Below are positions 1-64,000 of a DNA stretch of 64,000 bases, one piece after another (the first letter of the stretch is position 1; each line of letters begins with the position of its first letter). This stretch comes from Candidatus Latescibacterota bacterium (GTDB taxonomy: Bacteria; Latescibacterota; UBA2968; UBA8231), in assembly GCA_965204725.1 (NCBI GenBank), contig OZ242005.1:192001-256000 (forward strand), in the 5' to 3' direction. The position numbers were made by a program, and so were the translations under genes. Under the pieces are notes generated by a model, which was not told where the DNA came from, did not search any database, and saw only the letters and a list, made by a program, of their open reading frames with translations.

Positions 1-2
1 GC

Positions 3-767
3 ATGGGCACCATCAACCTGCTGGAGGCCATCCGCGAGCTAACGCCCGACCTGCACCGCTTGGTCTATGCTTCGACCGAGGCGATTTACTGGAGCAACCC
101 TTACAGCGGCCGCTGCTTTGAAGAGCCGATCCGCGAAGATCAGGTCGCCCGCTACCAGATGATGCCTTATTTCCTGACCAAGTGGATCGGCGAAGAGTTG
201 GTGATGAGCTATCACTTGCAGTTCGGGCTGCCATCGGTGACCACGCGCTTTGCCACGATCATTGAGCCGGGCGAATTCCTCAACGCAAACGGCTTGCCGC
301 CCCTGTTCTTGTTGGGGCCGATCTACGAGCGGTGCAAGGACCAAGAGGGGGCCTTTGCCGAGGAGATCAGGGCCCTGTGGACGGGCCAAGACCAATTCTT
401 GCTATCGCGGAATCCAGACGGGCGGCCCTATCGGCAGCAGTTTGCCGACGTGCGCGACATCGTCCAAGGGCTGGTATTGGCACTGGAGCGGGACGGGGCC
501 GTGGGCGAGATGTTCAATCTGGGCGGGGCCGCGCTGTTCGATTGGGGCGAGGCTGTCCCCTATCTCGCCGAGCGCTTCGGGCTGGAGTTCGTGGAGGCGC
601 GACGACCGGATTGGAACTTTTTCGAGCTGGATTTGACGAACATCAAGGAAAAGCTGGGGTTTGTGCCCGAGCACGACTTGGCGAGCATACTCGATGCGGC
701 CGAGGCCATGCGGCGCGGAGAGGACGTGGGGATTATACCGACGGGGGTGCCCTTTGGGAAGGCGTAA
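3..767 (+). CDS. NAD-dependent epimerase/dehydratase (extended SDR), 5'-truncated by window edge
   Basis: GTINLLEA, VYASTEAIY, YxxxK (YFLTK), DVRDIVQG and FNLGG motifs; the N-terminal GxxGxxG lies outside the window. Confidence 0.85.
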   Translation: MGTINLLEAIRELTPDLHRLVYASTEAIYWSNPYSGRCFEEPIREDQVARYQMMPYFLTKWIGEELVMSYHLQFGLPSVTTRFATIIEPGEFLNANGLPPLFLLGPIYERCKDQEGAFAEEIRALWTGQDQFLLSRNPDGRPYRQQFADVRDIVQGLVLALERDGAVGEMFNLGGAALFDWGEAVPYLAERFGLEFVEARRPDWNFFELDLTNIKEKLGFVPEHDLASILDAAEAMRRGEDVGIIPTGVPFGKA

Positions 768-826
768 TCACCCATATCGTGGGTGATTTTCACCCATGTC
801 GCGGGTGATTTTCACCCATATCGTGG
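766..826. repeat. Tandem array of 22-bp palindromic units (about 2.7 copies), REP-like
   Basis: Unit TCACCCATATCGTGGGTGATTT at 768-789, a variant at 790-811 and a partial copy at 812-826; each full unit is a TCACCC...GGGTGA hairpin. Confidence 0.9.
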
Positions 827-868
827 AGCGGCATCTGCATGCGTTCCTCACTAACGACGGAGGACAAA

Positions 869-1999
869 ATGAAAATTACTGATTTGCAGGTGATGCGGAT
901 GGGATCGGAGGGTGCGAACAATTGGACGTTTGTAAAAATTGAGACGGACGCCGGGATTTGCGGGTGGGGCGAGGCCAGTTTGCAGTTTAAGGACGACGGA
1001 TTGATCGGCGAGTTTGCGGCGTTCAAGCGTTTTCTGCTAGGCAAAAATCCGTTTGAAATCGAGCGGATCTGGACTTCCCTGTATCGGCGGGTGACGTGGT
1101 CGGGTGGGCCGGTGACGACGAGCGCGATTAGTGCGATTGATCTGGCGTTGTGGGACATCAAAGGCAAAGCCTTGGGCGTCCCCGTGTACGAATTGCTAGG
1201 CGGAAGATCGCACGACAAAATTCGCATGTACGCCAATGGGTGGCCGCGAAAGAACAACACGCCTGAAGGGATTGCCGAGGGCGTAAAACGGGTGGTCGAT
1301 CAGGGCTATGAAGCGTTGAAGTTTTACCCTTTTCGCGGCGCACAGGTGGCGACGATCGCACGGATTCAGCACGGGATCGTCCTCGTGGAAGCGGCGCGCA
1401 AAGCGGCCGGGTCGCAAATTGAAATAGGGATTGACATTCGCGCGCGATTGAATATGTGGAGCGCACGGCGGGTGGCGCAGGAATTGGAACCTTATAACAT
1501 TGCGTGGATGGAAGAGCCGATTTTGTGGGACAATCCACACGCGCTGGCGCAATTTGCCCACGAGGTGAATGTGCCCATTGCGACCGGGGAACAGTTGTAC
1601 ACGCGCTGGGAATTTCGCGAACTATTGGAGCTAAACGCGGTCGGGCTTATTCAGCCGGATATTTGCCATGCCGGCGGCATCACTGAATTGAAGAAAATTG
1701 CCGCCATGGCCGAAACCTATTACGTGCCAATAGCACCCCACAACTCCAACGGGCCGATTTCAACCATCGCCAGCCTGCATTTAGATATGTGCATTCACAA
1801 CAGTTTGATGCAGGAAATTTTTGTGTCGTCTATTGAGCGGTACAACAAGGTGCTCACCCAGCCGATTGAAGTAACCGATGGACATTGTGTGCCACCTGAA
1901 GGGCCGGGTTGGGGCGTGGAGTTGCAAGAAGACGTCGTGGCGCAACATCCTCCTAAGTCGTTTACGCCGATTGAGTCTGAACCCTACATGGAATTTTAG
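869..1999 (+). CDS. Mandelate racemase/enolase superfamily acid-sugar dehydratase (galactonate dehydratase-like)
   Basis: GWGEA, SAIDLALWDIKGKALGVPVYELLGG, EEP, ATGE, QPDICHAGGITE, APHN; RBS GGAGG before ATG at 869. Confidence 0.9.
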   Translation: MKITDLQVMRMGSEGANNWTFVKIETDAGICGWGEASLQFKDDGLIGEFAAFKRFLLGKNPFEIERIWTSLYRRVTWSGGPVTTSAISAIDLALWDIKGKALGVPVYELLGGRSHDKIRMYANGWPRKNNTPEGIAEGVKRVVDQGYEALKFYPFRGAQVATIARIQHGIVLVEAARKAAGSQIEIGIDIRARLNMWSARRVAQELEPYNIAWMEEPILWDNPHALAQFAHEVNVPIATGEQLYTRWEFRELLELNAVGLIQPDICHAGGITELKKIAAMAETYYVPIAPHNSNGPISTIASLHLDMCIHNSLMQEIFVSSIERYNKVLTQPIEVTDGHCVPPEGPGWGVELQEDVVAQHPPKSFTPIESEPYMEF

Positions 2000-2081
2000 A
2001 GCAACTCGACTTTTCGGCTTTGGTGCATAAATCGGCGGTTTTTTGCTGTTGAACAAAGACAATTTTCAATGTCGATACGGC

Positions 2082-3044
2082 TTACGTTTTCGCCGCGATC
2101 TCGGCCGCCTCAATCTGATCCACGAGCGCAACCGAGTGTATCACGTCGCGGATGTCGGTAATCGGCGGCCGGTTTTCAACCACGCAATCCACAAAGTGCT
2201 CGTGCATGGTCAAAACCCCTTCGTAGCAAGGCACGTCGTCTGGGGGCATCCCGTCGATTTCCCAGCCGCCGAGGGTGCGGACTTGGTTGTCCTCGTGGAT
2301 TTCGATTTCACCGGGAATTTTCATGTAGCAGCCAATGCCCACGCCGTGTAGCTCCGAGCGCAACACCCGCCCGCCCGAGGCGCGGTTGCCGAGCATCACG
2401 CCGGTCGCGCGGTTGTCAAAGCGCACCAGCGCGGTGTAGTGGTCGAAACCCGCGCCGCCGAATTGGTCTTGGTACGCGGTGACCTCCACCGGCTCGCCGC
2501 CAGCCATGTAGCGCAGGAGATCGACGATGTGGATCAGGTCGTTCCACAAGGTGGTGGTGAACTCGTCGCCGCGCTGGGGGAGCTGTTTGTTGAAGGTCGT
2601 CGTCGCCAGCGACACGGGGCCTTTAGCCGCAACCAGACGCATGGCTTCGCGGGTGACGGCCGCGTAGCGGCGCTGGAGACCCACCATCACCCAGACGCCG
2701 CGGCGCTCGGCCGCCGCCAAAATCGCCCGGGTCTCGTCGCTGTTGGCCCCCGGCGGCTTTTCGATAAACAGGTGCTTGCCGGCCTCGATGCAGTCGAGGG
2801 CGGGCCGCAGCAGCCACTGCTCGTTCATCACGCAATAGACCAAGTCCGGGTCGATCTCGTCGAGCAGGGCGCGGTGATCGCGGTAGGTGCGCGTAAAGCC
2901 GTATTTTTCCGCTACTTGCGCGAGGCGTTGCTCGTCCAATTCGCACACCGCGGCCATCTGCACTCGGTCGGCGAGGCGCTGGACCGACGGGTAGTGGGCG
3001 CTCTGGGCGCGGCCTCCCGCGCCGATGAATCCCGCTTTAAGCAT
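2082..3044 (-). CDS. Gfo/Idh/MocA family oxidoreductase
   Basis: GFIGAGG, FIEKP, DLIHIVD; start at 3044 overlaps the stop of the upstream gene. Confidence 0.9.
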   Translation of the reverse strand: MLKAGFIGAGGRAQSAHYPSVQRLADRVQMAAVCELDEQRLAQVAEKYGFTRTYRDHRALLDEIDPDLVYCVMNEQWLLRPALDCIEAGKHLFIEKPPGANSDETRAILAAAERRGVWVMVGLQRRYAAVTREAMRLVAAKGPVSLATTTFNKQLPQRGDEFTTTLWNDLIHIVDLLRYMAGGEPVEVTAYQDQFGGAGFDHYTALVRFDNRATGVMLGNRASGGRVLRSELHGVGIGCYMKIPGEIEIHEDNQVRTLGGWEIDGMPPDDVPCYEGVLTMHEHFVDCVVENRPPITDIRDVIHSVALVDQIEAAEIAAKT

Positions 3045-3876
3045 GACCTTCCCCCCTCTGGCACAAAGCCGCAAAAAAGCGCACATCAATGCGCGCCAAG
3101 TCGATAACGGTCTCAACCGGCTCGCCGCTGTACTCGCTGTGGAAACTAACCGGGCCGGTAAAATCCAGCCGCTTTAAGGTCTCGACGACTGCGGGCCAAT
3201 CGACAAAGCCCTGCCCCAGGCGCACGACGCCCGTGGTGGGCGCGCCCTGCCGAGCGATGCCCAAAGGCCGCTGGTGAACCAAATCCTTAAACGCGACCAG
3301 ACACAAGTGCGAGCGCACAATGTCGAGGGCCATGGCGATCGGCTCGCCGCACAGCGCCAAGTGCCCCGGATCGGCGAAGATGCCCACGTATTGCGGGTCG
3401 CAGTCGCGGACGATGTTCATGGCGGCGCAGGCATTAAGGCCCATAGACGCGCCCGAATGATTGTGAATGGCGGTTTTGACGCCGTACTTTTCCGACAGCG
3501 CTTGAAACCCCTGCACCCAGCCGCGCACCTCGTCTAACTGCGTCCAATAGGGCACGTCCGGCTGCCAGTGCCAGTAGCCGAGCTTGACGTGGGCCACGCC
3601 CGCCGCGCCCAAGGCCGCGTAATACCGTTCCGCGTAGTCAAGGTCCGGGCGGTTGAAGTCGCCCGGGGCCGTGACCAAGGGGATGCAGAGGCCCGCGTCG
3701 GCAAAGCGGCGCACGGCCTCCGGCAGGGCCGTGGCCACATTGGCCGGGTTGACTGGGTAGCCATCGCGCACGCATAAATCGGCCCCTTCGACGCCAATGG
3801 AGTGCAAAGCGTCGATGAGTTGCGGAACATCAAGGCCCTCTAAGTGCTTGGTAAATGCGATATACGTCCGGTCCAC
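3037..3876 (-). CDS. Sugar phosphate isomerase/epimerase (xylose isomerase-like TIM barrel)
   Basis: IHNH, DPGH, AFKD, LGQGFVDW, HSEY motifs. Confidence 0.85.
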   Translation of the reverse strand: MDRTYIAFTKHLEGLDVPQLIDALHSIGVEGADLCVRDGYPVNPANVATALPEAVRRFADAGLCIPLVTAPGDFNRPDLDYAERYYAALGAAGVAHVKLGYWHWQPDVPYWTQLDEVRGWVQGFQALSEKYGVKTAIHNHSGASMGLNACAAMNIVRDCDPQYVGIFADPGHLALCGEPIAMALDIVRSHLCLVAFKDLVHQRPLGIARQGAPTTGVVRLGQGFVDWPAVVETLKRLDFTGPVSFHSEYSGEPVETVIDLARIDVRFFAALCQRGEGHA

Positions 3877-3968
3877 GATTTGCTCCTTTCTCTATTGTTT
3901 GACAAAGCCTCGTAAGGGTATCAAAATATCGACCCAATGCCAACCAATTAAACGGAGCCTGTCGCACT

Positions 3969-4901
3969 ATGGAAGCAATCAAAATGGAACCCAGTTCTCC
4001 CATTGAGGTCCCCAAGCCGCTCGCCGCCGCCCAAGTGCAGTCCTTTGTTGACGACGGCTACCTCGTCGTGCCGGGTCTGATGGACCAAGCCGAGCTCGCC
4101 GAGCTCAAACGCGATCTCCTCGCTGTGGCGCGTGGCCGCTACGAGTGCGACAACATCGAGCCGGTCGATCCCACCACGAGCGATCAAGCGGTGCTGGAAA
4201 GCATCCTCTGTATCCACCAGCCGCACTACGTCAGTCCAGTCATCGAAAAGTACGTCCGCCACCCCAAGATATGCGGCATCCTGAGCCAGATCACGGCCGC
4301 GCACCTGCCCTTTTGGGATGGCAGCGTCAAGTGCATGCAGTCCATGTACTTCGTCAAGCCGCCCAACTTTCAGGGGCAGGCTTGGCACCAAGACGAGATC
4401 TACATCCCCACCCGGGATCGCTCGCTTATTGGCGCGTGGATCGCCGTGGATGACGCCACCGTAGGAAACGGCTGCCTATACGTCATTCCGGGGTCGCACC
4501 GGCCCGGATACCTCTACCCGCAGCGGCCCCACGAAAACCCGGACGAGTTCGACTTTGCGCCGGAGAGCTACGGCTTTGACGAGCGCGTCGAGGTTCCGGT
4601 TGAAGTGCGCGCCGGGACCCTCGTATTCTTCAACGGCTATCTCCTCCACCGCTCGTACAAGAACCGAGGCTCGACCTATCGCCGCGTCTTGGTCAACCAC
4701 TACTGCAACGCTTGGAGCCTGTTGCCTTGGAGCCTTGAAGAGGGCGAGTCGCCCGCCCGCGCCGACCGGCGCACCATCGTACCCGTGGCCGGCATTGACC
4801 CCTATGCTTGGAAGGGCTATCAAACACCGGCCAAGTCCGTGGGGCTGCGGCACTGCAAGGCCATCGACGAAATCCGCGCCGACCGCACGGAGGACGCATG
4901 A
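3969..4901 (+). CDS. Phytanoyl-CoA dioxygenase (PhyH) family Fe(II)/2OG oxygenase
   Basis: DGYLVV, WHQD, WIAVDDATVGNGCLYVIPGSH, LLHRS. Confidence 0.92.
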   Translation: MEAIKMEPSSPIEVPKPLAAAQVQSFVDDGYLVVPGLMDQAELAELKRDLLAVARGRYECDNIEPVDPTTSDQAVLESILCIHQPHYVSPVIEKYVRHPKICGILSQITAAHLPFWDGSVKCMQSMYFVKPPNFQGQAWHQDEIYIPTRDRSLIGAWIAVDDATVGNGCLYVIPGSHRPGYLYPQRPHENPDEFDFAPESYGFDERVEVPVEVRAGTLVFFNGYLLHRSYKNRGSTYRRVLVNHYCNAWSLLPWSLEEGESPARADRRTIVPVAGIDPYAWKGYQTPAKSVGLRHCKAIDEIRADRTEDA

Positions 4902-4963
4902 AAGGCACCCCGGTCAAGCTGAAGGCTCTGAAATATGTCGGGTTGAAATCCGATTGAGCGCTG

Positions 4964-6994
4964 CTATCGGCTTGGGCCAGAACCACTGCGGCCACTCCGT
5001 CGCGGAGTTCGGCGATGCCGGCGGCGAAAGCGGGCCAAGTCTTCGGCAAAACGAGGCTCATCCGGTAGAAGTTCCCGCGCCTTTTGAAAGGCGGACTCCA
5101 CTTCACTCCGAGGGGCACGGAGCCAGTCGAGGGTACGGGCGAGTTCGCGCCACGCCCAAGCATGGCGAGCGGGCGAGGCGTCCATCTGGATCACGCGCCC
5201 CAACAATTCCCGAGCTTCGACGAGAAGGCGTCGGTTCACTTCCCGCCACGATGGCTTTTTTTTCCGCATGACCTGTTGCGCCAGTCCAATTTTGGTCTGG
5301 GCGAACTCGAGAAGCGCCCGGGAATCATTCAAGACTACATGGCCCGCTTGCTTGAAATAACGATGCGCGGCCTGCTGATCGCCCAAGCGGTAGGCCAGAA
5401 TCGCCGTGTCAATGGCGTCCTGCGCTGAGACCACTTCGGACAGACTGCCGAGCAGCCGCCGGGCATCGTCTCCTCTCCCACCCGCGAGGAGAGCCTCGAT
5501 CAGCGTATTCGCCACGTAGGCGCGAGCAATCTGTGGCCCTCGCTCCTGGAATCTGGCAAATACGGCTTCGGCATCTTCCAATTGGCCTTGGGCCGCGTGT
5601 AGGCGAATCATCTCAATCGCCAGAATCGCAGACGCTTCGTTTGCCTCCCAAGCCCTTTGCACTCGGTTGAAGGCCTCTCTGGCACTCCCAACGGCGCTGA
5701 GATAGGCGGCATCCTGTATGGCTGAAACAGCCGCGTACTCTGGATGCGCTGGCAGCGTCACCCGGAAATAGGTTCGACCGGCGTCAAAATCGAACCTCGG
5801 AGTCGGCGATCCGTTTTGCTCCATCGCGTCGTAGATTTGCGGCAACCCCGTCAGGCGTCCCTCCGCAAGTTTGAGTTCCTTGAGGAACTCGCCTATTCGC
5901 CGGCTGCGAGCCGGAACCGGCGGTACGGAGCCGCCCGGCACTAGATGATCTTCCTCAATACCGGAAACCGGGCCGGGATAGCTGATCACTTCAATGCGGT
6001 CGGGATAGAGATACACCTTGGTCGGCTCGACTATATTCTTATCGTAACCCCGATGATAGACGGCGTTGACGATCGCCTCCCGCAAGGCGATTTGTGGGTA
6101 ACTGACCCACCCCCGCACTTGGCTGCGGTCGCGCTCCTTTTGTAGGTGGGTGTGCGAAAAATGCGCTAGATAGTTCAGGCACCCCCTCACCTGATCGGCG
6201 AGCGGGCCGCGAAAAGAACGCTCGGCCTGAACGCTTCCGGCGCGATCTCCTGCAAACTGAACTACTTCGATTTTTGCACCCGCAAACCAACGCTCAGGGT
6301 CTTCAGAAAAGAACAGCAGGCCGACGTTGCGAGGGACCTCGTGGTCGTTGACGGCTTTGGTTAGACGCATCCTCCGGTAGATTTCGAGGGGGTCCAGTGG
6401 CTTGCTTGCGTGGATAAGACCACTTCCCATGTCGTGCAAGTGCTCCCGCACTTTGATTGCTCGCAGATCCTCAACTTGCGCATCCGATGCTACCCGATCG
6501 TCCCAAGGAACACGGGCCGTTTGTTCGAGGAGCATTCCCAACTGGCCGCTCGTTTCTGCATCAACAGTAGCAGACCCCACCCGTATCCAGTACTTCCAGT
6601 TTCCCTTTGCATCCGGTGCGCGGTGGGGCCGATTTTCGCTGGCTGGGACCCATAAGACGAGGACGAGCCGGTCCGCTACCAATTCGGGAGAAAAGATGGG
6701 ATCGTACGATGGTCTCATGGCCTTGCAGCGGCCACGCAGCCACTTTTCCGCCCGCTCCACATCTTCGGCTCCAAGTCCGGCCGGCGGCAGCACCGCTTGA
6801 CCATTCTGTTCGGCGACCCCCATGACGATATAGCCACCGTTCAGATTCTGGTAGTCGTTTGCGAACGCGCAAACGGTCCTTAGAACTTGGCTTCCCGTGT
6901 GTTCGCTCCAGCTTGCCTTGAACTCCACGCGGGCCGATTCTACGGAGCGTTGGTGCAGAAGGTCATCGAGATTGACGGGCAGGATGGTGCTCAT
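4964..6994 (-). CDS. Schlafen/AlbA_2 domain + HATPase_c_4-like domain + C-terminal TPR-like helical region
   Basis: ESARVEFK...VCAFAN..GGYIVMGV (AlbA_2); ALREAIVNAVYHRGY, DRIEVISYPG, AEGRLTGL (HATPase_c_4-like); Ala-rich helical repeats. Confidence 0.82.
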   Translation of the reverse strand: MSTILPVNLDDLLHQRSVESARVEFKASWSEHTGSQVLRTVCAFANDYQNLNGGYIVMGVAEQNGQAVLPPAGLGAEDVERAEKWLRGRCKAMRPSYDPIFSPELVADRLVLVLWVPASENRPHRAPDAKGNWKYWIRVGSATVDAETSGQLGMLLEQTARVPWDDRVASDAQVEDLRAIKVREHLHDMGSGLIHASKPLDPLEIYRRMRLTKAVNDHEVPRNVGLLFFSEDPERWFAGAKIEVVQFAGDRAGSVQAERSFRGPLADQVRGCLNYLAHFSHTHLQKERDRSQVRGWVSYPQIALREAIVNAVYHRGYDKNIVEPTKVYLYPDRIEVISYPGPVSGIEEDHLVPGGSVPPVPARSRRIGEFLKELKLAEGRLTGLPQIYDAMEQNGSPTPRFDFDAGRTYFRVTLPAHPEYAAVSAIQDAAYLSAVGSAREAFNRVQRAWEANEASAILAIEMIRLHAAQGQLEDAEAVFARFQERGPQIARAYVANTLIEALLAGGRGDDARRLLGSLSEVVSAQDAIDTAILAYRLGDQQAAHRYFKQAGHVVLNDSRALLEFAQTKIGLAQQVMRKKKPSWREVNRRLLVEARELLGRVIQMDASPARHAWAWRELARTLDWLRAPRSEVESAFQKARELLPDEPRFAEDLARFRRRHRRTPRRSGRSGSGPSR

Positions 6995-7142
6995 TGAGCG
7001 GACATCCCTTTACGCGGGTTGGTATCGCTATACATACAAAAGGATAATATGCCAGCGTCTAAGAGGCGCAAGTCCAAGCCGAAATCGACGCGGTGCTGGG
7101 CATCGGCTAACTAACGCGAGGCCAGACCTGTCCACCGCGGCC

Positions 7143-10100
7143 CTACCTGAGCAGCACCATCTTTTCGACCCGAGAGATCGAGCCGGCTTGCAGCCGGTAG
7201 AAGTATATCCCCGACGCCAAGGGCTGCCCGTGGTCGTCGCGCCCGTCGTAGTTGACGGCGTAGTGGCCCGCTGACTGATGCTCGGCCACGAGGGTGCGGA
7301 CCACCTGCCCCAAGGCGTTGTGAACGGTCAACTGCACTGCGGCGGCTTGCGGCAGTCCGTACTGAATCGTCGTGGTGGGGTTGAACGGGTTGGGGTAGTT
7401 GGGGCCGAGGGCAAACTTGCCGATGGAGCCGACGCGCCCTTCGGTGGCGGTCATGGCCGATTGCGCGACCGGCGCGGCTTGGCTCTTCAGGGCGGCGTCC
7501 TGCTCGGTAAACGCGAATGCTTCCGGCAGCAGCACGGCCACGTCTTGCGCGCCTTGCGGATTGAGCCGCACCTCTGAGGATACGGCTTTGGGCCGAGCGG
7601 CCCCATTGGTGCCGGAGGTGATCCTAAGGTACGTCCGCTGGCCGCCGCACTCGGCGGCTACCGCCCAGCGAGTAGCCCGATAATCCAGCGTCTGCACGAG
7701 GGCACTGCCCACTGAAACGCCCGGAACCGCATCCACCCTAGCCCACGGGATGAACTCGGCACGGGGTTCGGCCAGCGCGACCACTCGGCCGTGCTCGTCG
7801 GCACTGTGAGTCATCCACACCTCGCGGTAAATGCGGTACGCGTCCACAGCGGCGTGTTCACTCGGCAGCGCCCACGTCAGCAGGACCGAGCCGCGCCAAC
7901 CGCCAGCGAGATCGGCCCCGAGGTAGTCTTCAGCGCGCACCCATTCGGGAGCGTCCCGGGGGCATCCAACCCTACAACCCGAGCCGGGATCCCCTGCCAC
8001 CCTTAAACAGGCGCGCTGGCCGCCGCACTCAGCGGCTACGGCCCAGCGAGTGGCCCGATAATCCAGCGTCTTCACGAGGGCACTGCCCACCGAAACGCCC
8101 GGAACCGCATCGATCCTAGCCCACGGGACGAACTCGGCGCGGGGCTGGTCCAGCGCGACCACCCGGCCGTGTTCATCGGCGCTGTGGGTCATCCGCACCT
8201 CGCGGTAAATGCGGTACGCGTCCAAGAGGGCGTGATTCCTCGACAACGCCCACGTCAGCAGGACCGAGCCATCCCAACCGCCAGCGCGGTCCGCGCCGAG
8301 GTAGTTTTCAGCACGCATCCAATCGGGAGCATCCAAACCCATCTGGACCGTTATGCTAAATGGCAGGGTGGCCGCATCGCCATCGGCATCGGTGGCCGCG
8401 TAGATACTTGTATAAGCGATCATCCGGCCCTCGTCACCCAAGACTGCGGGGGAGCCTTTCAACTGGCGAGAGTTGGCGTTGAACACCAAGCCGTCCGGCA
8501 GGTTCCGCAGACTATACGTCAGCGGGCCGTTGCCGCCGGTGGCGGCTGGCAGGGGCCGAGCAACCGCTTGGCAAGCGGTCGCCGTCAGCGGCTCAATCGT
8601 TGCGTCGCCAAAGGTCGGCTCTAGATCCGAGGGGACGATGGTGATAGTACAGAGCAGCGTCGCCGCATCGCCATCGGCGTCGGTGGCCATGTACGTGGCG
8701 ACGGTCGTGTCGGTCGCCGTCGCCGCACCGCCCAACTGCCGCTTCACCGCGTTGAACACCAAGCCATCCGGCAGGTTCAAAAAGCTATACGTCAGCGGAT
8801 CGTTGCCGCCGATAGCCTGCGGCAGCGTCCGTGGGGCAATCGCTCGGTCCACCTCGGCGAACAGATCGGCAAGCGTTGCGTCACCAAAGGTCGGCACTAG
8901 ATCCGGGGAAATGATGGTGATGGGAAACGGCAGGGTGGCTACATCGCCATCGGCGTCAATGGCCGCGTAGGTAGCGACGGTCGTGTCGGTCGCCATCGCC
9001 GCGCCAACCAACTGCCGCTTCACCGCGTTGAACACCAAGCTGTCCGGCAGATCCCACAGGCTATACCGCAGCGGGGGATCGCCGCCGGTGGCCGACGGCA
9101 GGGGCCAAACAACCGCTTGGTCCACTTCGGCGAACAGAGCGGGAATGCTCGCGTCGCCAAAGGACGGTTTTAGATCCGGGGGCGTGACCGTGATGGTGAA
9201 CAGCAACGAGTCGGCATCATAGTTGGCATCGCGAACCCGATAAATCATGGTCTCGGCACTGTCGGTTTCGGTGGTGGGAGTGCCCCGCAACTGGCGGGTG
9301 TCGGCGTGGAACATCAAGCTGTCCGGCAGGTTGCCGAGCAAGCTATAGGTCAGCGGGGGGTCGCCGCCGGTGGCCTTAGGCAGCTTCCGCGGGGCAATCG
9401 GTTGATGGACCTCGGCGACGAGGTCGGCAATCATCGCGGTGTCCGCGAAAGCCGGGAACCGATCCTCAAAGGAGGACGGCGGGACTGAGGAGACTGGGGG
9501 GACTGAGGAGACTGGGGGAGACGCGGCGGGAGGACCGACCACGTCGTTGTCGATGAGGCCGACGGTCATCTCAAGGGTGCGGCCATCGTAGTCCGCACCA
9601 CTTGCGGTAAACCTGAATGTCGCACGCCGACGAGGCCCAGCGTTGTACTCCGTGTCTTCTACCCCGGAAAACGTCACGTTCTGCTTGGTCTTCCAGTTCG
9701 ATGGCGTAAAACTCAACGACGTTTTATCCATGGTCACCAGCGTCGGATCCTGATTGGTGGTGAGGTTTATCGTGACATTCCCCTTGGGTTCGCTCGTTAT
9801 CCACACTTTTTGAGTAACGGTGCCGCCCTCGCGGACGCTCAAAGACGAGTCAAAAACGCGGATGTCCACCTGTTCATTATTTGCCACAACGACTCGCACC
9901 GTGCCGCTGACATTGTTGTAGTCCCCGCCGCTCGCAGTATGGGTAATCGTCGTCCGCCGTCCGAACTCATCGGCTACATCGTCATCAACCGCTGTCGCGG
10001 TGACCGTCTGCGCTGTATTCCAGTTCATTGTGGTGAAGGTCAAGCTCGAAGCTGACACCGTCGCCACGGTCTGGTCGCTGCTCGCCACCGCCACGGTGAC

Positions 10101-11720
10101 CTGCGTGGTCGGCTCGGTAGCCAGCACCACGGTGTAGCTTTTCGTGCCCCCGGCCTCATCGGCTATGTGAATGTCGCTCGCCGAAAACGACAACGCCGGG
10201 CTTGGCGCGGCCTCATTGTCGATGAGGCCGACGGTCATCGTATGGGTAAGGCCGTCGTAGTCCGCACCGCTTGCAGTAAACTTGATGGTCGCCTGCCGAC
10301 TAGCCCCTTGGTTGTACTCCGTATCTTCCACCCCGGAAAATGTCACGTTCTGCTTGGTCTTCCAGTTCGATGACGTAAAACTCAACGACGTTTTATCCAT
10401 AGTCACCAGAGTCGGGTCCTGATTGGTGAGGTTTATCGTGACATTCCCCTTGGGTTGGCTCGTTATCCACACCTTTTGAGTAACGGTCCCGCCCTCACGG
10501 ACGCTCAAAGACGAGTCGCGAACCTGTATGGTCGTCTGTTCATTGCTTGCCACAGCGACTCGCACTATGCCGCTGACATTGTTGTAGTTCCCGCCGCTCG
10601 CAGTGTGGGTGATCGTCGTCCGCCGTCCGAACTCATCGGCTACATCGTCATCAACCGCTGTCACGGTGATCGTCTGCGCTGTGTTCCAGTTCATTGTGGT
10701 GAAAGTCAAGCTCGAAGTTGACACCGTCGCCACGGTCTGATCGCTGTTCGACACCGCCACGGTGACCTGCACGGTCGGCTCGGCAGCCAGCACCACGGTG
10801 TAGCTTTTCGTGCCCCCGGCCTCATCGGCTATGTGAATGTCGCTCGCCGAAAACGACAACGCCGGGCTTGGCGCGGCCTCATTGTCGATGAGGTCGACGG
10901 TCATCCTAAGAGTAAAGCCGTCGTAGTCCGCATCGCTTGCAGTAAGCTTGATGGTCGCACGCCGACGAGCCCCACCGTTGTACTGAGTGTCTTCTACCCC
11001 AGAAAACGTCACGTCCTGCTTGGTCTCCCAGTTCGATGGCGTAAAACGCAACGACGTTTTATCCATGGTCACCAGCGTCGAGTTCTGATTGGTGAGGGTT
11101 ATCGTGACAATCCCTTTAGGTTCGCTCGTGATCCACACCTTTTGAGTAACGGTGCCGCCCTCGCGGACGCTCAAAGACGAGTCGCGAACCTGTATGGTCG
11201 CTTGGTCATCGTCTTGCACAGTGACTCGCACCGTGCCGCTGACATTGTTATAGCCCCCGCCGCTCGCAGTGTGAGTGATCGTCGTCCGCCGTCCGAACTC
11301 ATCGTCTATGTCGTCATCAACCGCTGTCACGGTGACCGTCTGCGCTGCATTCCAGTTCATTGTGGTGAAAGTCAAGCTCGAAGGAGATACCGTCGCCACG
11401 GTCCGGTCACCACTCGACACCGCCACGCTGACCGGCCCGGTCGGCTGGGTAGCCAGCACCACAGTATAACTCGTCGTGCCGGCGGCCTCACTGGCTATGT
11501 GAACGTTGCTCGCCGAAAACGTCAACGCCGGCGTGGTCTGCGCGTAGAGGGGGGCCGCGACGACGAGCGCGTACGCCAGACCGACAAACGCGCTGCCCAT
11601 TCGCCGACGCACGAGGAGATGTCTGCTACACCTTCGCAAGGGAGCCACAAACCGCACAAGGCCGGCGCTGCGGGGGCGCGTCAGACGACGGCTGCTTCCT
11701 ACAAAGGCTTTACTGACCAT
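7143..11720 (-). CDS. Giant secreted repeat protein (Calx-beta/cadherin-like repeats, putative Ig repeats, T9SS type A/FlgD-Ig-like CTD)
   Basis: Signal ending PLYAQ; three 222-aa repeats; LPxATGGxxPLTYSL Ig-like repeats; C-terminal NYPNPFNPTTTIQY...SGIYFYRL...KMVLLR. Confidence 0.85.
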   Translation of the reverse strand: MVSKAFVGSSRRLTRPRSAGLVRFVAPLRRCSRHLLVRRRMGSAFVGLAYALVVAAPLYAQTTPALTFSASNVHIASEAAGTTSYTVVLATQPTGPVSVAVSSGDRTVATVSPSSLTFTTMNWNAAQTVTVTAVDDDIDDEFGRRTTITHTASGGGYNNVSGTVRVTVQDDDQATIQVRDSSLSVREGGTVTQKVWITSEPKGIVTITLTNQNSTLVTMDKTSLRFTPSNWETKQDVTFSGVEDTQYNGGARRRATIKLTASDADYDGFTLRMTVDLIDNEAAPSPALSFSASDIHIADEAGGTKSYTVVLAAEPTVQVTVAVSNSDQTVATVSTSSLTFTTMNWNTAQTITVTAVDDDVADEFGRRTTITHTASGGNYNNVSGIVRVAVASNEQTTIQVRDSSLSVREGGTVTQKVWITSQPKGNVTINLTNQDPTLVTMDKTSLSFTSSNWKTKQNVTFSGVEDTEYNQGASRQATIKFTASGADYDGLTHTMTVGLIDNEAAPSPALSFSASDIHIADEAGGTKSYTVVLATEPTTQVTVAVASSDQTVATVSASSLTFTTMNWNTAQTVTATAVDDDVADEFGRRTTITHTASGGDYNNVSGTVRVVVANNEQVDIRVFDSSLSVREGGTVTQKVWITSEPKGNVTINLTTNQDPTLVTMDKTSLSFTPSNWKTKQNVTFSGVEDTEYNAGPRRRATFRFTASGADYDGRTLEMTVGLIDNDVVGPPAASPPVSSVPPVSSVPPSSFEDRFPAFADTAMIADLVAEVHQPIAPRKLPKATGGDPPLTYSLLGNLPDSLMFHADTRQLRGTPTTETDSAETMIYRVRDANYDADSLLFTITVTPPDLKPSFGDASIPALFAEVDQAVVWPLPSATGGDPPLRYSLWDLPDSLVFNAVKRQLVGAAMATDTTVATYAAIDADGDVATLPFPITIISPDLVPTFGDATLADLFAEVDRAIAPRTLPQAIGGNDPLTYSFLNLPDGLVFNAVKRQLGGAATATDTTVATYMATDADGDAATLLCTITIVPSDLEPTFGDATIEPLTATACQAVARPLPAATGGNGPLTYSLRNLPDGLVFNANSRQLKGSPAVLGDEGRMIAYTSIYAATDADGDAATLPFSITVQMGLDAPDWMRAENYLGADRAGGWDGSVLLTWALSRNHALLDAYRIYREVRMTHSADEHGRVVALDQPRAEFVPWARIDAVPGVSVGSALVKTLDYRATRWAVAAECGGQRACLRVAGDPGSGCRVGCPRDAPEWVRAEDYLGADLAGGWRGSVLLTWALPSEHAAVDAYRIYREVWMTHSADEHGRVVALAEPRAEFIPWARVDAVPGVSVGSALVQTLDYRATRWAVAAECGGQRTYLRITSGTNGAARPKAVSSEVRLNPQGAQDVAVLLPEAFAFTEQDAALKSQAAPVAQSAMTATEGRVGSIGKFALGPNYPNPFNPTTTIQYGLPQAAAVQLTVHNALGQVVRTLVAEHQSAGHYAVNYDGRDDHGQPLASGIYFYRLQAGSISRVEKMVLLR
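9545..11531 (-). repeat. Three intragenic tandem repeats with 666-bp period
   Basis: CCGAAAAC anchor recurs at 10181, 10847 and 11513; translated units are near-identical. Confidence 0.92.
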
Positions 11721-11800
11721 ATAGCAATCCTACATCATTGCAAGACTGGATTCCCCCCCCGTGTCGGGGCACGGGGGGAACGTTCTTGCGCGGGAAGGAC
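11719..11800. repeat. Partial MITE-like element with ATTCCC-type palindrome and inserted CCCGTGTCGGGGCACGGG hairpin
   Basis: ATATAGCAATCCTACATCATTGCAAGACTGGATTCCC matches the reverse complement of 23718-23753 except for one indel; the inner hairpin matches 39719-39770. Confidence 0.8.
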
Positions 11801-11840
11801 AGCTTAAACGGGTTCGGATAGAACGATATTACGCGGTGCC

Positions 11841-12728
11841 CTACTCGGCTCGGTCTAACAGGAGCCTAAAGGCGTCAAGGCTCGGCACCTGTATAGCCTC
11901 CCGATGCAACTGCTTGAGGCGCTGCACATCGTCGGTGGCCTCAATGCGAGCGGCCAACGGATCCGACGCAGCCAGCCCAAAGCGAATCTCTAGCACCTCA
12001 AGCAGAGCTTCAATGGTGCGTTCTCGGCCGCCCTGCTTAATCCCCTGCTCAATGCCCTTTTCCGTGAAATACTGCGCTACCGACGACTCGTACATAGTTT
12101 CCTCCTCGATGATGGTCATAATCGTCTCTAAGTTATACACCAACCCACTTAACATCGCAAGATCGGCCATATAATTGGCCTTGCGGCTCTCGTCCATCGG
12201 CACCTGTTGCGCCCGGTTGACGCACTGGCGTAGCCATCCTTCGGCGTCCATCCCCTCAGGCGGCTGCATCAGTGGCGCAAACGGCAGCAAGCCCGAAGGC
12301 CCCGCGGCGAGGATGCGTTGGCCATCTATCTCGATCAGCCGAATGACCTTGTATTGGACTAAGACGCGGTAGCCGCGCCGCTCTTGGACGTAGTAGCCCG
12401 GATCGTTTCGGCCGGCGTCTGGACGGAGATAGATGACGTTGGAATAGATCGGCCGGCGGTGTTGCTCAATGCCGCGTCCGATATAGCCGGCCATGCGGAG
12501 CGGCATAGGGGGGTTGCTGTCGGTGGTTTGGAACTCGTGATGGACCAACGCCTTCTGATCGCCAATTTTGACGCGGATGAGGCTGTCGGTGCGGTGGGTT
12601 TCGACGGTGGTTTGCTCGGTATCGACGACGCCGAGGATTTGGATGTCGTCTTGCTGGAGGGCGAAGCGGGCGAAGTCTGCCGGGTAGGTGTGGATGAGGT
12701 GTTTGGCGATGGTGTCGAATTCGGCCAT
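11841..12728 (-). CDS. Rpn/YhgA-like recombination-promoting nuclease (putative transposase), PD-(D/E)XK type
   Basis: FDTIAKHL, RTDSL, HHEFQT..MPLRMAGY, LLPFAPLM, EKGIEQGIKQG, LEIRFG. Confidence 0.8.
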   Translation of the reverse strand: MAEFDTIAKHLIHTYPADFARFALQQDDIQILGVVDTEQTTVETHRTDSLIRVKIGDQKALVHHEFQTTDSNPPMPLRMAGYIGRGIEQHRRPIYSNVIYLRPDAGRNDPGYYVQERRGYRVLVQYKVIRLIEIDGQRILAAGPSGLLPFAPLMQPPEGMDAEGWLRQCVNRAQQVPMDESRKANYMADLAMLSGLVYNLETIMTIIEEETMYESSVAQYFTEKGIEQGIKQGGRERTIEALLEVLEIRFGLAASDPLAARIEATDDVQRLKQLHREAIQVPSLDAFRLLLDRAE

Positions 12729-12922
12729 GGGTTTTGCCTTGGTTGCGGGTGGGGTGGGCTGGTATGTGCAACCGGCAAGAATCGTGCCACGGCGGCGGCT
12801 CATAGGGGAGGGCTGGGGATCGGCGGCGTGGGTGTGTAGCGAAAAGGGGACAGGCGTGGGGCGTTGGGGAGAAAGTTTGACTGGCTTCCCGCATGACCCA
12901 AAGTGGGTTCTCAGACAGCCTC

Positions 12923-14074
12923 TTACATTTTTCTAACCTCGTCAAAGAACGTCTTAAAGGAGCCCGTGGCGGCGTGATCCCAACGGTCAAAGGTCGCTTG
13001 CAGCACGGCTAGCCAACGCTCTTTGGGCAGGCTTTGCACCGCTAAGCAGACGTAATAGGCATCGGTCAACGCCAAGCCGCGTCGCCCCTCCACGAGGGCT
13101 TGCTCTATGCGCTCGACCCATGGCGTCACCTCGGGCAAGGCTTCGACGCACCGCGCCTTGTGCTGGACAAAGTTGGCCAAGTGTTTGACCAAGCTCCGGC
13201 TGACGTCGTGCCGCTTTGCCGTGCCGGATACGTCGTTGAGGTCCAACTCGCCCCGGTGATACAATGCCAACAACTGCTGAGTGAGCGTGCGTTGCTGAGC
13301 ACTAACGGTTGCTTGCCGAGCGCGGCGCAAGCCACTGGTGAGGGCTGACATCTCGTGGCAGCAGTTGAGCCAGCGCACCCCTTTGGAGACCACCGAGCGC
13401 ATGGACGCGCCCGGGCCGACAGCCGTGCCCATGGCCTTGCCGCTGGCCGCACACGCCGCCCCCACGCGGCTGAAGGCCTCCTGCACGCGCTCGTGGTCTA
13501 TGTGGGGGACGCCGGCGCGCTCGACGCCGTAGCTGTGCGCCAAGTCGCTCGGCCCCACGAAGAGCAAGTCGATTCCTTCAACCGCGGCAATCGCTTCCAC
13601 CGCCTCCACGCCCTCGGCGTCTTCGATCATCACGCCGAGCAAGGTCTCGGCATCGGCCCTTCCCATGTACTCGGCCGAATCGAGCGTCCCGTAGTCCGAA
13701 TCCCGGCCGCAGCCTACGCCGCGCAAGCCCAGCGGCCGGAACTTGGCCATCCGCACGAAGGCGCGTGCTTCGTCGGCACTCTTGCAATGGGGCCAAACCA
13801 ACCCCTCGGCCCCTAACTCCAGCGGCTTGATCACTTGGTTGTACGGTCCCTTGGGGATGCGAACCACGGAATTGACCCCGGTGGCTCGCGCCGCCAAAAT
13901 CAGCGGCGAAAGCGCGTTTAGCTCTAGATGGGAATGCTCCATGTCGATCCAGACGCAGCCAAAACCCGCTTGGGCGGCCAGCTCGACTACGACCGGGTCG
14001 AAGATCCGGTTGATTTCGACGACCTCTACCGTCGCCCCTCCGAGCAGGGCGGCCTTAGTCTGATTGGTTTTCAC
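12923..14074 (-). CDS. HpcH/HpaI aldolase family protein with about 125-aa C-terminal extension
   Basis: WIDMEH, VVRIP, PLGLRG, MIED, LFVGPSDL. Confidence 0.85.
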   Translation of the reverse strand: MKTNQTKAALLGGATVEVVEINRIFDPVVVELAAQAGFGCVWIDMEHSHLELNALSPLILAARATGVNSVVRIPKGPYNQVIKPLELGAEGLVWPHCKSADEARAFVRMAKFRPLGLRGVGCGRDSDYGTLDSAEYMGRADAETLLGVMIEDAEGVEAVEAIAAVEGIDLLFVGPSDLAHSYGVERAGVPHIDHERVQEAFSRVGAACAASGKAMGTAVGPGASMRSVVSKGVRWLNCCHEMSALTSGLRRARQATVSAQQRTLTQQLLALYHRGELDLNDVSGTAKRHDVSRSLVKHLANFVQHKARCVEALPEVTPWVERIEQALVEGRRGLALTDAYYVCLAVQSLPKERWLAVLQATFDRWDHAATGSFKTFFDEVRKM

Positions 14075-14173
14075 GATGCCTCCTAATTGGCGTACCCTGC
14101 TCGCTTTCTCAGGGCGTTTTTTCTATATTCGCCCACTTGTCAACGCCCATTGTAAAATCACAGGAGACCTGTT

Positions 14174-14905
14174 ATGGCAGCAAGTGGACCCGTTCCCGCC
14201 GCCCGCGCCCAAGGCCGTGGCCCCACCATCTGGCTGGCCGGATCGCCCGACGAGCTAAAGGAGTGGATGCCCCTCGGAATCGCCGGAATCGTCACCAACA
14301 CGGTGGTGCTCAACCAATACGCCCAGCAATGCGGCTCGGTCATCGGCCTGATAGAGCAATACCTCGCGCTCACCGACAAGCCCGTGGTGGTGGAAATCGA
14401 CGGGCACTGCGTTGAAGAGCTTTTGGAAGTCGGGGAAGTTTTCACCAACTTGTCCGATCAGATCATCCTCAAGATACCCTGCAACGTCAACGGACTCAAA
14501 GCATTCAGCATCCTCAAGGACCGCGGGGTCGAGACCTTCTGTACCACGGTGTTCTCCCTGACGCAAGCCGCGGCCGTCGCCCAAGCCGGGGTCAATCACA
14601 TCTTGCCGTTCTGCGAGCCTGTTAAGGAAGTGGGCGGCGACCCGACCAAGCTGATCCGCGAGTGCGCCCAAATGTTCGGCGGCTGGGGCCAGCGGCCCTT
14701 CATTATGGCCGCCCTCATCCGCTCGGTGGAGACCGCGCACGCCGCCTTCCGCGACGGGGCCGACGAGCTGGTCACCATGTGGACGGTGTACCGCGACATG
14801 ATGGACCACCCGCTAACCGCCCAGTGGAACAAGACCTTTATGGACGAGTGGATCGACATGCACCAGAGCGGCTTGTTGGAGGGCGTCCCCGTCCGCTCCC
14901 ACTGA
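14174..14905 (+). CDS. Divergent transaldolase/fructose-6-phosphate aldolase family protein
   Basis: GIVTN, ILKIP (Schiff-base Lys), TVFSLTQA, HPLT. Confidence 0.8.
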   Translation: MAASGPVPAARAQGRGPTIWLAGSPDELKEWMPLGIAGIVTNTVVLNQYAQQCGSVIGLIEQYLALTDKPVVVEIDGHCVEELLEVGEVFTNLSDQIILKIPCNVNGLKAFSILKDRGVETFCTTVFSLTQAAAVAQAGVNHILPFCEPVKEVGGDPTKLIRECAQMFGGWGQRPFIMAALIRSVETAHAAFRDGADELVTMWTVYRDMMDHPLTAQWNKTFMDEWIDMHQSGLLEGVPVRSH

Positions 14906-14912
14906 CGCGACG

Positions 14913-14961
14913 CGCCCTCACCCGCGCTCGGCCGGGATCTGGCGCAGCAATTCGCTCCAAG
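14913..14961 (+). repeat. 49-bp direct repeat, copy 1 (orphan duplicate of the 3' end of the 17439-18224 aldolase gene)
   Basis: CGCCCTCACCCGCGCTCGGCCGGGATCTGGCGCAGCAATTCGCTCCAAG; 48/49 identical to 17434-17482. Confidence 0.95.
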
Positions 14962-14991
14962 GGGAACTCAACATCAACCAAGGAGTTCGTC

Positions 14992-17403
14992 ATGTTCAGT
15001 CAAGCCTTTGTAGGAATCAGTCGTCGGTCTGGCGTTCGCGCTCGTCAGTCGTCGGTCTGGCGTTCGCGCTCGTCAGTCGTCGGTCTGGCGTTCGCGCTCG
15101 TCGTCGCGGGAACCTTCGGGCCGTATCCGCTCTACGCGCAGGATGGTGGTACGCCCCCACCGCCGGACTTGTCGTTGTCGACAAGCATTATCGAAATATC
15201 TGAGGGCGACACGGGGACCTACGCCGTGGTCCCCGTTGGTCAGACGACCGGGATTGTCACCGTGATGGTGTCAACTGGCGACCCTAATGTAGCGACGGTA
15301 TCGCCTTCGATATTGGTCTTCAGCCCACCGACGTACAGTGAAACGTCGGTAACGGTGAGAGCGATTGATAACGATATAGTCAATCCGCCCCGGAGTACGA
15401 CGATCACCCACACTGCGACTGGCTACCCCTCCCGCACATTGGTCGTCCGCGTGACAGACGATGAGGCGAGCATATCTGAACCTTATGTCCCGGAGAATCT
15501 GCTGCCGGCTTTCGCGGACACCGCGATGATTGCCGACCTCGTCGCCGAGGTCCGCCAACCGATTGCCCCGCGGAGACTGCCTAAGGCCACTGGCGGCGAC
15601 CCCCCGCTGACCTATAGCTTGCTCGGCAACCTGCCAGATGGCTTGATGTTCCACGCCGCCACCCGCCAGTTGCGGGGCACTCCCACCACCGAAACCGACA
15701 GCGCCGAGACCATGATTTACAGGGTCCGCGATGCCAACTATGATGCCGATACTCTGATGTTTGCCATCACGGTCACGCCCCCGGATCTAAAACCGTCCTT
15801 TGGCGACGCGAACATTCCCGCTCTGTTCGCCGAAGTGAACCAAGCGGTTGTTTGGCCCCTGCCGGCGGCCACCGGCGGCGATCCCCCGCTGCGGTATAGC
15901 CTGTCCAACCTGCCGGACGGCTTGGCACTCAACCCGGTGTGGCAACAGTTGCAGGGTGCGGCGACAGCCACGGACACGACCATCGCCGCCTATACAGCTA
16001 CGGATGTCGATGGCGATACAGCGACGTTGACGTTTGCCGTCACCATCATCAACCCAGACCTAACGCCGACCTTTGGCGACGCGAGGGTGGCCGATCTCGT
16101 CGTCGAGGTGGACCAAGCGATTGATCCGGTGGACCTGCCGGCCGCTGGCGGCGGCAACGGTCCGCTGCGATATAGCCTGTCGAACCTGCCAGACGGCTGG
16201 GCGTTCCATGCCGCCACCCGCCAGTTGCGCGGCGCAGCGACAGCCCCCGACACGATCACCGCCACCTACACGGCCACCGACGCCGACGGCGATGCGGCCA
16301 CCCTGACGTTTACCATCGTCATCATCGCCCCGGATCTAACGCCCGCCTTTGGCGACGCGACGCTTGGGCTGCTGACGGCGACCGCTTGCCAAGCGATTGA
16401 TTGGACGCTGCCGGCCGCCAGTGGCGGCAACGACCCGCTGACGTATAGTCTGTCAAACCTGCCGGACGGCCTTGTGTTCCACGCCGACACCCGCCGGTTG
16501 CAGGGCATTCCCACAGCCCTGAGCGACGAGGGCCAGACGATCACCATACAGGGAACCTACACGGCGCAAGATGCCGACGGCGATGCAGCCACCCTGCCCT
16601 TCACTCTAACGGTCTATACTGGATTGGATGCTCCCGATTGGGTGCGAGCCGAAAACTACCTCGGGGCCGATAGCACGGGTACTTGGGGCGGCTCGGTGCT
16701 GCTGACGTGGGCTTTGCCGAGTCAGCATGCCGGCGTGGACGCTTACCGCATTTACCGCGAGGTGCGGATAACGCACAGCACCGACGAGCACGGTCAGTTG
16801 GTCGCGCTGGACGAACCCCGCGACGAGTTCGTCCCGTGGGCTCGGGTGGATGCGGTGCCGGGCGTTTCGGTGGGGCGCGCCCTCGTGCGGACGCTGGATT
16901 ATCAGGCGACCCGCTGGGCGGTAGCTGCCGAGTGCGGCGGCCAGCGCACCTCCTTGACGGTCGCCCAAGCCAAAGCAGTGCCCCGCGACAGGGCCGCGCT
17001 GCTGCCGCAAGCCTTCGTCTTTGCCCAGCAGGGCGCGGCTCCGCCGCCGAAACGCCAAGCGGTCGTGCAATCGGCCATGACCACCACCGAAGGGCGCGTC
17101 GGGGCCATCCACCCCAGCACCCCGGCCGCATTGGCCCTCGGCCCCAACTATCCCAACCCGTTCAACCCGGCCACGACGATTCAATACTGGCTGCCGCAAG
17201 CTGCCGAGGTGCAGTTGACCATTCACAATGCCTTAGGGCAGGTGGTCCGCACCCTCGTGGCCGAGCATCAGTTCGCGGGTCGCTACGCCGTCAACTACGA
17301 CGGGCGCGACGACCACGGGCAGCCCTTGGCGGCGGGGCTATACTTCTACCGGCTGCAAGCCGGCCCGGTTTCTCAGGTCGGGAAGATGGTCCTGCTCAAG
17401 TAG
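14992..17403 (+). CDS. Secreted Ig-repeat protein with T9SS type A/FlgD-Ig-like CTD; shorter paralog of 7143-11720
   Basis: RBS AAGGAG then MFSQAFVG (paralog: MVSKAFVG); PLYAQ; shared Ig repeats; NYPNPFNP...KMVLLK. Confidence 0.87.
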   Translation: MFSQAFVGISRRSGVRARQSSVWRSRSSVVGLAFALVVAGTFGPYPLYAQDGGTPPPPDLSLSTSIIEISEGDTGTYAVVPVGQTTGIVTVMVSTGDPNVATVSPSILVFSPPTYSETSVTVRAIDNDIVNPPRSTTITHTATGYPSRTLVVRVTDDEASISEPYVPENLLPAFADTAMIADLVAEVRQPIAPRRLPKATGGDPPLTYSLLGNLPDGLMFHAATRQLRGTPTTETDSAETMIYRVRDANYDADTLMFAITVTPPDLKPSFGDANIPALFAEVNQAVVWPLPAATGGDPPLRYSLSNLPDGLALNPVWQQLQGAATATDTTIAAYTATDVDGDTATLTFAVTIINPDLTPTFGDARVADLVVEVDQAIDPVDLPAAGGGNGPLRYSLSNLPDGWAFHAATRQLRGAATAPDTITATYTATDADGDAATLTFTIVIIAPDLTPAFGDATLGLLTATACQAIDWTLPAASGGNDPLTYSLSNLPDGLVFHADTRRLQGIPTALSDEGQTITIQGTYTAQDADGDAATLPFTLTVYTGLDAPDWVRAENYLGADSTGTWGGSVLLTWALPSQHAGVDAYRIYREVRITHSTDEHGQLVALDEPRDEFVPWARVDAVPGVSVGRALVRTLDYQATRWAVAAECGGQRTSLTVAQAKAVPRDRAALLPQAFVFAQQGAAPPPKRQAVVQSAMTTTEGRVGAIHPSTPAALALGPNYPNPFNPATTIQYWLPQAAEVQLTIHNALGQVVRTLVAEHQFAGRYAVNYDGRDDHGQPLAAGLYFYRLQAGPVSQVGKMVLLK
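15019..15102 (+). repeat. Perfect 28-bp x3 tandem repeat in signal-peptide coding region
   Basis: AGTCGTCGGTCTGGCGTTCGCGCTCGTC at 15019, 15047 and 15075. Confidence 0.95.
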
Positions 17404-17433
17404 GACCAAGGTGCTTATGGACGAGTTGCTTGC

Positions 17434-17482
17434 CGCCCTCACCCGCGCTCGGTCGGGATCTGGCGCAGCAATTCGCTCCAAG
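17434..17482 (+). repeat. 49-bp direct repeat, copy 2 (functional 3' end of the aldolase gene)
   Basis: Matches 14913-14961 with one C/T mismatch; contains the aldolase stop codon. Confidence 0.95.
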
Positions 17483-18224
17483 CCGCGCCCAAGTCCATCA
17501 CGTCGCCGCCGCAGATTACCAAGTCGCAGCCCGCGTCCATGGCGGCCGTCAGCAGCGACCCCGGCAAGGTGAAGATGCCGCTCAGCTTGCCGACCGCCCG
17601 CGCTTTGGCCACGCACGAGAGCACGGCCTCGCGCAGCCCGGGATCGTCCATCTGGCCGGTGCAGCCCATGCTGACGGCCAAATCGCTCGGCCCCATGAAA
17701 ATCCCAGAGAGGCCCTCCACTGCGAGTATTGCATCGACATTCTTCACGGCCTCCACAGTCTCAATCTGGACCAAGAGATGGGTGCGCGCATTGGCGCGGG
17801 CTAGGGCGTCTTGGAGGTTTTCCATGCCAAAGCCCATGCCGCGCGTCCGCACGTTGAAGCCGCGCCGCCCCAACGGCGGGTACTTGCCGGCCTCGACGAT
17901 GCGGCGTGCGTACTCCGCATCGTCCACCATGGGGACGAGAATGATCCGCGCCCCGATTTCGAGTGCGCGCAGCACGTGGTGGCGCTCGCCGTCGGGCAGG
18001 CGGATGAGCGGGAAAATGCCGCCGGCCTCTGCGGCCAAGCACAAGGTCTCGGCGCGCTCAAAGCCGACCGGGCCGTGTTCGCTTTCGATCCACACCGCTT
18101 CAAAACCGACCTGCGCCGCCAGCGAGACGAGCAAGGGCGAGGCGCTGTTGACGGTGACGCCGCGAATTCGGCGCGGCCGCCCAGCCTGATCCAAGAATAC
18201 ATCGTCGGTGATTTTTAAGGCCAT
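17439..18224 (-). CDS. HpcH/HpaI aldolase family protein
   Basis: WIESEH, LIRLP, KYPPLGRRG, VQIET, FMGPSDL. Confidence 0.88.
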   Translation of the reverse strand: MALKITDDVFLDQAGRPRRIRGVTVNSASPLLVSLAAQVGFEAVWIESEHGPVGFERAETLCLAAEAGGIFPLIRLPDGERHHVLRALEIGARIILVPMVDDAEYARRIVEAGKYPPLGRRGFNVRTRGMGFGMENLQDALARANARTHLLVQIETVEAVKNVDAILAVEGLSGIFMGPSDLAVSMGCTGQMDDPGLREAVLSCVAKARAVGKLSGIFTLPGSLLTAAMDAGCDLVICGGDVMDLGAAWSELLRQIPTERG

Positions 18225-18248
18225 GAACGTTTCTCTCGTTTGAATGAT

Positions 18249-18285
18249 AAAAAAACCCCGTGCCGGGGAAGTTGGCACGGGGGTT
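18249..18285 (-). terminator. Rho-independent terminator downstream of the AT-rich gene pair
   Basis: Stem CCCCGTGCC/GGCACGGGG followed by a T7 run on the minus strand. Confidence 0.7.
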
Positions 18286-18303
18286 GCCTGGGGGTGGGTT
18301 CAG

Positions 18304-18582
18304 CTATTGGTTGAGCGATTTTATGATTACATGAACTACAATCGTGCCAATTAAGGTTGCAGCGATGGAAATAGCAGTATATAGGAGTTGCTTCGTTGTA
18401 ATCATGCTGGCTTTGATTTCTGTTACGGTCGTTTTTATTTCATCTACTGTTGCTTCAAGATTGGAAATTCTCTCTTCTAGTTTATCTAGCCTGTAATCTC
18501 TTACGCGATTTCCATTTCCATTATACCCACGAGCGTTTTCTTGATTTGGGTCTTGCCGAAAATCAGGTTTAATAGTACTCAT
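18304..18582 (-). CDS. Small hypothetical protein: coiled coil + C-terminal transmembrane helix
   Basis: Heptad pattern RLDKLEERISNLEATVDEIK; hydrophobic LLYTAISIAATLIGTIVVHVII; AT-rich. Confidence 0.7.
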   Translation of the reverse strand: MSTIKPDFRQDPNQENARGYNGNGNRVRDYRLDKLEERISNLEATVDEIKTTVTEIKASMITTKQLLYTAISIAATLIGTIVVHVIIKSLNQ

Positions 18583-18853
18583 CGTGTTTCTCCACCCACT
18601 TAAACCAATCCCATAGAGCGCGTGCAGTAAAACCCGCGTATGAACCTTCTAATTTTAGAACGACGCCAGGAGCTATAGATTCCTCTCCTTTAATTCCCAG
18701 TCTCCTCGCTATGGTTTCAGGAATATCGTCGTCTTGAATAAAGAATATAGTCTCCGAAAATTCATAGTGTTTTGAATACCACTGATCGATTAGATTTCGG
18801 AATTGCGGATCGGCTGAATCATTTAATAAAACAACAAAGGTTGACGTCGCCAT
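18569..18853 (-). CDS. Small hypothetical protein (alpha/beta)
   Basis: 94-aa AT-rich ORF with upstream purine-rich tract; overlaps the next gene by 14 bp. Confidence 0.7.
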   Translation of the reverse strand: MATSTFVVLLNDSADPQFRNLIDQWYSKHYEFSETIFFIQDDDIPETIARRLGIKGEESIAPGVVLKLEGSYAGFTARALWDWFKWVEKHDEYY

Positions 18854-18974
18854 TACTCGGACCCTTTCTCGGCGAGGCTTGTACCCCTACTTAGTGGGGC
18901 TTCACTAATTAAATAACGTACCCTGAACAATTGTCAAGTTTTCGTGCTTTGCCCACTTCAGAGGAGGTGCTGTT

Positions 18975-19679
18975 GTGACACCACTAGATTACGGACGCTC
19001 GTTTGTACTGGGCAACGGCCCGGAAAACGAAGTGCGGTTTTGGGTCGAGTCGCGGACGCGCATCGTCAGCGAAGCCTCCGGCCAGAGCGAGGATTACGTG
19101 CAGGTGGGGTCGTGCAAGAGCGAGCACACCTTTGCCCGAGAAAACCTCCTGCACGAGGACAACTACGACTTTCTGCCGGTCTTTGGCCCGGAGTGGTCGG
19201 TCGTCTATCGGCGTCACGCCGACCTGCGCGACAGCTATCGAGAAATCCGCCGCTCACAGGAGTGGTGGAATGGGCAACAATACCGCCTGATCGTCGGGCG
19301 CGAGGTGGAGGAACTGACCAGCGCGGCGGCCGTGCGCGAAGCGACCTACGCTGCCGTGCCAATCGTCGCGCAAACCCACGTGCGGAACGAGGAAACCGGG
19401 TTGCAGGCGATCCTAGAGTACCCGGTCAAAACCATGAACACCAATCGCGCCAACGACCTCTATCAAGTGGATACCGGCCCGGTGGCCTTCCCCGACCTGA
19501 GCCAGCGTCGCGCCCGCCACGTCGAGGCCCTATCCCTCGCCTTTGTGGTTTTCAATGCCCCGCACTTTGCCGACTTCGTCCTCGAAGCACCGACTCGCGT
19601 AGGCGACGAGCAGGTGTATCACTATTCCAAGCTAGTGTCCCTATCGGCGGTAAACAGGCTCTATGCGGTGCGCGCTTAG
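18975..19679 (+). CDS. Hypothetical protein
   Basis: Strong RBS GAGGAGG before GTG; natural composition; no recognised motif. Confidence 0.75.
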   Translation: MTPLDYGRSFVLGNGPENEVRFWVESRTRIVSEASGQSEDYVQVGSCKSEHTFARENLLHEDNYDFLPVFGPEWSVVYRRHADLRDSYREIRRSQEWWNGQQYRLIVGREVEELTSAAAVREATYAAVPIVAQTHVRNEETGLQAILEYPVKTMNTNRANDLYQVDTGPVAFPDLSQRRARHVEALSLAFVVFNAPHFADFVLEAPTRVGDEQVYHYSKLVSLSAVNRLYAVRA

Positions 19680-19736
19680 AAGCTGGTTGGAAGTTTTGTC
19701 CAAATCCCTCATTCACTATGGCTTAAAGGAGATGCT

Positions 19737-20738
19737 ATGTACAGAGTAGGAGTTATTGGCTGCCGGGGCATTGGCAAGCGGCACGCCCAAGGGGCCGCGC
19801 AACTGGAAAACGCCGAGGTCGTGGCCGCTTGCGATCTCGTGCCGGAGCAACGCGACGAATTTGCCGCGCAGTTTAAGGAGACTAGTCCCGCGCTGAAGAT
19901 GTACGCCGACTATCGGGAGATGCTGGAAAAGGCCCAGCTCGACATCGTTACGGTGGCCACCGGCGACAACCGGCACGCCGACTTGGTGGTAGCCGCGGCC
20001 GAAGCCGGTGCCAAGGGGATTTTCTGCGAAAAGCCACTGGCGACCAGCGTGGAGGACGCGGACCGCATGGTGACGGCCGCAGAACGCCACAACGCCTTGC
20101 TGTCCGTCGATCACACTCGCCACTGGATGCCCGTCTGGCATCGCTGCCACGAACTGGTGACGGCCGGCGAGATTGGCGACGTGAGAGCGGTCTTGTGCGA
20201 ACACTACGGCACGCGCTCAATGCTGTTCCGCAACGGCACCCACCTGCTCGACGCCATTTTCTGGTTCGCCGGTAGCAAACCAGAGTGGCTCGTCGCCGAG
20301 TTGGAGGACGGGTACGAAGACTACAGCGAGTATCGCGGCGACGGCGGACACGACCCAGCCACCGAGCCGAGTGCCAACGCTTACATCCATTTTGCCAACG
20401 GCGTACGCGGGGTCTATCTCGGAGAAAAACAAACTCCCAACCGACTCGACTTCACTGTGGTCGGCACTACGGGTGCCATTTTCATCGAGCGGGAAGGCGA
20501 TGCGTACCTCGAGCGGGGCGGAGAGCGAGTGTTGGTTGAACCGCGCCCGTGGGAGGTGGATGGAATCGAAGCGGGCGTCCATGAACTCGTGCGCGCACTC
20601 GACGGCACCGGTGCGCTATCGTGTACTGGCCGCGATGGTCTGATCGTTGTGGAGATGATGATCGCCTGCCTGCAATCGCAGCAGCAGAACAACTCAAAAG
20701 TCGCGCTGCCGCTACCCCGCGTACGCGGAGGCAGTTGA
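19737..20738 (+). CDS. Gfo/Idh/MocA family oxidoreductase
   Basis: VGVIGCRGIG, FCEKPLA, NGTHLLD; RBS AAGGAG. Confidence 0.9.
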   Translation: MYRVGVIGCRGIGKRHAQGAAQLENAEVVAACDLVPEQRDEFAAQFKETSPALKMYADYREMLEKAQLDIVTVATGDNRHADLVVAAAEAGAKGIFCEKPLATSVEDADRMVTAAERHNALLSVDHTRHWMPVWHRCHELVTAGEIGDVRAVLCEHYGTRSMLFRNGTHLLDAIFWFAGSKPEWLVAELEDGYEDYSEYRGDGGHDPATEPSANAYIHFANGVRGVYLGEKQTPNRLDFTVVGTTGAIFIEREGDAYLERGGERVLVEPRPWEVDGIEAGVHELVRALDGTGALSCTGRDGLIVVEMMIACLQSQQQNNSKVALPLPRVRGGS

Positions 20739-20757
20739 GTAGGTGGGGCGACCTATT

Positions 20758-21471
20758 TCAGCAACAGCCCTTCACCTCTCGGTTGGAAGAGGCTTGACAG
20801 CGCATGAACTCGTAGAACAGTGCCCCGGCTGCCGCCCCTAGCACCGGACCGACGACGTAGGCCGCAAAAGCCGTCCATTCGCCGGCTGCCAGCGCGGGGC
20901 CTAAGCTGCGGGCTGGATTCATCGAGGCTCCGCACAACGGCCCGGCGAATAGGGCCTCTAGCCCCACCGTGCCGCCAATGGCCAAACCAGCCGCCGGCCC
21001 TACGGCGCGAAAATCGGTCGCCATGCTCATAATGACCAGCATCAGCAAAAAGGTCAGCATGAATTCCCACACTAGGGCCGTGGTGAACAGGCCATCTACC
21101 GGCCGGGTGACTCCCAAGTTCAGCACCTGTTGAGGTTGCGTGGCGGCCAGCACCGACGACAAACTCGCCACGTGTATGCCGCTGGCCGCCACGGCCCCGG
21201 CGCATTGGGCCGAGATATAGGGCGCGATCTCCCTTGTGGGAAAATGCCGCGTCAGGGCGAACGCGAGGGTCACCGCCGGGTTGAAATGCGCTCCAGAAAT
21301 GTGGCCGGTGGCATAGATCATCACCATGACGACCAGCCCAAACGCAGCGGCAATGCCGACATGGCTGACCGCGCCGCCGGAAATCTGGTCGATGGCCACC
21401 GCGCCGCAACCGGCAAAGACAATGGCAAACGCGCCGATGAATTCGGCGGCGCATTTTCGCAATAGATTCAT
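20758..21471 (-). CDS. MIP family channel (aquaporin/NIP-like)
   Basis: AEFIG, HISGAHFNPAVT and ASMNPARSLGP. Confidence 0.93.
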   Translation of the reverse strand: MNLLRKCAAEFIGAFAIVFAGCGAVAIDQISGGAVSHVGIAAAFGLVVMVMIYATGHISGAHFNPAVTLAFALTRHFPTREIAPYISAQCAGAVAASGIHVASLSSVLAATQPQQVLNLGVTRPVDGLFTTALVWEFMLTFLLMLVIMSMATDFRAVGPAAGLAIGGTVGLEALFAGPLCGASMNPARSLGPALAAGEWTAFAAYVVGPVLGAAAGALFYEFMRCQASSNREVKGCC

Positions 21472-21554
21472 GGTTTTCCGAACTCTCCAGCGGGACACTC
21501 CCGCACTGGGCGCGGGCGACCTTTTCGCAGCCTGATGATGCGCTTGGTCCTTTT

Positions 21555-21581
21555 CTGGATTCCCGCGTTCGCGGGAATGAC
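21555..21581. repeat. ATTCCC-N8-GGGAAT palindrome (dRS3/REP-like)
   Basis: CTGGATTCCCGCGTTCGCGGGAATGAC; inverse copy at 23701-23727. Confidence 0.85.
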
Positions 21582-21631
21582 CCCTAGAGTCATCAGGCAA
21601 GATTGCCCCGTCAAACGATCTCTCAGGGCGG

Positions 21632-23635
21632 TCACCGCTCCAATCGCGTCAACGCACGCTGGGCCTTGGCGTACTCAGGGGCCAAGCGCAGCGTCAGGCG
21701 GTAGAACTTTGCTGCCTCGTCGAATTGGCCTAAGTCGTGGTAGGCCGCTCCTAGGTTGAAGGCGATCAAGTGATTGTCGGGCGCGGCCTTTAGCGCTATG
21801 GAGAAATAATCAACCGCCCGCTCCAACGCCCCTTGCCGAACCTCGATCAAGCCCAGCGCATTGGCCGCCTGCGCCCGCACCACGTCGCCACGCAGCGCCG
21901 CGACAAAGGCGGCCCGAGCCTGCTCGGTTGCTCCCATGCTCTCATAGACCCGTCCCAGCGACAGAAAAACCGCGGCGTCGGCCTTTGTGGCCAGCGCTCG
22001 GCGGTAGTGGTCCACCGCTTGCTCGTATCGTCCCGTAGCCCGGTACAAAGCCGCCAAGTTGAGGTGCAGTCCCCGGTCGTCGGGCACTTGCGCCAAGGCT
22101 CGCCGATAAACCGCTTCAGCTTCGGAGTAGCGCCGCATCGCGGCCAACGCCGCGCCTAGATTGTGGCGGGCCTGTAGGTAACTGGAATCGAGTTGCACGG
22201 CGGTTCCAAAGGAGCGCACCGCAGCCGCGTACTGCCCCTGTTGGGCCTCGACGCGCCCTAGATCAAAGTGTATTTCCGCGTCGGCCCAAGGGTCGGCCGG
22301 CCGCAGACCAGCGTTGGCTACGACCGCCAGCAAGACGACAACCGCCATCCCGATCCCCAAGCGACGCCACTGCCGGGCCTGCCCCTGTTGCACCAGCCAG
22401 ACCAGAGCGTACCCGGCAAACGGCAACAGCAGCGGCACTAAGGGCAAGCGATAGCGGCTAGTAATAAAAAAGAGCAGCAGCGAGGCGCTGTACGCGCCGA
22501 TGCAGAGCAGCAGCAAACCCGCTTGGGGCCGATACCGCCAAGCGAGCACCATGCCCACAGCGGCCAAAGGTCCCAGCAGCCCAAAAGGAACGGCGAAGTG
22601 GTCGATTTTCCACAGCAAGACGCCTAGCAGCCAAGAATAGGTGCGGGCAAAGTACACGTCTTGGTTGCGTTTGATCTCCTCGCCGCGCACCAACAAGAAC
22701 GCCTTGTATCCCAACAACCGCACAAAATCCCCCGGCGCGCTGGCGATCCAGTCGCCGGCTTGCCGGTAGAAGTACGCCGAGCGGTCTGCGTACCCTACGT
22801 GGCCCGCGGTCACCGGCTGCTCCATAAGGGCCTCCCAAGCCGGCCCGGGGCGGATTGCCACCAAGCGGTCGTAATCGGGATGGTTGCCCAAGTAGAAATT
22901 CACGCCGCCGTTCCAAGACAAGGGGATAAACTCGCCGCTGACCACCCAATTCCTCGCGGTCACCGCCCCGACCACGGCACTGGCGGTCGCCGCAAAAAGC
23001 AGGCACCAAGCCAGCTTGCTCCGCACGGCTCGCTCGGCGCTCTTCCAGTACCACAGGCCGGCGCAAAAAGCCAGCACCGCCGCATTGGGCACGGCGATTA
23101 TGGCCAAGCCTTGGACGAGGCCGGCGGCTAGGGCCTGTCCCCAGCCCCGGCCGGGCTGGAGCAGGATAAAGAGCAACAGGAGATTGAGGAAAACGGCCAG
23201 CGCGGTGGGCAGCAGCTCGCCTTCAAAATAGATGGAGGGGCCGTATAGACAGGCCATGCCCCCAGCCAAGAGCCCGACTCGGGTGCCAAAAACCTGCCGA
23301 CCAAGACCAAAAACCAAGGCACAAGAGGCCGCTCCCAAGAGCAACTGGATAAATCGGGGCGTCCAGAACAAGTCGCCGGAAACAGCGTAGATCGCGGCGA
23401 GAACATAAGGGTATAAAGGCGGTTGCCAAAAGGGCTTAGTGCCGATCCAAGAGTCCTCGGCGAGCTGCCGCGCCTGAGCACAGTACGAGTGCGCGTCCAC
23501 GACCGGGGCCGCGAAGAAGGGATTGTCCGCGCTGTGCTCCAGATAGACCAGCCGCACGGCCAAAGATAGGAGCCCCAGCCCGCCAGCCATCCCCAAGGCG
23601 CGCCGACTCATGGGGGCCGAGGGCGGCTTATTCAT
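21632..23635 (-). CDS. GT-C fold glycosyltransferase (GT39/PMT_2/ArnT-like) with C-terminal TPRs
   Basis: VDAHSY...FWQPPLYPY, multiple TM segments, SRYRLP, TPR consensus (ARHNLG, AFNLG). Confidence 0.82.
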   Translation of the reverse strand: MNKPPSAPMSRRALGMAGGLGLLSLAVRLVYLEHSADNPFFAAPVVDAHSYCAQARQLAEDSWIGTKPFWQPPLYPYVLAAIYAVSGDLFWTPRFIQLLLGAASCALVFGLGRQVFGTRVGLLAGGMACLYGPSIYFEGELLPTALAVFLNLLLLFILLQPGRGWGQALAAGLVQGLAIIAVPNAAVLAFCAGLWYWKSAERAVRSKLAWCLLFAATASAVVGAVTARNWVVSGEFIPLSWNGGVNFYLGNHPDYDRLVAIRPGPAWEALMEQPVTAGHVGYADRSAYFYRQAGDWIASAPGDFVRLLGYKAFLLVRGEEIKRNQDVYFARTYSWLLGVLLWKIDHFAVPFGLLGPLAAVGMVLAWRYRPQAGLLLLCIGAYSASLLLFFITSRYRLPLVPLLLPFAGYALVWLVQQGQARQWRRLGIGMAVVVLLAVVANAGLRPADPWADAEIHFDLGRVEAQQGQYAAAVRSFGTAVQLDSSYLQARHNLGAALAAMRRYSEAEAVYRRALAQVPDDRGLHLNLAALYRATGRYEQAVDHYRRALATKADAAVFLSLGRVYESMGATEQARAAFVAALRGDVVRAQAANALGLIEVRQGALERAVDYFSIALKAAPDNHLIAFNLGAAYHDLGQFDEAAKFYRLTLRLAPEYAKAQRALTRLER

Positions 23636-23753
23636 ATTGCAGTCCTAAATGACTTGAAAGCATGGAATGTTCATCGGCACCGTCTTTTTGCATATCAGGC
23701 GTCATTCCCGCGAAAGCGGGAATCCAGTCTTGAATGATGTAGGATTGCTATAT
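23634..23753. mobile_element. About 120-bp MITE-like insertion
   Basis: Imperfect terminal inverted repeats (15/19), flanking TA (or 8-bp ATATTGCA) duplication, internal ATTCCC-N8-GGGAAT palindrome; removal restores overlapping genes. Confidence 0.72.
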
Positions 23754-25558
23754 TGCACGCCCCGTCCTTGCTCAATGAGCAAATGCCGGTCGGCAGGTAA
23801 CGCCCGAAAGACCTGCATGGCACCATGGGGCCATTGGACTTCGAGCCGGTCAATGCGCGGGTGGTCGCCCAATCCTACATGCAGCCGCCGATCGCCGGCC
23901 GATAAATAGCTGCTCCCGCTTCTGACGAGACGGCGCTGGTCCAACGAACCGGTCACCACGCGCACCTCGGCCCCCACAGCATCGCGGTTGGCCCCGGTAG
24001 CCACGAGCTTGATCGAGGCCCAGTGACGCCCGTTGCCGTTGTGGTTGCGCACCAGCTTGGCCGGGCCGCCGCAATTGGTCACCAAAAGGTCCAAATCGCC
24101 GTCGCCATCCCAGTCGCCCCGGGCCAGCCCCCGGCTTATTTGCTCTTGCGCGAACCAACTCCCCGCGCTATCGGCCACCTCAACGAACCGGCAGGCGCCA
24201 TCGTTGCGAAACAACTGATGCGCTTGGGCGTAGCGCACCCCAGGTTGCAACACCTCGACGCGGTCCAAAACATGGCCGGTGGCTACGTACAGGTCGGAGT
24301 CGCCATCGTGGTCGTAGTCGAAAAACGCGGTGCCAAAGCCCAAATAGAGCCAGCTCGGCCGGCCCAAGCCCGCCGCCGCGGTCACATCCTTGAAGTAGGT
24401 TCCCTCGTTGCGATAGAGCGTATTGGTTTCGCGGGAGAAATTGGTGACGAACAGATCCCAGTCACCATCGCGGTCGCAATCGCTAATATCGACTCCCATG
24501 CCGGCCTCGGGTTGGCCGCGCACATTGTAGGCCACCCCGGCTTGCAGGGCTATATCGCGGAACGTGCCATCGCCAGCGTTTTGGTAGAGAAAGTTGGCTA
24601 CCCCGTCGTTGGCTACGTACAGATCTTGGTAGCCGTCCTCGTTCCAGTCCCAAGCCACCACGCCCAGCCCCTTGCCCTTGGGATTGGCAATGCCAGCGGC
24701 CATGGACACCTCGACAAAAGTACCGTCCCCCGCGTTGTGGTAGAGCACATCGGGCACCCCCCCATACTCGCTGGGCGCGCAGTACGAGCGCGAATTTTCG
24801 CCAATGGCGCGCAAGCCCGCGTCGTCCGTGTGGATGAAGCCGCCGCAGACTTTGTTGGTCGCTAGGGTAAAATCGAGATAGTTGACCACGTACAGATCGA
24901 GCGAGCCGTCGTTGTCGCGGTCGAAAAAGGCGGCGCTGGTGCTCCATTGGGGAGCCTCGACGCCCCGGCCGCGGACGAAGGTAGCGTCCCCGCGGTTGCG
25001 ATAGAAGGCGTTGGGGCCGTAGTTGGTCGCGTACAGGTCTTGGTCGCCATCGTTGTCAGCATCGGCCACGGCGACGCCCATGCCATAGCCTGAGTCCGCG
25101 GCCCCACCAGCCTGGGGCACTTCGACAAAAGTACCCGTCCCTTCGTTGCGGTAGAGCGCGTTGCCCCTCGGTTCCACTCCAGCCGGGGGGGCCAGCTCAA
25201 CCGCATAATCGGCTGGGTCGGCCGAGCGTTCCTCCGGGCTGGGGGCCGATGGAGCCACCCAATAGAGGCCGCTTTCTCGGCGCACCAAGTTGATCGGCCG
25301 GGCGTCCAAGCCCCTTAGATCAAAGCCGTCAACCAGATAGACATCCAAGTCGCCGTCCTCGTCAAAGTCGGCCAAGGCCCCGCCGGCCCCCATGGTCTCG
25401 ATGAGAAAGTACTGCCCGGCCGCGCCGTTTTCGTGGACAAAGGAAAGGCCCGCTTGGTCGGTCGCATCGGTGAAATACACGGCCGGCGGCTCGCTTTGGC
25501 AGCCCAAGGCCCAGCCAAGCACCCCAATAGCCGTCCATCGTTGGACTGGGCGGCCCAC
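23702..25558 (-). CDS. CRTAC1 family lipoprotein (FG-GAP/VCBS repeats + ASPIC/UnbV domain)
   Basis: Lipobox ALGC; repeated DxDxDGDLD motifs; NRDAVGA...GSSYLS...HVGLG...VQWP. Confidence 0.9.
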   Translation of the reverse strand: MGRPVQRWTAIGVLGWALGCQSEPPAVYFTDATDQAGLSFVHENGAAGQYFLIETMGAGGALADFDEDGDLDVYLVDGFDLRGLDARPINLVRRESGLYWVAPSAPSPEERSADPADYAVELAPPAGVEPRGNALYRNEGTGTFVEVPQAGGAADSGYGMGVAVADADNDGDQDLYATNYGPNAFYRNRGDATFVRGRGVEAPQWSTSAAFFDRDNDGSLDLYVVNYLDFTLATNKVCGGFIHTDDAGLRAIGENSRSYCAPSEYGGVPDVLYHNAGDGTFVEVSMAAGIANPKGKGLGVVAWDWNEDGYQDLYVANDGVANFLYQNAGDGTFRDIALQAGVAYNVRGQPEAGMGVDISDCDRDGDWDLFVTNFSRETNTLYRNEGTYFKDVTAAAGLGRPSWLYLGFGTAFFDYDHDGDSDLYVATGHVLDRVEVLQPGVRYAQAHQLFRNDGACRFVEVADSAGSWFAQEQISRGLARGDWDGDGDLDLLVTNCGGPAKLVRNHNGNGRHWASIKLVATGANRDAVGAEVRVVTGSLDQRRLVRSGSSYLSAGDRRLHVGLGDHPRIDRLEVQWPHGAMQVFRALPADRHLLIEQGRGVQYSNPTSFKTGFPLSRE

Positions 25559-25570
25559 TGCGCCTCCGCC

Positions 25571-28084
25571 TCAATACACCACGTGAACGAGGCGCGTTAT
25601 CTGGGTTCGCACGTTGCGGCGCGCATCCGCCTGAACCGCCACTCGCACGATATACGTCCCCGGCCGCACCCGCTCGCCCGCGTCATTGACCCCGGCCCAA
25701 GCGACTGAGTATTGGCCGCTCGCCCGGGCGCGCCCCTGCTCCAGCGTCCAAACGCGCCGACCGGCCAGATCGTACACCGAGACGATTGCGGCCTCGGCTC
25801 CGTCCAAGCGCAGCACTTCAAAGCCAATCCGCGCGGCGTCGTTGATCCCATCGCCATTGGGCGTCACGGCCTTGGGAACTAGCGTCAGGTGCGCCAATCC
25901 CGCCGGTCCCGAGGGCACCAGCACCCGGAGGACGCCGCTTTCCACTTCGGCCACAGCCTCTTGATCGGCTTCAACCAATTGCCAAGTGCCCGAATCGGCG
26001 CGGTTGCCCACCCGCCCGGCAAAGGAAACGCCGTGGCCAAACAGGGAGGTCCATACATCAAGGGCTACGATCTCGTCGCGGCCCACCGCAGCGGGCAGCC
26101 GCACCCACAGGGAGTCGGCCGCCGTCTCGCGCACCTCCACTTCCTCTAAACCGAGCGCTTGGCCCCCGCCGGCCGCTACGGCTGCGGCCGCGCCGAGGCG
26201 AACCGCCCGCAGCGACAGCGGCGTCTCCCCGGAACTGACCAACAACACCTCGTCAATGCCCGGATCGCCCGGCCGCCGCACCGGTCGCACGAAAAAGGTC
26301 AGGGGCATATCCTCGCCCGGGCGTTCCACCCGCACCGGAAAGACCTCGCCCAAGGCCCGGCCCACCCAGGGTTGGGAAAACGACACCGCCAACCGCCGCA
26401 ATAAGACGGCATGTTGCGGGTCGTCGCTGCTCAGCCGCACTTGGGTCTTGAGGAAGCGGCGCGGCGATGGCGAAGTGATGACTTGGCCCGACCGCAGGTG
26501 CGGCTTGCTCCAAGGGCTCCAAGTCTCCTCGTCAACGACCAACACATTGAGCGAATCCCCCCGGAGCGCGGCAATCAGCTTGTGGTACGCTTTTTTATCG
26601 ACTTCGGCCCCGTCGCTCCGGTAGTAGGTAGTGTTGACTTTGGTCTGATCGCCGGTGCGGGTGGCGACCTCAATGCGCGTGCCGGGCGGGATGTCGGCGT
26701 CCCAGTGGAGCGCGGTCAAATTCCGGCTGCTGCTCAAGTCGATCAACGGCGATTCCAACACCACCTCCGGCTGATAGCCCTCGCCGTAGGCCTGTAGTTC
26801 GGACCAGCCGGCTCGGCTCCCCCCTCGGCCCACCAGATAGTCGAAGGCGATGTAGCGGACCTTTTGCAGCGCAAAGCGCACCGCTTGGAACCGAGGCTGG
26901 CGAAAGGCCCGCCGCTCTTCGACTTGCACCCACTGCAAGCTCCCGTCCGGCGCGAGCGAACCGTCCGACAGCTTCATCCGATAGTTGCCCAACGTACCGC
27001 CGGCACTGCGGGCGGCGGGCGGCAAAAAGTGGAATAGGTCCAGCCAGTACAAAGCCCCTAGGTCAAAGAGGACTTGCCGTTCGGGCTGGGCCGCCTCGCG
27101 GGTGTAACTCTGTTGCAGCCCGTACCAAGTGGTGTAGTCCCCATCGAGGCTGCGGGTGGGATTAAAGCCGTGCCCTTCCACCGTGCCACCCCGCTGAATC
27201 GCCCCCAGCGCTATGTTCTCGCCCAAGGTCCAGACCTCGACCTCGGCGAGGCGCGGTTGTTCGCGGCGGTAATAGCGGATTGAGCCTTGCTCAGCCGGGT
27301 CGAGCAGCGCATAGGCTTCCTCGTCGAGTAGCCACTCGGTCCCGGTGCGGCTGCGGCCAAAGTACTCCACGGCACCCTGTAGCTCCGCGGGCAAACTCTG
27401 GTAGGTCGAGCGGTCCACTTCCCCGGCCTTGCCCAAGCGGCTGTCCGTCATCACCACCTGCACAAAGCGAAAGGCATCGCCGATAAAATGGGGATCGGCC
27501 TGTTGGAAGGGCTGGAGGTCAAAAGAAAATTCGCGTTGATCCACATTGGGCCGCTCGGTCTTGCCGACCAAGTGATAATCGAGATTGTCGCCTACTTTGC
27601 CCTCGCCGTCGGCCACCATCAGGCGAAATTGGTAAAAGGGATCGCCCTCGCCAGCATTGGCAAAGCGCAACACAATGCGCTGGGCCGAAACGATCCGCCC
27701 CAAGTCAATCGCCACCCACCACAGATCCGGTGGATCGTCTAGATCAGGCTCCCAATAGGTATCGACCTGACCGTCGAGGAGGTGCGCGGCCCCGGCCAAG
27801 CCCGATCCAGCCGCTAGGATCCCCCCCTCCTTTTCGTCCTCGTCGGCCCCCAAGGGAAAGCGGTGGGCATTGAGGCTGGCGTTGAGTTCCGCCGCCACAA
27901 AGTGCGGCCGAGCGCCCTCGGAGTCGATATCGACCGTGCCAAAGGGGAACAGCCATTGCCGCCACTGGTCCGCGCCGTGCGTGATAATGCGGTCGCCTTG
28001 AATAGCGTACCCCTCCTCGGCCGCTGCGGCCCGGCAACCGAGCGCGACGACCAAAATCCAGATCGCCCAATGCCTGCTCGCCAT
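25571..28084 (-). CDS. Secreted protein with discoidin-like domains and C-terminal FlgD-Ig/T9SS type B-like domain
   Basis: RBS AGGAGG; signal peptide; IDLGR; TPNGDGIND...YDLAGR...PGTY...VHVVY. Confidence 0.8.
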   Translation of the reverse strand: MASRHWAIWILVVALGCRAAAAEEGYAIQGDRIITHGADQWRQWLFPFGTVDIDSEGARPHFVAAELNASLNAHRFPLGADEDEKEGGILAAGSGLAGAAHLLDGQVDTYWEPDLDDPPDLWWVAIDLGRIVSAQRIVLRFANAGEGDPFYQFRLMVADGEGKVGDNLDYHLVGKTERPNVDQREFSFDLQPFQQADPHFIGDAFRFVQVVMTDSRLGKAGEVDRSTYQSLPAELQGAVEYFGRSRTGTEWLLDEEAYALLDPAEQGSIRYYRREQPRLAEVEVWTLGENIALGAIQRGGTVEGHGFNPTRSLDGDYTTWYGLQQSYTREAAQPERQVLFDLGALYWLDLFHFLPPAARSAGGTLGNYRMKLSDGSLAPDGSLQWVQVEERRAFRQPRFQAVRFALQKVRYIAFDYLVGRGGSRAGWSELQAYGEGYQPEVVLESPLIDLSSSRNLTALHWDADIPPGTRIEVATRTGDQTKVNTTYYRSDGAEVDKKAYHKLIAALRGDSLNVLVVDEETWSPWSKPHLRSGQVITSPSPRRFLKTQVRLSSDDPQHAVLLRRLAVSFSQPWVGRALGEVFPVRVERPGEDMPLTFFVRPVRRPGDPGIDEVLLVSSGETPLSLRAVRLGAAAAVAAGGGQALGLEEVEVRETAADSLWVRLPAAVGRDEIVALDVWTSLFGHGVSFAGRVGNRADSGTWQLVEADQEAVAEVESGVLRVLVPSGPAGLAHLTLVPKAVTPNGDGINDAARIGFEVLRLDGAEAAIVSVYDLAGRRVWTLEQGRARASGQYSVAWAGVNDAGERVRPGTYIVRVAVQADARRNVRTQITRLVHVVY

Positions 28085-28132
28085 AGAAATCCTCCTAAGT
28101 ACGCGACACTTACTTTGAACTCGCTGCGTCCG

Positions 28133-28159
28133 GGATCGAGGGCAAGATGCCCTCGATCC
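28133..28159. repeat. Perfect 12-bp intergenic hairpin (REP-like or mRNA-stabilising)
   Basis: GGATCGAGGGCA-AGA-TGCCCTCGATCC; no U-tract. Confidence 0.7.
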
Positions 28160-28175
28160 TTGGGAAGCTGTTTTC

Positions 28176-30905
28176 CTACTCCAGACCCGCGTAGAACGAG
28201 ACAAAGACGAGGCTGCCGGTCTGAGTCTCAGCAGTGCGACTAACGCGCTCAAACTGGTCCCGATCAAAGCGCAGGCCGCACTGCATGATGGAGCGGTAGC
28301 CCAAGTACGTGCCGTAATGGGTCAGCTCAATCGCCACAACCGTCTGCTGGCCATCGCCCGTGCGCTCGCCCGCGGCCCTCTGCTGGGGGGCTGCGGCTAG
28401 GTCGGTGGTGAAAACCTGTTCGACGCCCGTCTCAATCCACGACTCCCTGAAAACGGGGAACCGCACGCTGAACGACAGGAGCTGTTTCCACCACTGCCGC
28501 TCGCTCTCTCGCTGGAGATAGGGGACATCCCAGAACAACTCGTTTTTGAGGCGCGGCCGGAGGTGGACTCGGCCCATGTTGCGGCCGTACTCGGCCTTGT
28601 TGACCACGCCCCAAAAGTGCCCCCGGCGCCGGGCGCCGCGCTCGGTGAGCACTGGCTGCGCGTCGCGCTGGTGAAAAACCTCGTACTTGAACTTGTTGAT
28701 GACCTCCAGCGACTGTAGGCCCGTGTAATCAAACCCCAGCCACGCGGTGTTGATCCAAGTGTTTTGGGCCGCTAGCGGGTCCGCTACCAAAGCCTGCTGA
28801 TCGCCCAGCGCCAGCGGGGCCGCCAAGCGGTCGTCCGCTATATTGTCGCGCACCTTCTTTAGCTGCTCAAAGAAGCGCAGGCGACCTATGCCGGGCCAGT
28901 CTTGCTCTAGGACGAAAAGGCCGTACGCGGCCTCGCTGCGCCGCTTGCTCGACAACTGCCACTGCTGCGTCTGCCCCGCGAGCAGGCGCACCTTGGGCAC
29001 GATGTCCACGCCGCCGTACACATTGTATCCCCGCAGATCCCGGTCGTAGGGATAGTCCGGGTCTGCGTCGTCCTCAAAGCGGTCAACCCAGCCGTTGTTG
29101 TTCATGTCGAGGCCAAAGAGGAACTCGGGGCGATCGACGTTGAAGCGCAAAAAGGGCTCCTCGTAATCGGCCAGTGCATTGCGGCGCGTCGGCGTATCAT
29201 TCTGATTAAAATCGGAGATGAAATCGCCATTCTCGTCCCACCCGGGGAACACGGCTGGATCGGCCGCTCCCTCGCCCGTGGAAAGGGTTTGCCCCAACCG
29301 CGAGGATTGCCACCGCCGCTTTTGATCCGGGAAGCGATCCAAATCGTCGTTGTCATCGACATAGTCGTATAAAAAGGACGCTTGATCGACGTAATCGACG
29401 CGCCCGTTGGTCTCGGTCATAAAGACGCTGGTGGTGTAATCCGGGTCCATACTAAAGACTTCGCCGTGCAAAAAATAGGGCACTCGCCTATGCGCGAACT
29501 CCACCATCCACGCCGCGGCCCGGCGAGCAGAGGTTCGGTGGGTCGTCAGCAGAGGGCTGGGGTACTGGGCAAAGCGGTGGTTCACGTTTAATTCGGCGTA
29601 CACGTCAAACCCCCACAGTTGGCGCACCTCTAAGGTGAGGCCGGCGAGCTGATTGGCCGTGGGTAAGCCGTAGTCAAACCGGACGGTGCGCCGATTGGAC
29701 GTATCGCCGACATTGCCCGGGGCGCGCTCGACCAAGAGAAAGACCGGCTGCGCCTCTATATTGGTCTGGCGGTTTGAAGCGACCTCGACCCGATAATCAT
29801 TGGCCAAGGCCAATTCAAAGCGCACCTCCGCGAGGGAATCGACCGTCGTTGGCTGCCAGGTAGGCTCGCCATCGACCACCACGACCCGCGCCGCGGCCAA
29901 GGCTTCGAGATTGTAGCGCAGCACCATGCGGTCGCCGCCATCGGCCACGGCAAAACCGTCGCGCAATTCGCCGCCCGTGCGCGCCGGCGCGTACCCGACC
30001 TGAGCGCCGTTCCACTGATGGCCGAGAACGTCCTTGAGGATGATATTCTCGGCAAAGAGAACGGCCCCATTCTCGCCGTCTTCGGGCGAATCGTCGCCGA
30101 GGCGCACCTCGACAAACGTGACCGCGTTGCTGGCTTGGTCGGTGGTGAGAAACCCCTTGAACATATTGCCGGCAAAGCGCTCCAAGGTGGCGCGGCTGTT
30201 GTGGCTGTTGACGTACGTCCCGCCGACCGTGAGGTGATCTCCTAGCTGGGCGGTGAGACGCCCGGCGGTCAATTCGGTCGCATTGGTCAGCCCCACGTCA
30301 AACGACGAGGTCGTGACCAGCGGCGCGCTGATCCGCGACAACAGCACCGTGCCCGCGTAGCGGTTTTGCAGATAGTGAAACTGGACGCCGTTGAAGGCGG
30401 CCTTGCGGAACGTCATCGGCGTGAGGGTAGTGGCTATTTCATCGCCTATGGTCAGGGAGAAGTGGTGCTGCCCCTTGGAGTCGGAGGCGATGATCAGGTT
30501 CTGGAAATTGCCGCCGTAGGGCAGGCCCTTGAGCAGGCTGTTGCCCTCCGAAGCTCTGGGCTGTTCCTTTCTCGCCTCATACACCAACCACCCGTGCATC
30601 ACGCGGCGGCCAAACAAGTCGTAGAAGTAATCTCCTTCGAGCGTGGCCGATAAATAGCTGCGATAGAAATTCCGCGCATAATTGGTGTATTCCCACTGCT
30701 TTAGGCGGTATTCGCGGTACAGCTCTTGGGGCATGTACCACTTCTGCACCCGCGGATCAATGGCGTTGATGAGCGTGCTGCGGCTGCGGGTGACGTATTG
30801 CAGCCCGACGCCGTGCCCCTGCCCCAAGCGATTGCCGTATTCCTCGGCGTAGAGGCCGCCGCCGAGTGACGACAGGGCGAGTATGGCAATGACCGCCCGG
30901 GGCAC
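28176..30905 (-). CDS. 909-aa exported hypothetical protein, putative outer-membrane beta-barrel
   Basis: Signal peptide; alternating aromatic beta-strand pattern; Asp/Asn-rich loops; ends FVSFYAGLE. Confidence 0.7.
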   Translation of the reverse strand: MPRAVIAILALSSLGGGLYAEEYGNRLGQGHGVGLQYVTRSRSTLINAIDPRVQKWYMPQELYREYRLKQWEYTNYARNFYRSYLSATLEGDYFYDLFGRRVMHGWLVYEARKEQPRASEGNSLLKGLPYGGNFQNLIIASDSKGQHHFSLTIGDEIATTLTPMTFRKAAFNGVQFHYLQNRYAGTVLLSRISAPLVTTSSFDVGLTNATELTAGRLTAQLGDHLTVGGTYVNSHNSRATLERFAGNMFKGFLTTDQASNAVTFVEVRLGDDSPEDGENGAVLFAENIILKDVLGHQWNGAQVGYAPARTGGELRDGFAVADGGDRMVLRYNLEALAAARVVVVDGEPTWQPTTVDSLAEVRFELALANDYRVEVASNRQTNIEAQPVFLLVERAPGNVGDTSNRRTVRFDYGLPTANQLAGLTLEVRQLWGFDVYAELNVNHRFAQYPSPLLTTHRTSARRAAAWMVEFAHRRVPYFLHGEVFSMDPDYTTSVFMTETNGRVDYVDQASFLYDYVDDNDDLDRFPDQKRRWQSSRLGQTLSTGEGAADPAVFPGWDENGDFISDFNQNDTPTRRNALADYEEPFLRFNVDRPEFLFGLDMNNNGWVDRFEDDADPDYPYDRDLRGYNVYGGVDIVPKVRLLAGQTQQWQLSSKRRSEAAYGLFVLEQDWPGIGRLRFFEQLKKVRDNIADDRLAAPLALGDQQALVADPLAAQNTWINTAWLGFDYTGLQSLEVINKFKYEVFHQRDAQPVLTERGARRRGHFWGVVNKAEYGRNMGRVHLRPRLKNELFWDVPYLQRESERQWWKQLLSFSVRFPVFRESWIETGVEQVFTTDLAAAPQQRAAGERTGDGQQTVVAIELTHYGTYLGYRSIMQCGLRFDRDQFERVSRTAETQTGSLVFVSFYAGLE

Positions 30906-30907
30906 GG

Positions 30908-33637
30908 CTAGAGACCCAGCCCGGCGTACACCGTGATGAAGGTCGTGAAGCCGGTCGAGGTCCTGTTCCCCAAGCCGAAATCATTGGCTTTCTCTTCGAC
31001 GATCTCCGCCGCTCGGCACTCGTATTGGAAACCGAGCTGGGTGATCAGTTTATAGCCCAAATAATCGCTGATGTTGGTCGCCTGAATCGCCAGAATCGTC
31101 TCGCGCTGATCCCCGGTATCCACCCCCTCGGCCCCGGTCGCCACGAGGGCCGCTTCGTCGCGGCGCAACTCCCAGCGATAATTTTGCTCCAAGCCCGCTT
31201 CGATCTGGGTGCGCGGCATCAGCGGCAGGCGGGTAATAAAAAACAGGCTCGGAGTCCACTGCTTGCGCTCGTCTTCGGCCCGCAGAAAGGGCGAGTCAAT
31301 CAGGTACTCGCTTTTGACCCGAGGCATCAGCTCCACCCCGGCTAGGGCGAGGGAATACTCGGCCTTATTGATCAGCCCGAAAAAGCGCGAATCTCGCCGC
31401 GCCCCCCGCTCGGCCAAGACCTCATCGTCGAGCAGTTGGTGGAAAAGTTCCCACTTGAGCTTGTTTTCCACCACGAGGTTGGCCGTGCCCGTGTACTTAA
31501 AGCCCAGCCACACCGTGTTGATCCACGTGTCTTGGGCCGGCAGCACATCTTGGACGGGCAACTGCGGCCCGCGAAAAAAGGGCAGGGGCGCGATGCGGTC
31601 GTCGGCAATGGTGTCGCGCGCCCGTTTTAGGTGTTCAAAGACCCGGACGCGCCCCAAGCCGGCGATGTCCTTGTCCAAGGTGAAGAGGGCATAACTAGTC
31701 TCGCTGCGCTGTGCCGCCGAGATCAACCACTGCCGGGTCCGCCCCGCCGTCAGCCGAATCTCCGGCGTCAGGTGAACGCCGCCGTAGGCGTTGTACCCCC
31801 GATGGTCGCGCTTGTAGGGGAAGTCGGGCTCGGTGTCGTTTTCAAAGCGGTCGATCCAGCCGTTGTTGTTGAGATCAATGCCAAAGAGAAACTCGGGGCG
31901 GTCGCTGTGATAGCGCAGGAAGGGTTCTTCGTAATCGGGCAACTGGTTCTCGCGCGTGCGGTTGTCGTTTTGGTTGAAGTCGTTGATGAAATCGTTGTTT
32001 TCGTCCCAGCCGGGAAAGACTTCGATATCGGGGCCGGCTTGGTTGGCTCGCCCCCAGTCGGGCGTGCGGTCTTGGTCGTCGTTGTCCTCGACGAACTCGA
32101 AGAAGCGGTTGTGGGTCGCATAGTCAATGACGCCCCGCTGGTCGCTGAGAAAAATGCTGGTCGCGTAGTCTTTGCCCATGCTGAATGCTTCGCCATAGAC
32201 AAACCACGGATAGGCGTTTTTCGCCGCGTTCAGCATCCACGCATCGGCCCGCCGCGAAGCCGCGTGGTGGTCGCCTTCGACATTGGGGTTGGGGTATTTT
32301 CTGAATTGGTGGTTGACCGCGTATTCGGCATAAGTGTCAAAGCCCAAGAAGCGAGTCGTCGCGAGGTGGAAACCGAAAATTTGGTTGGCAGTGGGCAGGC
32401 CGTAGGCAAAGCGCACGAGCCGCTGGTTTGACGTGTCGCGCACATTGCCGTCGGCCCGGGCGATGAGCAGGGGATGGAATTCGCCGGCGCGGCTCAGTTG
32501 GCGATTGGAGGCCATGGACACCTTGTAGTCGTTGGCCAGCACCAACTCGAACGTCACCTCGACAATGGTCGAGGGGTCTGGCCCCAAATAGGCGCGGTCG
32601 GAAAAATCGTAGATGAGGCGAATGGCCTCGTCCCCGTCCGCGGCCAAAAAGCCCCCCGGCCGCTGGAAACCGCCTTGGACGAGGGGCGTGAAGTTGATCT
32701 CCTTGCCGGTGACGGTTTCGCGCTCGCCGGTGTTGAAGTCGCTAATGGCCGTGATGATGATGTTTTGCGAAAACAGCGCGGCCCCACCCCGGCTGTCGGC
32801 GGGCGAGTCGTCTTCGAGCAAAATTTCAATGCGGGTGACGGTGCTGCTGTTTTGATCGACGGTCAAATCGCCTTGGGCGCGCCCGCCGAGAAAGCTCTCC
32901 AACAGGGTATTGGACTGGTGGGCGTTGACATAGGTGGCACCCAAGGAGACGAAATCGCCCACCTGAGCGGTGAAGTGGCCGCCGAGAAAGTCGGTGGTAT
33001 TCGACACGCCCGTAGGCACGGCACCGACCGCGACGCCCACTTGGTTGGGGGCACTGATGCGCGACAACAGCACGGTGGCTTGGTATTTGTCCGCGGCGAA
33101 ATCGGCCTCAATGCCATTGAAGGCCGGCTTGGAAAAAGTTAGGGGCGTCAGGGTCGTGCGAATGCTGTTGCCAATGGTCACCGCGTAGTGGTTTTGGCCC
33201 TTGCTGTCGGAGGCGATCAAGACGTTGTTGAACCACGAGCCATAGCGGCTGTCCTTGAATACGGTGCTGCCGAACTCGGCCGGTTGTTGCCGGCGCATGT
33301 CGTATATCAGCCAGCCTTGGGTGACAAAATTGCCGTATAGGTCGTAGAAGTAATGGCCCTCAATGGCCGTGTTGACGTAGCGCTGGTAATTCTCGCGGGC
33401 GTAGTTGTTGTACTGCCAAGGCCGCCAGCGGTACTCGTTGTAGAGTTCTTGGGGGACGTACCAGCGTTTGAGGGTGGGGTCGAGGGCGTCAAAGAGCACG
33501 CCCGGGCCGCGAGGTTCATAAGACACCCGACCGCCGCGCTGCACCCCGAGGCGCGAGCCGTAATCCTGCGCTTGGAGCCAAGCGGGACTCAGCAAGCAGC
33601 AAAGGAGCAGGAAAGCCAACCCGAACCGGCTAGACAT
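30908..33637 (-). CDS. 909-aa exported hypothetical protein, paralog of 28176-30905
   Basis: Shared WYxPQELYxEYR, IASDSKGQ, YGLPTANQ, FPGWDENxDFIxDFNQND; ends FITVYAGLGL. Confidence 0.7.
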   Translation of the reverse strand: MSSRFGLAFLLLCCLLSPAWLQAQDYGSRLGVQRGGRVSYEPRGPGVLFDALDPTLKRWYVPQELYNEYRWRPWQYNNYARENYQRYVNTAIEGHYFYDLYGNFVTQGWLIYDMRRQQPAEFGSTVFKDSRYGSWFNNVLIASDSKGQNHYAVTIGNSIRTTLTPLTFSKPAFNGIEADFAADKYQATVLLSRISAPNQVGVAVGAVPTGVSNTTDFLGGHFTAQVGDFVSLGATYVNAHQSNTLLESFLGGRAQGDLTVDQNSSTVTRIEILLEDDSPADSRGGAALFSQNIIITAISDFNTGERETVTGKEINFTPLVQGGFQRPGGFLAADGDEAIRLIYDFSDRAYLGPDPSTIVEVTFELVLANDYKVSMASNRQLSRAGEFHPLLIARADGNVRDTSNQRLVRFAYGLPTANQIFGFHLATTRFLGFDTYAEYAVNHQFRKYPNPNVEGDHHAASRRADAWMLNAAKNAYPWFVYGEAFSMGKDYATSIFLSDQRGVIDYATHNRFFEFVEDNDDQDRTPDWGRANQAGPDIEVFPGWDENNDFINDFNQNDNRTRENQLPDYEEPFLRYHSDRPEFLFGIDLNNNGWIDRFENDTEPDFPYKRDHRGYNAYGGVHLTPEIRLTAGRTRQWLISAAQRSETSYALFTLDKDIAGLGRVRVFEHLKRARDTIADDRIAPLPFFRGPQLPVQDVLPAQDTWINTVWLGFKYTGTANLVVENKLKWELFHQLLDDEVLAERGARRDSRFFGLINKAEYSLALAGVELMPRVKSEYLIDSPFLRAEDERKQWTPSLFFITRLPLMPRTQIEAGLEQNYRWELRRDEAALVATGAEGVDTGDQRETILAIQATNISDYLGYKLITQLGFQYECRAAEIVEEKANDFGLGNRTSTGFTTFITVYAGLGL

Positions 33638-33643
33638 GCTTGC

Positions 33644-35764
33644 TCAGTACGCCACGCTAACGAGGCCGGTTTTGGCCGCGGCGCCGACATTTGTATCGAG
33701 CGAGACGCGGACCAAATAGATGCCGGGCGCGACCACCGCGCCGTTGCCATCGCGCCCATCCCAAGCGGCGGCAAAGCGGCCGCTAGCCCGGTGGTCCGCA
33801 AAGGGCGCGGCGACGAACCGACCGCTCAAATCGCGGATCTCCACCCTGAGCGGCGCGCCTACGCCCAGCCGCAGCACCTCAAAATGGACCGCAGCCGCCT
33901 CGTTGACGCCGTCGCCGTTGGGGGTAAAAACTGCGGGGGTCACGTGAAGCCGCCCCAGCAGCGATCCCCTTATGGCGATGCGCACCGCCAAGTTGTTATC
34001 CACTGCGGTCAAATCCTCGCTGCCCACCGGGCGCGGATCCACGTCTTCGGCCCCGAGTTGCGCCGCATTGCCCGGCACCACCGCCTGCGGCAACGGCCCG
34101 TCGCCCGTCGCGGCCGGGTCGACCAGCCAAGCTCGACCGGCAAACCCCTGTCCAAAGCGCAAGACCGAAGTCGTGAACGAAATTTTGAGCAAATCGCCAT
34201 CGCCGACCGGGGGGAAGCCGACGACAAAGCGGCCGGGCGCAACGCTCTCAATGCTGAACTCGCCCACGCGCAGCGGCAAGTGCGCCTCGGCGAGGACCGC
34301 GTCAAAATCCGCCCCGGCGATTGGCTCGTCTTGGGCATTGAGCACCTCGATGCGGCCGATTTTTTCAAAGACGCTCGGCGAGGATATTTCAAAGCGATTG
34401 AAACCCGTATCCTGCGGCCGAACTCCCACCCGCGCTCCATAGGTGAACTCCACCACCTCCCCGGCCGCGACCTCGCGGGGGAAAATTTCGCCGACGATTT
34501 TTTCGGCCGGCACGGGGCGGGCCAGATCAAAGGACAGGGAGCCTACCCCGGCCGCGGCGAGAAAATCGCGGCTGACAAAATCAATCCTGAACTGGAAGTA
34601 CTGCCGCGGACCGGGTGAGACAATGGGCGTACCGGCCGGGGTCGTTCCCGCGGGCGGATAGGGGGGTGACCAGTTGCTCCAGTTGATTAGGTCGTCTCTT
34701 ATGGGTGCTTTTTGCTGGAGGGGCAGGCTGGCGTGATCGGCCTGTGAGAGCGCGAGGGCTTGCCGGACGGATTCGGGTTGGGAATTGTACTGGTCGAAAG
34801 CCTCGTCTAGGGGCAGGTCGTCGAGCAAGACGCCGTTGATTGCGGCCGCCTGCTGCCAAGGCACTTCCTGCAAGTCGGGGTTGAAGCGATTGAAGACAAA
34901 GGGCGTCGGGTCGCGGCCGGAACGGGTGAACACGCGAACATCCGACAGGCCGGCTAGGCCCTCGCGCCGCTCGCTCCAGCGCACCTGGCCCCAGTTGGCT
35001 AAATCGCCCAGATCGAAGATGTCCGACAAGTACTGGGCTTCGGGCACGAAGCCCGCGCCGAATAGTTCCAACTCATCGACTTCAAAGCCGATATTGGACA
35101 GCGACACCAAGCGCACGTAGCGCACGAATTGCAGGGGTAGGGACCAATCGACGACGGCCTCGGTGTTGTCCTCGACCCGCACGAAGGTAGTGTACTGCGG
35201 GCGGCCTTCCACCGACGTTTCCTCGCTGCCGTCGTTGAGTTGGAGGGCATAGCCGCGCATGAAGTCGTTTTCAAACTTGAACTCCGCACTAGGGCGAATG
35301 GTGTTGCGCGGGAAAAAGCGGATTCGGTTCACGCCAAAGCGCGCCCCCAAATCCAAGTCCATGATGATGCCGCGGGCGATGACTACTTCCCCGGCCGCGC
35401 TGGCCTTGCGGCGAAAGGCCGTTTCTGCATCCTCGTCAATCATGGCCGCCAGCGACGCCGCGCTGATCGAGGGCAGGGGCGAATTCATGCCGCCCCCCCG
35501 GTCGGACGCGCCGAGTGCCAGATTCCGCCCGGGGTCAATCTGTTGCGGGAAAATCCACCCCTCGGCAAACGCAAAGTCAATGACGCCGCCCGGCGTATTG
35601 CCAACGGCCAACTCGGTATTGGACAAGCGGAATTGCGGCGCAATTTCGTCCCCCCCGTCCAACCACGCCCGCCCACCTTGCCCCAAGGCAATGGTCTGTG
35701 CTGGGGCATCGGCGGCCAACGACAGCAACGCCGCGGCGAGAAGGCCGTACCTTTTCCTGCTCAT
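33644..35764 (-). CDS. Secreted protein with C-terminal FlgD-Ig/T9SS type B-like domain
   Basis: Signal peptide; DLGARFGVNRIRFFPR; GEIFP; TPNGDGVNE...WDGRD...VSVAY. Confidence 0.8.
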   Translation of the reverse strand: MSRKRYGLLAAALLSLAADAPAQTIALGQGGRAWLDGGDEIAPQFRLSNTELAVGNTPGGVIDFAFAEGWIFPQQIDPGRNLALGASDRGGGMNSPLPSISAASLAAMIDEDAETAFRRKASAAGEVVIARGIIMDLDLGARFGVNRIRFFPRNTIRPSAEFKFENDFMRGYALQLNDGSEETSVEGRPQYTTFVRVEDNTEAVVDWSLPLQFVRYVRLVSLSNIGFEVDELELFGAGFVPEAQYLSDIFDLGDLANWGQVRWSERREGLAGLSDVRVFTRSGRDPTPFVFNRFNPDLQEVPWQQAAAINGVLLDDLPLDEAFDQYNSQPESVRQALALSQADHASLPLQQKAPIRDDLINWSNWSPPYPPAGTTPAGTPIVSPGPRQYFQFRIDFVSRDFLAAAGVGSLSFDLARPVPAEKIVGEIFPREVAAGEVVEFTYGARVGVRPQDTGFNRFEISSPSVFEKIGRIEVLNAQDEPIAGADFDAVLAEAHLPLRVGEFSIESVAPGRFVVGFPPVGDGDLLKISFTTSVLRFGQGFAGRAWLVDPAATGDGPLPQAVVPGNAAQLGAEDVDPRPVGSEDLTAVDNNLAVRIAIRGSLLGRLHVTPAVFTPNGDGVNEAAAVHFEVLRLGVGAPLRVEIRDLSGRFVAAPFADHRASGRFAAAWDGRDGNGAVVAPGIYLVRVSLDTNVGAAAKTGLVSVAY

Positions 35765-35790
35765 GCGTTTCCTTCTCTAAAGCGGCGCGC

Positions 35791-36660
35791 TTACTCTGCT
35801 CGCCAAGCCGGAACATCCCATGAATTGTACCACGCCCACGCCCACTTGACCTTTTTGGCTGGCATCTCCACTTCGTACTGAATGGGCGCGGTAAAGGGCA
35901 GCAGTTGGGCTTGGCCGTCAATCTGCTCCCGCAGGTCTTCGAGGAAGGCGTTGACGTCCGTTAGATTGGGCGGCCAATGACCGGCCGGAATCGGCTCGGA
36001 CTGGCGATCGGTCCGATAGTGGGTGGGAATGACGAATTTGGGCCGCACCGCATCAATTAGCGGCCCCATCGGCGTCTTCATGTGGATCAAGTAATCGACG
36101 CGACCGCGCAGATTCTCCAGCGGCGGATAGGTCCCGTGCAAATCCCCGGTGTGGAAAATCGCGACGTCGCGGGCGGCATGGGTGACTAGATAGGCGCAAG
36201 TGGGCAGATCCGGCCGGGCGCTTTCGCCGCTTTCGTACACTTCGACCTGAAGCGGGCCTAGGTCGAGCTCAAAGGGGCCGGGAAATTCGCGGCGACCATA
36301 GCGCGCGACATCCTGATATTTGGGATAGACCACTTGGACCTTGGCCGGGTCGATGTGCTTGGTGATGGGCAGGTCGCGCGCAAAAGCGGCGTCGCCGTAG
36401 TTTTCGTCAATGGGTTCGTTGGGCGTCAGACAGCCGATGGGGACGAAGAGTTTTTTCCAGCGCTCGCCTTGGCAGAGCTTGTGCAAGGTCTTGGGGTGAC
36501 AATGGTCAAAGTGCTCGTGGCTGATAAAAATATAGTCGAATATCGGCTCGGCTCGTTCCAGTTCGGCACCGAATAGATAGGGATCGAAACACACGTTGAC
36601 ATCGCCCAGCAATGCCTCAAAGTGCCCACATCCAGCCCAGCGCAGATACATGCTGTCCAT
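35791..36660 (-). CDS. MBL-fold metallo-hydrolase (UlaG-like)
   Basis: FDPY, ISHEHFDH, FHTGD, VIPTHY; RBS GGAGG. Confidence 0.85.
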   Translation of the reverse strand: MDSMYLRWAGCGHFEALLGDVNVCFDPYLFGAELERAEPIFDYIFISHEHFDHCHPKTLHKLCQGERWKKLFVPIGCLTPNEPIDENYGDAAFARDLPITKHIDPAKVQVVYPKYQDVARYGRREFPGPFELDLGPLQVEVYESGESARPDLPTCAYLVTHAARDVAIFHTGDLHGTYPPLENLRGRVDYLIHMKTPMGPLIDAVRPKFVIPTHYRTDRQSEPIPAGHWPPNLTDVNAFLEDLREQIDGQAQLLPFTAPIQYEVEMPAKKVKWAWAWYNSWDVPAWRAE

Positions 36661-36684
36661 TGGCTTCCTCCTCCGAGCGGCCGC

Positions 36685-38547
36685 TCAATACGCGACCGCC
36701 ACGAGTCCACTGCGTTCTGTCGGTCCGTCGTCTGTATCCACCTGTACTCGGTAGAGATATACACCCGGCGCGACCACGCTCCCGCCGTCGGCCCGGCCGT
36801 CCCACCGCCGGGCGTATTGGCCGCTGGTATCCGCTCCCCGGTACAACTGGCGCACTCGGCGTCCCGCCAGATCGAATATGCCCACTTCTACCGCGCCGGT
36901 GCCGGCCAGTTCGAGCAGCGTGTACTCGATGTGGACCTCGTCGTTGACCCGGTCGCCATTGGGCGTGCATACCTGCGAACTGAGCACCAACTCACTGACG
37001 ATCGCGCGGCCCAACTCAATCCCCACCGACCGCTGGTTGCCGTCTAGGCGGAAGGTCGCATCCCCATCTTCAACCCACTGCCCCACTTCCAACGGGCGTT
37101 GGCTGTCGAAGACCTCGGCGGCGAAGACCGTGCCAAAGCGAAACACCCGTCCCGTGAAGAAAACCTCCACCACGCGGCCGGTCTTGCTCCGGTCCATGCG
37201 CCCCACTGCCAATACCAACCGCTGGTCCGTCAAAGGCTCGGCAAGGCGCCAATCCTGCAATTCCTCGTTGACGCGGACGGAATCGACGCCGGTGAACTGC
37301 CCCGCAGTCTTTAGCACCAAGCGGTCAAAGCCGCTTTCGCCGCCGGCAAAATCCGGCCGCATGGCATAGACAAAGGCCGTCTCTTCCCCCGGCTTGACCT
37401 CAATCGGCCAGATCTCCCCGAGCACCCGCCCGGCCACTGGCGGCTGGGTGACGCGGAATTCAATAAAATCAATGGCCGCGCCAGCCAAGCCACTCGGTAC
37501 AAAATCCAACTGCACTTGAATGAATTGTCGGGGGCTCGGCGAGGTAATCGCCGTGCCGAGACGGTCGGCCCAATCGTAAGGCCCCGACCACGAACTCCAA
37601 TTGTCGAGGTCTGTGGTAACTTCGGCTTTGTTGCCCTTGAGGTTGTTGTAGTCCGCCGCAGTCAAGGGCACGCCTTGGGCGTTGCGGAAGGTTTTCTCGT
37701 CGCCGCGGCCGGTAAAACGCCAGTAGCGGTTAGGGTCCGCCGTATGACCGCTGCGCGTACGGATGCTCAGTTTGGCGTTGGAATCTTCAAAGCCCGACCA
37801 GCGAATGGCACCCAAGCTCGACGGCTGGCCGAGGTCAAAGGCCCCGGAAGTGTACAGGGCACTCGATACATAGCCCTCGCCATAGACTTCCAACTCGGCG
37901 ATTTCCCAACCCTCTTTTTTGTGGATATTGAGTTGTATCTGATCGAGAACGCGGGGGACAAAGTTGATTTCGAGGCGCGGATTTCGGTTGTCGATCCCCC
38001 GTGCGATGACGTTTTTGCCTTGGGGCCTTATCGTCCCCTTGGGCAACGAGTACAGGGTGTAGTCCTCAATGAGGCGGTCGGGATGGTTCGGCCGGGGATA
38101 GACGACAACTCGATTGACCAAGAAGCGGCCGCCTAGATCGAGATACACCAAGGACGACTCCGAGCGCACGACGAGGACGGCCGGGTCGAGAAAAGTGGTT
38201 GAATCGCCGTCGGCGATCCGGTCGATTTCTTCGCCTTTGGTGAGAAAATTGTACTTCCAACTGCCGGGGCCGCCGCCGCGGGCGAAGGAAGATCGCGCCA
38301 TATTCTCGTCCGAAGGAATGAATACCGGGGCGAGCCGGCCCTCATGGCCGACCTCCACGCCGACCAGCACCCCCTCGGCACCCGCGGCAAAGCCCTCCCA
38401 GCTCAACTGGACAAACTCCACGTCTCGATGGCTCGCCAATTCGGGCTGCGGCAGCCCATGGCCACCCACTCTATATATGGTGAGTCCCCAAGCCAAGGTC
38501 GGGGCCAGAAAAGGCAGCAGCGCTAGGCGCAGCATCGCGGCTTGCAT
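36685..38547 (-). CDS. Secreted protein with C-terminal FlgD-Ig/T9SS type B-like domain
   Basis: Signal ending AWG; LDLGG; GEIWP; TPNGDRVND...VAVAY. Confidence 0.8.
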   Translation of the reverse strand: MQAAMLRLALLPFLAPTLAWGLTIYRVGGHGLPQPELASHRDVEFVQLSWEGFAAGAEGVLVGVEVGHEGRLAPVFIPSDENMARSSFARGGGPGSWKYNFLTKGEEIDRIADGDSTTFLDPAVLVVRSESSLVYLDLGGRFLVNRVVVYPRPNHPDRLIEDYTLYSLPKGTIRPQGKNVIARGIDNRNPRLEINFVPRVLDQIQLNIHKKEGWEIAELEVYGEGYVSSALYTSGAFDLGQPSSLGAIRWSGFEDSNAKLSIRTRSGHTADPNRYWRFTGRGDEKTFRNAQGVPLTAADYNNLKGNKAEVTTDLDNWSSWSGPYDWADRLGTAITSPSPRQFIQVQLDFVPSGLAGAAIDFIEFRVTQPPVAGRVLGEIWPIEVKPGEETAFVYAMRPDFAGGESGFDRLVLKTAGQFTGVDSVRVNEELQDWRLAEPLTDQRLVLAVGRMDRSKTGRVVEVFFTGRVFRFGTVFAAEVFDSQRPLEVGQWVEDGDATFRLDGNQRSVGIELGRAIVSELVLSSQVCTPNGDRVNDEVHIEYTLLELAGTGAVEVGIFDLAGRRVRQLYRGADTSGQYARRWDGRADGGSVVAPGVYLYRVQVDTDDGPTERSGLVAVAY

Positions 38548-38557
38548 ACTTTTGGCT

Positions 38558-38605
38558 TAAAATGGGCTGCCTGGCGCACCGTCGCGGTACCCCAGGCAGC
38601 AAAAA
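38558..38605 (-). terminator. Possible terminator/attenuator hairpin
   Basis: Stem GCTGCCTGG/CCAGGCAGC, long loop, short T4 tail on the minus strand. Confidence 0.35.
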
Positions 38606-38628
38606 CAACCCCCGCTATGGAGGATCGC

Positions 38629-39519
38629 TTAATGGACGAAACCGGCCTTGAGCCGGCCCCAAGTCGTGGCTTCAACCGAAGAGGGAATCGAGCCGAAGTC
38701 AACGCTCTCATCAATAGGCGACAAGAAGAAGTCGCTGCAACCATCGGCGTTCCTAAAGCCAATGTCGCTCTGGCTCAGGTTGTAGAATGCGTCCCAACCG
38801 CTGCACTCTTCGCCCTCGCGCGCCTCGCGGCAGCCAACATCGTAGTCCATCCAGTTGTAGTGGATGCCGATTATGTTGTTCTCTTGCATCGAGTGGATGA
38901 TCGACTCTCCGGGGCCGGCGGGATTGATGTCGTCGGTGGGGGCCAAGCGGATTTCCAGCCAAGTCGTCCCCGGACCGTAGTGTTCGCCTTCAAAAGTCGC
39001 CACCGCATTGTACCAGCCCTCCTCGGGCAGCCAAGTCGCCGCGCCCCAGAAGAAGTGGACAATTTCCGAGCCTAACACCGTGTCGCCGATGTTGTTGTAG
39101 GTCTCGGTCTGATAGCACTGCGAACCGTCCAACCGCTCATCGCCCGGGTAGCATTCGCCCCCGCTGTGATCGGCGTCGAGGAGAATTTGCCAAGTATCGC
39201 CCGGCCGGTTGATGTCGTCGAATACTTGGCTGTAAAAGTAGAGCCGGTTGGTCCCCAAGCTGAAGGTCACCGTGGCTTTGGCGTCGAAATTGGACGCATC
39301 GATCTCCCGTCCCCCTTGAGTATCGGGAAACTGCTCGGTGGTCTGCCAGTATGCCTCGGGGACGATATCGTATTCGCTGCCGACGCCGTCCAGTACGGGC
39401 TCGAGACCGGCTGGCCACTGGAAGGCCGGAAAAATGGCGCCTTCGGGCGAGTGCGCCGAAACATTGACCGCGAGGCCCAACGTGAGAGCCAAAGCAGCCG
39501 TCATAATATGACGTGCCAT
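38629..39519 (-). CDS. Secreted CBM9/DOMON-like protein with C-terminal TWGRLK motif
   Basis: RBS AAGGA; signal VNVSA/H; PVLDG, NRLYF, DADHSGG; ends SSVEATTWGRLKAGFVH. Confidence 0.75.
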   Translation of the reverse strand: MARHIMTAALALTLGLAVNVSAHSPEGAIFPAFQWPAGLEPVLDGVGSEYDIVPEAYWQTTEQFPDTQGGREIDASNFDAKATVTFSLGTNRLYFYSQVFDDINRPGDTWQILLDADHSGGECYPGDERLDGSQCYQTETYNNIGDTVLGSEIVHFFWGAATWLPEEGWYNAVATFEGEHYGPGTTWLEIRLAPTDDINPAGPGESIIHSMQENNIIGIHYNWMDYDVGCREAREGEECSGWDAFYNLSQSDIGFRNADGCSDFFLSPIDESVDFGSIPSSVEATTWGRLKAGFVH

Positions 39520-39718
39520 GTCTGTTCCTTTCTCATAAAGCAGGAAAATTGAAAATTTGCGTTCTAGCCGAGATACTTCTCTGAGCCTGATGCGCTTCCT
39601 CCTTTCCGCGATTGAGTGGGACAAAGGCCCATTTTGCTGGGTTCGGCTTACAAGGTACGAAATTTGAAAATTAAAAATCAAGAAAAATAAAAGCAGGCCG
39701 GACGTAGCGCTCACCGGG

Positions 39719-39770
39719 TGGATTCCCGCCCCGTGTCGGGGCACGGGGTGACGTTCTTTCGCGGAATGAC
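39719..39770. repeat. ATTCCC-type palindrome with inserted hairpin
   Basis: TGGATTCCCGCCCCGTGTCGGGGCACGGGGTGACGTTCTTTCGCGGAATGAC, same layout as 11746-11800. Confidence 0.8.
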
Positions 39771-39888
39771 CGCTAGCAGGCCACCCGCGCACCGGGTGCT
39801 TGCCGCGATGCCTTTTCTTTAATTCGTGCGCTTTGCCAGAGAAATATATATTCTGGTCGCCCACTTGAGTCTGCAAAGGAACCGCTTC

Positions 39889-41586
39889 ATGTATCGCATC
39901 CTCGTTGCAATACCGTATTTGGCACTCAGTTGGGTGCTGTTTGCTTGTGCGCCACCCGATCAATCTCCCGCGCCGGAGCAAACGGCCCCGCCAATCGCCG
40001 TCGCCCGAGTCGGCCGCGATTCTATTTTCGCGGTTGAAGTAGAGCGGCTCATTGCCTCGTTGGGGCCGGGTCTAAAATCCAGAGAGAGCGGCGATGCCGC
40101 GCGCCGCGATTACCTGCAATCGCTCATAGATCAGAAACTGCTCGCGCACGCAGCCCGCGCCCGCGGTTTGGACACGGTGCGGACCTTTGCGAACAAACTC
40201 GCGTGGAAATTTCGCGAAAAGGTCATCAACACCTACCAAAGCGTCAAAATAAGTGCCCGGATCGAGATTTCCGACGAGGAACTCGAGGAGCTGTTTGTCG
40301 CGGGCGATTTTCAGCGCGAAAAGCGCTTGCTCCGCCTGCTAGTCAACACCCGCGACGAAGCCGTGACATTGCGCCGCCAGATCGCCACGGCCGACGACTT
40401 CGCGGCCTTGGCCCAAGCCCATTCACTCGACCTGCAATCGGCCGAGCAGGGCGGCGATTTGGGCTATGTCAACCGCGTCGGCGCCGCCAATCACGGCATT
40501 CCCGTCCCGGTCTTTGCCAGCCTAAAGCAAGGTTCCCTGTCTGAAGTACTGCCCCTGAGCAAAAATTACCAGCTCGTTTTCTGCACGGCTGAACGCCAAG
40601 GCGATTTCGCCCAGTATCGCCAAGACTTGTACAAAGACGTGTGGAAGGAACGCTTCGTCGCCGAACATCAGGCCCTGATTGAGGAGTTGGCGAGTTCCTT
40701 AAATCTGCGCCTACACTCGGCTGGGCTGGCGGTCCTTACGGCCCAAGACCCCGCAGTCGATCCTTACCCCAAACTCGCCCCGGAGGACGGTTCGGCCCCG
40801 CTGTTCGTTTTTGATGGCGGCCGCATAACCGCGACTCACTACATTGAATCGTTCCGCCGCAGCCGGCAGGTGCCGGCCTTGGGCGACAGCCTGCAAATAA
40901 TCCGGGCGGCCTGGAAATTGCCCATTCCCAAGACGCTGGTCTGGCGCGCGGCCAAAGAGGCCGGCCACACGGAAAGCCCGGCCATGCGCTATTGGAAGCA
41001 GCGCAAGACCGAGGAAATGCTCATCCTCGCCCTGCGCCAGCACGAGATCAGCGACCAAATAACCATAACCGATGCGGCCGTAGCCCAGTACTACCAAGAC
41101 CATCGGGAACAATTTCGCACCCCGGTGGAAATGCGGCTCGACGAACTGTTAGTTGACGACCGCGACCACGCCCAGGCCCTGCGCCAGCGTCTGGACCGCG
41201 GCGAAACCATCGCCGATTTAGCTTCCCTGAGTCAGCGCCACGGGGGGCCGGATGGCCGGGGGAAAATTCATCTCCATTCGTATCAGCAAGGCATCTACGG
41301 CGCGCTCGTGGACCATGCTCTGGCCGCCGAAATCGGGGGCTTGGTCGGTCCGGTAGCGGTGACGGGCGGATATTCAATTTTCCGCCTCAAAGAGCGCAGC
41401 GGCGGGGAAATCGCCCCCTTAAAGGCGGTCCACAAGCGCGTAGCGGCGATTTTGCGCGTCATAGAGCAGGAACGGCGCTTCAACGAATTGGTCGCCCGCT
41501 ACCGAGAGCAATACGCCGATCAAGTGCATATCTTTGCAGAAGCCATTCCCCAAATCCAACTCGACCCGCCCGCGCCAGCGCGCTGA
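39889..41586 (+). CDS. PpiC-type peptidyl-prolyl isomerase lipoprotein (SurA/PrsA-like, two rotamase domains)
   Basis: Lipobox LFAC; FAALAQAHSLD.SAEQGGDLG; second domain GPVAVTGGYSIF. Confidence 0.85.
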   Translation: MYRILVAIPYLALSWVLFACAPPDQSPAPEQTAPPIAVARVGRDSIFAVEVERLIASLGPGLKSRESGDAARRDYLQSLIDQKLLAHAARARGLDTVRTFANKLAWKFREKVINTYQSVKISARIEISDEELEELFVAGDFQREKRLLRLLVNTRDEAVTLRRQIATADDFAALAQAHSLDLQSAEQGGDLGYVNRVGAANHGIPVPVFASLKQGSLSEVLPLSKNYQLVFCTAERQGDFAQYRQDLYKDVWKERFVAEHQALIEELASSLNLRLHSAGLAVLTAQDPAVDPYPKLAPEDGSAPLFVFDGGRITATHYIESFRRSRQVPALGDSLQIIRAAWKLPIPKTLVWRAAKEAGHTESPAMRYWKQRKTEEMLILALRQHEISDQITITDAAVAQYYQDHREQFRTPVEMRLDELLVDDRDHAQALRQRLDRGETIADLASLSQRHGGPDGRGKIHLHSYQQGIYGALVDHALAAEIGGLVGPVAVTGGYSIFRLKERSGGEIAPLKAVHKRVAAILRVIEQERRFNELVARYREQYADQVHIFAEAIPQIQLDPPAPAR

Positions 41587-41595
41587 AGCGAGGCG

Positions 41596-43224
41596 TCAGC
41601 GTCCCTCCACTATCTCCACATAGCGGCCGGTCGGTAGGCTCGGCAAAACCTGCCGTCGGCCCGAAGGCCAGCGGATTTCCACCTGCTCCACCTCGGCTGT
41701 CGGCCCCAAGCCAAACAACAAGCGCGGGTCGTTTTGGGCTTGGAAGCTGTACCCGCGATGAACCTCTCGCACTTGCTCCATGCCGCCCGCTCGCACGCGC
41801 ACCACAGCGCCAATGGCTAGCCGCCCTTCAGTGCCCACCAGCCGCAGCCCTAGCCAGCGGTTGTTCGCCGCGCTGTCGTTGCGCAGCAGGGTCGGCGCGT
41901 CGTTCAAGTTCATAATGAAAATATCGACATCGCCGTCGTTGTCGTAATCGCCCACGGCAGCAGCGCGGCTCACTTTCTGCTCCGTCCACCCAGCTCCGCT
42001 CTGCTCGCCCACCTCGCCAAACTGCCCGCCCTCGTTGCGGTAGAGCAAATTGCGCTGGGCGTAGCGCAAATCGGCGTAGTGCTGGTCCAACTGCGGATAG
42101 ACATGTCCATTGGCGACGAATAAGTCGAGCCAGCCATCGCGGTCAAAATCGACAAAGGCCGTGCCCCAGCCCAAATAGGGAGCCTCAATCTGGCCCAAGC
42201 CGACCTCGCGGGTGCAATCCCGGAATCTCCACGTCCCCTCGTTGCAGTACAGGGTATTGAACTCTTCGGAAAAGTGCGTCGCAAACAGATCGAGATCGCC
42301 GTCGTTGTCAAAGTCGCCAGCGTGTAACCCCATGCTAGCTTGCGGCAAACCATCGCCGCTGTACGCAGCGCCGGCCTCGACGGCCACCTCGGCCAGACGC
42401 CAAGCGCCATCGTTGCGCCAGAGCAGGTTGGGTTCGGTGTCGTTGGCCACGTACAGGTCGAGATCGCCATCGCGGTCCAAGTCGTTGAAGACGACCCCCA
42501 TCGCCGGATAGCGCCGAGCGCCGACTCCGGTCGAATCGCTCATATCCTGAAACGTTCCGTCGCCTCGGTTGCGGTAAATTCGGTCCGCCGACCGGCCGGC
42601 GTATTCAGGCCCGCAGTACACGTACAGCCCTTTGTAGTGGCATTTAGACCCGCCCGCGGGCGGATTATTCAAGTCGAATTCGAGGTAGTTGGCCACGTAC
42701 AGATCGAGCCACCCATCGCCGTCAACGTCCCCGAAGGCGGCACTGGAGCCCCAGAGCTCGTCATCTACTCCGGCGGCATGGGCAACTTGGGCAAAGCGGC
42801 CCGCCCCGTCGTTGCGCCAGAGTTGGTTGGGGCCCCAATACGTGACGTATAGATCGACGTCGCCATCGTTGTCGTAGTCCCCGGCAGCGCATCCCATGCC
42901 CCAGCCGCCCACGCCGAAATCGGCTTCCACTTCGCGGAACATTCGCGCCCCGCCCGCACCCGGCTCGTTGTGGAAAAGCCGGTTGCGGGCGCCCTCGGGT
43001 TGGTATTCTAACCGCGTCCCGTTGACGACGAAAATATCTTGAAAGCCATCGTTGTCGTAGTCGAGGAAAGCCGCCCCGGTGGACATGGACTCGAGGACGT
43101 AATTCTGTGCTGGGCTACCGGAAACATTTGTGAAGTCTAGCCCGGCGGCCCGGCCGACATCGACGAAGTAAAAGGGGGGGGATTCCCGCCCGGATTGCGC
43201 TTGGCAGCCCAGTAGAAGGACCAC
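41596..43224 (-). CDS. CRTAC1 family protein (FG-GAP repeats + ASPIC/UnbV); start uncertain
   Basis: Repeated DYDNDGD motifs; AIGA...FGLG...IRWPSG; LLGC lipobox-like; only a GTG at 43224 is a near in-frame start. Confidence 0.85.
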   Translation of the reverse strand: MVLLLGCQAQSGRESPPFYFVDVGRAAGLDFTNVSGSPAQNYVLESMSTGAAFLDYDNDGFQDIFVVNGTRLEYQPEGARNRLFHNEPGAGGARMFREVEADFGVGGWGMGCAAGDYDNDGDVDLYVTYWGPNQLWRNDGAGRFAQVAHAAGVDDELWGSSAAFGDVDGDGWLDLYVANYLEFDLNNPPAGGSKCHYKGLYVYCGPEYAGRSADRIYRNRGDGTFQDMSDSTGVGARRYPAMGVVFNDLDRDGDLDLYVANDTEPNLLWRNDGAWRLAEVAVEAGAAYSGDGLPQASMGLHAGDFDNDGDLDLFATHFSEEFNTLYCNEGTWRFRDCTREVGLGQIEAPYLGWGTAFVDFDRDGWLDLFVANGHVYPQLDQHYADLRYAQRNLLYRNEGGQFGEVGEQSGAGWTEQKVSRAAAVGDYDNDGDVDIFIMNLNDAPTLLRNDSAANNRWLGLRLVGTEGRLAIGAVVRVRAGGMEQVREVHRGYSFQAQNDPRLLFGLGPTAEVEQVEIRWPSGRRQVLPSLPTGRYVEIVEGR

Positions 43225-43259
43225 CAGTACCTCGGCAACCCCTTTGGACCAGCGCCGAC

Positions 43260-44186
43260 TTAGGGGACGTACTCGTGTAGATCCGCGATCCAGTTGTATC
43301 CCTCGCGATCCTCCCACTTGTGGGCCCCACCCATGACGAAAATTCGCTCGCCGACGTTTGCAGTGGCCATCCAAGCTTTTTTTGTCGGCATGGGGGTCTC
43401 GCTCGACCAAGTGCCGGCGTCGATATCGTACACTTCGACCGCTGTGTGATAGGGTGCGGACCCGCCCCAGCCGCCAAAAACATAGATCGCCCGCCCCACA
43501 GCCACACAGCCCGGATCGCAGCGCGGCGTGGGAATGGGCGGCAGCGGCGACCAATGGTTGGTCTCTGGGTCAAAGACATGAAAGTCGGGCCGGGGGCCAT
43601 CCTCGCCTATTCCAGTGGCGACGTAGATTTTGTCTTGTACGACAGCGACACCAGGCCCTTGGACTGCTTTGGGCAGGGGCACCCCCAAGGTCCAGCGGGC
43701 CGTGGCCGGGTCAAATACCTCGACGCGGTCCAAGTGCCGCTGGCCGATTTCGGGCTCGGCGTTCATGCTGTTGCCGCCGACCGCGTAAATCTTCCCCTTG
43801 CAGGCAACGGCCACCAGACCGGCCCGGGGCTTGCTCAAGGGGGTAGTGGCCGACCAAGTCTGCGTTTTTAGATCCAAAACCTCGACGCTGTCGCGGATTT
43901 CAAAGTGGTAGGGGTCGCCGGTTTGCTGCTTTTCCTCGTCCGAGCGCACCCGCTTGCCACCGCAGACGTACACCTCGTCGCCTATTCGCGCTGCGCCGAA
44001 CCACCCGCGCTGCGTGGGAATGGGCGGTCCCGGCCGCCAAGTGTCGCTGGCCACGTCGTAGATCTCAACCGCGTGGACCGTATAGTCTCCGGCGCCGGAA
44101 ATGGCATAGATCTCGCCGGCTACCGCAATGGCCTGTAGGTCGTGCCGATTGGTCGGCATCGGTGCTTTTTCGAGCCATACTCCCAT
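43260..44186 (-). CDS. Kelch repeat beta-propeller protein
   Basis: Six repeats of PxPxxR...IYxxGG...VExYD...W; RBS AGGAGG. Confidence 0.9.
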   Translation of the reverse strand: MGVWLEKAPMPTNRHDLQAIAVAGEIYAISGAGDYTVHAVEIYDVASDTWRPGPPIPTQRGWFGAARIGDEVYVCGGKRVRSDEEKQQTGDPYHFEIRDSVEVLDLKTQTWSATTPLSKPRAGLVAVACKGKIYAVGGNSMNAEPEIGQRHLDRVEVFDPATARWTLGVPLPKAVQGPGVAVVQDKIYVATGIGEDGPRPDFHVFDPETNHWSPLPPIPTPRCDPGCVAVGRAIYVFGGWGGSAPYHTAVEVYDIDAGTWSSETPMPTKKAWMATANVGERIFVMGGAHKWEDREGYNWIADLHEYVP

Positions 44187-44341
44187 CTGTTCCTCCTGAG
44201 GTATTCGTTGCCGTTAGACGGATGCCGAAAAAGATAAGGCGCGCAACGACTCGCTCCAACCGCCGCACCCCGCGCAGTTGTCGCGCCGCCCGAGCCGCTT
44301 TATAATGGGGTCCTATCCAACCTCCAACGGGGTGAAGCAAC

Positions 44342-46180
44342 ATGAGAGCGTCCGTTTTTGCGGTCTGGGCCGCTATTGTCCTGTGGCCGTGCGACCACTG
44401 GGGCTTGACCCTGTACCGGATTGGCGGTCCGCCGCCCGTACCGCTAAAGGGCGTGGACATCGTCCATATAGCTTGGGAAGAAGCCTTGGCGGGTTTTGAC
44501 GGGCGGGCCGAGGGCCTGCTGTTTGAGGGCGGCGCGGCAACCCCCATTCTGGTCGCGGCGGACGATAATTTGGCACGTACCGCCAAAGGCCGCGGCGGCG
44601 GTCCCAAGAGTGCCCGCTTTGGCGTGGGCGGCTTTCTCGAAACGGAGAACGAAGCAAGCGCGACCATCGCCGACGGCGATTCAACGACCGTGTTCAAGAA
44701 TACCGATTCGGAGCACGTCGGTGCGCGTGTCGTCCTCATTCTCGACTTGGGCGGGCGTTTTCCGCTCCACCGCGTGCGGTTCTACCCCTCGCCTCAATTT
44801 CCCCGGCGCTTTATCGAACAATTCATCCTCACGGCCTACGACGACGGCCGCGACGAGGTCATCGCGTCAACAACCGACAATCGCTCCAGCATCGTCGATC
44901 TCCTCTTTCCGCCCCAAGCCGCCGACCGGTTGGTGCTGAGCATGGCTTTCCGCCAACGCGATTGGGAAGTCGCCGAGTTTGAAGCATACGGAGAGGGCTA
45001 CGTCTTGGAGGCTTTCTACCAAACTCAGGTCTTCGACTTGGGCGGCCCGGCCACGGTGGGCGACCTGCGCTGGTCTGGCTTTAAGGAGCGGGACGCGCGC
45101 GTCAAAATCCGTACGCGCAATGGCACCGCAGCAGACCCCAATCGCTACTGGCGCTTTACGGGCCGCGGCGACGAGCAAACCTTTCGCGACGAGGCTGGCC
45201 AGCCCCTCACGCGCACGGCCTACGCCAACCTCAAGGGCAATAAAGCCGGCATTACCACGGACTTGGACCATTGGACTCCTTGGTCCGGGACCTACGATTT
45301 TGCCGACAGCACGGGTACGCCAATTATCGCGCCGACCGCCCGGCAGTACCTGCAATTCCAAGCCCTGCTCTTGCCAAAGGGCCGGCAAGGAGCCGGGCTC
45401 CACTTCGTCGAGTTCACCGCCTCGCATCCCCCTATAACCGACCAAGTGGTCGCCGAGATCTGGCCGGTGGAAGCCGAGCCGGGCCAAGTGACGCCGTTTA
45501 TCTATGCCTTCAAATCGATCCTATCGCCGGACAACAGCGGTTTTGACCAGTTAGTGCTACAGACCTCGGGCCGATTTGTCGGCATTGATTCCGTCCGCGT
45601 CAACGGGGATGGGGTGGCTTGGGCCGCCGACCTAGCACCCCAGCACTTGGTGCTGTCGCTGCCGCGCATGGACGCCACCGACAGTCAGAAGTTGGTCGAG
45701 CTATTCTTCCGCGCCCAAGTCTTTCACTTTGGCACGGCCTTTGCGGGGCGGGTGTTCGACTCCCAACGCCCCCTTGAAGTGGGCCAGCAGGTACAGGGCG
45801 GCGACGCCACTTTCGCGCTAGACAGCAACCAAGTGTGGGCTAGTATATACCTGCGCGGCCGCCTCGTGCGCGAGGTGCGGGCGCAGCCCCCCGTGGTCAC
45901 GCCCAACGGGGATGGGATCAACGACGCGGCCGGCGTCGAGTACTCGCTGCTGGAATTGGTGGAAACCGGTCGAGTGGCGGTGGACGTATTCGACCTCGCC
46001 GGCCGTCTAGTCCGGCCGCTCTATCGGGGCCAGCAGCGCAGCGGGCGTCATCGACACTGGTGGGACGGTCGCCGCGCCGACGGCAGCCCTGTGGCCCCGG
46101 GGACGTATCTGTATCAGGTGCGGGTGGATACAGACGAGGAGCGGGAAGAACACACCGGCGCGATCGGGGTGGCGTATTGA
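44342..46180 (+). CDS. Secreted protein with C-terminal FlgD-Ig/T9SS type B-like domain; close paralog of 36685-38547
   Basis: WGLTLYRIGG; DPNRYWRFTGRGDE; TPNGDGIND...IGVAY. Confidence 0.8.
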   Translation: MRASVFAVWAAIVLWPCDHWGLTLYRIGGPPPVPLKGVDIVHIAWEEALAGFDGRAEGLLFEGGAATPILVAADDNLARTAKGRGGGPKSARFGVGGFLETENEASATIADGDSTTVFKNTDSEHVGARVVLILDLGGRFPLHRVRFYPSPQFPRRFIEQFILTAYDDGRDEVIASTTDNRSSIVDLLFPPQAADRLVLSMAFRQRDWEVAEFEAYGEGYVLEAFYQTQVFDLGGPATVGDLRWSGFKERDARVKIRTRNGTAADPNRYWRFTGRGDEQTFRDEAGQPLTRTAYANLKGNKAGITTDLDHWTPWSGTYDFADSTGTPIIAPTARQYLQFQALLLPKGRQGAGLHFVEFTASHPPITDQVVAEIWPVEAEPGQVTPFIYAFKSILSPDNSGFDQLVLQTSGRFVGIDSVRVNGDGVAWAADLAPQHLVLSLPRMDATDSQKLVELFFRAQVFHFGTAFAGRVFDSQRPLEVGQQVQGGDATFALDSNQVWASIYLRGRLVREVRAQPPVVTPNGDGINDAAGVEYSLLELVETGRVAVDVFDLAGRLVRPLYRGQQRSGRHRHWWDGRRADGSPVAPGTYLYQVRVDTDEEREEHTGAIGVAY

Positions 46181-46209
46181 CGGGCGGGTCGCTTGGCACT
46201 CACCAGCAC

Positions 46210-48243
46210 TCACCATATCAATACGAAGTTGCCCTGCTTCCCGGTGAAAAAATCAATCACCAGCCAAGTACCGGCCACGACGAAGGCCCCCAAAATCATG
46301 CCGACGAAAAAATACCGCGTCTGACGGTACAAAACGCCCCCGCCGTACTTGAGCACCACGCCTTTTATGGCCCAAGCCAGAAAGACGTTGAACCACATCA
46401 CCCCCGAGGTGAAGACCGTGCCGGTCATGGCCAAACCCAGCGGATGAATGGGCCACCAAAGGACCCGCTGATGCACCCCAATTAGCAGCCACATCAGCCC
46501 AGCACCCAAGCCCGTAAACAGCCAACCGCCTAGGTCGGTCGTCGAGGGACTGCGCATCATCATCGAGATATAGGAGAGGGGAACCGAGGAAGAGGTGAGC
46601 CAGAACCAGCTGTTGAGATTGATGCCGCCGTGCCGATAGGACAGGTATAGCACAATCCAGAACGCTCCCCCCAAAGTGACCACCAAGGCCAGCACCATAC
46701 CCCAGAAAAAGGCTCGTTTTCTCCCCCGCACCACCTCGTGGATCATCTTCAGGCTATTGGCGCAGGCCGCCATGGGGAAGGTGACAATATCCGCAGTCCA
46801 CGGATAGGTGTAGGCCAAGCCGGTCAAGCCCTTCGGCCCGAGGAAGGAGGAGCCCATGCTGGCCATGACAAAATCGGGCGCGATGAGCGGCGCCCGCACC
46901 AGCGCCACCCCGGCCTCGACGACAATGCGCGACAAGGCAATGAAAATCAGCATCGCCACCGCGACTAAGAGCAATACCGCGGCTAAGGGGATACCCGTGG
47001 CTTCGAGCCACACGACCATGATGACTAACCCTACCAGCACCGTCCACAGAGCCGCCCGGTACGACATGATCTCGTCGTCATCGCCGCCACCGCGACTCCA
47101 AGTTCGGCGCACCACGGCCAGCAAGTGAAAGCGCGCCTTCCACAGCGTATATAGAGCGAATACCAGCATGGCCCCCAACGCCTGATGAGTCAGATAGGGG
47201 GAACTCGGATTGCTAAACCAGCCCAGCTTTTCCGTGCTGTGGACGCCGAGAATGTTGAAACAGCCCTGCTCCACTAGAGCCAGCAAATAGAAAAACCAGA
47301 TCCCCAAGGCTAGGTTGCGGTTGATGAAATAGGAAAAACCCACTAGCGAAAAGGAAAACTCAAAGGGCAGATGGATGGAATCGCGGAACAAGTACATACT
47401 GGAGCGAAAGTACAGCGCCGGCCATTGCGGATAGTAATTGTGCAGGGCATTGCAGCAGCCCACGAGGACGGGCAGGGCAAAGCCGATCCACATCTGCGGC
47501 TGGCGGAAGACCGCGCTGACCAAGGCCGTCCCCTCGCGTCCGTTGATCATCTCAATGGGGACCTGCATCATCGGATAGAGCAGGCGTTCCCCTTCCATCC
47601 ACGGCCGGCGCAAAAGCACCATCAGGCCGATTGATACTAGATAGAGGGCGATGAGGAAAACAGACCAATAGCCCAAGGCCTCCAACCAGCCGGCCCAAGG
47701 CACGGGCGTCCCTTGGGGCAGGCCCTCGTAGAAACCTTGGATCAACTGCTCATCGCTGGGGGCGACCCAAGCGGGCACATAGGGCTGGATCAACTCATCC
47801 CAATTGTTTTCCGGGGTGGCGTAATAGAAAACCCCCGTGATCATGGGCAGCAAGTGCTCGACCAGACCAAAGGTGGGAATCGAGGCCGACACCATCATCA
47901 TGGCGTAGATCAGCACCAATTCTTCCGGCCTGAGTGCCAAATTGCGGGCCAAGGTTCCCACCAAGATGTTGCCCAACACTAGATAGAAGAACAGAAAGAG
48001 AGCGACGGGATTGCTGAAGCACCAAGCCATGAAGGTGCCTTGGATGATGGCGTTGGCGTAGATGGTGCCGACGCCAATGAGCAGGCACAACAGGGCACCC
48101 AACACAAAGGCCCGGGCGGAAAGGGGCTGGCTCGTCCCGGCCGGAGTCGCCTCGGAGTGGGCTTGGCTGATAAAGGTCGCGGCCATTCGCTCCCACCTCG
48201 CCCGTCGAGCACCCGACTCGCTATGGGGTTCTACAGGCGTCAC
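46210..48243 (-). CDS. Polytopic membrane protein, DUF6785/DUF6784-like (putative transporter, distantly OPT-like)
   Basis: Many TM helices; YYATPEN.W, RRPW..GERLLYP, RIVVEAG, WWPIHPLG, VLKYGG. Confidence 0.7.
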   Translation of the reverse strand: MTPVEPHSESGARRARWERMAATFISQAHSEATPAGTSQPLSARAFVLGALLCLLIGVGTIYANAIIQGTFMAWCFSNPVALFLFFYLVLGNILVGTLARNLALRPEELVLIYAMMMVSASIPTFGLVEHLLPMITGVFYYATPENNWDELIQPYVPAWVAPSDEQLIQGFYEGLPQGTPVPWAGWLEALGYWSVFLIALYLVSIGLMVLLRRPWMEGERLLYPMMQVPIEMINGREGTALVSAVFRQPQMWIGFALPVLVGCCNALHNYYPQWPALYFRSSMYLFRDSIHLPFEFSFSLVGFSYFINRNLALGIWFFYLLALVEQGCFNILGVHSTEKLGWFSNPSSPYLTHQALGAMLVFALYTLWKARFHLLAVVRRTWSRGGGDDDEIMSYRAALWTVLVGLVIMVVWLEATGIPLAAVLLLVAVAMLIFIALSRIVVEAGVALVRAPLIAPDFVMASMGSSFLGPKGLTGLAYTYPWTADIVTFPMAACANSLKMIHEVVRGRKRAFFWGMVLALVVTLGGAFWIVLYLSYRHGGINLNSWFWLTSSSVPLSYISMMMRSPSTTDLGGWLFTGLGAGLMWLLIGVHQRVLWWPIHPLGLAMTGTVFTSGVMWFNVFLAWAIKGVVLKYGGGVLYRQTRYFFVGMILGAFVVAGTWLVIDFFTGKQGNFVLIW

Positions 48244-48392
48244 AAATTCTGAACCTCTGAACCCGTGCTAGCAGAAAGCTCGGTGCGCTTCCACCAGCTT
48301 GGTCGCATAGAACTTCGCGGCTACGGCGGCTTCAAACCGAGCGATTGTCGCCGCCTATTTGCCACATCCCGCGAGCGTGTCGCACGAATGAT

Positions 48393-48854
48393 TTAGATCA
48401 ACTCGGCGTCGCAGCGGGGACAGCGTTCCCACTCGGGGGATTCCACCGGCTTATCGCAATCCAGGCACACGCCGAGGGGATGCTCGTCCGCCCGGCAGCG
48501 ACGACCGTCTTTGTAGGTAATGCGACGCCAGACCGTTTCGCCATCAATGGCGTAAAAAGTCCACGTGCCTGTTTTGCGCCCATCCGTGCTCTTGCCGCGG
48601 TATTCGTTGAATTGCCCGGTCTGCTTGCGTTTGCCGTTTTCATAATAAGCTACGTGGTCGCCGGTCAGCCGATTTTCTCGGTAGTTATTGATGCTGGCGG
48701 GCTGGCCGTTTCTGTGGTACTCCATCCATTGGCCCGTCTTTTTGCCCAAGTCAAACGCCCCTTCGCGCCGCTTGCCGCCATCGGCGTAGTACAGCACCCA
48801 AGGGCCGTGTTTTTTGCCGTTTTTGTACTCGACGTCTTCGAGATGGCTGGCCAT
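48393..48854 (-). CDS. MORN-variant repeat (YwqK-like) protein with C-terminal zinc ribbon
   Basis: GKKHGPWVLYY, YYENG repeats; CLDC...CPRC. Confidence 0.8.
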   Translation of the reverse strand: MASHLEDVEYKNGKKHGPWVLYYADGGKRREGAFDLGKKTGQWMEYHRNGQPASINNYRENRLTGDHVAYYENGKRKQTGQFNEYRGKSTDGRKTGTWTFYAIDGETVWRRITYKDGRRCRADEHPLGVCLDCDKPVESPEWERCPRCDAELI

Positions 48855-48894
48855 GATTTCCTCCGCGTTAATAGGCCCCTGTGGGGCGAGCCGC

Positions 48895-49791
48895 TCAAAG
48901 GGGATTTATCAGCCCGATGGCATCCAAAACGGCCCCGATTTTCTCGACCTCTTCGTCCGTGGCCGTAACCATGGGCGGGCGCAACCAGCGCGAAGCAATG
49001 TCGTTGAGTTCGAGGGCGGTGCGCCACACCGCTTGGCCGCCGCCGAGCACATCGGTGGCTACTCCCCAAAAGGGGTCCTCCACTTGGGTGATGATGGTCT
49101 GGGCCGCTTTGGCGTCGCCGTCTTGGAAGGCCCGCCAGTAGCTTTGCGCTATGGGGGGAGCAAACGAAGATGGATAGCAAAAGAAGGCGCGGACGCCGCA
49201 GGGCCATTGTGCGAAATTGCGCCATAGGCCCCCGCCGGTCATAAACTTCCACCGGTCGCCATAGCGGTGCATAGTCGCCTTGGCGTATTCGAGTGTGCCG
49301 TCTTCTTTGAAGGTGCAGATGTTGGGTGCGTCGAGGAGCGCGTCGAGGATTGCATAGGGAGGACACCCCACCAACATCAGGGGCATTACTTGGGCTACTT
49401 TGCGGTATTGGATGACCTTGCCTTGCGGTTGGGCTTGCTCCGGTGGCAGCACCATCAGCACGTCGGCACCCCAACTGCGGCAGTACTCGGCGAATTGGAC
49501 CGCTCGGTCGTCTGGCCAGCGCCGAGTCGCCGCCACCGTCAACGCCCGCCCGGCGACCCGGTCGACCAAAAAGCGGGTGAGCTGGGCGACCTCTTCGTCG
49601 CTGAGGAACTCGAACTGGCTGTCCCCATAGGTCAGCAAGCTGACCCTGCTGCCGCTGGCGATGCCGACGTCAATTACGTGGCCGATGCCCTCCCAGTCTA
49701 GCTGGCCGTTGGGCAAAAAGGTGGTGGGAATGGAGTTGACCGGACCCTCGAGCAAATTTTTGATCTCGTCCGGCGTCTTGTCTGATGGCAT
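48895..49791 (-). CDS. Dihydrodipicolinate synthase/N-acetylneuraminate lyase family protein (divergent)
   Basis: IPTTF..GQLD, LSDEE, GADVLMVLPP, FKED, LRPPM; RBS AAGGAG. Confidence 0.82.
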   Translation of the reverse strand: MPSDKTPDEIKNLLEGPVNSIPTTFLPNGQLDWEGIGHVIDVGIASGSRVSLLTYGDSQFEFLSDEEVAQLTRFLVDRVAGRALTVAATRRWPDDRAVQFAEYCRSWGADVLMVLPPEQAQPQGKVIQYRKVAQVMPLMLVGCPPYAILDALLDAPNICTFKEDGTLEYAKATMHRYGDRWKFMTGGGLWRNFAQWPCGVRAFFCYPSSFAPPIAQSYWRAFQDGDAKAAQTIITQVEDPFWGVATDVLGGGQAVWRTALELNDIASRWLRPPMVTATDEEVEKIGAVLDAIGLINPL

Positions 49792-49948
49792 GGCGCACTC
49801 CTTTCGCGAATAAAGGTAGCGGAAAAACCCTGTATCCTCCAGCCTAAGACCTCCAAGCCGACATTGCTCAAAGCACCGCGAAATACCAGATTATGCAGTG
49901 CCTTGGGCCGCTCGCCCAATACCACCCAACCGCTGCTGTCAAGTAAAC

Positions 49949-51265
49949 ATGAACGTCCATTCGCTCGAAATACAACCCTTGCAAGAGCCGCTCGATGTCG
50001 TGGTCTCCGTACCCGGCTCTAAAAGCTACACCAACCGGGCATTGCTGGTTGCGGCATTAGCCAACGGGGAATCGCACCTTACGGGTGCGCTCTTTAGCGA
50101 CGATACCGACTACATGGTCCAGGCGTTGCGCAAACTCGGCGTCTCTATAGAGGCCGATCCAAAAGCGGCCCGCTTTGCGGTCACCGGCAACGGCGGACGG
50201 ATTCCCGTCAATGGGGCCGAGCTGTACATTGGCAATTCAGGCACTACTTCGCGGTCGATCACGAGCTATGTCGCGCTCGGCAATGGGACCTTTGTCATCA
50301 ATGGCGACGCGCCCATGCGCCAGAGCCGCCCGATTGCCGACCTACTCGACGCGCTCAGCCAACTCGGGATCGACGCACGTGCGCACCTTGCCAACGGATG
50401 CCTGCCAGTAGAGGTGCGGGCCAAGGGATTCAGAGGCGGAAAAACCCAACTCGACGCCAGCAAGAGCAGCCAGTTCCTCACCTCGCTGCTGCTCGTCGCC
50501 CCCTATGCCGACAACGGCTTGGAAATCGAGATGGTCGGCGAGTTTAAGACCGAATACATCGACATCACTATGGCGGTCATGCAGTCCTTTGGGATCGAGG
50601 TCGAACACGACGATTACCGACGTTTTCGCATCGCCGGCCGTCAATGCTATACGCCTCGCGCCTACGCCATTGAGCCGGACGCTTCCAACGCCTCGTACTT
50701 CTTTGCGGCCGCTGCGCTCAGCGGCGGCCGAGTGCGCGTAGCCGACATTGCCGCCGACTCAGCCCAAGGCGATATCCACTTCGTCGATGTACTAGAGAAC
50801 ATGGGCTGCACGGTCAACCGCTGCGCCCACGGCGTCGAGGTGATCGGGCCGGACCAACTCGGGGGAATAGACGTCGATATGAAGGCTATATCGGATACCT
50901 CGCTTACGCTAGCCGCGATCGCGCCGTTTGCCAAGGCTCCGGTGCGCATCCGCAACATCGAGCACACGCGCTGGCAGGAGACCGACCGGATTGCCGCCAT
51001 GGTCGCCCAGTTGCGTCGGCTCGGCGTGGCGGTAGAAGAGCACAGAGATGGGGTTACTATTGCGCCATCTAAGCCTAAAAGCACCGCCATCGATACCTAT
51101 AAGGATCACCGAGTGGCTATGAGTTTTGCCCTAGTCGGATTGCGAGTGCCCGGAATCCGCATCAATGACCCAGGCTGCGTAGGCAAAACCTTTCCGACCT
51201 ACTTCGATGTATGGGATCAGATAAGAGAAAGAGGAACGGTCAAAACGCAGAAGCCCTACCGGTAA
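49949..51265 (+). CDS. aroA: 3-phosphoshikimate 1-carboxyvinyltransferase (EPSP synthase)
   Basis: PGSKSYTNRAL, GNSGTTSR, SSQFLT, EPDASNASYF, ETDRI, DHRVAMSF, CVGKTFP. Confidence 0.97.
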   Translation: MNVHSLEIQPLQEPLDVVVSVPGSKSYTNRALLVAALANGESHLTGALFSDDTDYMVQALRKLGVSIEADPKAARFAVTGNGGRIPVNGAELYIGNSGTTSRSITSYVALGNGTFVINGDAPMRQSRPIADLLDALSQLGIDARAHLANGCLPVEVRAKGFRGGKTQLDASKSSQFLTSLLLVAPYADNGLEIEMVGEFKTEYIDITMAVMQSFGIEVEHDDYRRFRIAGRQCYTPRAYAIEPDASNASYFFAAAALSGGRVRVADIAADSAQGDIHFVDVLENMGCTVNRCAHGVEVIGPDQLGGIDVDMKAISDTSLTLAAIAPFAKAPVRIRNIEHTRWQETDRIAAMVAQLRRLGVAVEEHRDGVTIAPSKPKSTAIDTYKDHRVAMSFALVGLRVPGIRINDPGCVGKTFPTYFDVWDQIRERGTVKTQKPYR

Positions 51266-51296
51266 GTAGTTTACCGATAGGGCTTCTGATCTTTTT
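51248..51296. terminator. Terminator-like hairpin between convergent genes
   Basis: CAGAAGCCCTACCGGTAA / TTACCGATAGGGCTTCTG followed by ATCTTTTT. Confidence 0.65.
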
Positions 51297-51314
51297 GCCG
51301 CTTAAAGAGGAGGG

Positions 51315-52676
51315 CTATTGGGTAAACTGGGTCACATTGGCGATGCCGCCCGGCTGGGTCAGGGCATAGACGATTAGGTTGACCCCGAACTGCAATCCGC
51401 GCTCTCGTGCATCGGCCAGCGGATCACCCCAATACCAGCTAATGTTCAGGTCGCTGAAAACCACTGCAACCCGACCGCGCAGTTCCAGCATCTCCAAGTC
51501 GAACACATTGCCACCGGGTGCGCCGCCCATTGGTGGGCCATCGGGAAAATCCCAGAAACTGTAGTACAGCGGGTGACTCTTGGGCACCTTCTGCCACTTA
51601 GAGCCATCGCTACCCAGCACCAGCGGATCTTTCATTAGAGCCTTGAATTGGCGGTCAAACGGCGTACCCGAAACCCCGGCTTCTTTGCCTTCAAGCTGGT
51701 TCTCAGCGTCGCTCTGGCGAATTTCCTCGGCATAGAGAAAACCACCGTTCTTGAGGTATTCACCTAGGTTGGTCTTCTCGGTATCGCTGATTTGCAAGAC
51801 GGCATCGTATCCCGTCACGTAAATCATCGGGGCGTCCATGATGCGCGGGTCCGAAAATTCCAAGGTCGTGCCCTCAATTCGGGCATTGATTTGGGTGTGG
51901 TCGCGCATATAGCGCATCAACTCCTCTACCGCAGTTGGGAACCGATCTCTGTTCTTGTCTGCAATATCGTAGTCGATGACCGTCATGTTAAAGAAGCCGC
52001 GAATGTTGCGTTTGTTGTCTGGGTCCTGAATCAAGATCGCTTGGTAGCGGCCAATGTCCAAGTCGCCGACATTGAGCAATTCGTGCCGCAGACTCAGGGC
52101 CTCTTGCACCGGTGCCGACGTTTCAGCCAGTTCGATCATCGCGACCTCATCAAAGGCCAACTCTTCGGCCTTGGCGCCTGAGAAGGCCCCTAAGACCTGC
52201 GTACCAGGCAAAACCGAACTCAAGAGGTCGCTACCTACCGCGCTAACATCGGCTATGGCCGATATATCCTGCGACAAATCCGGCGGCGCCATCGACTGTA
52301 GCATCTCCATCTGCACTTCGGATATCTCGGGACGCTTGGCTAAGTCGAAGTTCTTTTCGAGAATTGGCGGAGGAGCGCGGAAGATGATTAGCTGCTCCTT
52401 TTGCTCTGCTTCGCCAATGCCAAAGAGATAATCATAAACGAAGACGCCAGCGTGAATGGCTACCGAGAGCACAAAGGCCACGCTCATGCTTAGCCGGCGG
52501 CCAGTGGTTGCCGTATATAGGGCGTATAACAGCACCCCGGCACCCGCCAAACCAGCGGCGATCACCACCCACTTAGACAGGATGAAAAGTATGTGAATAA
52601 GAAGAGCCGCGCCGACCGCTAGATAGGCCGTTTTTTGGCGCTGGGACTGTACTGCTTTTTTATACTCGTCTACCAC
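51315..52676 (-). CDS. Membrane-anchored DUF4159 domain protein
   Basis: N-terminal TM helices incl. SVAIH (TonB-like SxxxH); NLGEYLKNGGFLYAE, HPLY, GVNLIVYALTQ. Confidence 0.8.
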   Translation of the reverse strand: MVDEYKKAVQSQRQKTAYLAVGAALLIHILFILSKWVVIAAGLAGAGVLLYALYTATTGRRLSMSVAFVLSVAIHAGVFVYDYLFGIGEAEQKEQLIIFRAPPPILEKNFDLAKRPEISEVQMEMLQSMAPPDLSQDISAIADVSAVGSDLLSSVLPGTQVLGAFSGAKAEELAFDEVAMIELAETSAPVQEALSLRHELLNVGDLDIGRYQAILIQDPDNKRNIRGFFNMTVIDYDIADKNRDRFPTAVEELMRYMRDHTQINARIEGTTLEFSDPRIMDAPMIYVTGYDAVLQISDTEKTNLGEYLKNGGFLYAEEIRQSDAENQLEGKEAGVSGTPFDRQFKALMKDPLVLGSDGSKWQKVPKSHPLYYSFWDFPDGPPMGGAPGGNVFDLEMLELRGRVAVVFSDLNISWYWGDPLADARERGLQFGVNLIVYALTQPGGIANVTQFTQ

Positions 52677-52713
52677 AGTTCTTCCCCCTCTTGGAAGGGC
52701 CTAGAAACCTCAT

Positions 52714-53121
52714 TCAGTTGCGCTGCGGTTCCGTGGCGATGACCTGATCAACAACGCCCACTTGGCGAGCAATATCCATGATCTGGACGATCTGCCCGTG
52801 CGTGGAACGCTCGTCTCCTTGGATGATAATCATCGTGGTGTTGTCCAGTAGCTGCCTCTTCGCCTGCAGTTCCTCTTTGAGGGTCGCAAAGGTCACCGAT
52901 TTGTGGTTCAGCTTCATGTTTCCGTCCTGATCCACGACGATAAAAAGGTTCTCCTTCTCCGGAGCCTGAGCCTCTTCGGCCTCGGGCAATTTAATATCCA
53001 AACCCGGAGTAATCGCGAACACAGCAGTCACCATGAAGAAGATGAGTAGCTGAAAGACCACGTCGATCATCGGCGTCAGGTCGGGCATGGTCAGTTCTTT
53101 TTTTTCTGCTCTCTGAGCCAT
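52714..53121 (-). CDS. exbD: Biopolymer transporter ExbD/TolR
   Basis: LTPMIDVVFQLLIFFMVT, IKLPEA, IQGD. Confidence 0.93.
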   Translation of the reverse strand: MAQRAEKKELTMPDLTPMIDVVFQLLIFFMVTAVFAITPGLDIKLPEAEEAQAPEKENLFIVVDQDGNMKLNHKSVTFATLKEELQAKRQLLDNTTMIIIQGDERSTHGQIVQIMDIARQVGVVDQVIATEPQRN

Positions 53122-53155
53122 CTATCTCATGCCTCCTTAAAAGGAAGAGCTGCCT

Positions 53156-53809
53156 TTAGGCAGCCTGAGTGCCTTGCCAGCGACGCAGCAGGGCGTCCAC
53201 AAAACCGTGGCCGTATGCTTCAAACTCAACGGCCTTGCCTGTGGCGCGGTTGCTAAAGTACGTGAAGATAGCAATTGAAGGCACGGCGATCACCAGACCG
53301 GTAACTGTGGTGATCAGTGCTTCGGAGATACCTGCGGCGACGATCGTCGGCTCACCGAGACCCTTTTCCGCAATACCTTCAAAAGCGTTGATCATACCGT
53401 TGACCGTACCCAGCAGGCCGAGCAACACCACGGATTTGGAGACGAAGTCGATAACGGCCAGATACCGTTCGAGATACCCCAAGGCGGCGCGTTCAACCGT
53501 GCCGTTCATTTCCTCGCGCATCTCCTCCATCGTGCGCTGCTCGCGCGACAAATGCTCAAAGCGCTCGAGCCCCTCGCCGTACACCTCGCCTTCCAGCTTG
53601 CCGACCTCGGTGCAGTACTCCTTGAGTTGGTCAATGGAAGCACCCGAGTCTATACGTGCGTTGACGTCGTTGGTGATTTCGGCCAACTCGTCCTCGGAGC
53701 GCAACCGTGCATAAGTCCAGATGCGCTCGAGAAAAAACGCAATGGAAAGCATAGACCAGAGCCCCAAAGGATACATGAAAGGTCCGCCTTCTCGAAAAAG
53801 TTCAATCAT
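53156..53809 (-). CDS. exbB: MotA/TolQ/ExbB proton channel
   Basis: GGPFMYPL, LLGLLGTVNGMINAF, GISEALITTVTGLVIAVP. Confidence 0.92.
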   Translation of the reverse strand: MIELFREGGPFMYPLGLWSMLSIAFFLERIWTYARLRSEDELAEITNDVNARIDSGASIDQLKEYCTEVGKLEGEVYGEGLERFEHLSREQRTMEEMREEMNGTVERAALGYLERYLAVIDFVSKSVVLLGLLGTVNGMINAFEGIAEKGLGEPTIVAAGISEALITTVTGLVIAVPSIAIFTYFSNRATGKAVEFEAYGHGFVDALLRRWQGTQAA

Positions 53810-53851
53810 TTTCTTTATTCCTCCTTAAGTTAGGACGCAAAGAAATCAACG

Positions 53852-56800
53852 TTATAGGACGCGAGCTTCCTCCATTACTTCTAGCTGCTCTCTGGCATAA
53901 TCCACCTGCGTCCTGTACTTGGGATTGTCGCCATAGTTGTCGACGACCTCCTGAAAGACAGCACCGGCTTGGCGGAATTCCTCTTGGGCCATATAGGCAG
54001 CACCGATGTTGACCAGCGAGTTGACAGCTTGGTCGCTCTTGGGGTACTTCTGCTGCACCTCCTTGAAGATCGCCATTGCCTCGTCGTAATTCTTCTCAGC
54101 TAAGAGCTGCTCGCCCGTTGCATAAAGATTGTAGGCATCGATCTCAGCCAAATGCCCGAGCAGGGTTCTCGCCTTTTTCGGCAGTACTCGATCTTGGGCA
54201 ATCAGCTTATCAGCGGGGAAACGCTCCAAGAAAGCTTGGTAGTTCTCGGTGGCCTTCTCATAATCCTTGAGGCCGTAATAGTAATCTCCGAGCGTAAATT
54301 GGCTGCGCGCCCCATACGTACCATCGGAATACTCAGCAACGATTCGCTCGAAAACCGGCACCGCCTCTTCCTTCCGGTCGAGGTTGATCAGGCACCAAGC
54401 CTTGTTGTAAAGCGCATCGTCCACATGACTCGACCTAGAATAGCGCTTAATAATGCGGTCGTAGAAGACCATGGCGTCTAGGAAGTTCTGGTTTTTGTTC
54501 TCCGCCCCGCTCCTGTTGGTCATGTTAAACAGGGCATCCCCAGCGCGAAAAAGCGCCTCAGATGCATAGCGAGACTGAGGATACTTATCTGCTAGGCTAG
54601 CAAAAATATCGCTAGCAGCGCGCCATTTACCCATCCGATAATGCGCCCAAGCATCGTAGTAATAGGCATGCACAGCGCGGTCGTCTTCGGGATATTGAGT
54701 GTAATAGGCATTGAACGCCTTTGACATCGCTGGTAGCACTTCGACATTGCCGTTAGCCGATAGCCTGTTATAAGCTACGCCTATCTGGAACTGGGCATTT
54801 CTAGCCCAAGCAATCTGCGGGTAATTTTCGATAATGGTGTTATAAGTGGCAATCGCTTGGACGAATTGCGCCGACCGGTAGAAGCAGTTGCCTTGGACGA
54901 AGAGTGCGTTGGCAATGCTCTCGGCATTGATAGCCAGGTCGATTAGCTCCTGAGCCGCATCAATACTCTGTTGAAACTTATCCAATTTGAAGTAGGCATT
55001 GGCCAAGCGAATGAGTAAACGCTCCCGGTCTTCGCTAGAAGTAGTAGTAGCCAACATCTCCTCGTAGATATGTACGGCTTCCTCTGGATTGCCTTTCTTT
55101 TCGGCCATTGAGATTAGCTGCAACCGCGCCGAACGCACCAAGCTCTCGTCCCCTGAAGCAATGACTTCGTTTAGCAGCTTCTCTGCCTCTTCGTCGTTGC
55201 CTTCCGCAGAGTACGAGAGTGCCATTGAGAAAGTGACCTTTAGCTGCATAGCCTTGGGGATCTTGGTGTCCAATAGCCACTTGTAATCGACCAGCGCACG
55301 GTCGTAACGGCCCGAATAGTGATAGGCCAATGCACGACCATAGCGGGTATCGCGAATGACATCGCTCTCTGGGTACTCTTCAAGCACCAAGCTGTAGCGC
55401 TCGACTGCGTCGACGTAGTTTTTATTGTTAAGGTCGAGTTGGGCCATCTGAAAATGGGCCCTAGCCTCCAAGTCGCGGTCGCCGGTTACACCTTCCAGCA
55501 ATTGATTGAGCAACGCACGCCCCTCGGCAATGCGATCTTGAGAAATATAGATATTAGCCGCCTCAATCAGCGCGGCAATGTACGTCTCGCGGGCATCGCG
55601 ATCCACTTGAGAAAAAGCAGCAATGGCCTCGTCTTTCCGCTCCTCGTCTCGGTAGAGAATACCAAGTCCATAGTACGCATCAGCCGTATGCCGCGTATCC
55701 TGATAGCTCTCCGTTATGGCCTTGTAGGCTTCAATGGCCTCCTCGACTTTCTGCTGCTCGTAACTGAGCCGAGCGATGCGCAACAAGCACAACGGAGCTT
55801 GATCTGAGCGGGGGAAGTTCTCCACTGCCTGCGTGTAGCTTGCGATAGCCTGATCTACCCCGCCGAATTTCTCGGCAGACCAACCTGCGCTGTAGAGTGC
55901 TGCGGAGCGCAAACCCGTATCGCTATCCGGGTAATCCTCTAGTAGCTGGAGGTAGTCTTCGCGGGCAGCGGCGTAGTCTCCGGCGAAGTATTTAGCTTCG
56001 CCTTTCTGATACTGAGCGTTGGGTGGATAAGGCGTATCCCCGTAGAGTTCGATCACTTGGTTGTAAGCGGTCCATGCCTCGTCGAACTTATTCCACTCCA
56101 TGTAGTTGTCGCCGATTCTCATCTGCACCTTGGCCTTATAAAAGCGCTCCTCGGCGGTTTCTTGAGCAGCGATCAACTCTTGATAGGCTTCCTCAAACTG
56201 GTCTGTTTTACGGAAAATCTCAGCAACGCGCAACGAGGAGGTTTCAAAGAGCTGTCGATAGTTTTCAAAATCGACATTCTTACCCTCGCGGAACGAGCCG
56301 CGCAAAAGTTCAAACATCCGGTCGTAGAGGTTGCGCACATCGCGGTAGGCTTTAATCGCCTCCACATCGCGCCCCATCTGATCATAGGCGTTAGCCTTCA
56401 GATAGAGGGCTTGGGCAATGACTGGACTATCGGGATATTTGTCGAGGACTATCTGGGCCATATCAACGGCTTGGGCGTAATCGCCCTTCTCATAAAGCGC
56501 ACTGGCGATGCGGAACTGAGAATCCGGCGCATAGCGATCTTGCGGATAAGCCGCCAACATGCCGTTGAGCGTTTCAATGGACTGGTCGTATTCTTTTGTA
56601 TTAAACTCGCTCCAGCCCGCATAAAAATACGCCTTGCCGGCTTCCTGCGTCTCGGGGAACAACTCAACATAGCGCTTGTATTCCTTCGCTGCCTCGCCGT
56701 ACTCTTTGGCGAGGAAGCGGGTTTCGGCGACTTGGAACTGCACTAAAGACTTGAAATCCTCGGCTACACTCCCTACATCAATAACTTGGCGGTAGGCCTC

Positions 56801-57097
56801 CACCGCTTTTTCGTGTTGTCCGCTCTTTTTGTAGGCGTTGCCTAGCTGATACCAAGCCGCCGCGACTACGGGCAATTCCAAGTTGTTGCCAAACATCACC
56901 CGTACACTATCGGTGCGCACGGCCCTGCTATCGAACTTGACGATCTTTGAATACTCGATGATCGCCCCTTCAAACTCGCCAAGGGCATAGAGAGATTGTC
57001 CGGCGTCAAAACTGGTCTTCAGATTTTGCGGCACCGGCAGAAAAAGGCTAGCTCCTAGCCCCAATCCCAGCGCGATAAGTCCAGCCCAGACCGTCAT
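53852..57097 (-). CDS. Large periplasmic TPR protein (BamD/CpoB-like repeats)
   Basis: N-terminal hydrophobic segment; many TPRs with YPxS...A.Y..G pattern; RBS AAGGAG. Confidence 0.88.
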   Translation of the reverse strand: MTVWAGLIALGLGLGASLFLPVPQNLKTSFDAGQSLYALGEFEGAIIEYSKIVKFDSRAVRTDSVRVMFGNNLELPVVAAAWYQLGNAYKKSGQHEKAVEAYRQVIDVGSVAEDFKSLVQFQVAETRFLAKEYGEAAKEYKRYVELFPETQEAGKAYFYAGWSEFNTKEYDQSIETLNGMLAAYPQDRYAPDSQFRIASALYEKGDYAQAVDMAQIVLDKYPDSPVIAQALYLKANAYDQMGRDVEAIKAYRDVRNLYDRMFELLRGSFREGKNVDFENYRQLFETSSLRVAEIFRKTDQFEEAYQELIAAQETAEERFYKAKVQMRIGDNYMEWNKFDEAWTAYNQVIELYGDTPYPPNAQYQKGEAKYFAGDYAAAREDYLQLLEDYPDSDTGLRSAALYSAGWSAEKFGGVDQAIASYTQAVENFPRSDQAPLCLLRIARLSYEQQKVEEAIEAYKAITESYQDTRHTADAYYGLGILYRDEERKDEAIAAFSQVDRDARETYIAALIEAANIYISQDRIAEGRALLNQLLEGVTGDRDLEARAHFQMAQLDLNNKNYVDAVERYSLVLEEYPESDVIRDTRYGRALAYHYSGRYDRALVDYKWLLDTKIPKAMQLKVTFSMALSYSAEGNDEEAEKLLNEVIASGDESLVRSARLQLISMAEKKGNPEEAVHIYEEMLATTTSSEDRERLLIRLANAYFKLDKFQQSIDAAQELIDLAINAESIANALFVQGNCFYRSAQFVQAIATYNTIIENYPQIAWARNAQFQIGVAYNRLSANGNVEVLPAMSKAFNAYYTQYPEDDRAVHAYYYDAWAHYRMGKWRAASDIFASLADKYPQSRYASEALFRAGDALFNMTNRSGAENKNQNFLDAMVFYDRIIKRYSRSSHVDDALYNKAWCLINLDRKEEAVPVFERIVAEYSDGTYGARSQFTLGDYYYGLKDYEKATENYQAFLERFPADKLIAQDRVLPKKARTLLGHLAEIDAYNLYATGEQLLAEKNYDEAMAIFKEVQQKYPKSDQAVNSLVNIGAAYMAQEEFRQAGAVFQEVVDNYGDNPKYRTQVDYAREQLEVMEEARVL

Positions 57098-57152
57098 TTG
57101 TGCATCTCCTTGCTAGGTTCCTAATTTGGAGTTCATCGGGGGCTTTTTGGGT

Positions 57153-58106
57153 TTAGAATTCGTAGGCAAAGGAGAATCGGTGCGCTCCATTGGTCTCGGT
57201 CAGTTCCAAGCCGATGTCATAGGCATAATCGAACACCAACTGGTTCCACTGATACCCCAACCCCGCATTCAAACCCCCACCCGCATCCTCCGACAACATA
57301 CGACGACCACCCGCCCGCAACGCCAACCCCTCCAACAACTGCGTCTCCCCCCCAACCACCAACCCATTCTCCGCGCTATCCCCCCCCGTCACATCGCGAC
57401 GCACATACTGAACCGATACCAACGACTGGCTGCTCAGACGATAGCCCACCCCCACATGCATGTCCATCGGCAACCCACCCGCATCCGAGTCGACGACGCC
57501 CGCAGCATCCTTCACCTCGCCCCACTTCACATTCGGCTGATTGATATTCTTCAACAACACCCCCACCTGCGCCCCAGCCACCGGACTCTGCCACAACAAA
57601 CCCAAATCCAACCCCACATTGCCCGCGCTCTGGTTTGAAACCGGATCGGGCCGACCATTATCGGGCGGGATCGCACCCACACTCCAAAACAAATACTTCG
57701 CCGACACCCCCACCTGCAGCCGACGCTGCACCTGATACGACAGCGACACAAACGCCCCATTCTCGCTCATCAGCGACGAGCCAATCCGCTCATAGCCCAA
57801 CCCCAACCCCAGCTTGTCGCCCAGCGGCTGGGCATAGGAAACCACGTGCTGCCCCAGATCGTCCCCGTCAATGCCCACCAGCAAAAGCGACACATTCGTA
57901 TAGGAAACCTGACGGTTAGACACTTGGCCTAACCCGGCCGGATTGGCAAACACTGCATCCGCATTGTCCGCCACCGCCACAAAGCTGTTGCCCAACCCTT
58001 GGGCACGAGCTCCCGAACCGACATTCTGAATGTTTACAACCCCCTCGCTTGATTGGGCGACTAACAGCGAGCCGACTAAAACACTAAGCATTTTCAGAGA
58101 TTTCAT
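57153..58106 (-). CDS. PorV/PorQ (UPF0164)-like outer-membrane beta-barrel
   Basis: GARAQGLGNSFVAVADNADAVFANPAGL; LRAG...GLG...FDYAY...HRFSFAYEF. Confidence 0.82.
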   Translation of the reverse strand: MKSLKMLSVLVGSLLVAQSSEGVVNIQNVGSGARAQGLGNSFVAVADNADAVFANPAGLGQVSNRQVSYTNVSLLLVGIDGDDLGQHVVSYAQPLGDKLGLGLGYERIGSSLMSENGAFVSLSYQVQRRLQVGVSAKYLFWSVGAIPPDNGRPDPVSNQSAGNVGLDLGLLWQSPVAGAQVGVLLKNINQPNVKWGEVKDAAGVVDSDAGGLPMDMHVGVGYRLSSQSLVSVQYVRRDVTGGDSAENGLVVGGETQLLEGLALRAGGRRMLSEDAGGGLNAGLGYQWNQLVFDYAYDIGLELTETNGAHRFSFAYEF

Positions 58107-58141
58107 AATGCCAACTCCTCCTTGGTGATCTCGCTTAAAGG

Positions 58142-58885
58142 CTAGTTTGCCTTAGCAACTCTAGGAACGACTGTGCCGTCCTCGTAAATCTTGCCGATAT
58201 CTCGGACGAATTTATAGGAAATATTGGTGGTCTCCACCGGCTCGTTGCGAAAGTCAAATCGCAGGATTACATCAAGCACTTGGACTTCGATATCACTCAC
58301 GTCGGGGTGGAGCACGGGGAAAACAACGAAGCCCTCCGTCTCTTGACCGCTGAAGATCTCCTCGTCTTTGAGCATCGTCCGCCGCAACAAGTCGCGGCGT
58401 TCTTGGTAGCGGGCATATTCATTGCCTCTATAACCTATGGCATAGGCACGATAATACGTGTCGAGCTGCTCAAAGTTGAGGCTCCAATACTCGCGATTAT
58501 TGCTCGCTTTGACGACGATTTTGCTCGGATCAATTCTGACTTTGGGGTAAGCGTAATTCTTAACGCTGAGACGGAAGACGGTGAAGCGCTGTTTTTCTTT
58601 ATCCGTCCCCCAAAATACCGTGTTGCCAAAGGTATAGGGGTTTGTGGACTTAGGACCTGCTTGGGAATTATTGAAAAACTGGCGATTCAACTCTTCGTCG
58701 GTCATCGGCTTGAGTCGCACTTCAAAACGATCTTGGGCAAAGGTCAAGGTCCCGTCATCTGCCACGCTGATCAACGAGGCCTGATCTTGGCCGGGCTGCA
58801 ATGGTCCCGTGTAATAGCTATATCCACAGCCTAGCACACCCGAGCCGATTATTAAAGCCAAGAATAATACTCGTGTGGAACTCAT
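58142..58885 (-). CDS. Hypothetical lipoprotein
   Basis: Lipobox VLGC; start coupled to the upstream stop (TGATG). Confidence 0.75.
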   Translation of the reverse strand: MSSTRVLFLALIIGSGVLGCGYSYYTGPLQPGQDQASLISVADDGTLTFAQDRFEVRLKPMTDEELNRQFFNNSQAGPKSTNPYTFGNTVFWGTDKEKQRFTVFRLSVKNYAYPKVRIDPSKIVVKASNNREYWSLNFEQLDTYYRAYAIGYRGNEYARYQERRDLLRRTMLKDEEIFSGQETEGFVVFPVLHPDVSDIEVQVLDVILRFDFRNEPVETTNISYKFVRDIGKIYEDGTVVPRVAKAN

Positions 58886-59817
58886 CACTCCGAAACTCCT
58901 TGATGGTCCTGCTCTGTGTACAAAGAGGCTTTCAAACGCCCCCAAGACCTCGGCTCTACTGCCGTAAAAGTACCCTCTAGCGGCATCAGGATCAAGTCGG
59001 TAAAGCGATCGGAAAAGCGATAAGAGTTGTGTTGGCCCGAAAGCGACCACTTAGCATCAAAAAGCTCTGAATGCACATCAAAGTCGTTAAACTCTACGTT
59101 AAAACCAAGGATTTCATTTTCCTGCAAGATATGCTCTTCGCTTTGAAAGACCGCATTGATATCGACGCGATCAAATGGCACGAGCATGACTTCATAACTC
59201 GTCACTCCCTCTCCTCCCAAGACACCTATAAACTCGACCGCCGCTCCGGTATAGGGACCATCGGGTAGCGCGTACCAAGCGGCGGCGGAAAAATTGACGA
59301 AAAAATCCTCGTCGGGCGGCGGGCCAGCTAAAACGAAATGGTTGGCCTTAGCCCCGTTGCGCCGCCGCTGCTCTTCGTGGCTCAACTCGGTGAAATTTGC
59401 GAATTGTTCACCTGAGTGATCCGCGTCGATAAATAATTCCATCGCGTCGTCTTGGAAAAGCACCGTAGCACTACCGGCGGGACGATCGATTTGGTGTATA
59501 TCATCGCGAACCTGAGCGGCTATGTAGAGCCTGTTCTCCGCTTTATTCCACCCTACCATGAGACGAGCAGCAAAATCATCCGAATCACTCGCCTCAACTT
59601 CTGGACTAATTAGATCGTGAAATTGATCCGTTAATACGACGTAGGAGTCATCTACAACCTCCCAATCTCTCAAATCTCCGTCAATAGCGGGGACCAAGTG
59701 ATCGGGAAATTGAAAAGCTCTGTAGGCCACTCCTTCGGGGTAATGCCCCAGAGCCGGCTTAGCTGATCCTACTGTTATCCATAGCACCAACCCTAAAAAA
59801 ACAAATACGACCAGCAC
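58885..59817 (-). CDS. Secreted CBM9/DOMON-like protein with C-terminal SWGRLK motif; paralog of 38629-39519
   Basis: HYPEG..AFQFP..PAIDGDLRDW, NRLYIA.QVRDD, DADHSG; TAVEPRSWGRLKAS. Confidence 0.75.
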   Translation of the reverse strand: MLVVFVFLGLVLWITVGSAKPALGHYPEGVAYRAFQFPDHLVPAIDGDLRDWEVVDDSYVVLTDQFHDLISPEVEASDSDDFAARLMVGWNKAENRLYIAAQVRDDIHQIDRPAGSATVLFQDDAMELFIDADHSGEQFANFTELSHEEQRRRNGAKANHFVLAGPPPDEDFFVNFSAAAWYALPDGPYTGAAVEFIGVLGGEGVTSYEVMLVPFDRVDINAVFQSEEHILQENEILGFNVEFNDFDVHSELFDAKWSLSGQHNSYRFSDRFTDLILMPLEGTFTAVEPRSWGRLKASLYTEQDHQGVSE

Positions 59818-60263
59818 CTCAGCCGACCCCTTCTCATTCGTTTTTGACGGCTTTCAATTATTATCGGGTTGTATGATAATCAATGGCCTAAGACGTGTCA
59901 AGATATATTAGAGATAGCCGTGGAAACAACGGGCCTATAACGAGTAAAATCAATGAATAACAATAAGTTAGGTCTATTCAACCCCCGTGTAAGTCGCTGC
60001 AAGTCCCTTCATCCGCGCCCCGAATTCACTGATTATCTGAGCGATTGACCACAAAGGCCCTCTTTTTTAATGATCATCAGCCCGATCTGATTATCTTGAG
60101 ATGTTCACCAATATACTATATAATAGAATAGCAAAACGTCTATACGTGAATACGTGATTAACCCGGCCGGTGCGGACTGAGTTGGAGTGCGCAACCCCGT
60201 CGGCGGCATTGGTCTCCTCGTCGTAGGTGGCCAAGGGCTCACATTCTTGCGCGGAGGTGTTCG

Positions 60264-62918
60264 ATGATCAGGTTGTTGGTAGCGGCACTCGGCGTCGTGT
60301 CTATACTCAGCAACGGCTATGCCGAAATCAAGCGATGGCGCGTCGGCGACGATGTGCATCCTTGGACCCTGCGGCCGGTCACCGGTCGTCTCGACTTGGG
60401 CCGTAGCTGGGCTGTCGAGCTGATCGCCGACGATGATGGGGACGGGCGCATCGACGAAGACCCGGTCGAGCTAGTCGACAATGACTACGACGGCCAGATC
60501 AACGAAGACCCCATAGACCCACAAGTTGACAACGACGACGACGGCCAGATCAACGAAGACCCAGCCAACGGGCGCGACGACGATGGCGACGGACTCATTG
60601 ACGAAGACCCCCCGGAATTTTTCGACAACGACAACGACGGGCGCATTGACGAGGATGGGCCGGATCCTCAGTTCGATAATGACGGCGATGGACTGCTCAA
60701 CGAGGACGGGTTGTATTCTCCTTTTGACGACGACTGGGACGGACTGCTCAACGAAGATCCGGCCAATGGTCTGGACGACGACAACGACGGACTGATCGAT
60801 GAAGATCCGCCACTGCCCGAACACGGTGAGGGGATTACCACTTGGATTAGGCCAGTGCATTTGGACAGCCTGCGGAACCTCGCCTATCTGCTCAACCAGC
60901 GCTTCAAGATCGGCGAGTTCGGCGGCATCATCCCCGGCAAGGCTCCGCAGCGCCCCTTTATGGTGGTACCGAGCGAATATGGCTTTCGCCGTGAGATAGC
61001 CGACCCGATTTCGGCCGACTACTGGTCAACCGCGCAGGTAATCGGTCGAGTCGACGCCGAAAAGTCGGTTGACGGCAACCTGAGTACGGCATACGGCTCC
61101 GCCCTTTACCACCGCGGCGGAGTTGGCATCAACCTGATGGGCTACTACTATCTCAATCGCATTATCTTCCGCCCGCGGCCGACCTTGCCCGCCACCACTA
61201 TTGCCAACTACTTCATCAGCTATGGAGACCACACTACCATCAACAGCCGCTCTGAAACCATCCAAGCGAGTAAAATATTAGTCCCTGTTACTAACGGCCA
61301 GTTCAACCCGGTGATCAAGGATATCCGATTTGGTCTGCCCTTTGTCGCCGGCCGCCTCGACATAGTTTCGATTGATCTCAAAGGCACCTATGTAGAGACC
61401 GCCGAAGCTGGCTATTTCGGCGACGGCTACGCCATCGACGGGCGGTACACCTCGGCGATCATTGACGTGGGCACACTCACCCCGCGCATCCGGCGCTACG
61501 ACCGAGAGATCGAGCAGTTCGCCGGCTCCGATCGCGGTAGTTATGAAAGCCAGTTTCCCTTCGATGTTGCCGGCGGCCAAGTCAACTGGGGCAAGGTGCG
61601 TTGGCGCGGGCGTCGCGACAGCCGCGACAGCGATGTCCGCATCCAGTTCCGCGTCGGCAACACCCTCGACACCCACCTATACGCCCGCCGCTTAGGCCCG
61701 GGCCTCTCCGACACCCAAGACGAAAACGGCGTACCGCTCGACCTGTTTTCTTGGATCAAGCTCCCCGAAGGCCGCGTCCCCGAACACGAGCTTCAGTACA
61801 ACGAGCTAGGGGTTGACCTAGGCGACGACGGCCTCTTGGGCTGGAGCTTCTGGTCGGCCCCCTTCAAGCTCGAAGACGGTCTTATCGACGAGAGCTTGCC
61901 CGAATCCGAGTGGCAAAACGCCGGTGTCCAGCTGCCTCTGCCCGGCGGAACTCGCTACATCCAGTTTCGCATCTTCTTCGATTCCGCCCAGCACAGTGCG
62001 GCCCTGTTGGACTTCATCGAGTTCGACTACGACGCGCCGCTGGTCTCGGGTGGGATTGTCGCCGAAATTTTCCCCCCGTACGTCACCTTGGGCGAGGAGA
62101 CCGATTTCCGCTACTTTGTCCGGCCATTCTTCAAAACAGGCGAGGCCACCTCCTTCAACCGGATCGAGATCGCCGTGCCCAGCGCCGACACGCGCATCGA
62201 CACCTTGCGCTTCGACGGTCAAGATTGGGCCGAAATCGCCGCTGGCACGGCCGACGATCCGCTGCGCGATGTGCGTCCCATCCGCCTCGCCCCGGCAGCG
62301 GGTCGCTCCGACAGCCTAGGACAATTCGCTCAGAACCTGACTTCCGACCCGCTCACCGGCTCGTCTAAGCTACACATCAAGTTCCCCACAATGGGCGCGG
62401 AGCATTTCCAACTCGGCGAGAACATCGAAATCGTCTTTCGCTCCAAGCTCTTCCGCGGCTCTGAGGAGTTCACCAGCACGGTGTGGAACGACCAAGGCGG
62501 CGACAGCGGCGAATTTATCCCCCAGCCGACCGAAGATGGGGACGCTACCCCCGACATAGCCACCAACGCCCGCCTCGTGGTCGCCGACGAGATCAATCAA
62601 CTCATCGAGGCCCCCTATATCGTTCCCAACCCCTTTACCCCCAACGGCGATGGCATCAACGACGAGGCGGTCTTTTCCTTTGATCTCGTCCGCCTCTTAG
62701 AGCCGGTTAATGTTCAAGTCAACATCTACGACCTGTCCGGCCGCCCCATCGCCCAGATACACACCGGCGGCTCGCCCGCGAGCAACGTCCAAATTAAGTG
62801 GGACGGTCGCACAAGCCACGGCCAACTCGCACCGCCGGGAATCTATCTCTACCGGCTCATCGCAGACTCGGACGCGACCTCCACGGCCTATACGGGATCC
62901 CTATCGCTGGTCTATTGA
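60264..62918 (+). CDS. Secreted protein with Asp-rich Ca-binding repeats and C-terminal FlgD-Ig/T9SS type B-like domain
   Basis: RBS GGAGG; signal NGYA/E; 8x DxDxDGxxxED; AEIFP; PNPFTPNGDGIND...LSLVY. Confidence 0.82.
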   Translation: MIRLLVAALGVVSILSNGYAEIKRWRVGDDVHPWTLRPVTGRLDLGRSWAVELIADDDGDGRIDEDPVELVDNDYDGQINEDPIDPQVDNDDDGQINEDPANGRDDDGDGLIDEDPPEFFDNDNDGRIDEDGPDPQFDNDGDGLLNEDGLYSPFDDDWDGLLNEDPANGLDDDNDGLIDEDPPLPEHGEGITTWIRPVHLDSLRNLAYLLNQRFKIGEFGGIIPGKAPQRPFMVVPSEYGFRREIADPISADYWSTAQVIGRVDAEKSVDGNLSTAYGSALYHRGGVGINLMGYYYLNRIIFRPRPTLPATTIANYFISYGDHTTINSRSETIQASKILVPVTNGQFNPVIKDIRFGLPFVAGRLDIVSIDLKGTYVETAEAGYFGDGYAIDGRYTSAIIDVGTLTPRIRRYDREIEQFAGSDRGSYESQFPFDVAGGQVNWGKVRWRGRRDSRDSDVRIQFRVGNTLDTHLYARRLGPGLSDTQDENGVPLDLFSWIKLPEGRVPEHELQYNELGVDLGDDGLLGWSFWSAPFKLEDGLIDESLPESEWQNAGVQLPLPGGTRYIQFRIFFDSAQHSAALLDFIEFDYDAPLVSGGIVAEIFPPYVTLGEETDFRYFVRPFFKTGEATSFNRIEIAVPSADTRIDTLRFDGQDWAEIAAGTADDPLRDVRPIRLAPAAGRSDSLGQFAQNLTSDPLTGSSKLHIKFPTMGAEHFQLGENIEIVFRSKLFRGSEEFTSTVWNDQGGDSGEFIPQPTEDGDATPDIATNARLVVADEINQLIEAPYIVPNPFTPNGDGINDEAVFSFDLVRLLEPVNVQVNIYDLSGRPIAQIHTGGSPASNVQIKWDGRTSHGQLAPPGIYLYRLIADSDATSTAYTGSLSLVY

Positions 62919-62944
62919 CCACAAGGCGCGACCATTCTAACGTC

Positions 62945-64000
62945 ATGGCGCGCAACACCCGCTTCTTTTTGGGCGTCCTCCTGCTAGCCGCCCTCGCACC
63001 GCGGTTGGGCTATTTGTGGGAACACCGCGCCAGCCCCTTCTTCGACGCGCCCATCGTTGACGCCCAGACCTTTCTCAACCAAGCACAGGCCCTTATCAGC
63101 GGCCCATTCTGGGGCGGTGACGAACCGTACTGGCAACCCCCCCTCTACATCTACCTGCTGGCGTTCGTTTGCTGGCTCCTGCCGGCCTCGTACTTCGTCG
63201 GCATCCGGCTCATGCACGCAGGTCTCGGCGTCCTTTCCTGCCTATTGATATACTCGTTGGCCCGGCGGGCCTTTGGCGAGCAAGTCGGCCGCATTGCCGG
63301 CGTCGCGGCGGCCCTGTGCGGCTCCTTGCTCTACTTTGAGGGCGAGCTATTGGCCGTACCGGTGGAAGTATTCCTCAATCTTCTCCTCCTGTACCACCTG
63401 TTGCTGGCATGGCAACGAGATCGCGGGCGCGACTGGGTACTGGCCGGCTTCATCGCCGGCTTCGCGGCCCTCACTCGCCCCACCATCTTGCTCTTTATCG
63501 CGGCCTTTTGCGCTTGGGCACTGTGGCACCGGCGCGCAGCGGCCTACCGCTCCCTGTTCTCTTTTGTCGTTCCTATAGCCCTAGTCATCCTGCCCGTTAC
63601 CTATCGCAACTGGACCATTGAGCCGGACCTCGTCTTCATTTCCTCCAATGCCGGCGTCAACTTCTACATCGGCAACAACGCCAGCTACGAACGCACGGTC
63701 TCGCTGCGGCCGGGTATGCAGTGGGAGGCCATGATCGCACAACCGGCGCATTCGGGTCAGGAGACTGCGGCCGCCCAATCGGCCTTTTTTTTTGACAAAG
63801 CCCTTGATTACATAACGGCGCAACCCCTCGATTATCTCGGCCTGCTCTGCAAAAAAGGATTTCACTTTTGGAGCGGCCCCGAGACCAAGCGCAACCAAGA
63901 TATATACTACGCCCGTCAACACTCGAGGATATTGAGTCTCTTGCTCTGGGATTGGCACCTGTCGCTTCCCTTCGGCCTAATCGGCCCGCTGAGCTTGCTC
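62945..64000 (+). CDS. GT-C glycosyltransferase (GT39/PMT_2-like), paralog of 21632-23635, 3'-truncated by window edge
   Basis: Not in the ORF track; manual translation gives MARNTRFFLG...SPFFDAPIVDAQTF...PYWQPPLY...YFEGELL...NAGVNFYIGN...KRNQDIYY, matching the paralog. Confidence 0.85.
   Translation, partial: MARNTRFFLGVLLLAALAPRLGYLWEHRASPFFDAPIVDAQTFLNQAQALISGPFWGGDEPYWQPPLYIYLLAFVCWLLPASYFVGIRLMHAGLGVLSCLLIYSLARRAFGEQVGRIAGVAAALCGSLLYFEGELLAVPVEVFLNLLLLYHLLLAWQRDRGRDWVLAGFIAGFAALTRPTILLFIAAFCAWALWHRRAAAYRSLFSFVVPIALVILPVTYRNWTIEPDLVFISSNAGVNFYIGNNASYERTVSLRPGMQWEAMIAQPAHSGQETAAAQSAFFFDKALDYITAQPLDYLGLLCKKGFHFWSGPETKRNQDIYYARQHSRILSLLLWDWHLSLPFGLIGPLSLL

Follow-up and report, generated by a model that had tools for sequence, protein, structure and literature searches.

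Tandem paralogous genes from a Latescibacterota bacterium probably encode large outer-membrane beta-barrels of an unnamed family linked to CTD proteins

Two adjacent genes in the window (the whole 64,000-nt stretch of DNA analysed, within which all coordinates are given) encode paralogous proteins of 909 aa each, which are probably large outer-membrane beta-barrels with about 26 strands, as judged from a model of the first. They belong to a large unnamed family whose genes are repeatedly found next to genes for secreted proteins with a type IX secretion system (T9SS)-like C-terminal domain (CTD). This family probably forms the membrane part of an undescribed nutrient-capture or surface-anchoring device.

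Gene A (30908–33637, minus strand; product P0001), the first member of the pair, starts with ATG, and gene B (28176–30905, minus strand; P0002), the second member, starts with GTG. The stop codon of A ends at 30908 and B starts at 30905, leaving 2 bp between them. BLASTP aligned the two proteins over their full length with 427/927 identities (46%), 61% positives, and an E value of 0, a resemblance far above chance. The neighbouring paralogs with 2-bp spacing described in the first-pass annotation were thus confirmed, and every shared motif it had listed was readable in the translations and their alignment. These are, in A and B respectively, YGSRLG and YGNRLG, DPTLKRWYVPQELYNEYR and DPRVQKWYMPQELYREYR, TTLTPLTFSKPAFNG and TTLTPMTFRKAAFNG, LEDDSP and LGDDSP, and ELVLANDYKV and ELALANDYRV; IASDSKGQ and YGLPTANQ are common to both. 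The acidic motifs are DNDDQDRTPD and DNDDLDRFPD, GWDENNDFINDFNQND and GWDENGDFISDFNQND, and DLNNNGWIDRFEND and DMNNNGWVDRFEDD, and the C-terminal motif is FITVYAGL in A and FVSFYAGL in B. Direct reading revealed a signal-peptide-like hydrophobic stretch at both N-termini. In A, the putative signal peptide comprises residues 1–23 (33569–33637, minus strand), with predicted cleavage between AWLQA and QD. A hydropathy scan of both proteins found no hydrophobic helix beyond the signal peptide.

Neither P0001 nor P0002 matched any Pfam or NCBIfam profile (E ≤ 1). PDB sequence searches with profiles A1, A3, and the acidic insert gave nothing meaningful, with two chance matches (E 0.02 and 0.32). A whole-protein search of the ESM Atlas found nothing beyond the unnamed clusters to which the protein itself belongs; among named clusters the nearest was DUF6029 'TonB-dependent receptor-like barrel', with a score of 0.89, under the trust level. 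Clustering at 90% identity left at least 998 clusters in the family, for which 609 genomic loci were confirmed; it is present in several copies per genome and is concentrated in Latescibacterota-type MAGs. Both pair members retain the same core residues, and in the family tree B groups with the "second" clade; the tandem pair is one old duplication that has since been kept as a pair. A search for longer fused forms of the barrel found none, which is weak evidence, and NCBIfam scans of distant barrel relatives and of unexplained neighbour clusters gave nothing useful. SlpA_C (PF21620) was pre-annotated in 10 of 120 distant relatives. In our scan, nine of these 10 matched at E ≤ 0.1; the 35-bit cut-off was passed by one alone, P0329 (37.7 bits), a distant full-length relative (E 3e-83 to P0001). 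The match is local, covering four strands and ~80–100 of the 656 profile positions, and a scan of 18 relatives yielded two sub-threshold matches. The proposal of a new family therefore stands insofar as neither Pfam nor NCBIfam has a name for the family; "entirely new" is too strong, as these relatives match the SlpA barrel locally, and the kinship with SlpA-type barrels is at most remote.

The AlphaFold2 model of A was all-beta (pLDDT 72.9, pTM 0.70), with residues 104–907 arranged in long antiparallel hairpins and no long helix. The C-terminal half was modelled at pLDDT 82–94, and 183 residues fell below 50, among them those of the conserved N-terminal region and some of the acidic insert. 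A Foldseek search of the PDB gave 132 matches with E ≤ 1e-3 and probabilities up to 1.00, and all 46 matches listed among ranks 1–50 were outer-membrane beta-barrels. The best was MtrB (6r2q_B, E 1.4e-9), followed by Deinococcus SlpA at ranks 2, 3, and 6 and LptD from rank 4 on; TonB-dependent receptors, ushers (FimD and PapC), and porins were also listed. TM-scores against solved barrels were low (0.12–0.38), so no specific barrel family was assigned. A soluble enzyme or propeller, named beforehand as the outcome that would speak against a barrel, did not emerge, and the model is consistent with the large barrels anticipated by the first-pass annotation. Reading the DSSP string of the predicted model by eye, we counted 26 strands. 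On one side all 12 turns were 2–9 residues long, and on the other, 11 of the 13 connections spanned 8–124 residues, the remaining two being 2 and 5 residues. Both the number of strands and the placement of the inserts on one side or the other are inferred from this string and not from coordinates. The amphipathicity of the strands was only moderate.

Each barrel would carry three conserved non-membrane parts. The aromatic-rich N-terminal region of A (residues 24–103; 33329–33568, minus strand) contains many invariant columns in alignment A1, with a conservation of 0.8 among close relatives and 0.2–0.4 across the broad family. Residues 16–93 were modelled at pLDDT < 50, and the region may be periplasmic or act as a plug. 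A beta-rich insert (residues 301–404; 32426–32737, minus strand), delimited from the DSSP string and modelled at pLDDT 83–91, sits between predicted strands 9 and 10 and would lie outside the membrane. The third part, an acidic D/N-rich insert of 124 residues (488–611; 31805–32176, minus strand), is the hallmark of the family and its most conserved block, being nearly invariant even at 25% identity; 55 of the 124 positions are conserved in both paralog lineages. It includes two EF-hand-like loops, at 545–556 and 588–599. EF-hand ligands are spaced at positions 1, 3, 5, 9, and 12. In alignment A1, the residues of the 588–599 loop at these positions (D588, N590, N592, D596, and E599) are invariant, as are D545, N547, D549, and D553 in the 545–556 loop. 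A strict regular expression for the loop matched 20 of 45 close members and 31 of 55 broad members, compared with 5 of 2000 shuffles. The acidic insert alone had no PDB match, no Pfam EF-hand or dockerin match, and no usable match in the ESM Atlas, and separate Pfam scans of the N-terminal region and both inserts returned nothing at E ≤ 10. Calcium-binding loops had been suggested earlier, and the ligand spacing at invariant positions supports them at the sequence level; the insert is a candidate EF-hand/dockerin-like calcium-binding module.

The pair had been placed within an operon of CTD proteins, and three minus-strand genes around it do encode FlgD_ig/CHU_C C-terminal domains. The upstream partner (33644–35764, minus strand; 706 aa), separated from A by 6 bp, has a signal peptide, a CBM32-like jelly roll, Ig-like domains, and a T9SS-type CTD of seven strands (Pfam: FlgD_ig 32 bits, CHU_C 18 bits). 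Its AlphaFold2 model (pLDDT 86.7) matched CBM32 4a41 (TMt 0.75), galactose oxidase, and the Ig domains of PrgB in Foldseek. A second CTD protein of 620 aa (36685–38547, minus strand; CHU_C 37.6 bits, FlgD_ig 32.6 bits) belongs to cluster 0 of the neighbouring proteins. The downstream CTD protein (25571–28084, minus strand; F5_F8_type_C 29.5, CHU_C 31.7, and FlgD_ig 36.7 bits) is ~837 aa long when its start is read at M62 of an 898-aa ORF; its F5/8 type C domain is of the CBM32 type, and its cluster 0 relatives also sit downstream of barrels elsewhere. The operon also contains a metallo-beta-lactamase-fold protein of 289 aa (35791–36660, minus strand; Lactamase_B_3, E 3e-10), whose conservation is confined to the nearest orthologous loci (cluster 17, five members including that of the window). 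The first gene of the unit (38629–39519, minus strand) encodes a CBM9-like secreted protein of ~296 aa, assigned by BLASTP to cluster 2. Its true start is M155 of a 450-aa ORF, and from residue 155 it is 93% identical to L002/L005. Cluster 2 occurs in 48 loci, and its member at 58885–59817 in the window matches CBM9_1. A scan of the operon for sigma-70 promoters and terminators was uninformative, as counts were no higher than in shuffles.

Further downstream, an FG-GAP/ASPIC-UnbV repeat protein identified by Pfam (23702–25558, minus strand; cluster 5, 13 loci) is followed by a PMT_2 glycosyltransferase-like membrane protein with TPR repeats and nine hydrophobic segments (21632–23635, minus strand; cluster 6, 14 loci). 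FG-GAP/ASPIC proteins may accompany SusCD pairs, an association on which nothing here is built; our literature search found no paper joining UnbV and SusD, and none on type IX secretion or T9SS in Latescibacter. Divergent from the operon lies a gene for a SurA/PpiD-like periplasmic peptidyl-prolyl isomerase (39826–41586, plus strand; Rotamase_2, Rotamase, SurA_N_3, and NCBIfam PPIase models), whose cluster 3 occurs in 37 loci. A DUF6785/DUF6784 polytopic membrane protein with eight hydrophobic segments (46210–48243, minus strand; Pfam E 1e-122) is a recurrent neighbour of the family (cluster 4, 25 loci). The window also encodes type A CTD proteins and, at 57153–58106, a PorV/PorQ-like barrel (77.8 bits to PorV_fam, 44.7 bits to TIGR03519).

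The neighbourhoods of homologs tied barrel genes to CTD-protein genes well outside the window. Of 110 family genes, 68 had the gene of a cluster 0 CTD protein (CBM32, Ig-like domains, and T9SS-like CTD) immediately upstream on the same strand, 21 had another barrel gene there and 18 a gene of another kind, and three lay at a locus edge. Gaps between the barrel and its upstream neighbour were mostly −47 to +79 bp. Pairwise distances between barrels and between their upstream proteins were strongly correlated (r = 0.95, 65 pairs; none of 500 permutations as high), a correlation that can also stem from both genes duplicating as one unit. In deep paralog comparisons, the body of the partner followed the barrel (r = 0.81) and its CTD, which is conserved across paralog subfamilies, did not (r = 0.17). 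CHU_C, a type B signal, was above cut-off in five of the six cluster 0 proteins scanned, and the motif FTPNGDGIND was conserved in the alignment of the upstream protein (A2). On the NCBIfam type B model TIGR04131, the CTDs scored 17.7–26.3 bits, under the cut-off of 35, and they were also below the cut-off of the type A model TIGR04183. A prediction of the complex between residues 24–909 of A (A1) and residues 595–706 of its partner, the CTD (A2), gave scores of 0.00 and 0.01, where the mark is 0.32; made without controls, it speaks neither for nor against binding.

On grounds of synteny and analogy, we propose the barrels as a channel or anchor for the neighbouring CTD proteins. Our tentative reading, which we consider plausible if a little short of probable, is that each is a ~26-strand membrane partner that docks CTD proteins, acts as a channel, or does both, within a PUL-like capture-and-uptake module. 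A and B would be exported by Sec and inserted into the outer membrane, where they could form a hetero-oligomer or each serve one set of partners. The CBM32/Ig-like proteins might reach the surface through a T9SS-like route that includes the PorV-like barrel, and would then be held at the barrel, capturing a glycan. The plugged barrel could hand the glycan to the periplasm, from where its uptake would fall to the inner-membrane transporters that many loci encode. In favour of a glycan theme are the CBM32/Ig model upstream, the F5/8 type C domain downstream, the CBM9-like proteins in 48 loci, and the recurrence of ABC sugar-uptake and DUF6785 genes; the former (SBP_bac_1, BPD_transp_1, and ABC_tran with TOBE_2) were found in only ~9 of 81 loci. 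The recurrent neighbours (window genes and cluster representatives) included no recognisable glycoside hydrolase or lyase, so a glycan substrate is not established. A bolder and rather doubtful version is an undescribed import machine of Latescibacterota and neighbouring candidate phyla. In it, a plug-less, TonB-independent ~26-strand barrel, gated by its own calcium-binding insert and working in a heteromeric two-barrel pair, would be capped by docked CBM32 proteins that arrive by a T9SS-like route and act as lid or substrate-capture subunits; the whole would match SusCD in function, though assembled from unrelated parts.

Several other readings were weighed against the proposed docking and uptake partner. 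One is that the barrel acts purely as PorP/SprF do, as a shuttle or anchor that collects the upstream CTD protein from a T9SS-like translocon without transporting any solute. The gene order in 68 of the 110 family genes, the CHU_C matches, the conserved FTPNGDGIND motif, and the PorV/PorQ-like barrel in the window all agree with such a role, but neither PorP_SprF (PF11751) nor TIGR03519 matched A or B even at E ≤ 1, and both proteins are about three times as long as the profile (292 positions). Furthermore, the CTDs scored below both NCBIfam cut-offs, the modelled CTD has the seven strands of the type A description, divergence of the CTD does not follow that of the barrel, and 26 strands with three conserved inserts exceed what an anchor needs; we consider this role possible but on the unlikely side. 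Tight linkage to secreted-protein genes, the FimD and PapC matches, and the SurA-like chaperone gene in 37 loci could also indicate a dedicated usher-, TpsB-, or SprA-like pore carrying the neighbouring CTD proteins across the outer membrane. POTRA, usher, and SprA signatures were, however, absent in Pfam and NCBIfam scans, and conservation of the CTD across paralog subfamilies is expected for one shared machine and not for many private pores. Together with the PorV-like protein and the type A CTD proteins of the window, which point to a common T9SS-like route, this makes such a pore very unlikely.

A scaffold role like that of SlpA or OmpM, in which an abundant structural barrel would order the envelope or tether a surface layer built from the beta-sandwich proteins encoded nearby, is improbable. 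SlpA ranked high in Foldseek, distant relatives match SlpA_C (one of the 10 pre-annotated above cut-off), and a study of SlpA, in its account of the barrel, describes 30 strands, lumen insertions held by metal sites, and binding of a beta-sandwich accessory protein (PMC9388160). Against a scaffold, A and B have no SLH, coiled-coil, or peptidoglycan-binding domain and no SlpA_C match of their own, and each genome holds many divergent copies in separate gene neighbourhoods, which fit substrate-specific modules better than one abundant scaffold. Finally, the protein might be a soluble or surface beta-rich protein wrongly closed into a barrel by AlphaFold. The mean pLDDT of just 72.9, the low TM-scores, and the modest hydrophobic face of the strands would allow this. 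The canonical beta-signal ends in an aromatic residue, and the C-termini YAGLGL and YAGLE lack one. The uniformly outer-membrane character of the 46 listed Foldseek matches, the confidently modelled C-terminal half, the regular alternation of short turns and long loops, and the sequence link of relatives to SlpA_C argue the other way, and we regard this reading as extremely unlikely.

Latescibacterota are widespread, uncultured bacteria that degrade algal and plant polymers. In its treatment of outer-membrane traffic, a genomic study of the phylum assumes only 'non-specific porins' and Plug-domain receptors (PMC4454575). In size, the barrel family ranks with the largest unnamed families of outer-membrane proteins measurable here, and it has multiplied within genomes as SusC/SusD pairs have in Bacteroidota. 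If its members are docking or uptake partners, they would reveal the means by which T9SS-type cargo is coupled to the outer membrane in phyla other than Bacteroidota, and would serve as markers for substrate-specific loci in these genomes. Structurally, the family is of interest because conservation in so large a barrel peaks in a candidate calcium-binding insert.

Profile searches found no signature of PorP/SprF, SusC/Plug, or SprA, with which the first-pass annotation had compared the barrels (Pfam, NCBIfam). Identities as LptD, usher, TpsB/Omp85, or SprA were rejected, as there was no profile match and the expected accessory domains or neighbours were absent. MtrB and LptD, each a 26-strand barrel built around a partner protein, are similar in the inferred strand number and in having a wide lumen that needs filling, but show no sequence match, and the TM-scores are 0.18–0.31. 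With the MtrB/PioB porin-cytochrome sheaths, which likewise gave no Pfam match, the resemblance is one of generic fold only; no multihaem cytochrome or LptE-like genes were found among the window neighbours and cluster representatives. As with PorP/SprF, the barrel gene immediately follows one whose secreted product has a CHU_C-type CTD, and genomes hold several paralogous cognate pairs; unlike PorP/SprF, it shows no sequence match, is ~3 times longer, and has partners whose CTDs are seven-strand sandwiches below the type B cut-off. With SlpA (PF21620; PDB 8ae1, 7zgx, 8agd), the family would share a very large single-chain barrel, big insertions, candidate acidic metal-binding-type sites, and an association with beta-sandwich proteins, known here from gene adjacency. 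It differs from SlpA in having no SLH domain or coiled-coil stalk, ~26 inferred strands in A instead of 30, and many paralogs per genome in PUL-like neighbourhoods, and in occurring in FCB-type candidate phyla, not Deinococcota. Compared with the SusC/SusD loci of Bacteroidota, A and B have no Plug, TonB box, or TonB_dep_Rec (Pfam, E ≤ 1), no SusD family member or CAZyme was recognised among window neighbours and cluster representatives, and in place of a SusD-like lipoprotein the partner combines CBM32 and Ig domains with a secretion CTD. As in those loci, however, the genes of a large barrel and of a surface carbohydrate-binding-type protein come in pairs, which are multiplied per genome, each with its own accessory genes, and inner-membrane sugar transporters lie nearby.

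Barrel A (P0001) and barrel B (P0002) are encoded on the minus strand by open reading frames of 909 codons each, at 30908-33637 (ATG start) and 28176-30905 (GTG start), with a spacing of 2 bases. Aligned end to end, the translations share 46% identity (427 of 927 columns, E = 0), which bears out the first-pass annotation's description of adjacent 909-aa paralogs; the motif blocks it had quoted as shared were all found in both proteins. A hydropathy scan detected a signal-peptide-like segment at each N-terminus, the sole hydrophobic helix in either protein. Zero Pfam models matched P0001 or P0002 at E <= 1. NCBIfam gave no match to P0001 and only a chance-level match to enterochelin esterase for P0002 (12.9 bits, cut-off 222). 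Two family alignments, A1 (close relatives, 45 sequences) and A3 (broad, 55 sequences), returned no real match when used as profiles against PDB sequences. Both proteins are unnamed in Pfam and NCBIfam, as had been expected of an unknown family.

The structure of barrel A, the upstream copy, was predicted with AlphaFold2 using A1 (mean pLDDT 72.9, pTM 0.70). Residues 104-907 of the model form long antiparallel strands, with pLDDT of 82-94 in the C-terminal half and below 50 at residues 16-93 and in parts of 538-600. Foldseek found 132 PDB matches at E <= 1e-3, and all 46 of those listed within ranks 1-50 were outer-membrane barrels, including MtrB (E 1.4e-9), Deinococcus SlpA, LptD, TonB-dependent receptors, FimD/PapC ushers and porins. 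TM-scores were low (0.12-0.38), and the match therefore points to the barrel class rather than to one family. The model thus supports the earlier proposal of a large beta-barrel at the level of fold class.

By parsing the DSSP string of the model, 26 strands were counted: nine at residues 104-300, four at 405-487 and 13 at 612-907, interrupted by a beta-rich insert (301-404) and an acidic insert (488-611). On one side, all 12 connections span 2-9 residues, and most of those on the opposite side are long. Short turns on one side and long connections on the other are the usual outer-membrane pattern. In this modelled topology, both inserts would lie outside the barrel or in its lumen. Strand amphipathicity was present and moderate.

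The acidic insert is the best-conserved region of the protein, with column identities of 0.82-0.86 in A1 and 0.56-0.67 in A3. D545, N547, D549 and D553 are invariant in A1, as are D588, N590, N592, D596 and E599. EF-hand and dockerin loops follow a 1-3-5-9-12 ligand spacing, and the invariant residues of the insert fit it. The strict loop pattern occurred in 20 of 45 A1 members and 31 of 55 A3 members, compared with 5 of 2000 shuffles of P0001. Searched alone against Pfam, PDB and Atlas, the insert had zero matches. Judging from its sequence, calcium binding by the insert is plausible.

The family is large. A word-indexed search returned 998 clusters at 90% identity (E <= 1e-3); the 120 listed carried no Pfam domain, and the only name given was 'hypothetical protein'. 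When representatives at 50% identity were searched exhaustively, 783 matched at E <= 1e-3, 206 of them at E <= 1e-30. Of 647 candidate stretches in a genome scan, 609 were confirmed as loci of the family. The best 80 of these 609 come from 47 genomes, with at most five per genome; by title, 54 are from Latescibacterota, 20 from Gemmatimonadota and a few from others. Five of them (L001-L005) hold orthologues of the window's pair, 93-94% identical. A search for longer fused forms found none, which is weak evidence.

Searching from a distant member extended the range to metagenome-assembled genomes titled Marinimicrobia and Bacteroidetes. Among the 120 proteins listed in the distant-member search, 10 carried a precomputed label for PF21620 (SlpA_C), the barrel model of Deinococcus SlpA. 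On rescanning, nine of these matched at E <= 0.1, always at profile positions of about 226-335 of 656, and one, P0329, exceeded the 35-bit cut-off (37.7 bits). P0329 aligns with P0001 over its full length (28% identity, E 3e-83), and its matched stretch corresponds to P0001 residues of about 400-492, the four strands preceding the acidic insert. This suggests a remote link between the family and SlpA.

To describe gene neighbourhoods, open reading frames were called and clustered in the best 80 loci and the window. Seven loci for which the ORF picker gave no family gene were left out of the counts; in five of them, a longer antisense frame had displaced the barrel gene. Such a frame, ~1085 codons long and assigned to cluster 18, runs across the barrel gene in L006, L019, L031, L072 and L073. 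High G+C probably produces it as an artefact, which is reason for caution when genes of this family are called automatically.

The barrels had been placed amid genes for proteins with a T9SS-like C-terminal domain (CTD), and the homologous loci agree. Among 110 family genes of at least 700 aa, the upstream neighbour was a same-strand CTD protein (cluster 0) in 68, a second family member in 21 and something else in 18; three lay at a locus edge. The gap between the cluster-0 gene and the barrel gene was mostly -47 to +79 bp. These upstream proteins belong to a single family and share 31-44% identity with the window's 706-aa partner. That partner was modelled (pLDDT 86.7) as a chain of beta-sandwiches, in which Ig-like domains accompany a CBM32-like jelly roll (4a41, TMt 0.75) and a seven-strand C-terminal domain. 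The latter exceeded the Pfam FlgD_ig cut-off; in NCBIfam, neither the type A nor the type B sorting-domain model reached its cut-off on it. CHU_C was passed by five of six cluster-0 proteins scanned.

In the window, the minus-strand unit runs from a CBM9-like gene (38629-39519) through a CTD protein, an MBL-fold protein, the CBM32/Ig/CTD partner, barrel A and barrel B to an F5/8C+CTD protein (25571-28084), FG-GAP/ASPIC and PMT_2+TPR proteins and an aquaporin. The mechanical frames 38629-39981 and 25571-28267 overshoot the likely starts, placed by homologues and signal peptides at codons 155 (39519) and 62 (28084); the overlap between the latter frame and barrel B is thus only apparent. Recurrent neighbours across the loci were CBM9-like secreted proteins (48 loci), SurA-like isomerases (37), DUF6785/6784 polytopic membrane proteins (25), PMT_2+TPR (14), FG-GAP/ASPIC (13) and LRR proteins (11), and ABC sugar-uptake genes (about 9). 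None of them was recognised as a glycoside hydrolase family. The window's own uncharacterised DUF6785/DUF6784 protein (46210-48243, minus strand), with at least eight hydrophobic segments, may form the module's inner-membrane leg. A second arrangement, CTD protein, barrel, CTD protein (or other genes), barrel, was seen in L035, L038, L040, L043, L044, L046, L049, L055, L057, L060, L061, L066, L069, L070 and L080; in the family tree, the upstream barrel of this arrangement falls in a divergent, long-branched clade with 15 members.

In a FastTree phylogeny of 110 family proteins, 20 of 21 'second' copies and one extra single formed one clade (support 100). Beside it stood 20 of 21 'first' copies, the joint clade comprising 42 rows (support 99), and the branching orders of the two halves matched. 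This pattern indicates a single old tandem duplication whose two copies have stayed paired. It also indicates a recent, independent tandem duplication in L070 (9507-14758), a locus with three family genes in which the two copies that arose from it are sisters. Between the 'first' and 'second' lineages, 191 positions at least 90% conserved hold the same residue and six are conserved but different; it follows that each copy is functional and that their roles are largely alike. A hetero-oligomer of the two is possible. Across 65 pairs of barrel and upstream protein, pairwise distances correlated at r = 0.95 (0 of 500 permutations as high). In deep comparisons, the partner body tracked the barrel (r = 0.81), whereas its last 100 residues did not (r = 0.17). 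Such a pattern is consistent with joint duplication of the unit and with a common machinery recognising the C-terminal signal, and is not proof of contact.

A small PorV/PorQ-like barrel (57153-58106, minus strand, 317 aa) scored 77.8 bits against NF033709 (cut-off 90) and 44.7 bits against the PorP/SprF model. Type A sorting domains exceeded the NCBIfam cut-off of 23 (34.3 and 28.5 bits) in two large He_PIG Ig-domain proteins (7143-11720, minus strand, 1525 aa; 14662-17403, plus strand, 913 aa), so the window holds two C-terminal domain classes. Together these make a T9SS-like route for the CTD proteins plausible. The PorV/PorQ-like gene adjoins a second CBM9-like gene (58885-59817, minus strand) and a fourth cluster-0 protein (60264-62918, plus strand), with no giant barrel gene nearby; this cluster resembles the module minus its giant barrel and hints at such a route. 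Directly next to the PorV/PorQ-like gene, four minus-strand genes (51315-57097) encode a 1081-aa TPR protein, MotA/ExbB, ExbD and a DUF4159 protein. They may serve as an energising unit, but neither a TonB nor a GldLM-type gene was recognised. G+C is 0.49-0.55 at 52000-60000 and about 0.62 elsewhere in the window. A 676-aa Schlafen AlbA_2, HATPase_c_4 and TPR protein (4964-6994, minus strand) is unrelated to the barrels.

In the literature searched, no link between Latescibacteria and T9SS was found, and the available passages of a 2015 genomic study mention only non-specific porins and Plug-domain receptors (PMC4454575). The barrel fold class is already known and the family itself is unnamed; as far as our searches go, its pairing with CBM32/CTD proteins is undescribed.

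Several roles can be considered for the barrel. A protein that is not a barrel at all, at odds with the predicted fold, is very improbable, and a private secretion pore serving the neighbouring proteins is scarcely less so. An SlpA-like scaffold has the remote PF21620 link on its side, and excerpts on SlpA describe a 30-strand barrel that binds a beta-sandwich accessory protein and whose lumen insertions are stabilised by metal sites (PMC9388160). The present family, however, lacks both the SLH domain and the coiled coil of SlpA, and we regard a scaffold role as improbable. A pure anchor or shuttle is unlikely to a lesser degree. It draws on gene order, since a CTD protein followed by a barrel is also the order of type B CTD substrates and PorP/SprF-like shuttles in Flavobacterium, as excerpts of two reports describe (PMC12618676; PMC9143113). 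We tentatively favour, at somewhat below even chances, a barrel that would dock the neighbouring CTD protein and also serve as a channel. What argues for this docking-plus-channel role over the shuttle is a closer likeness to SusCD-type uptake systems, in barrel size, inserts, carbohydrate-binding partners, inner-membrane transporters and multiple units per genome.
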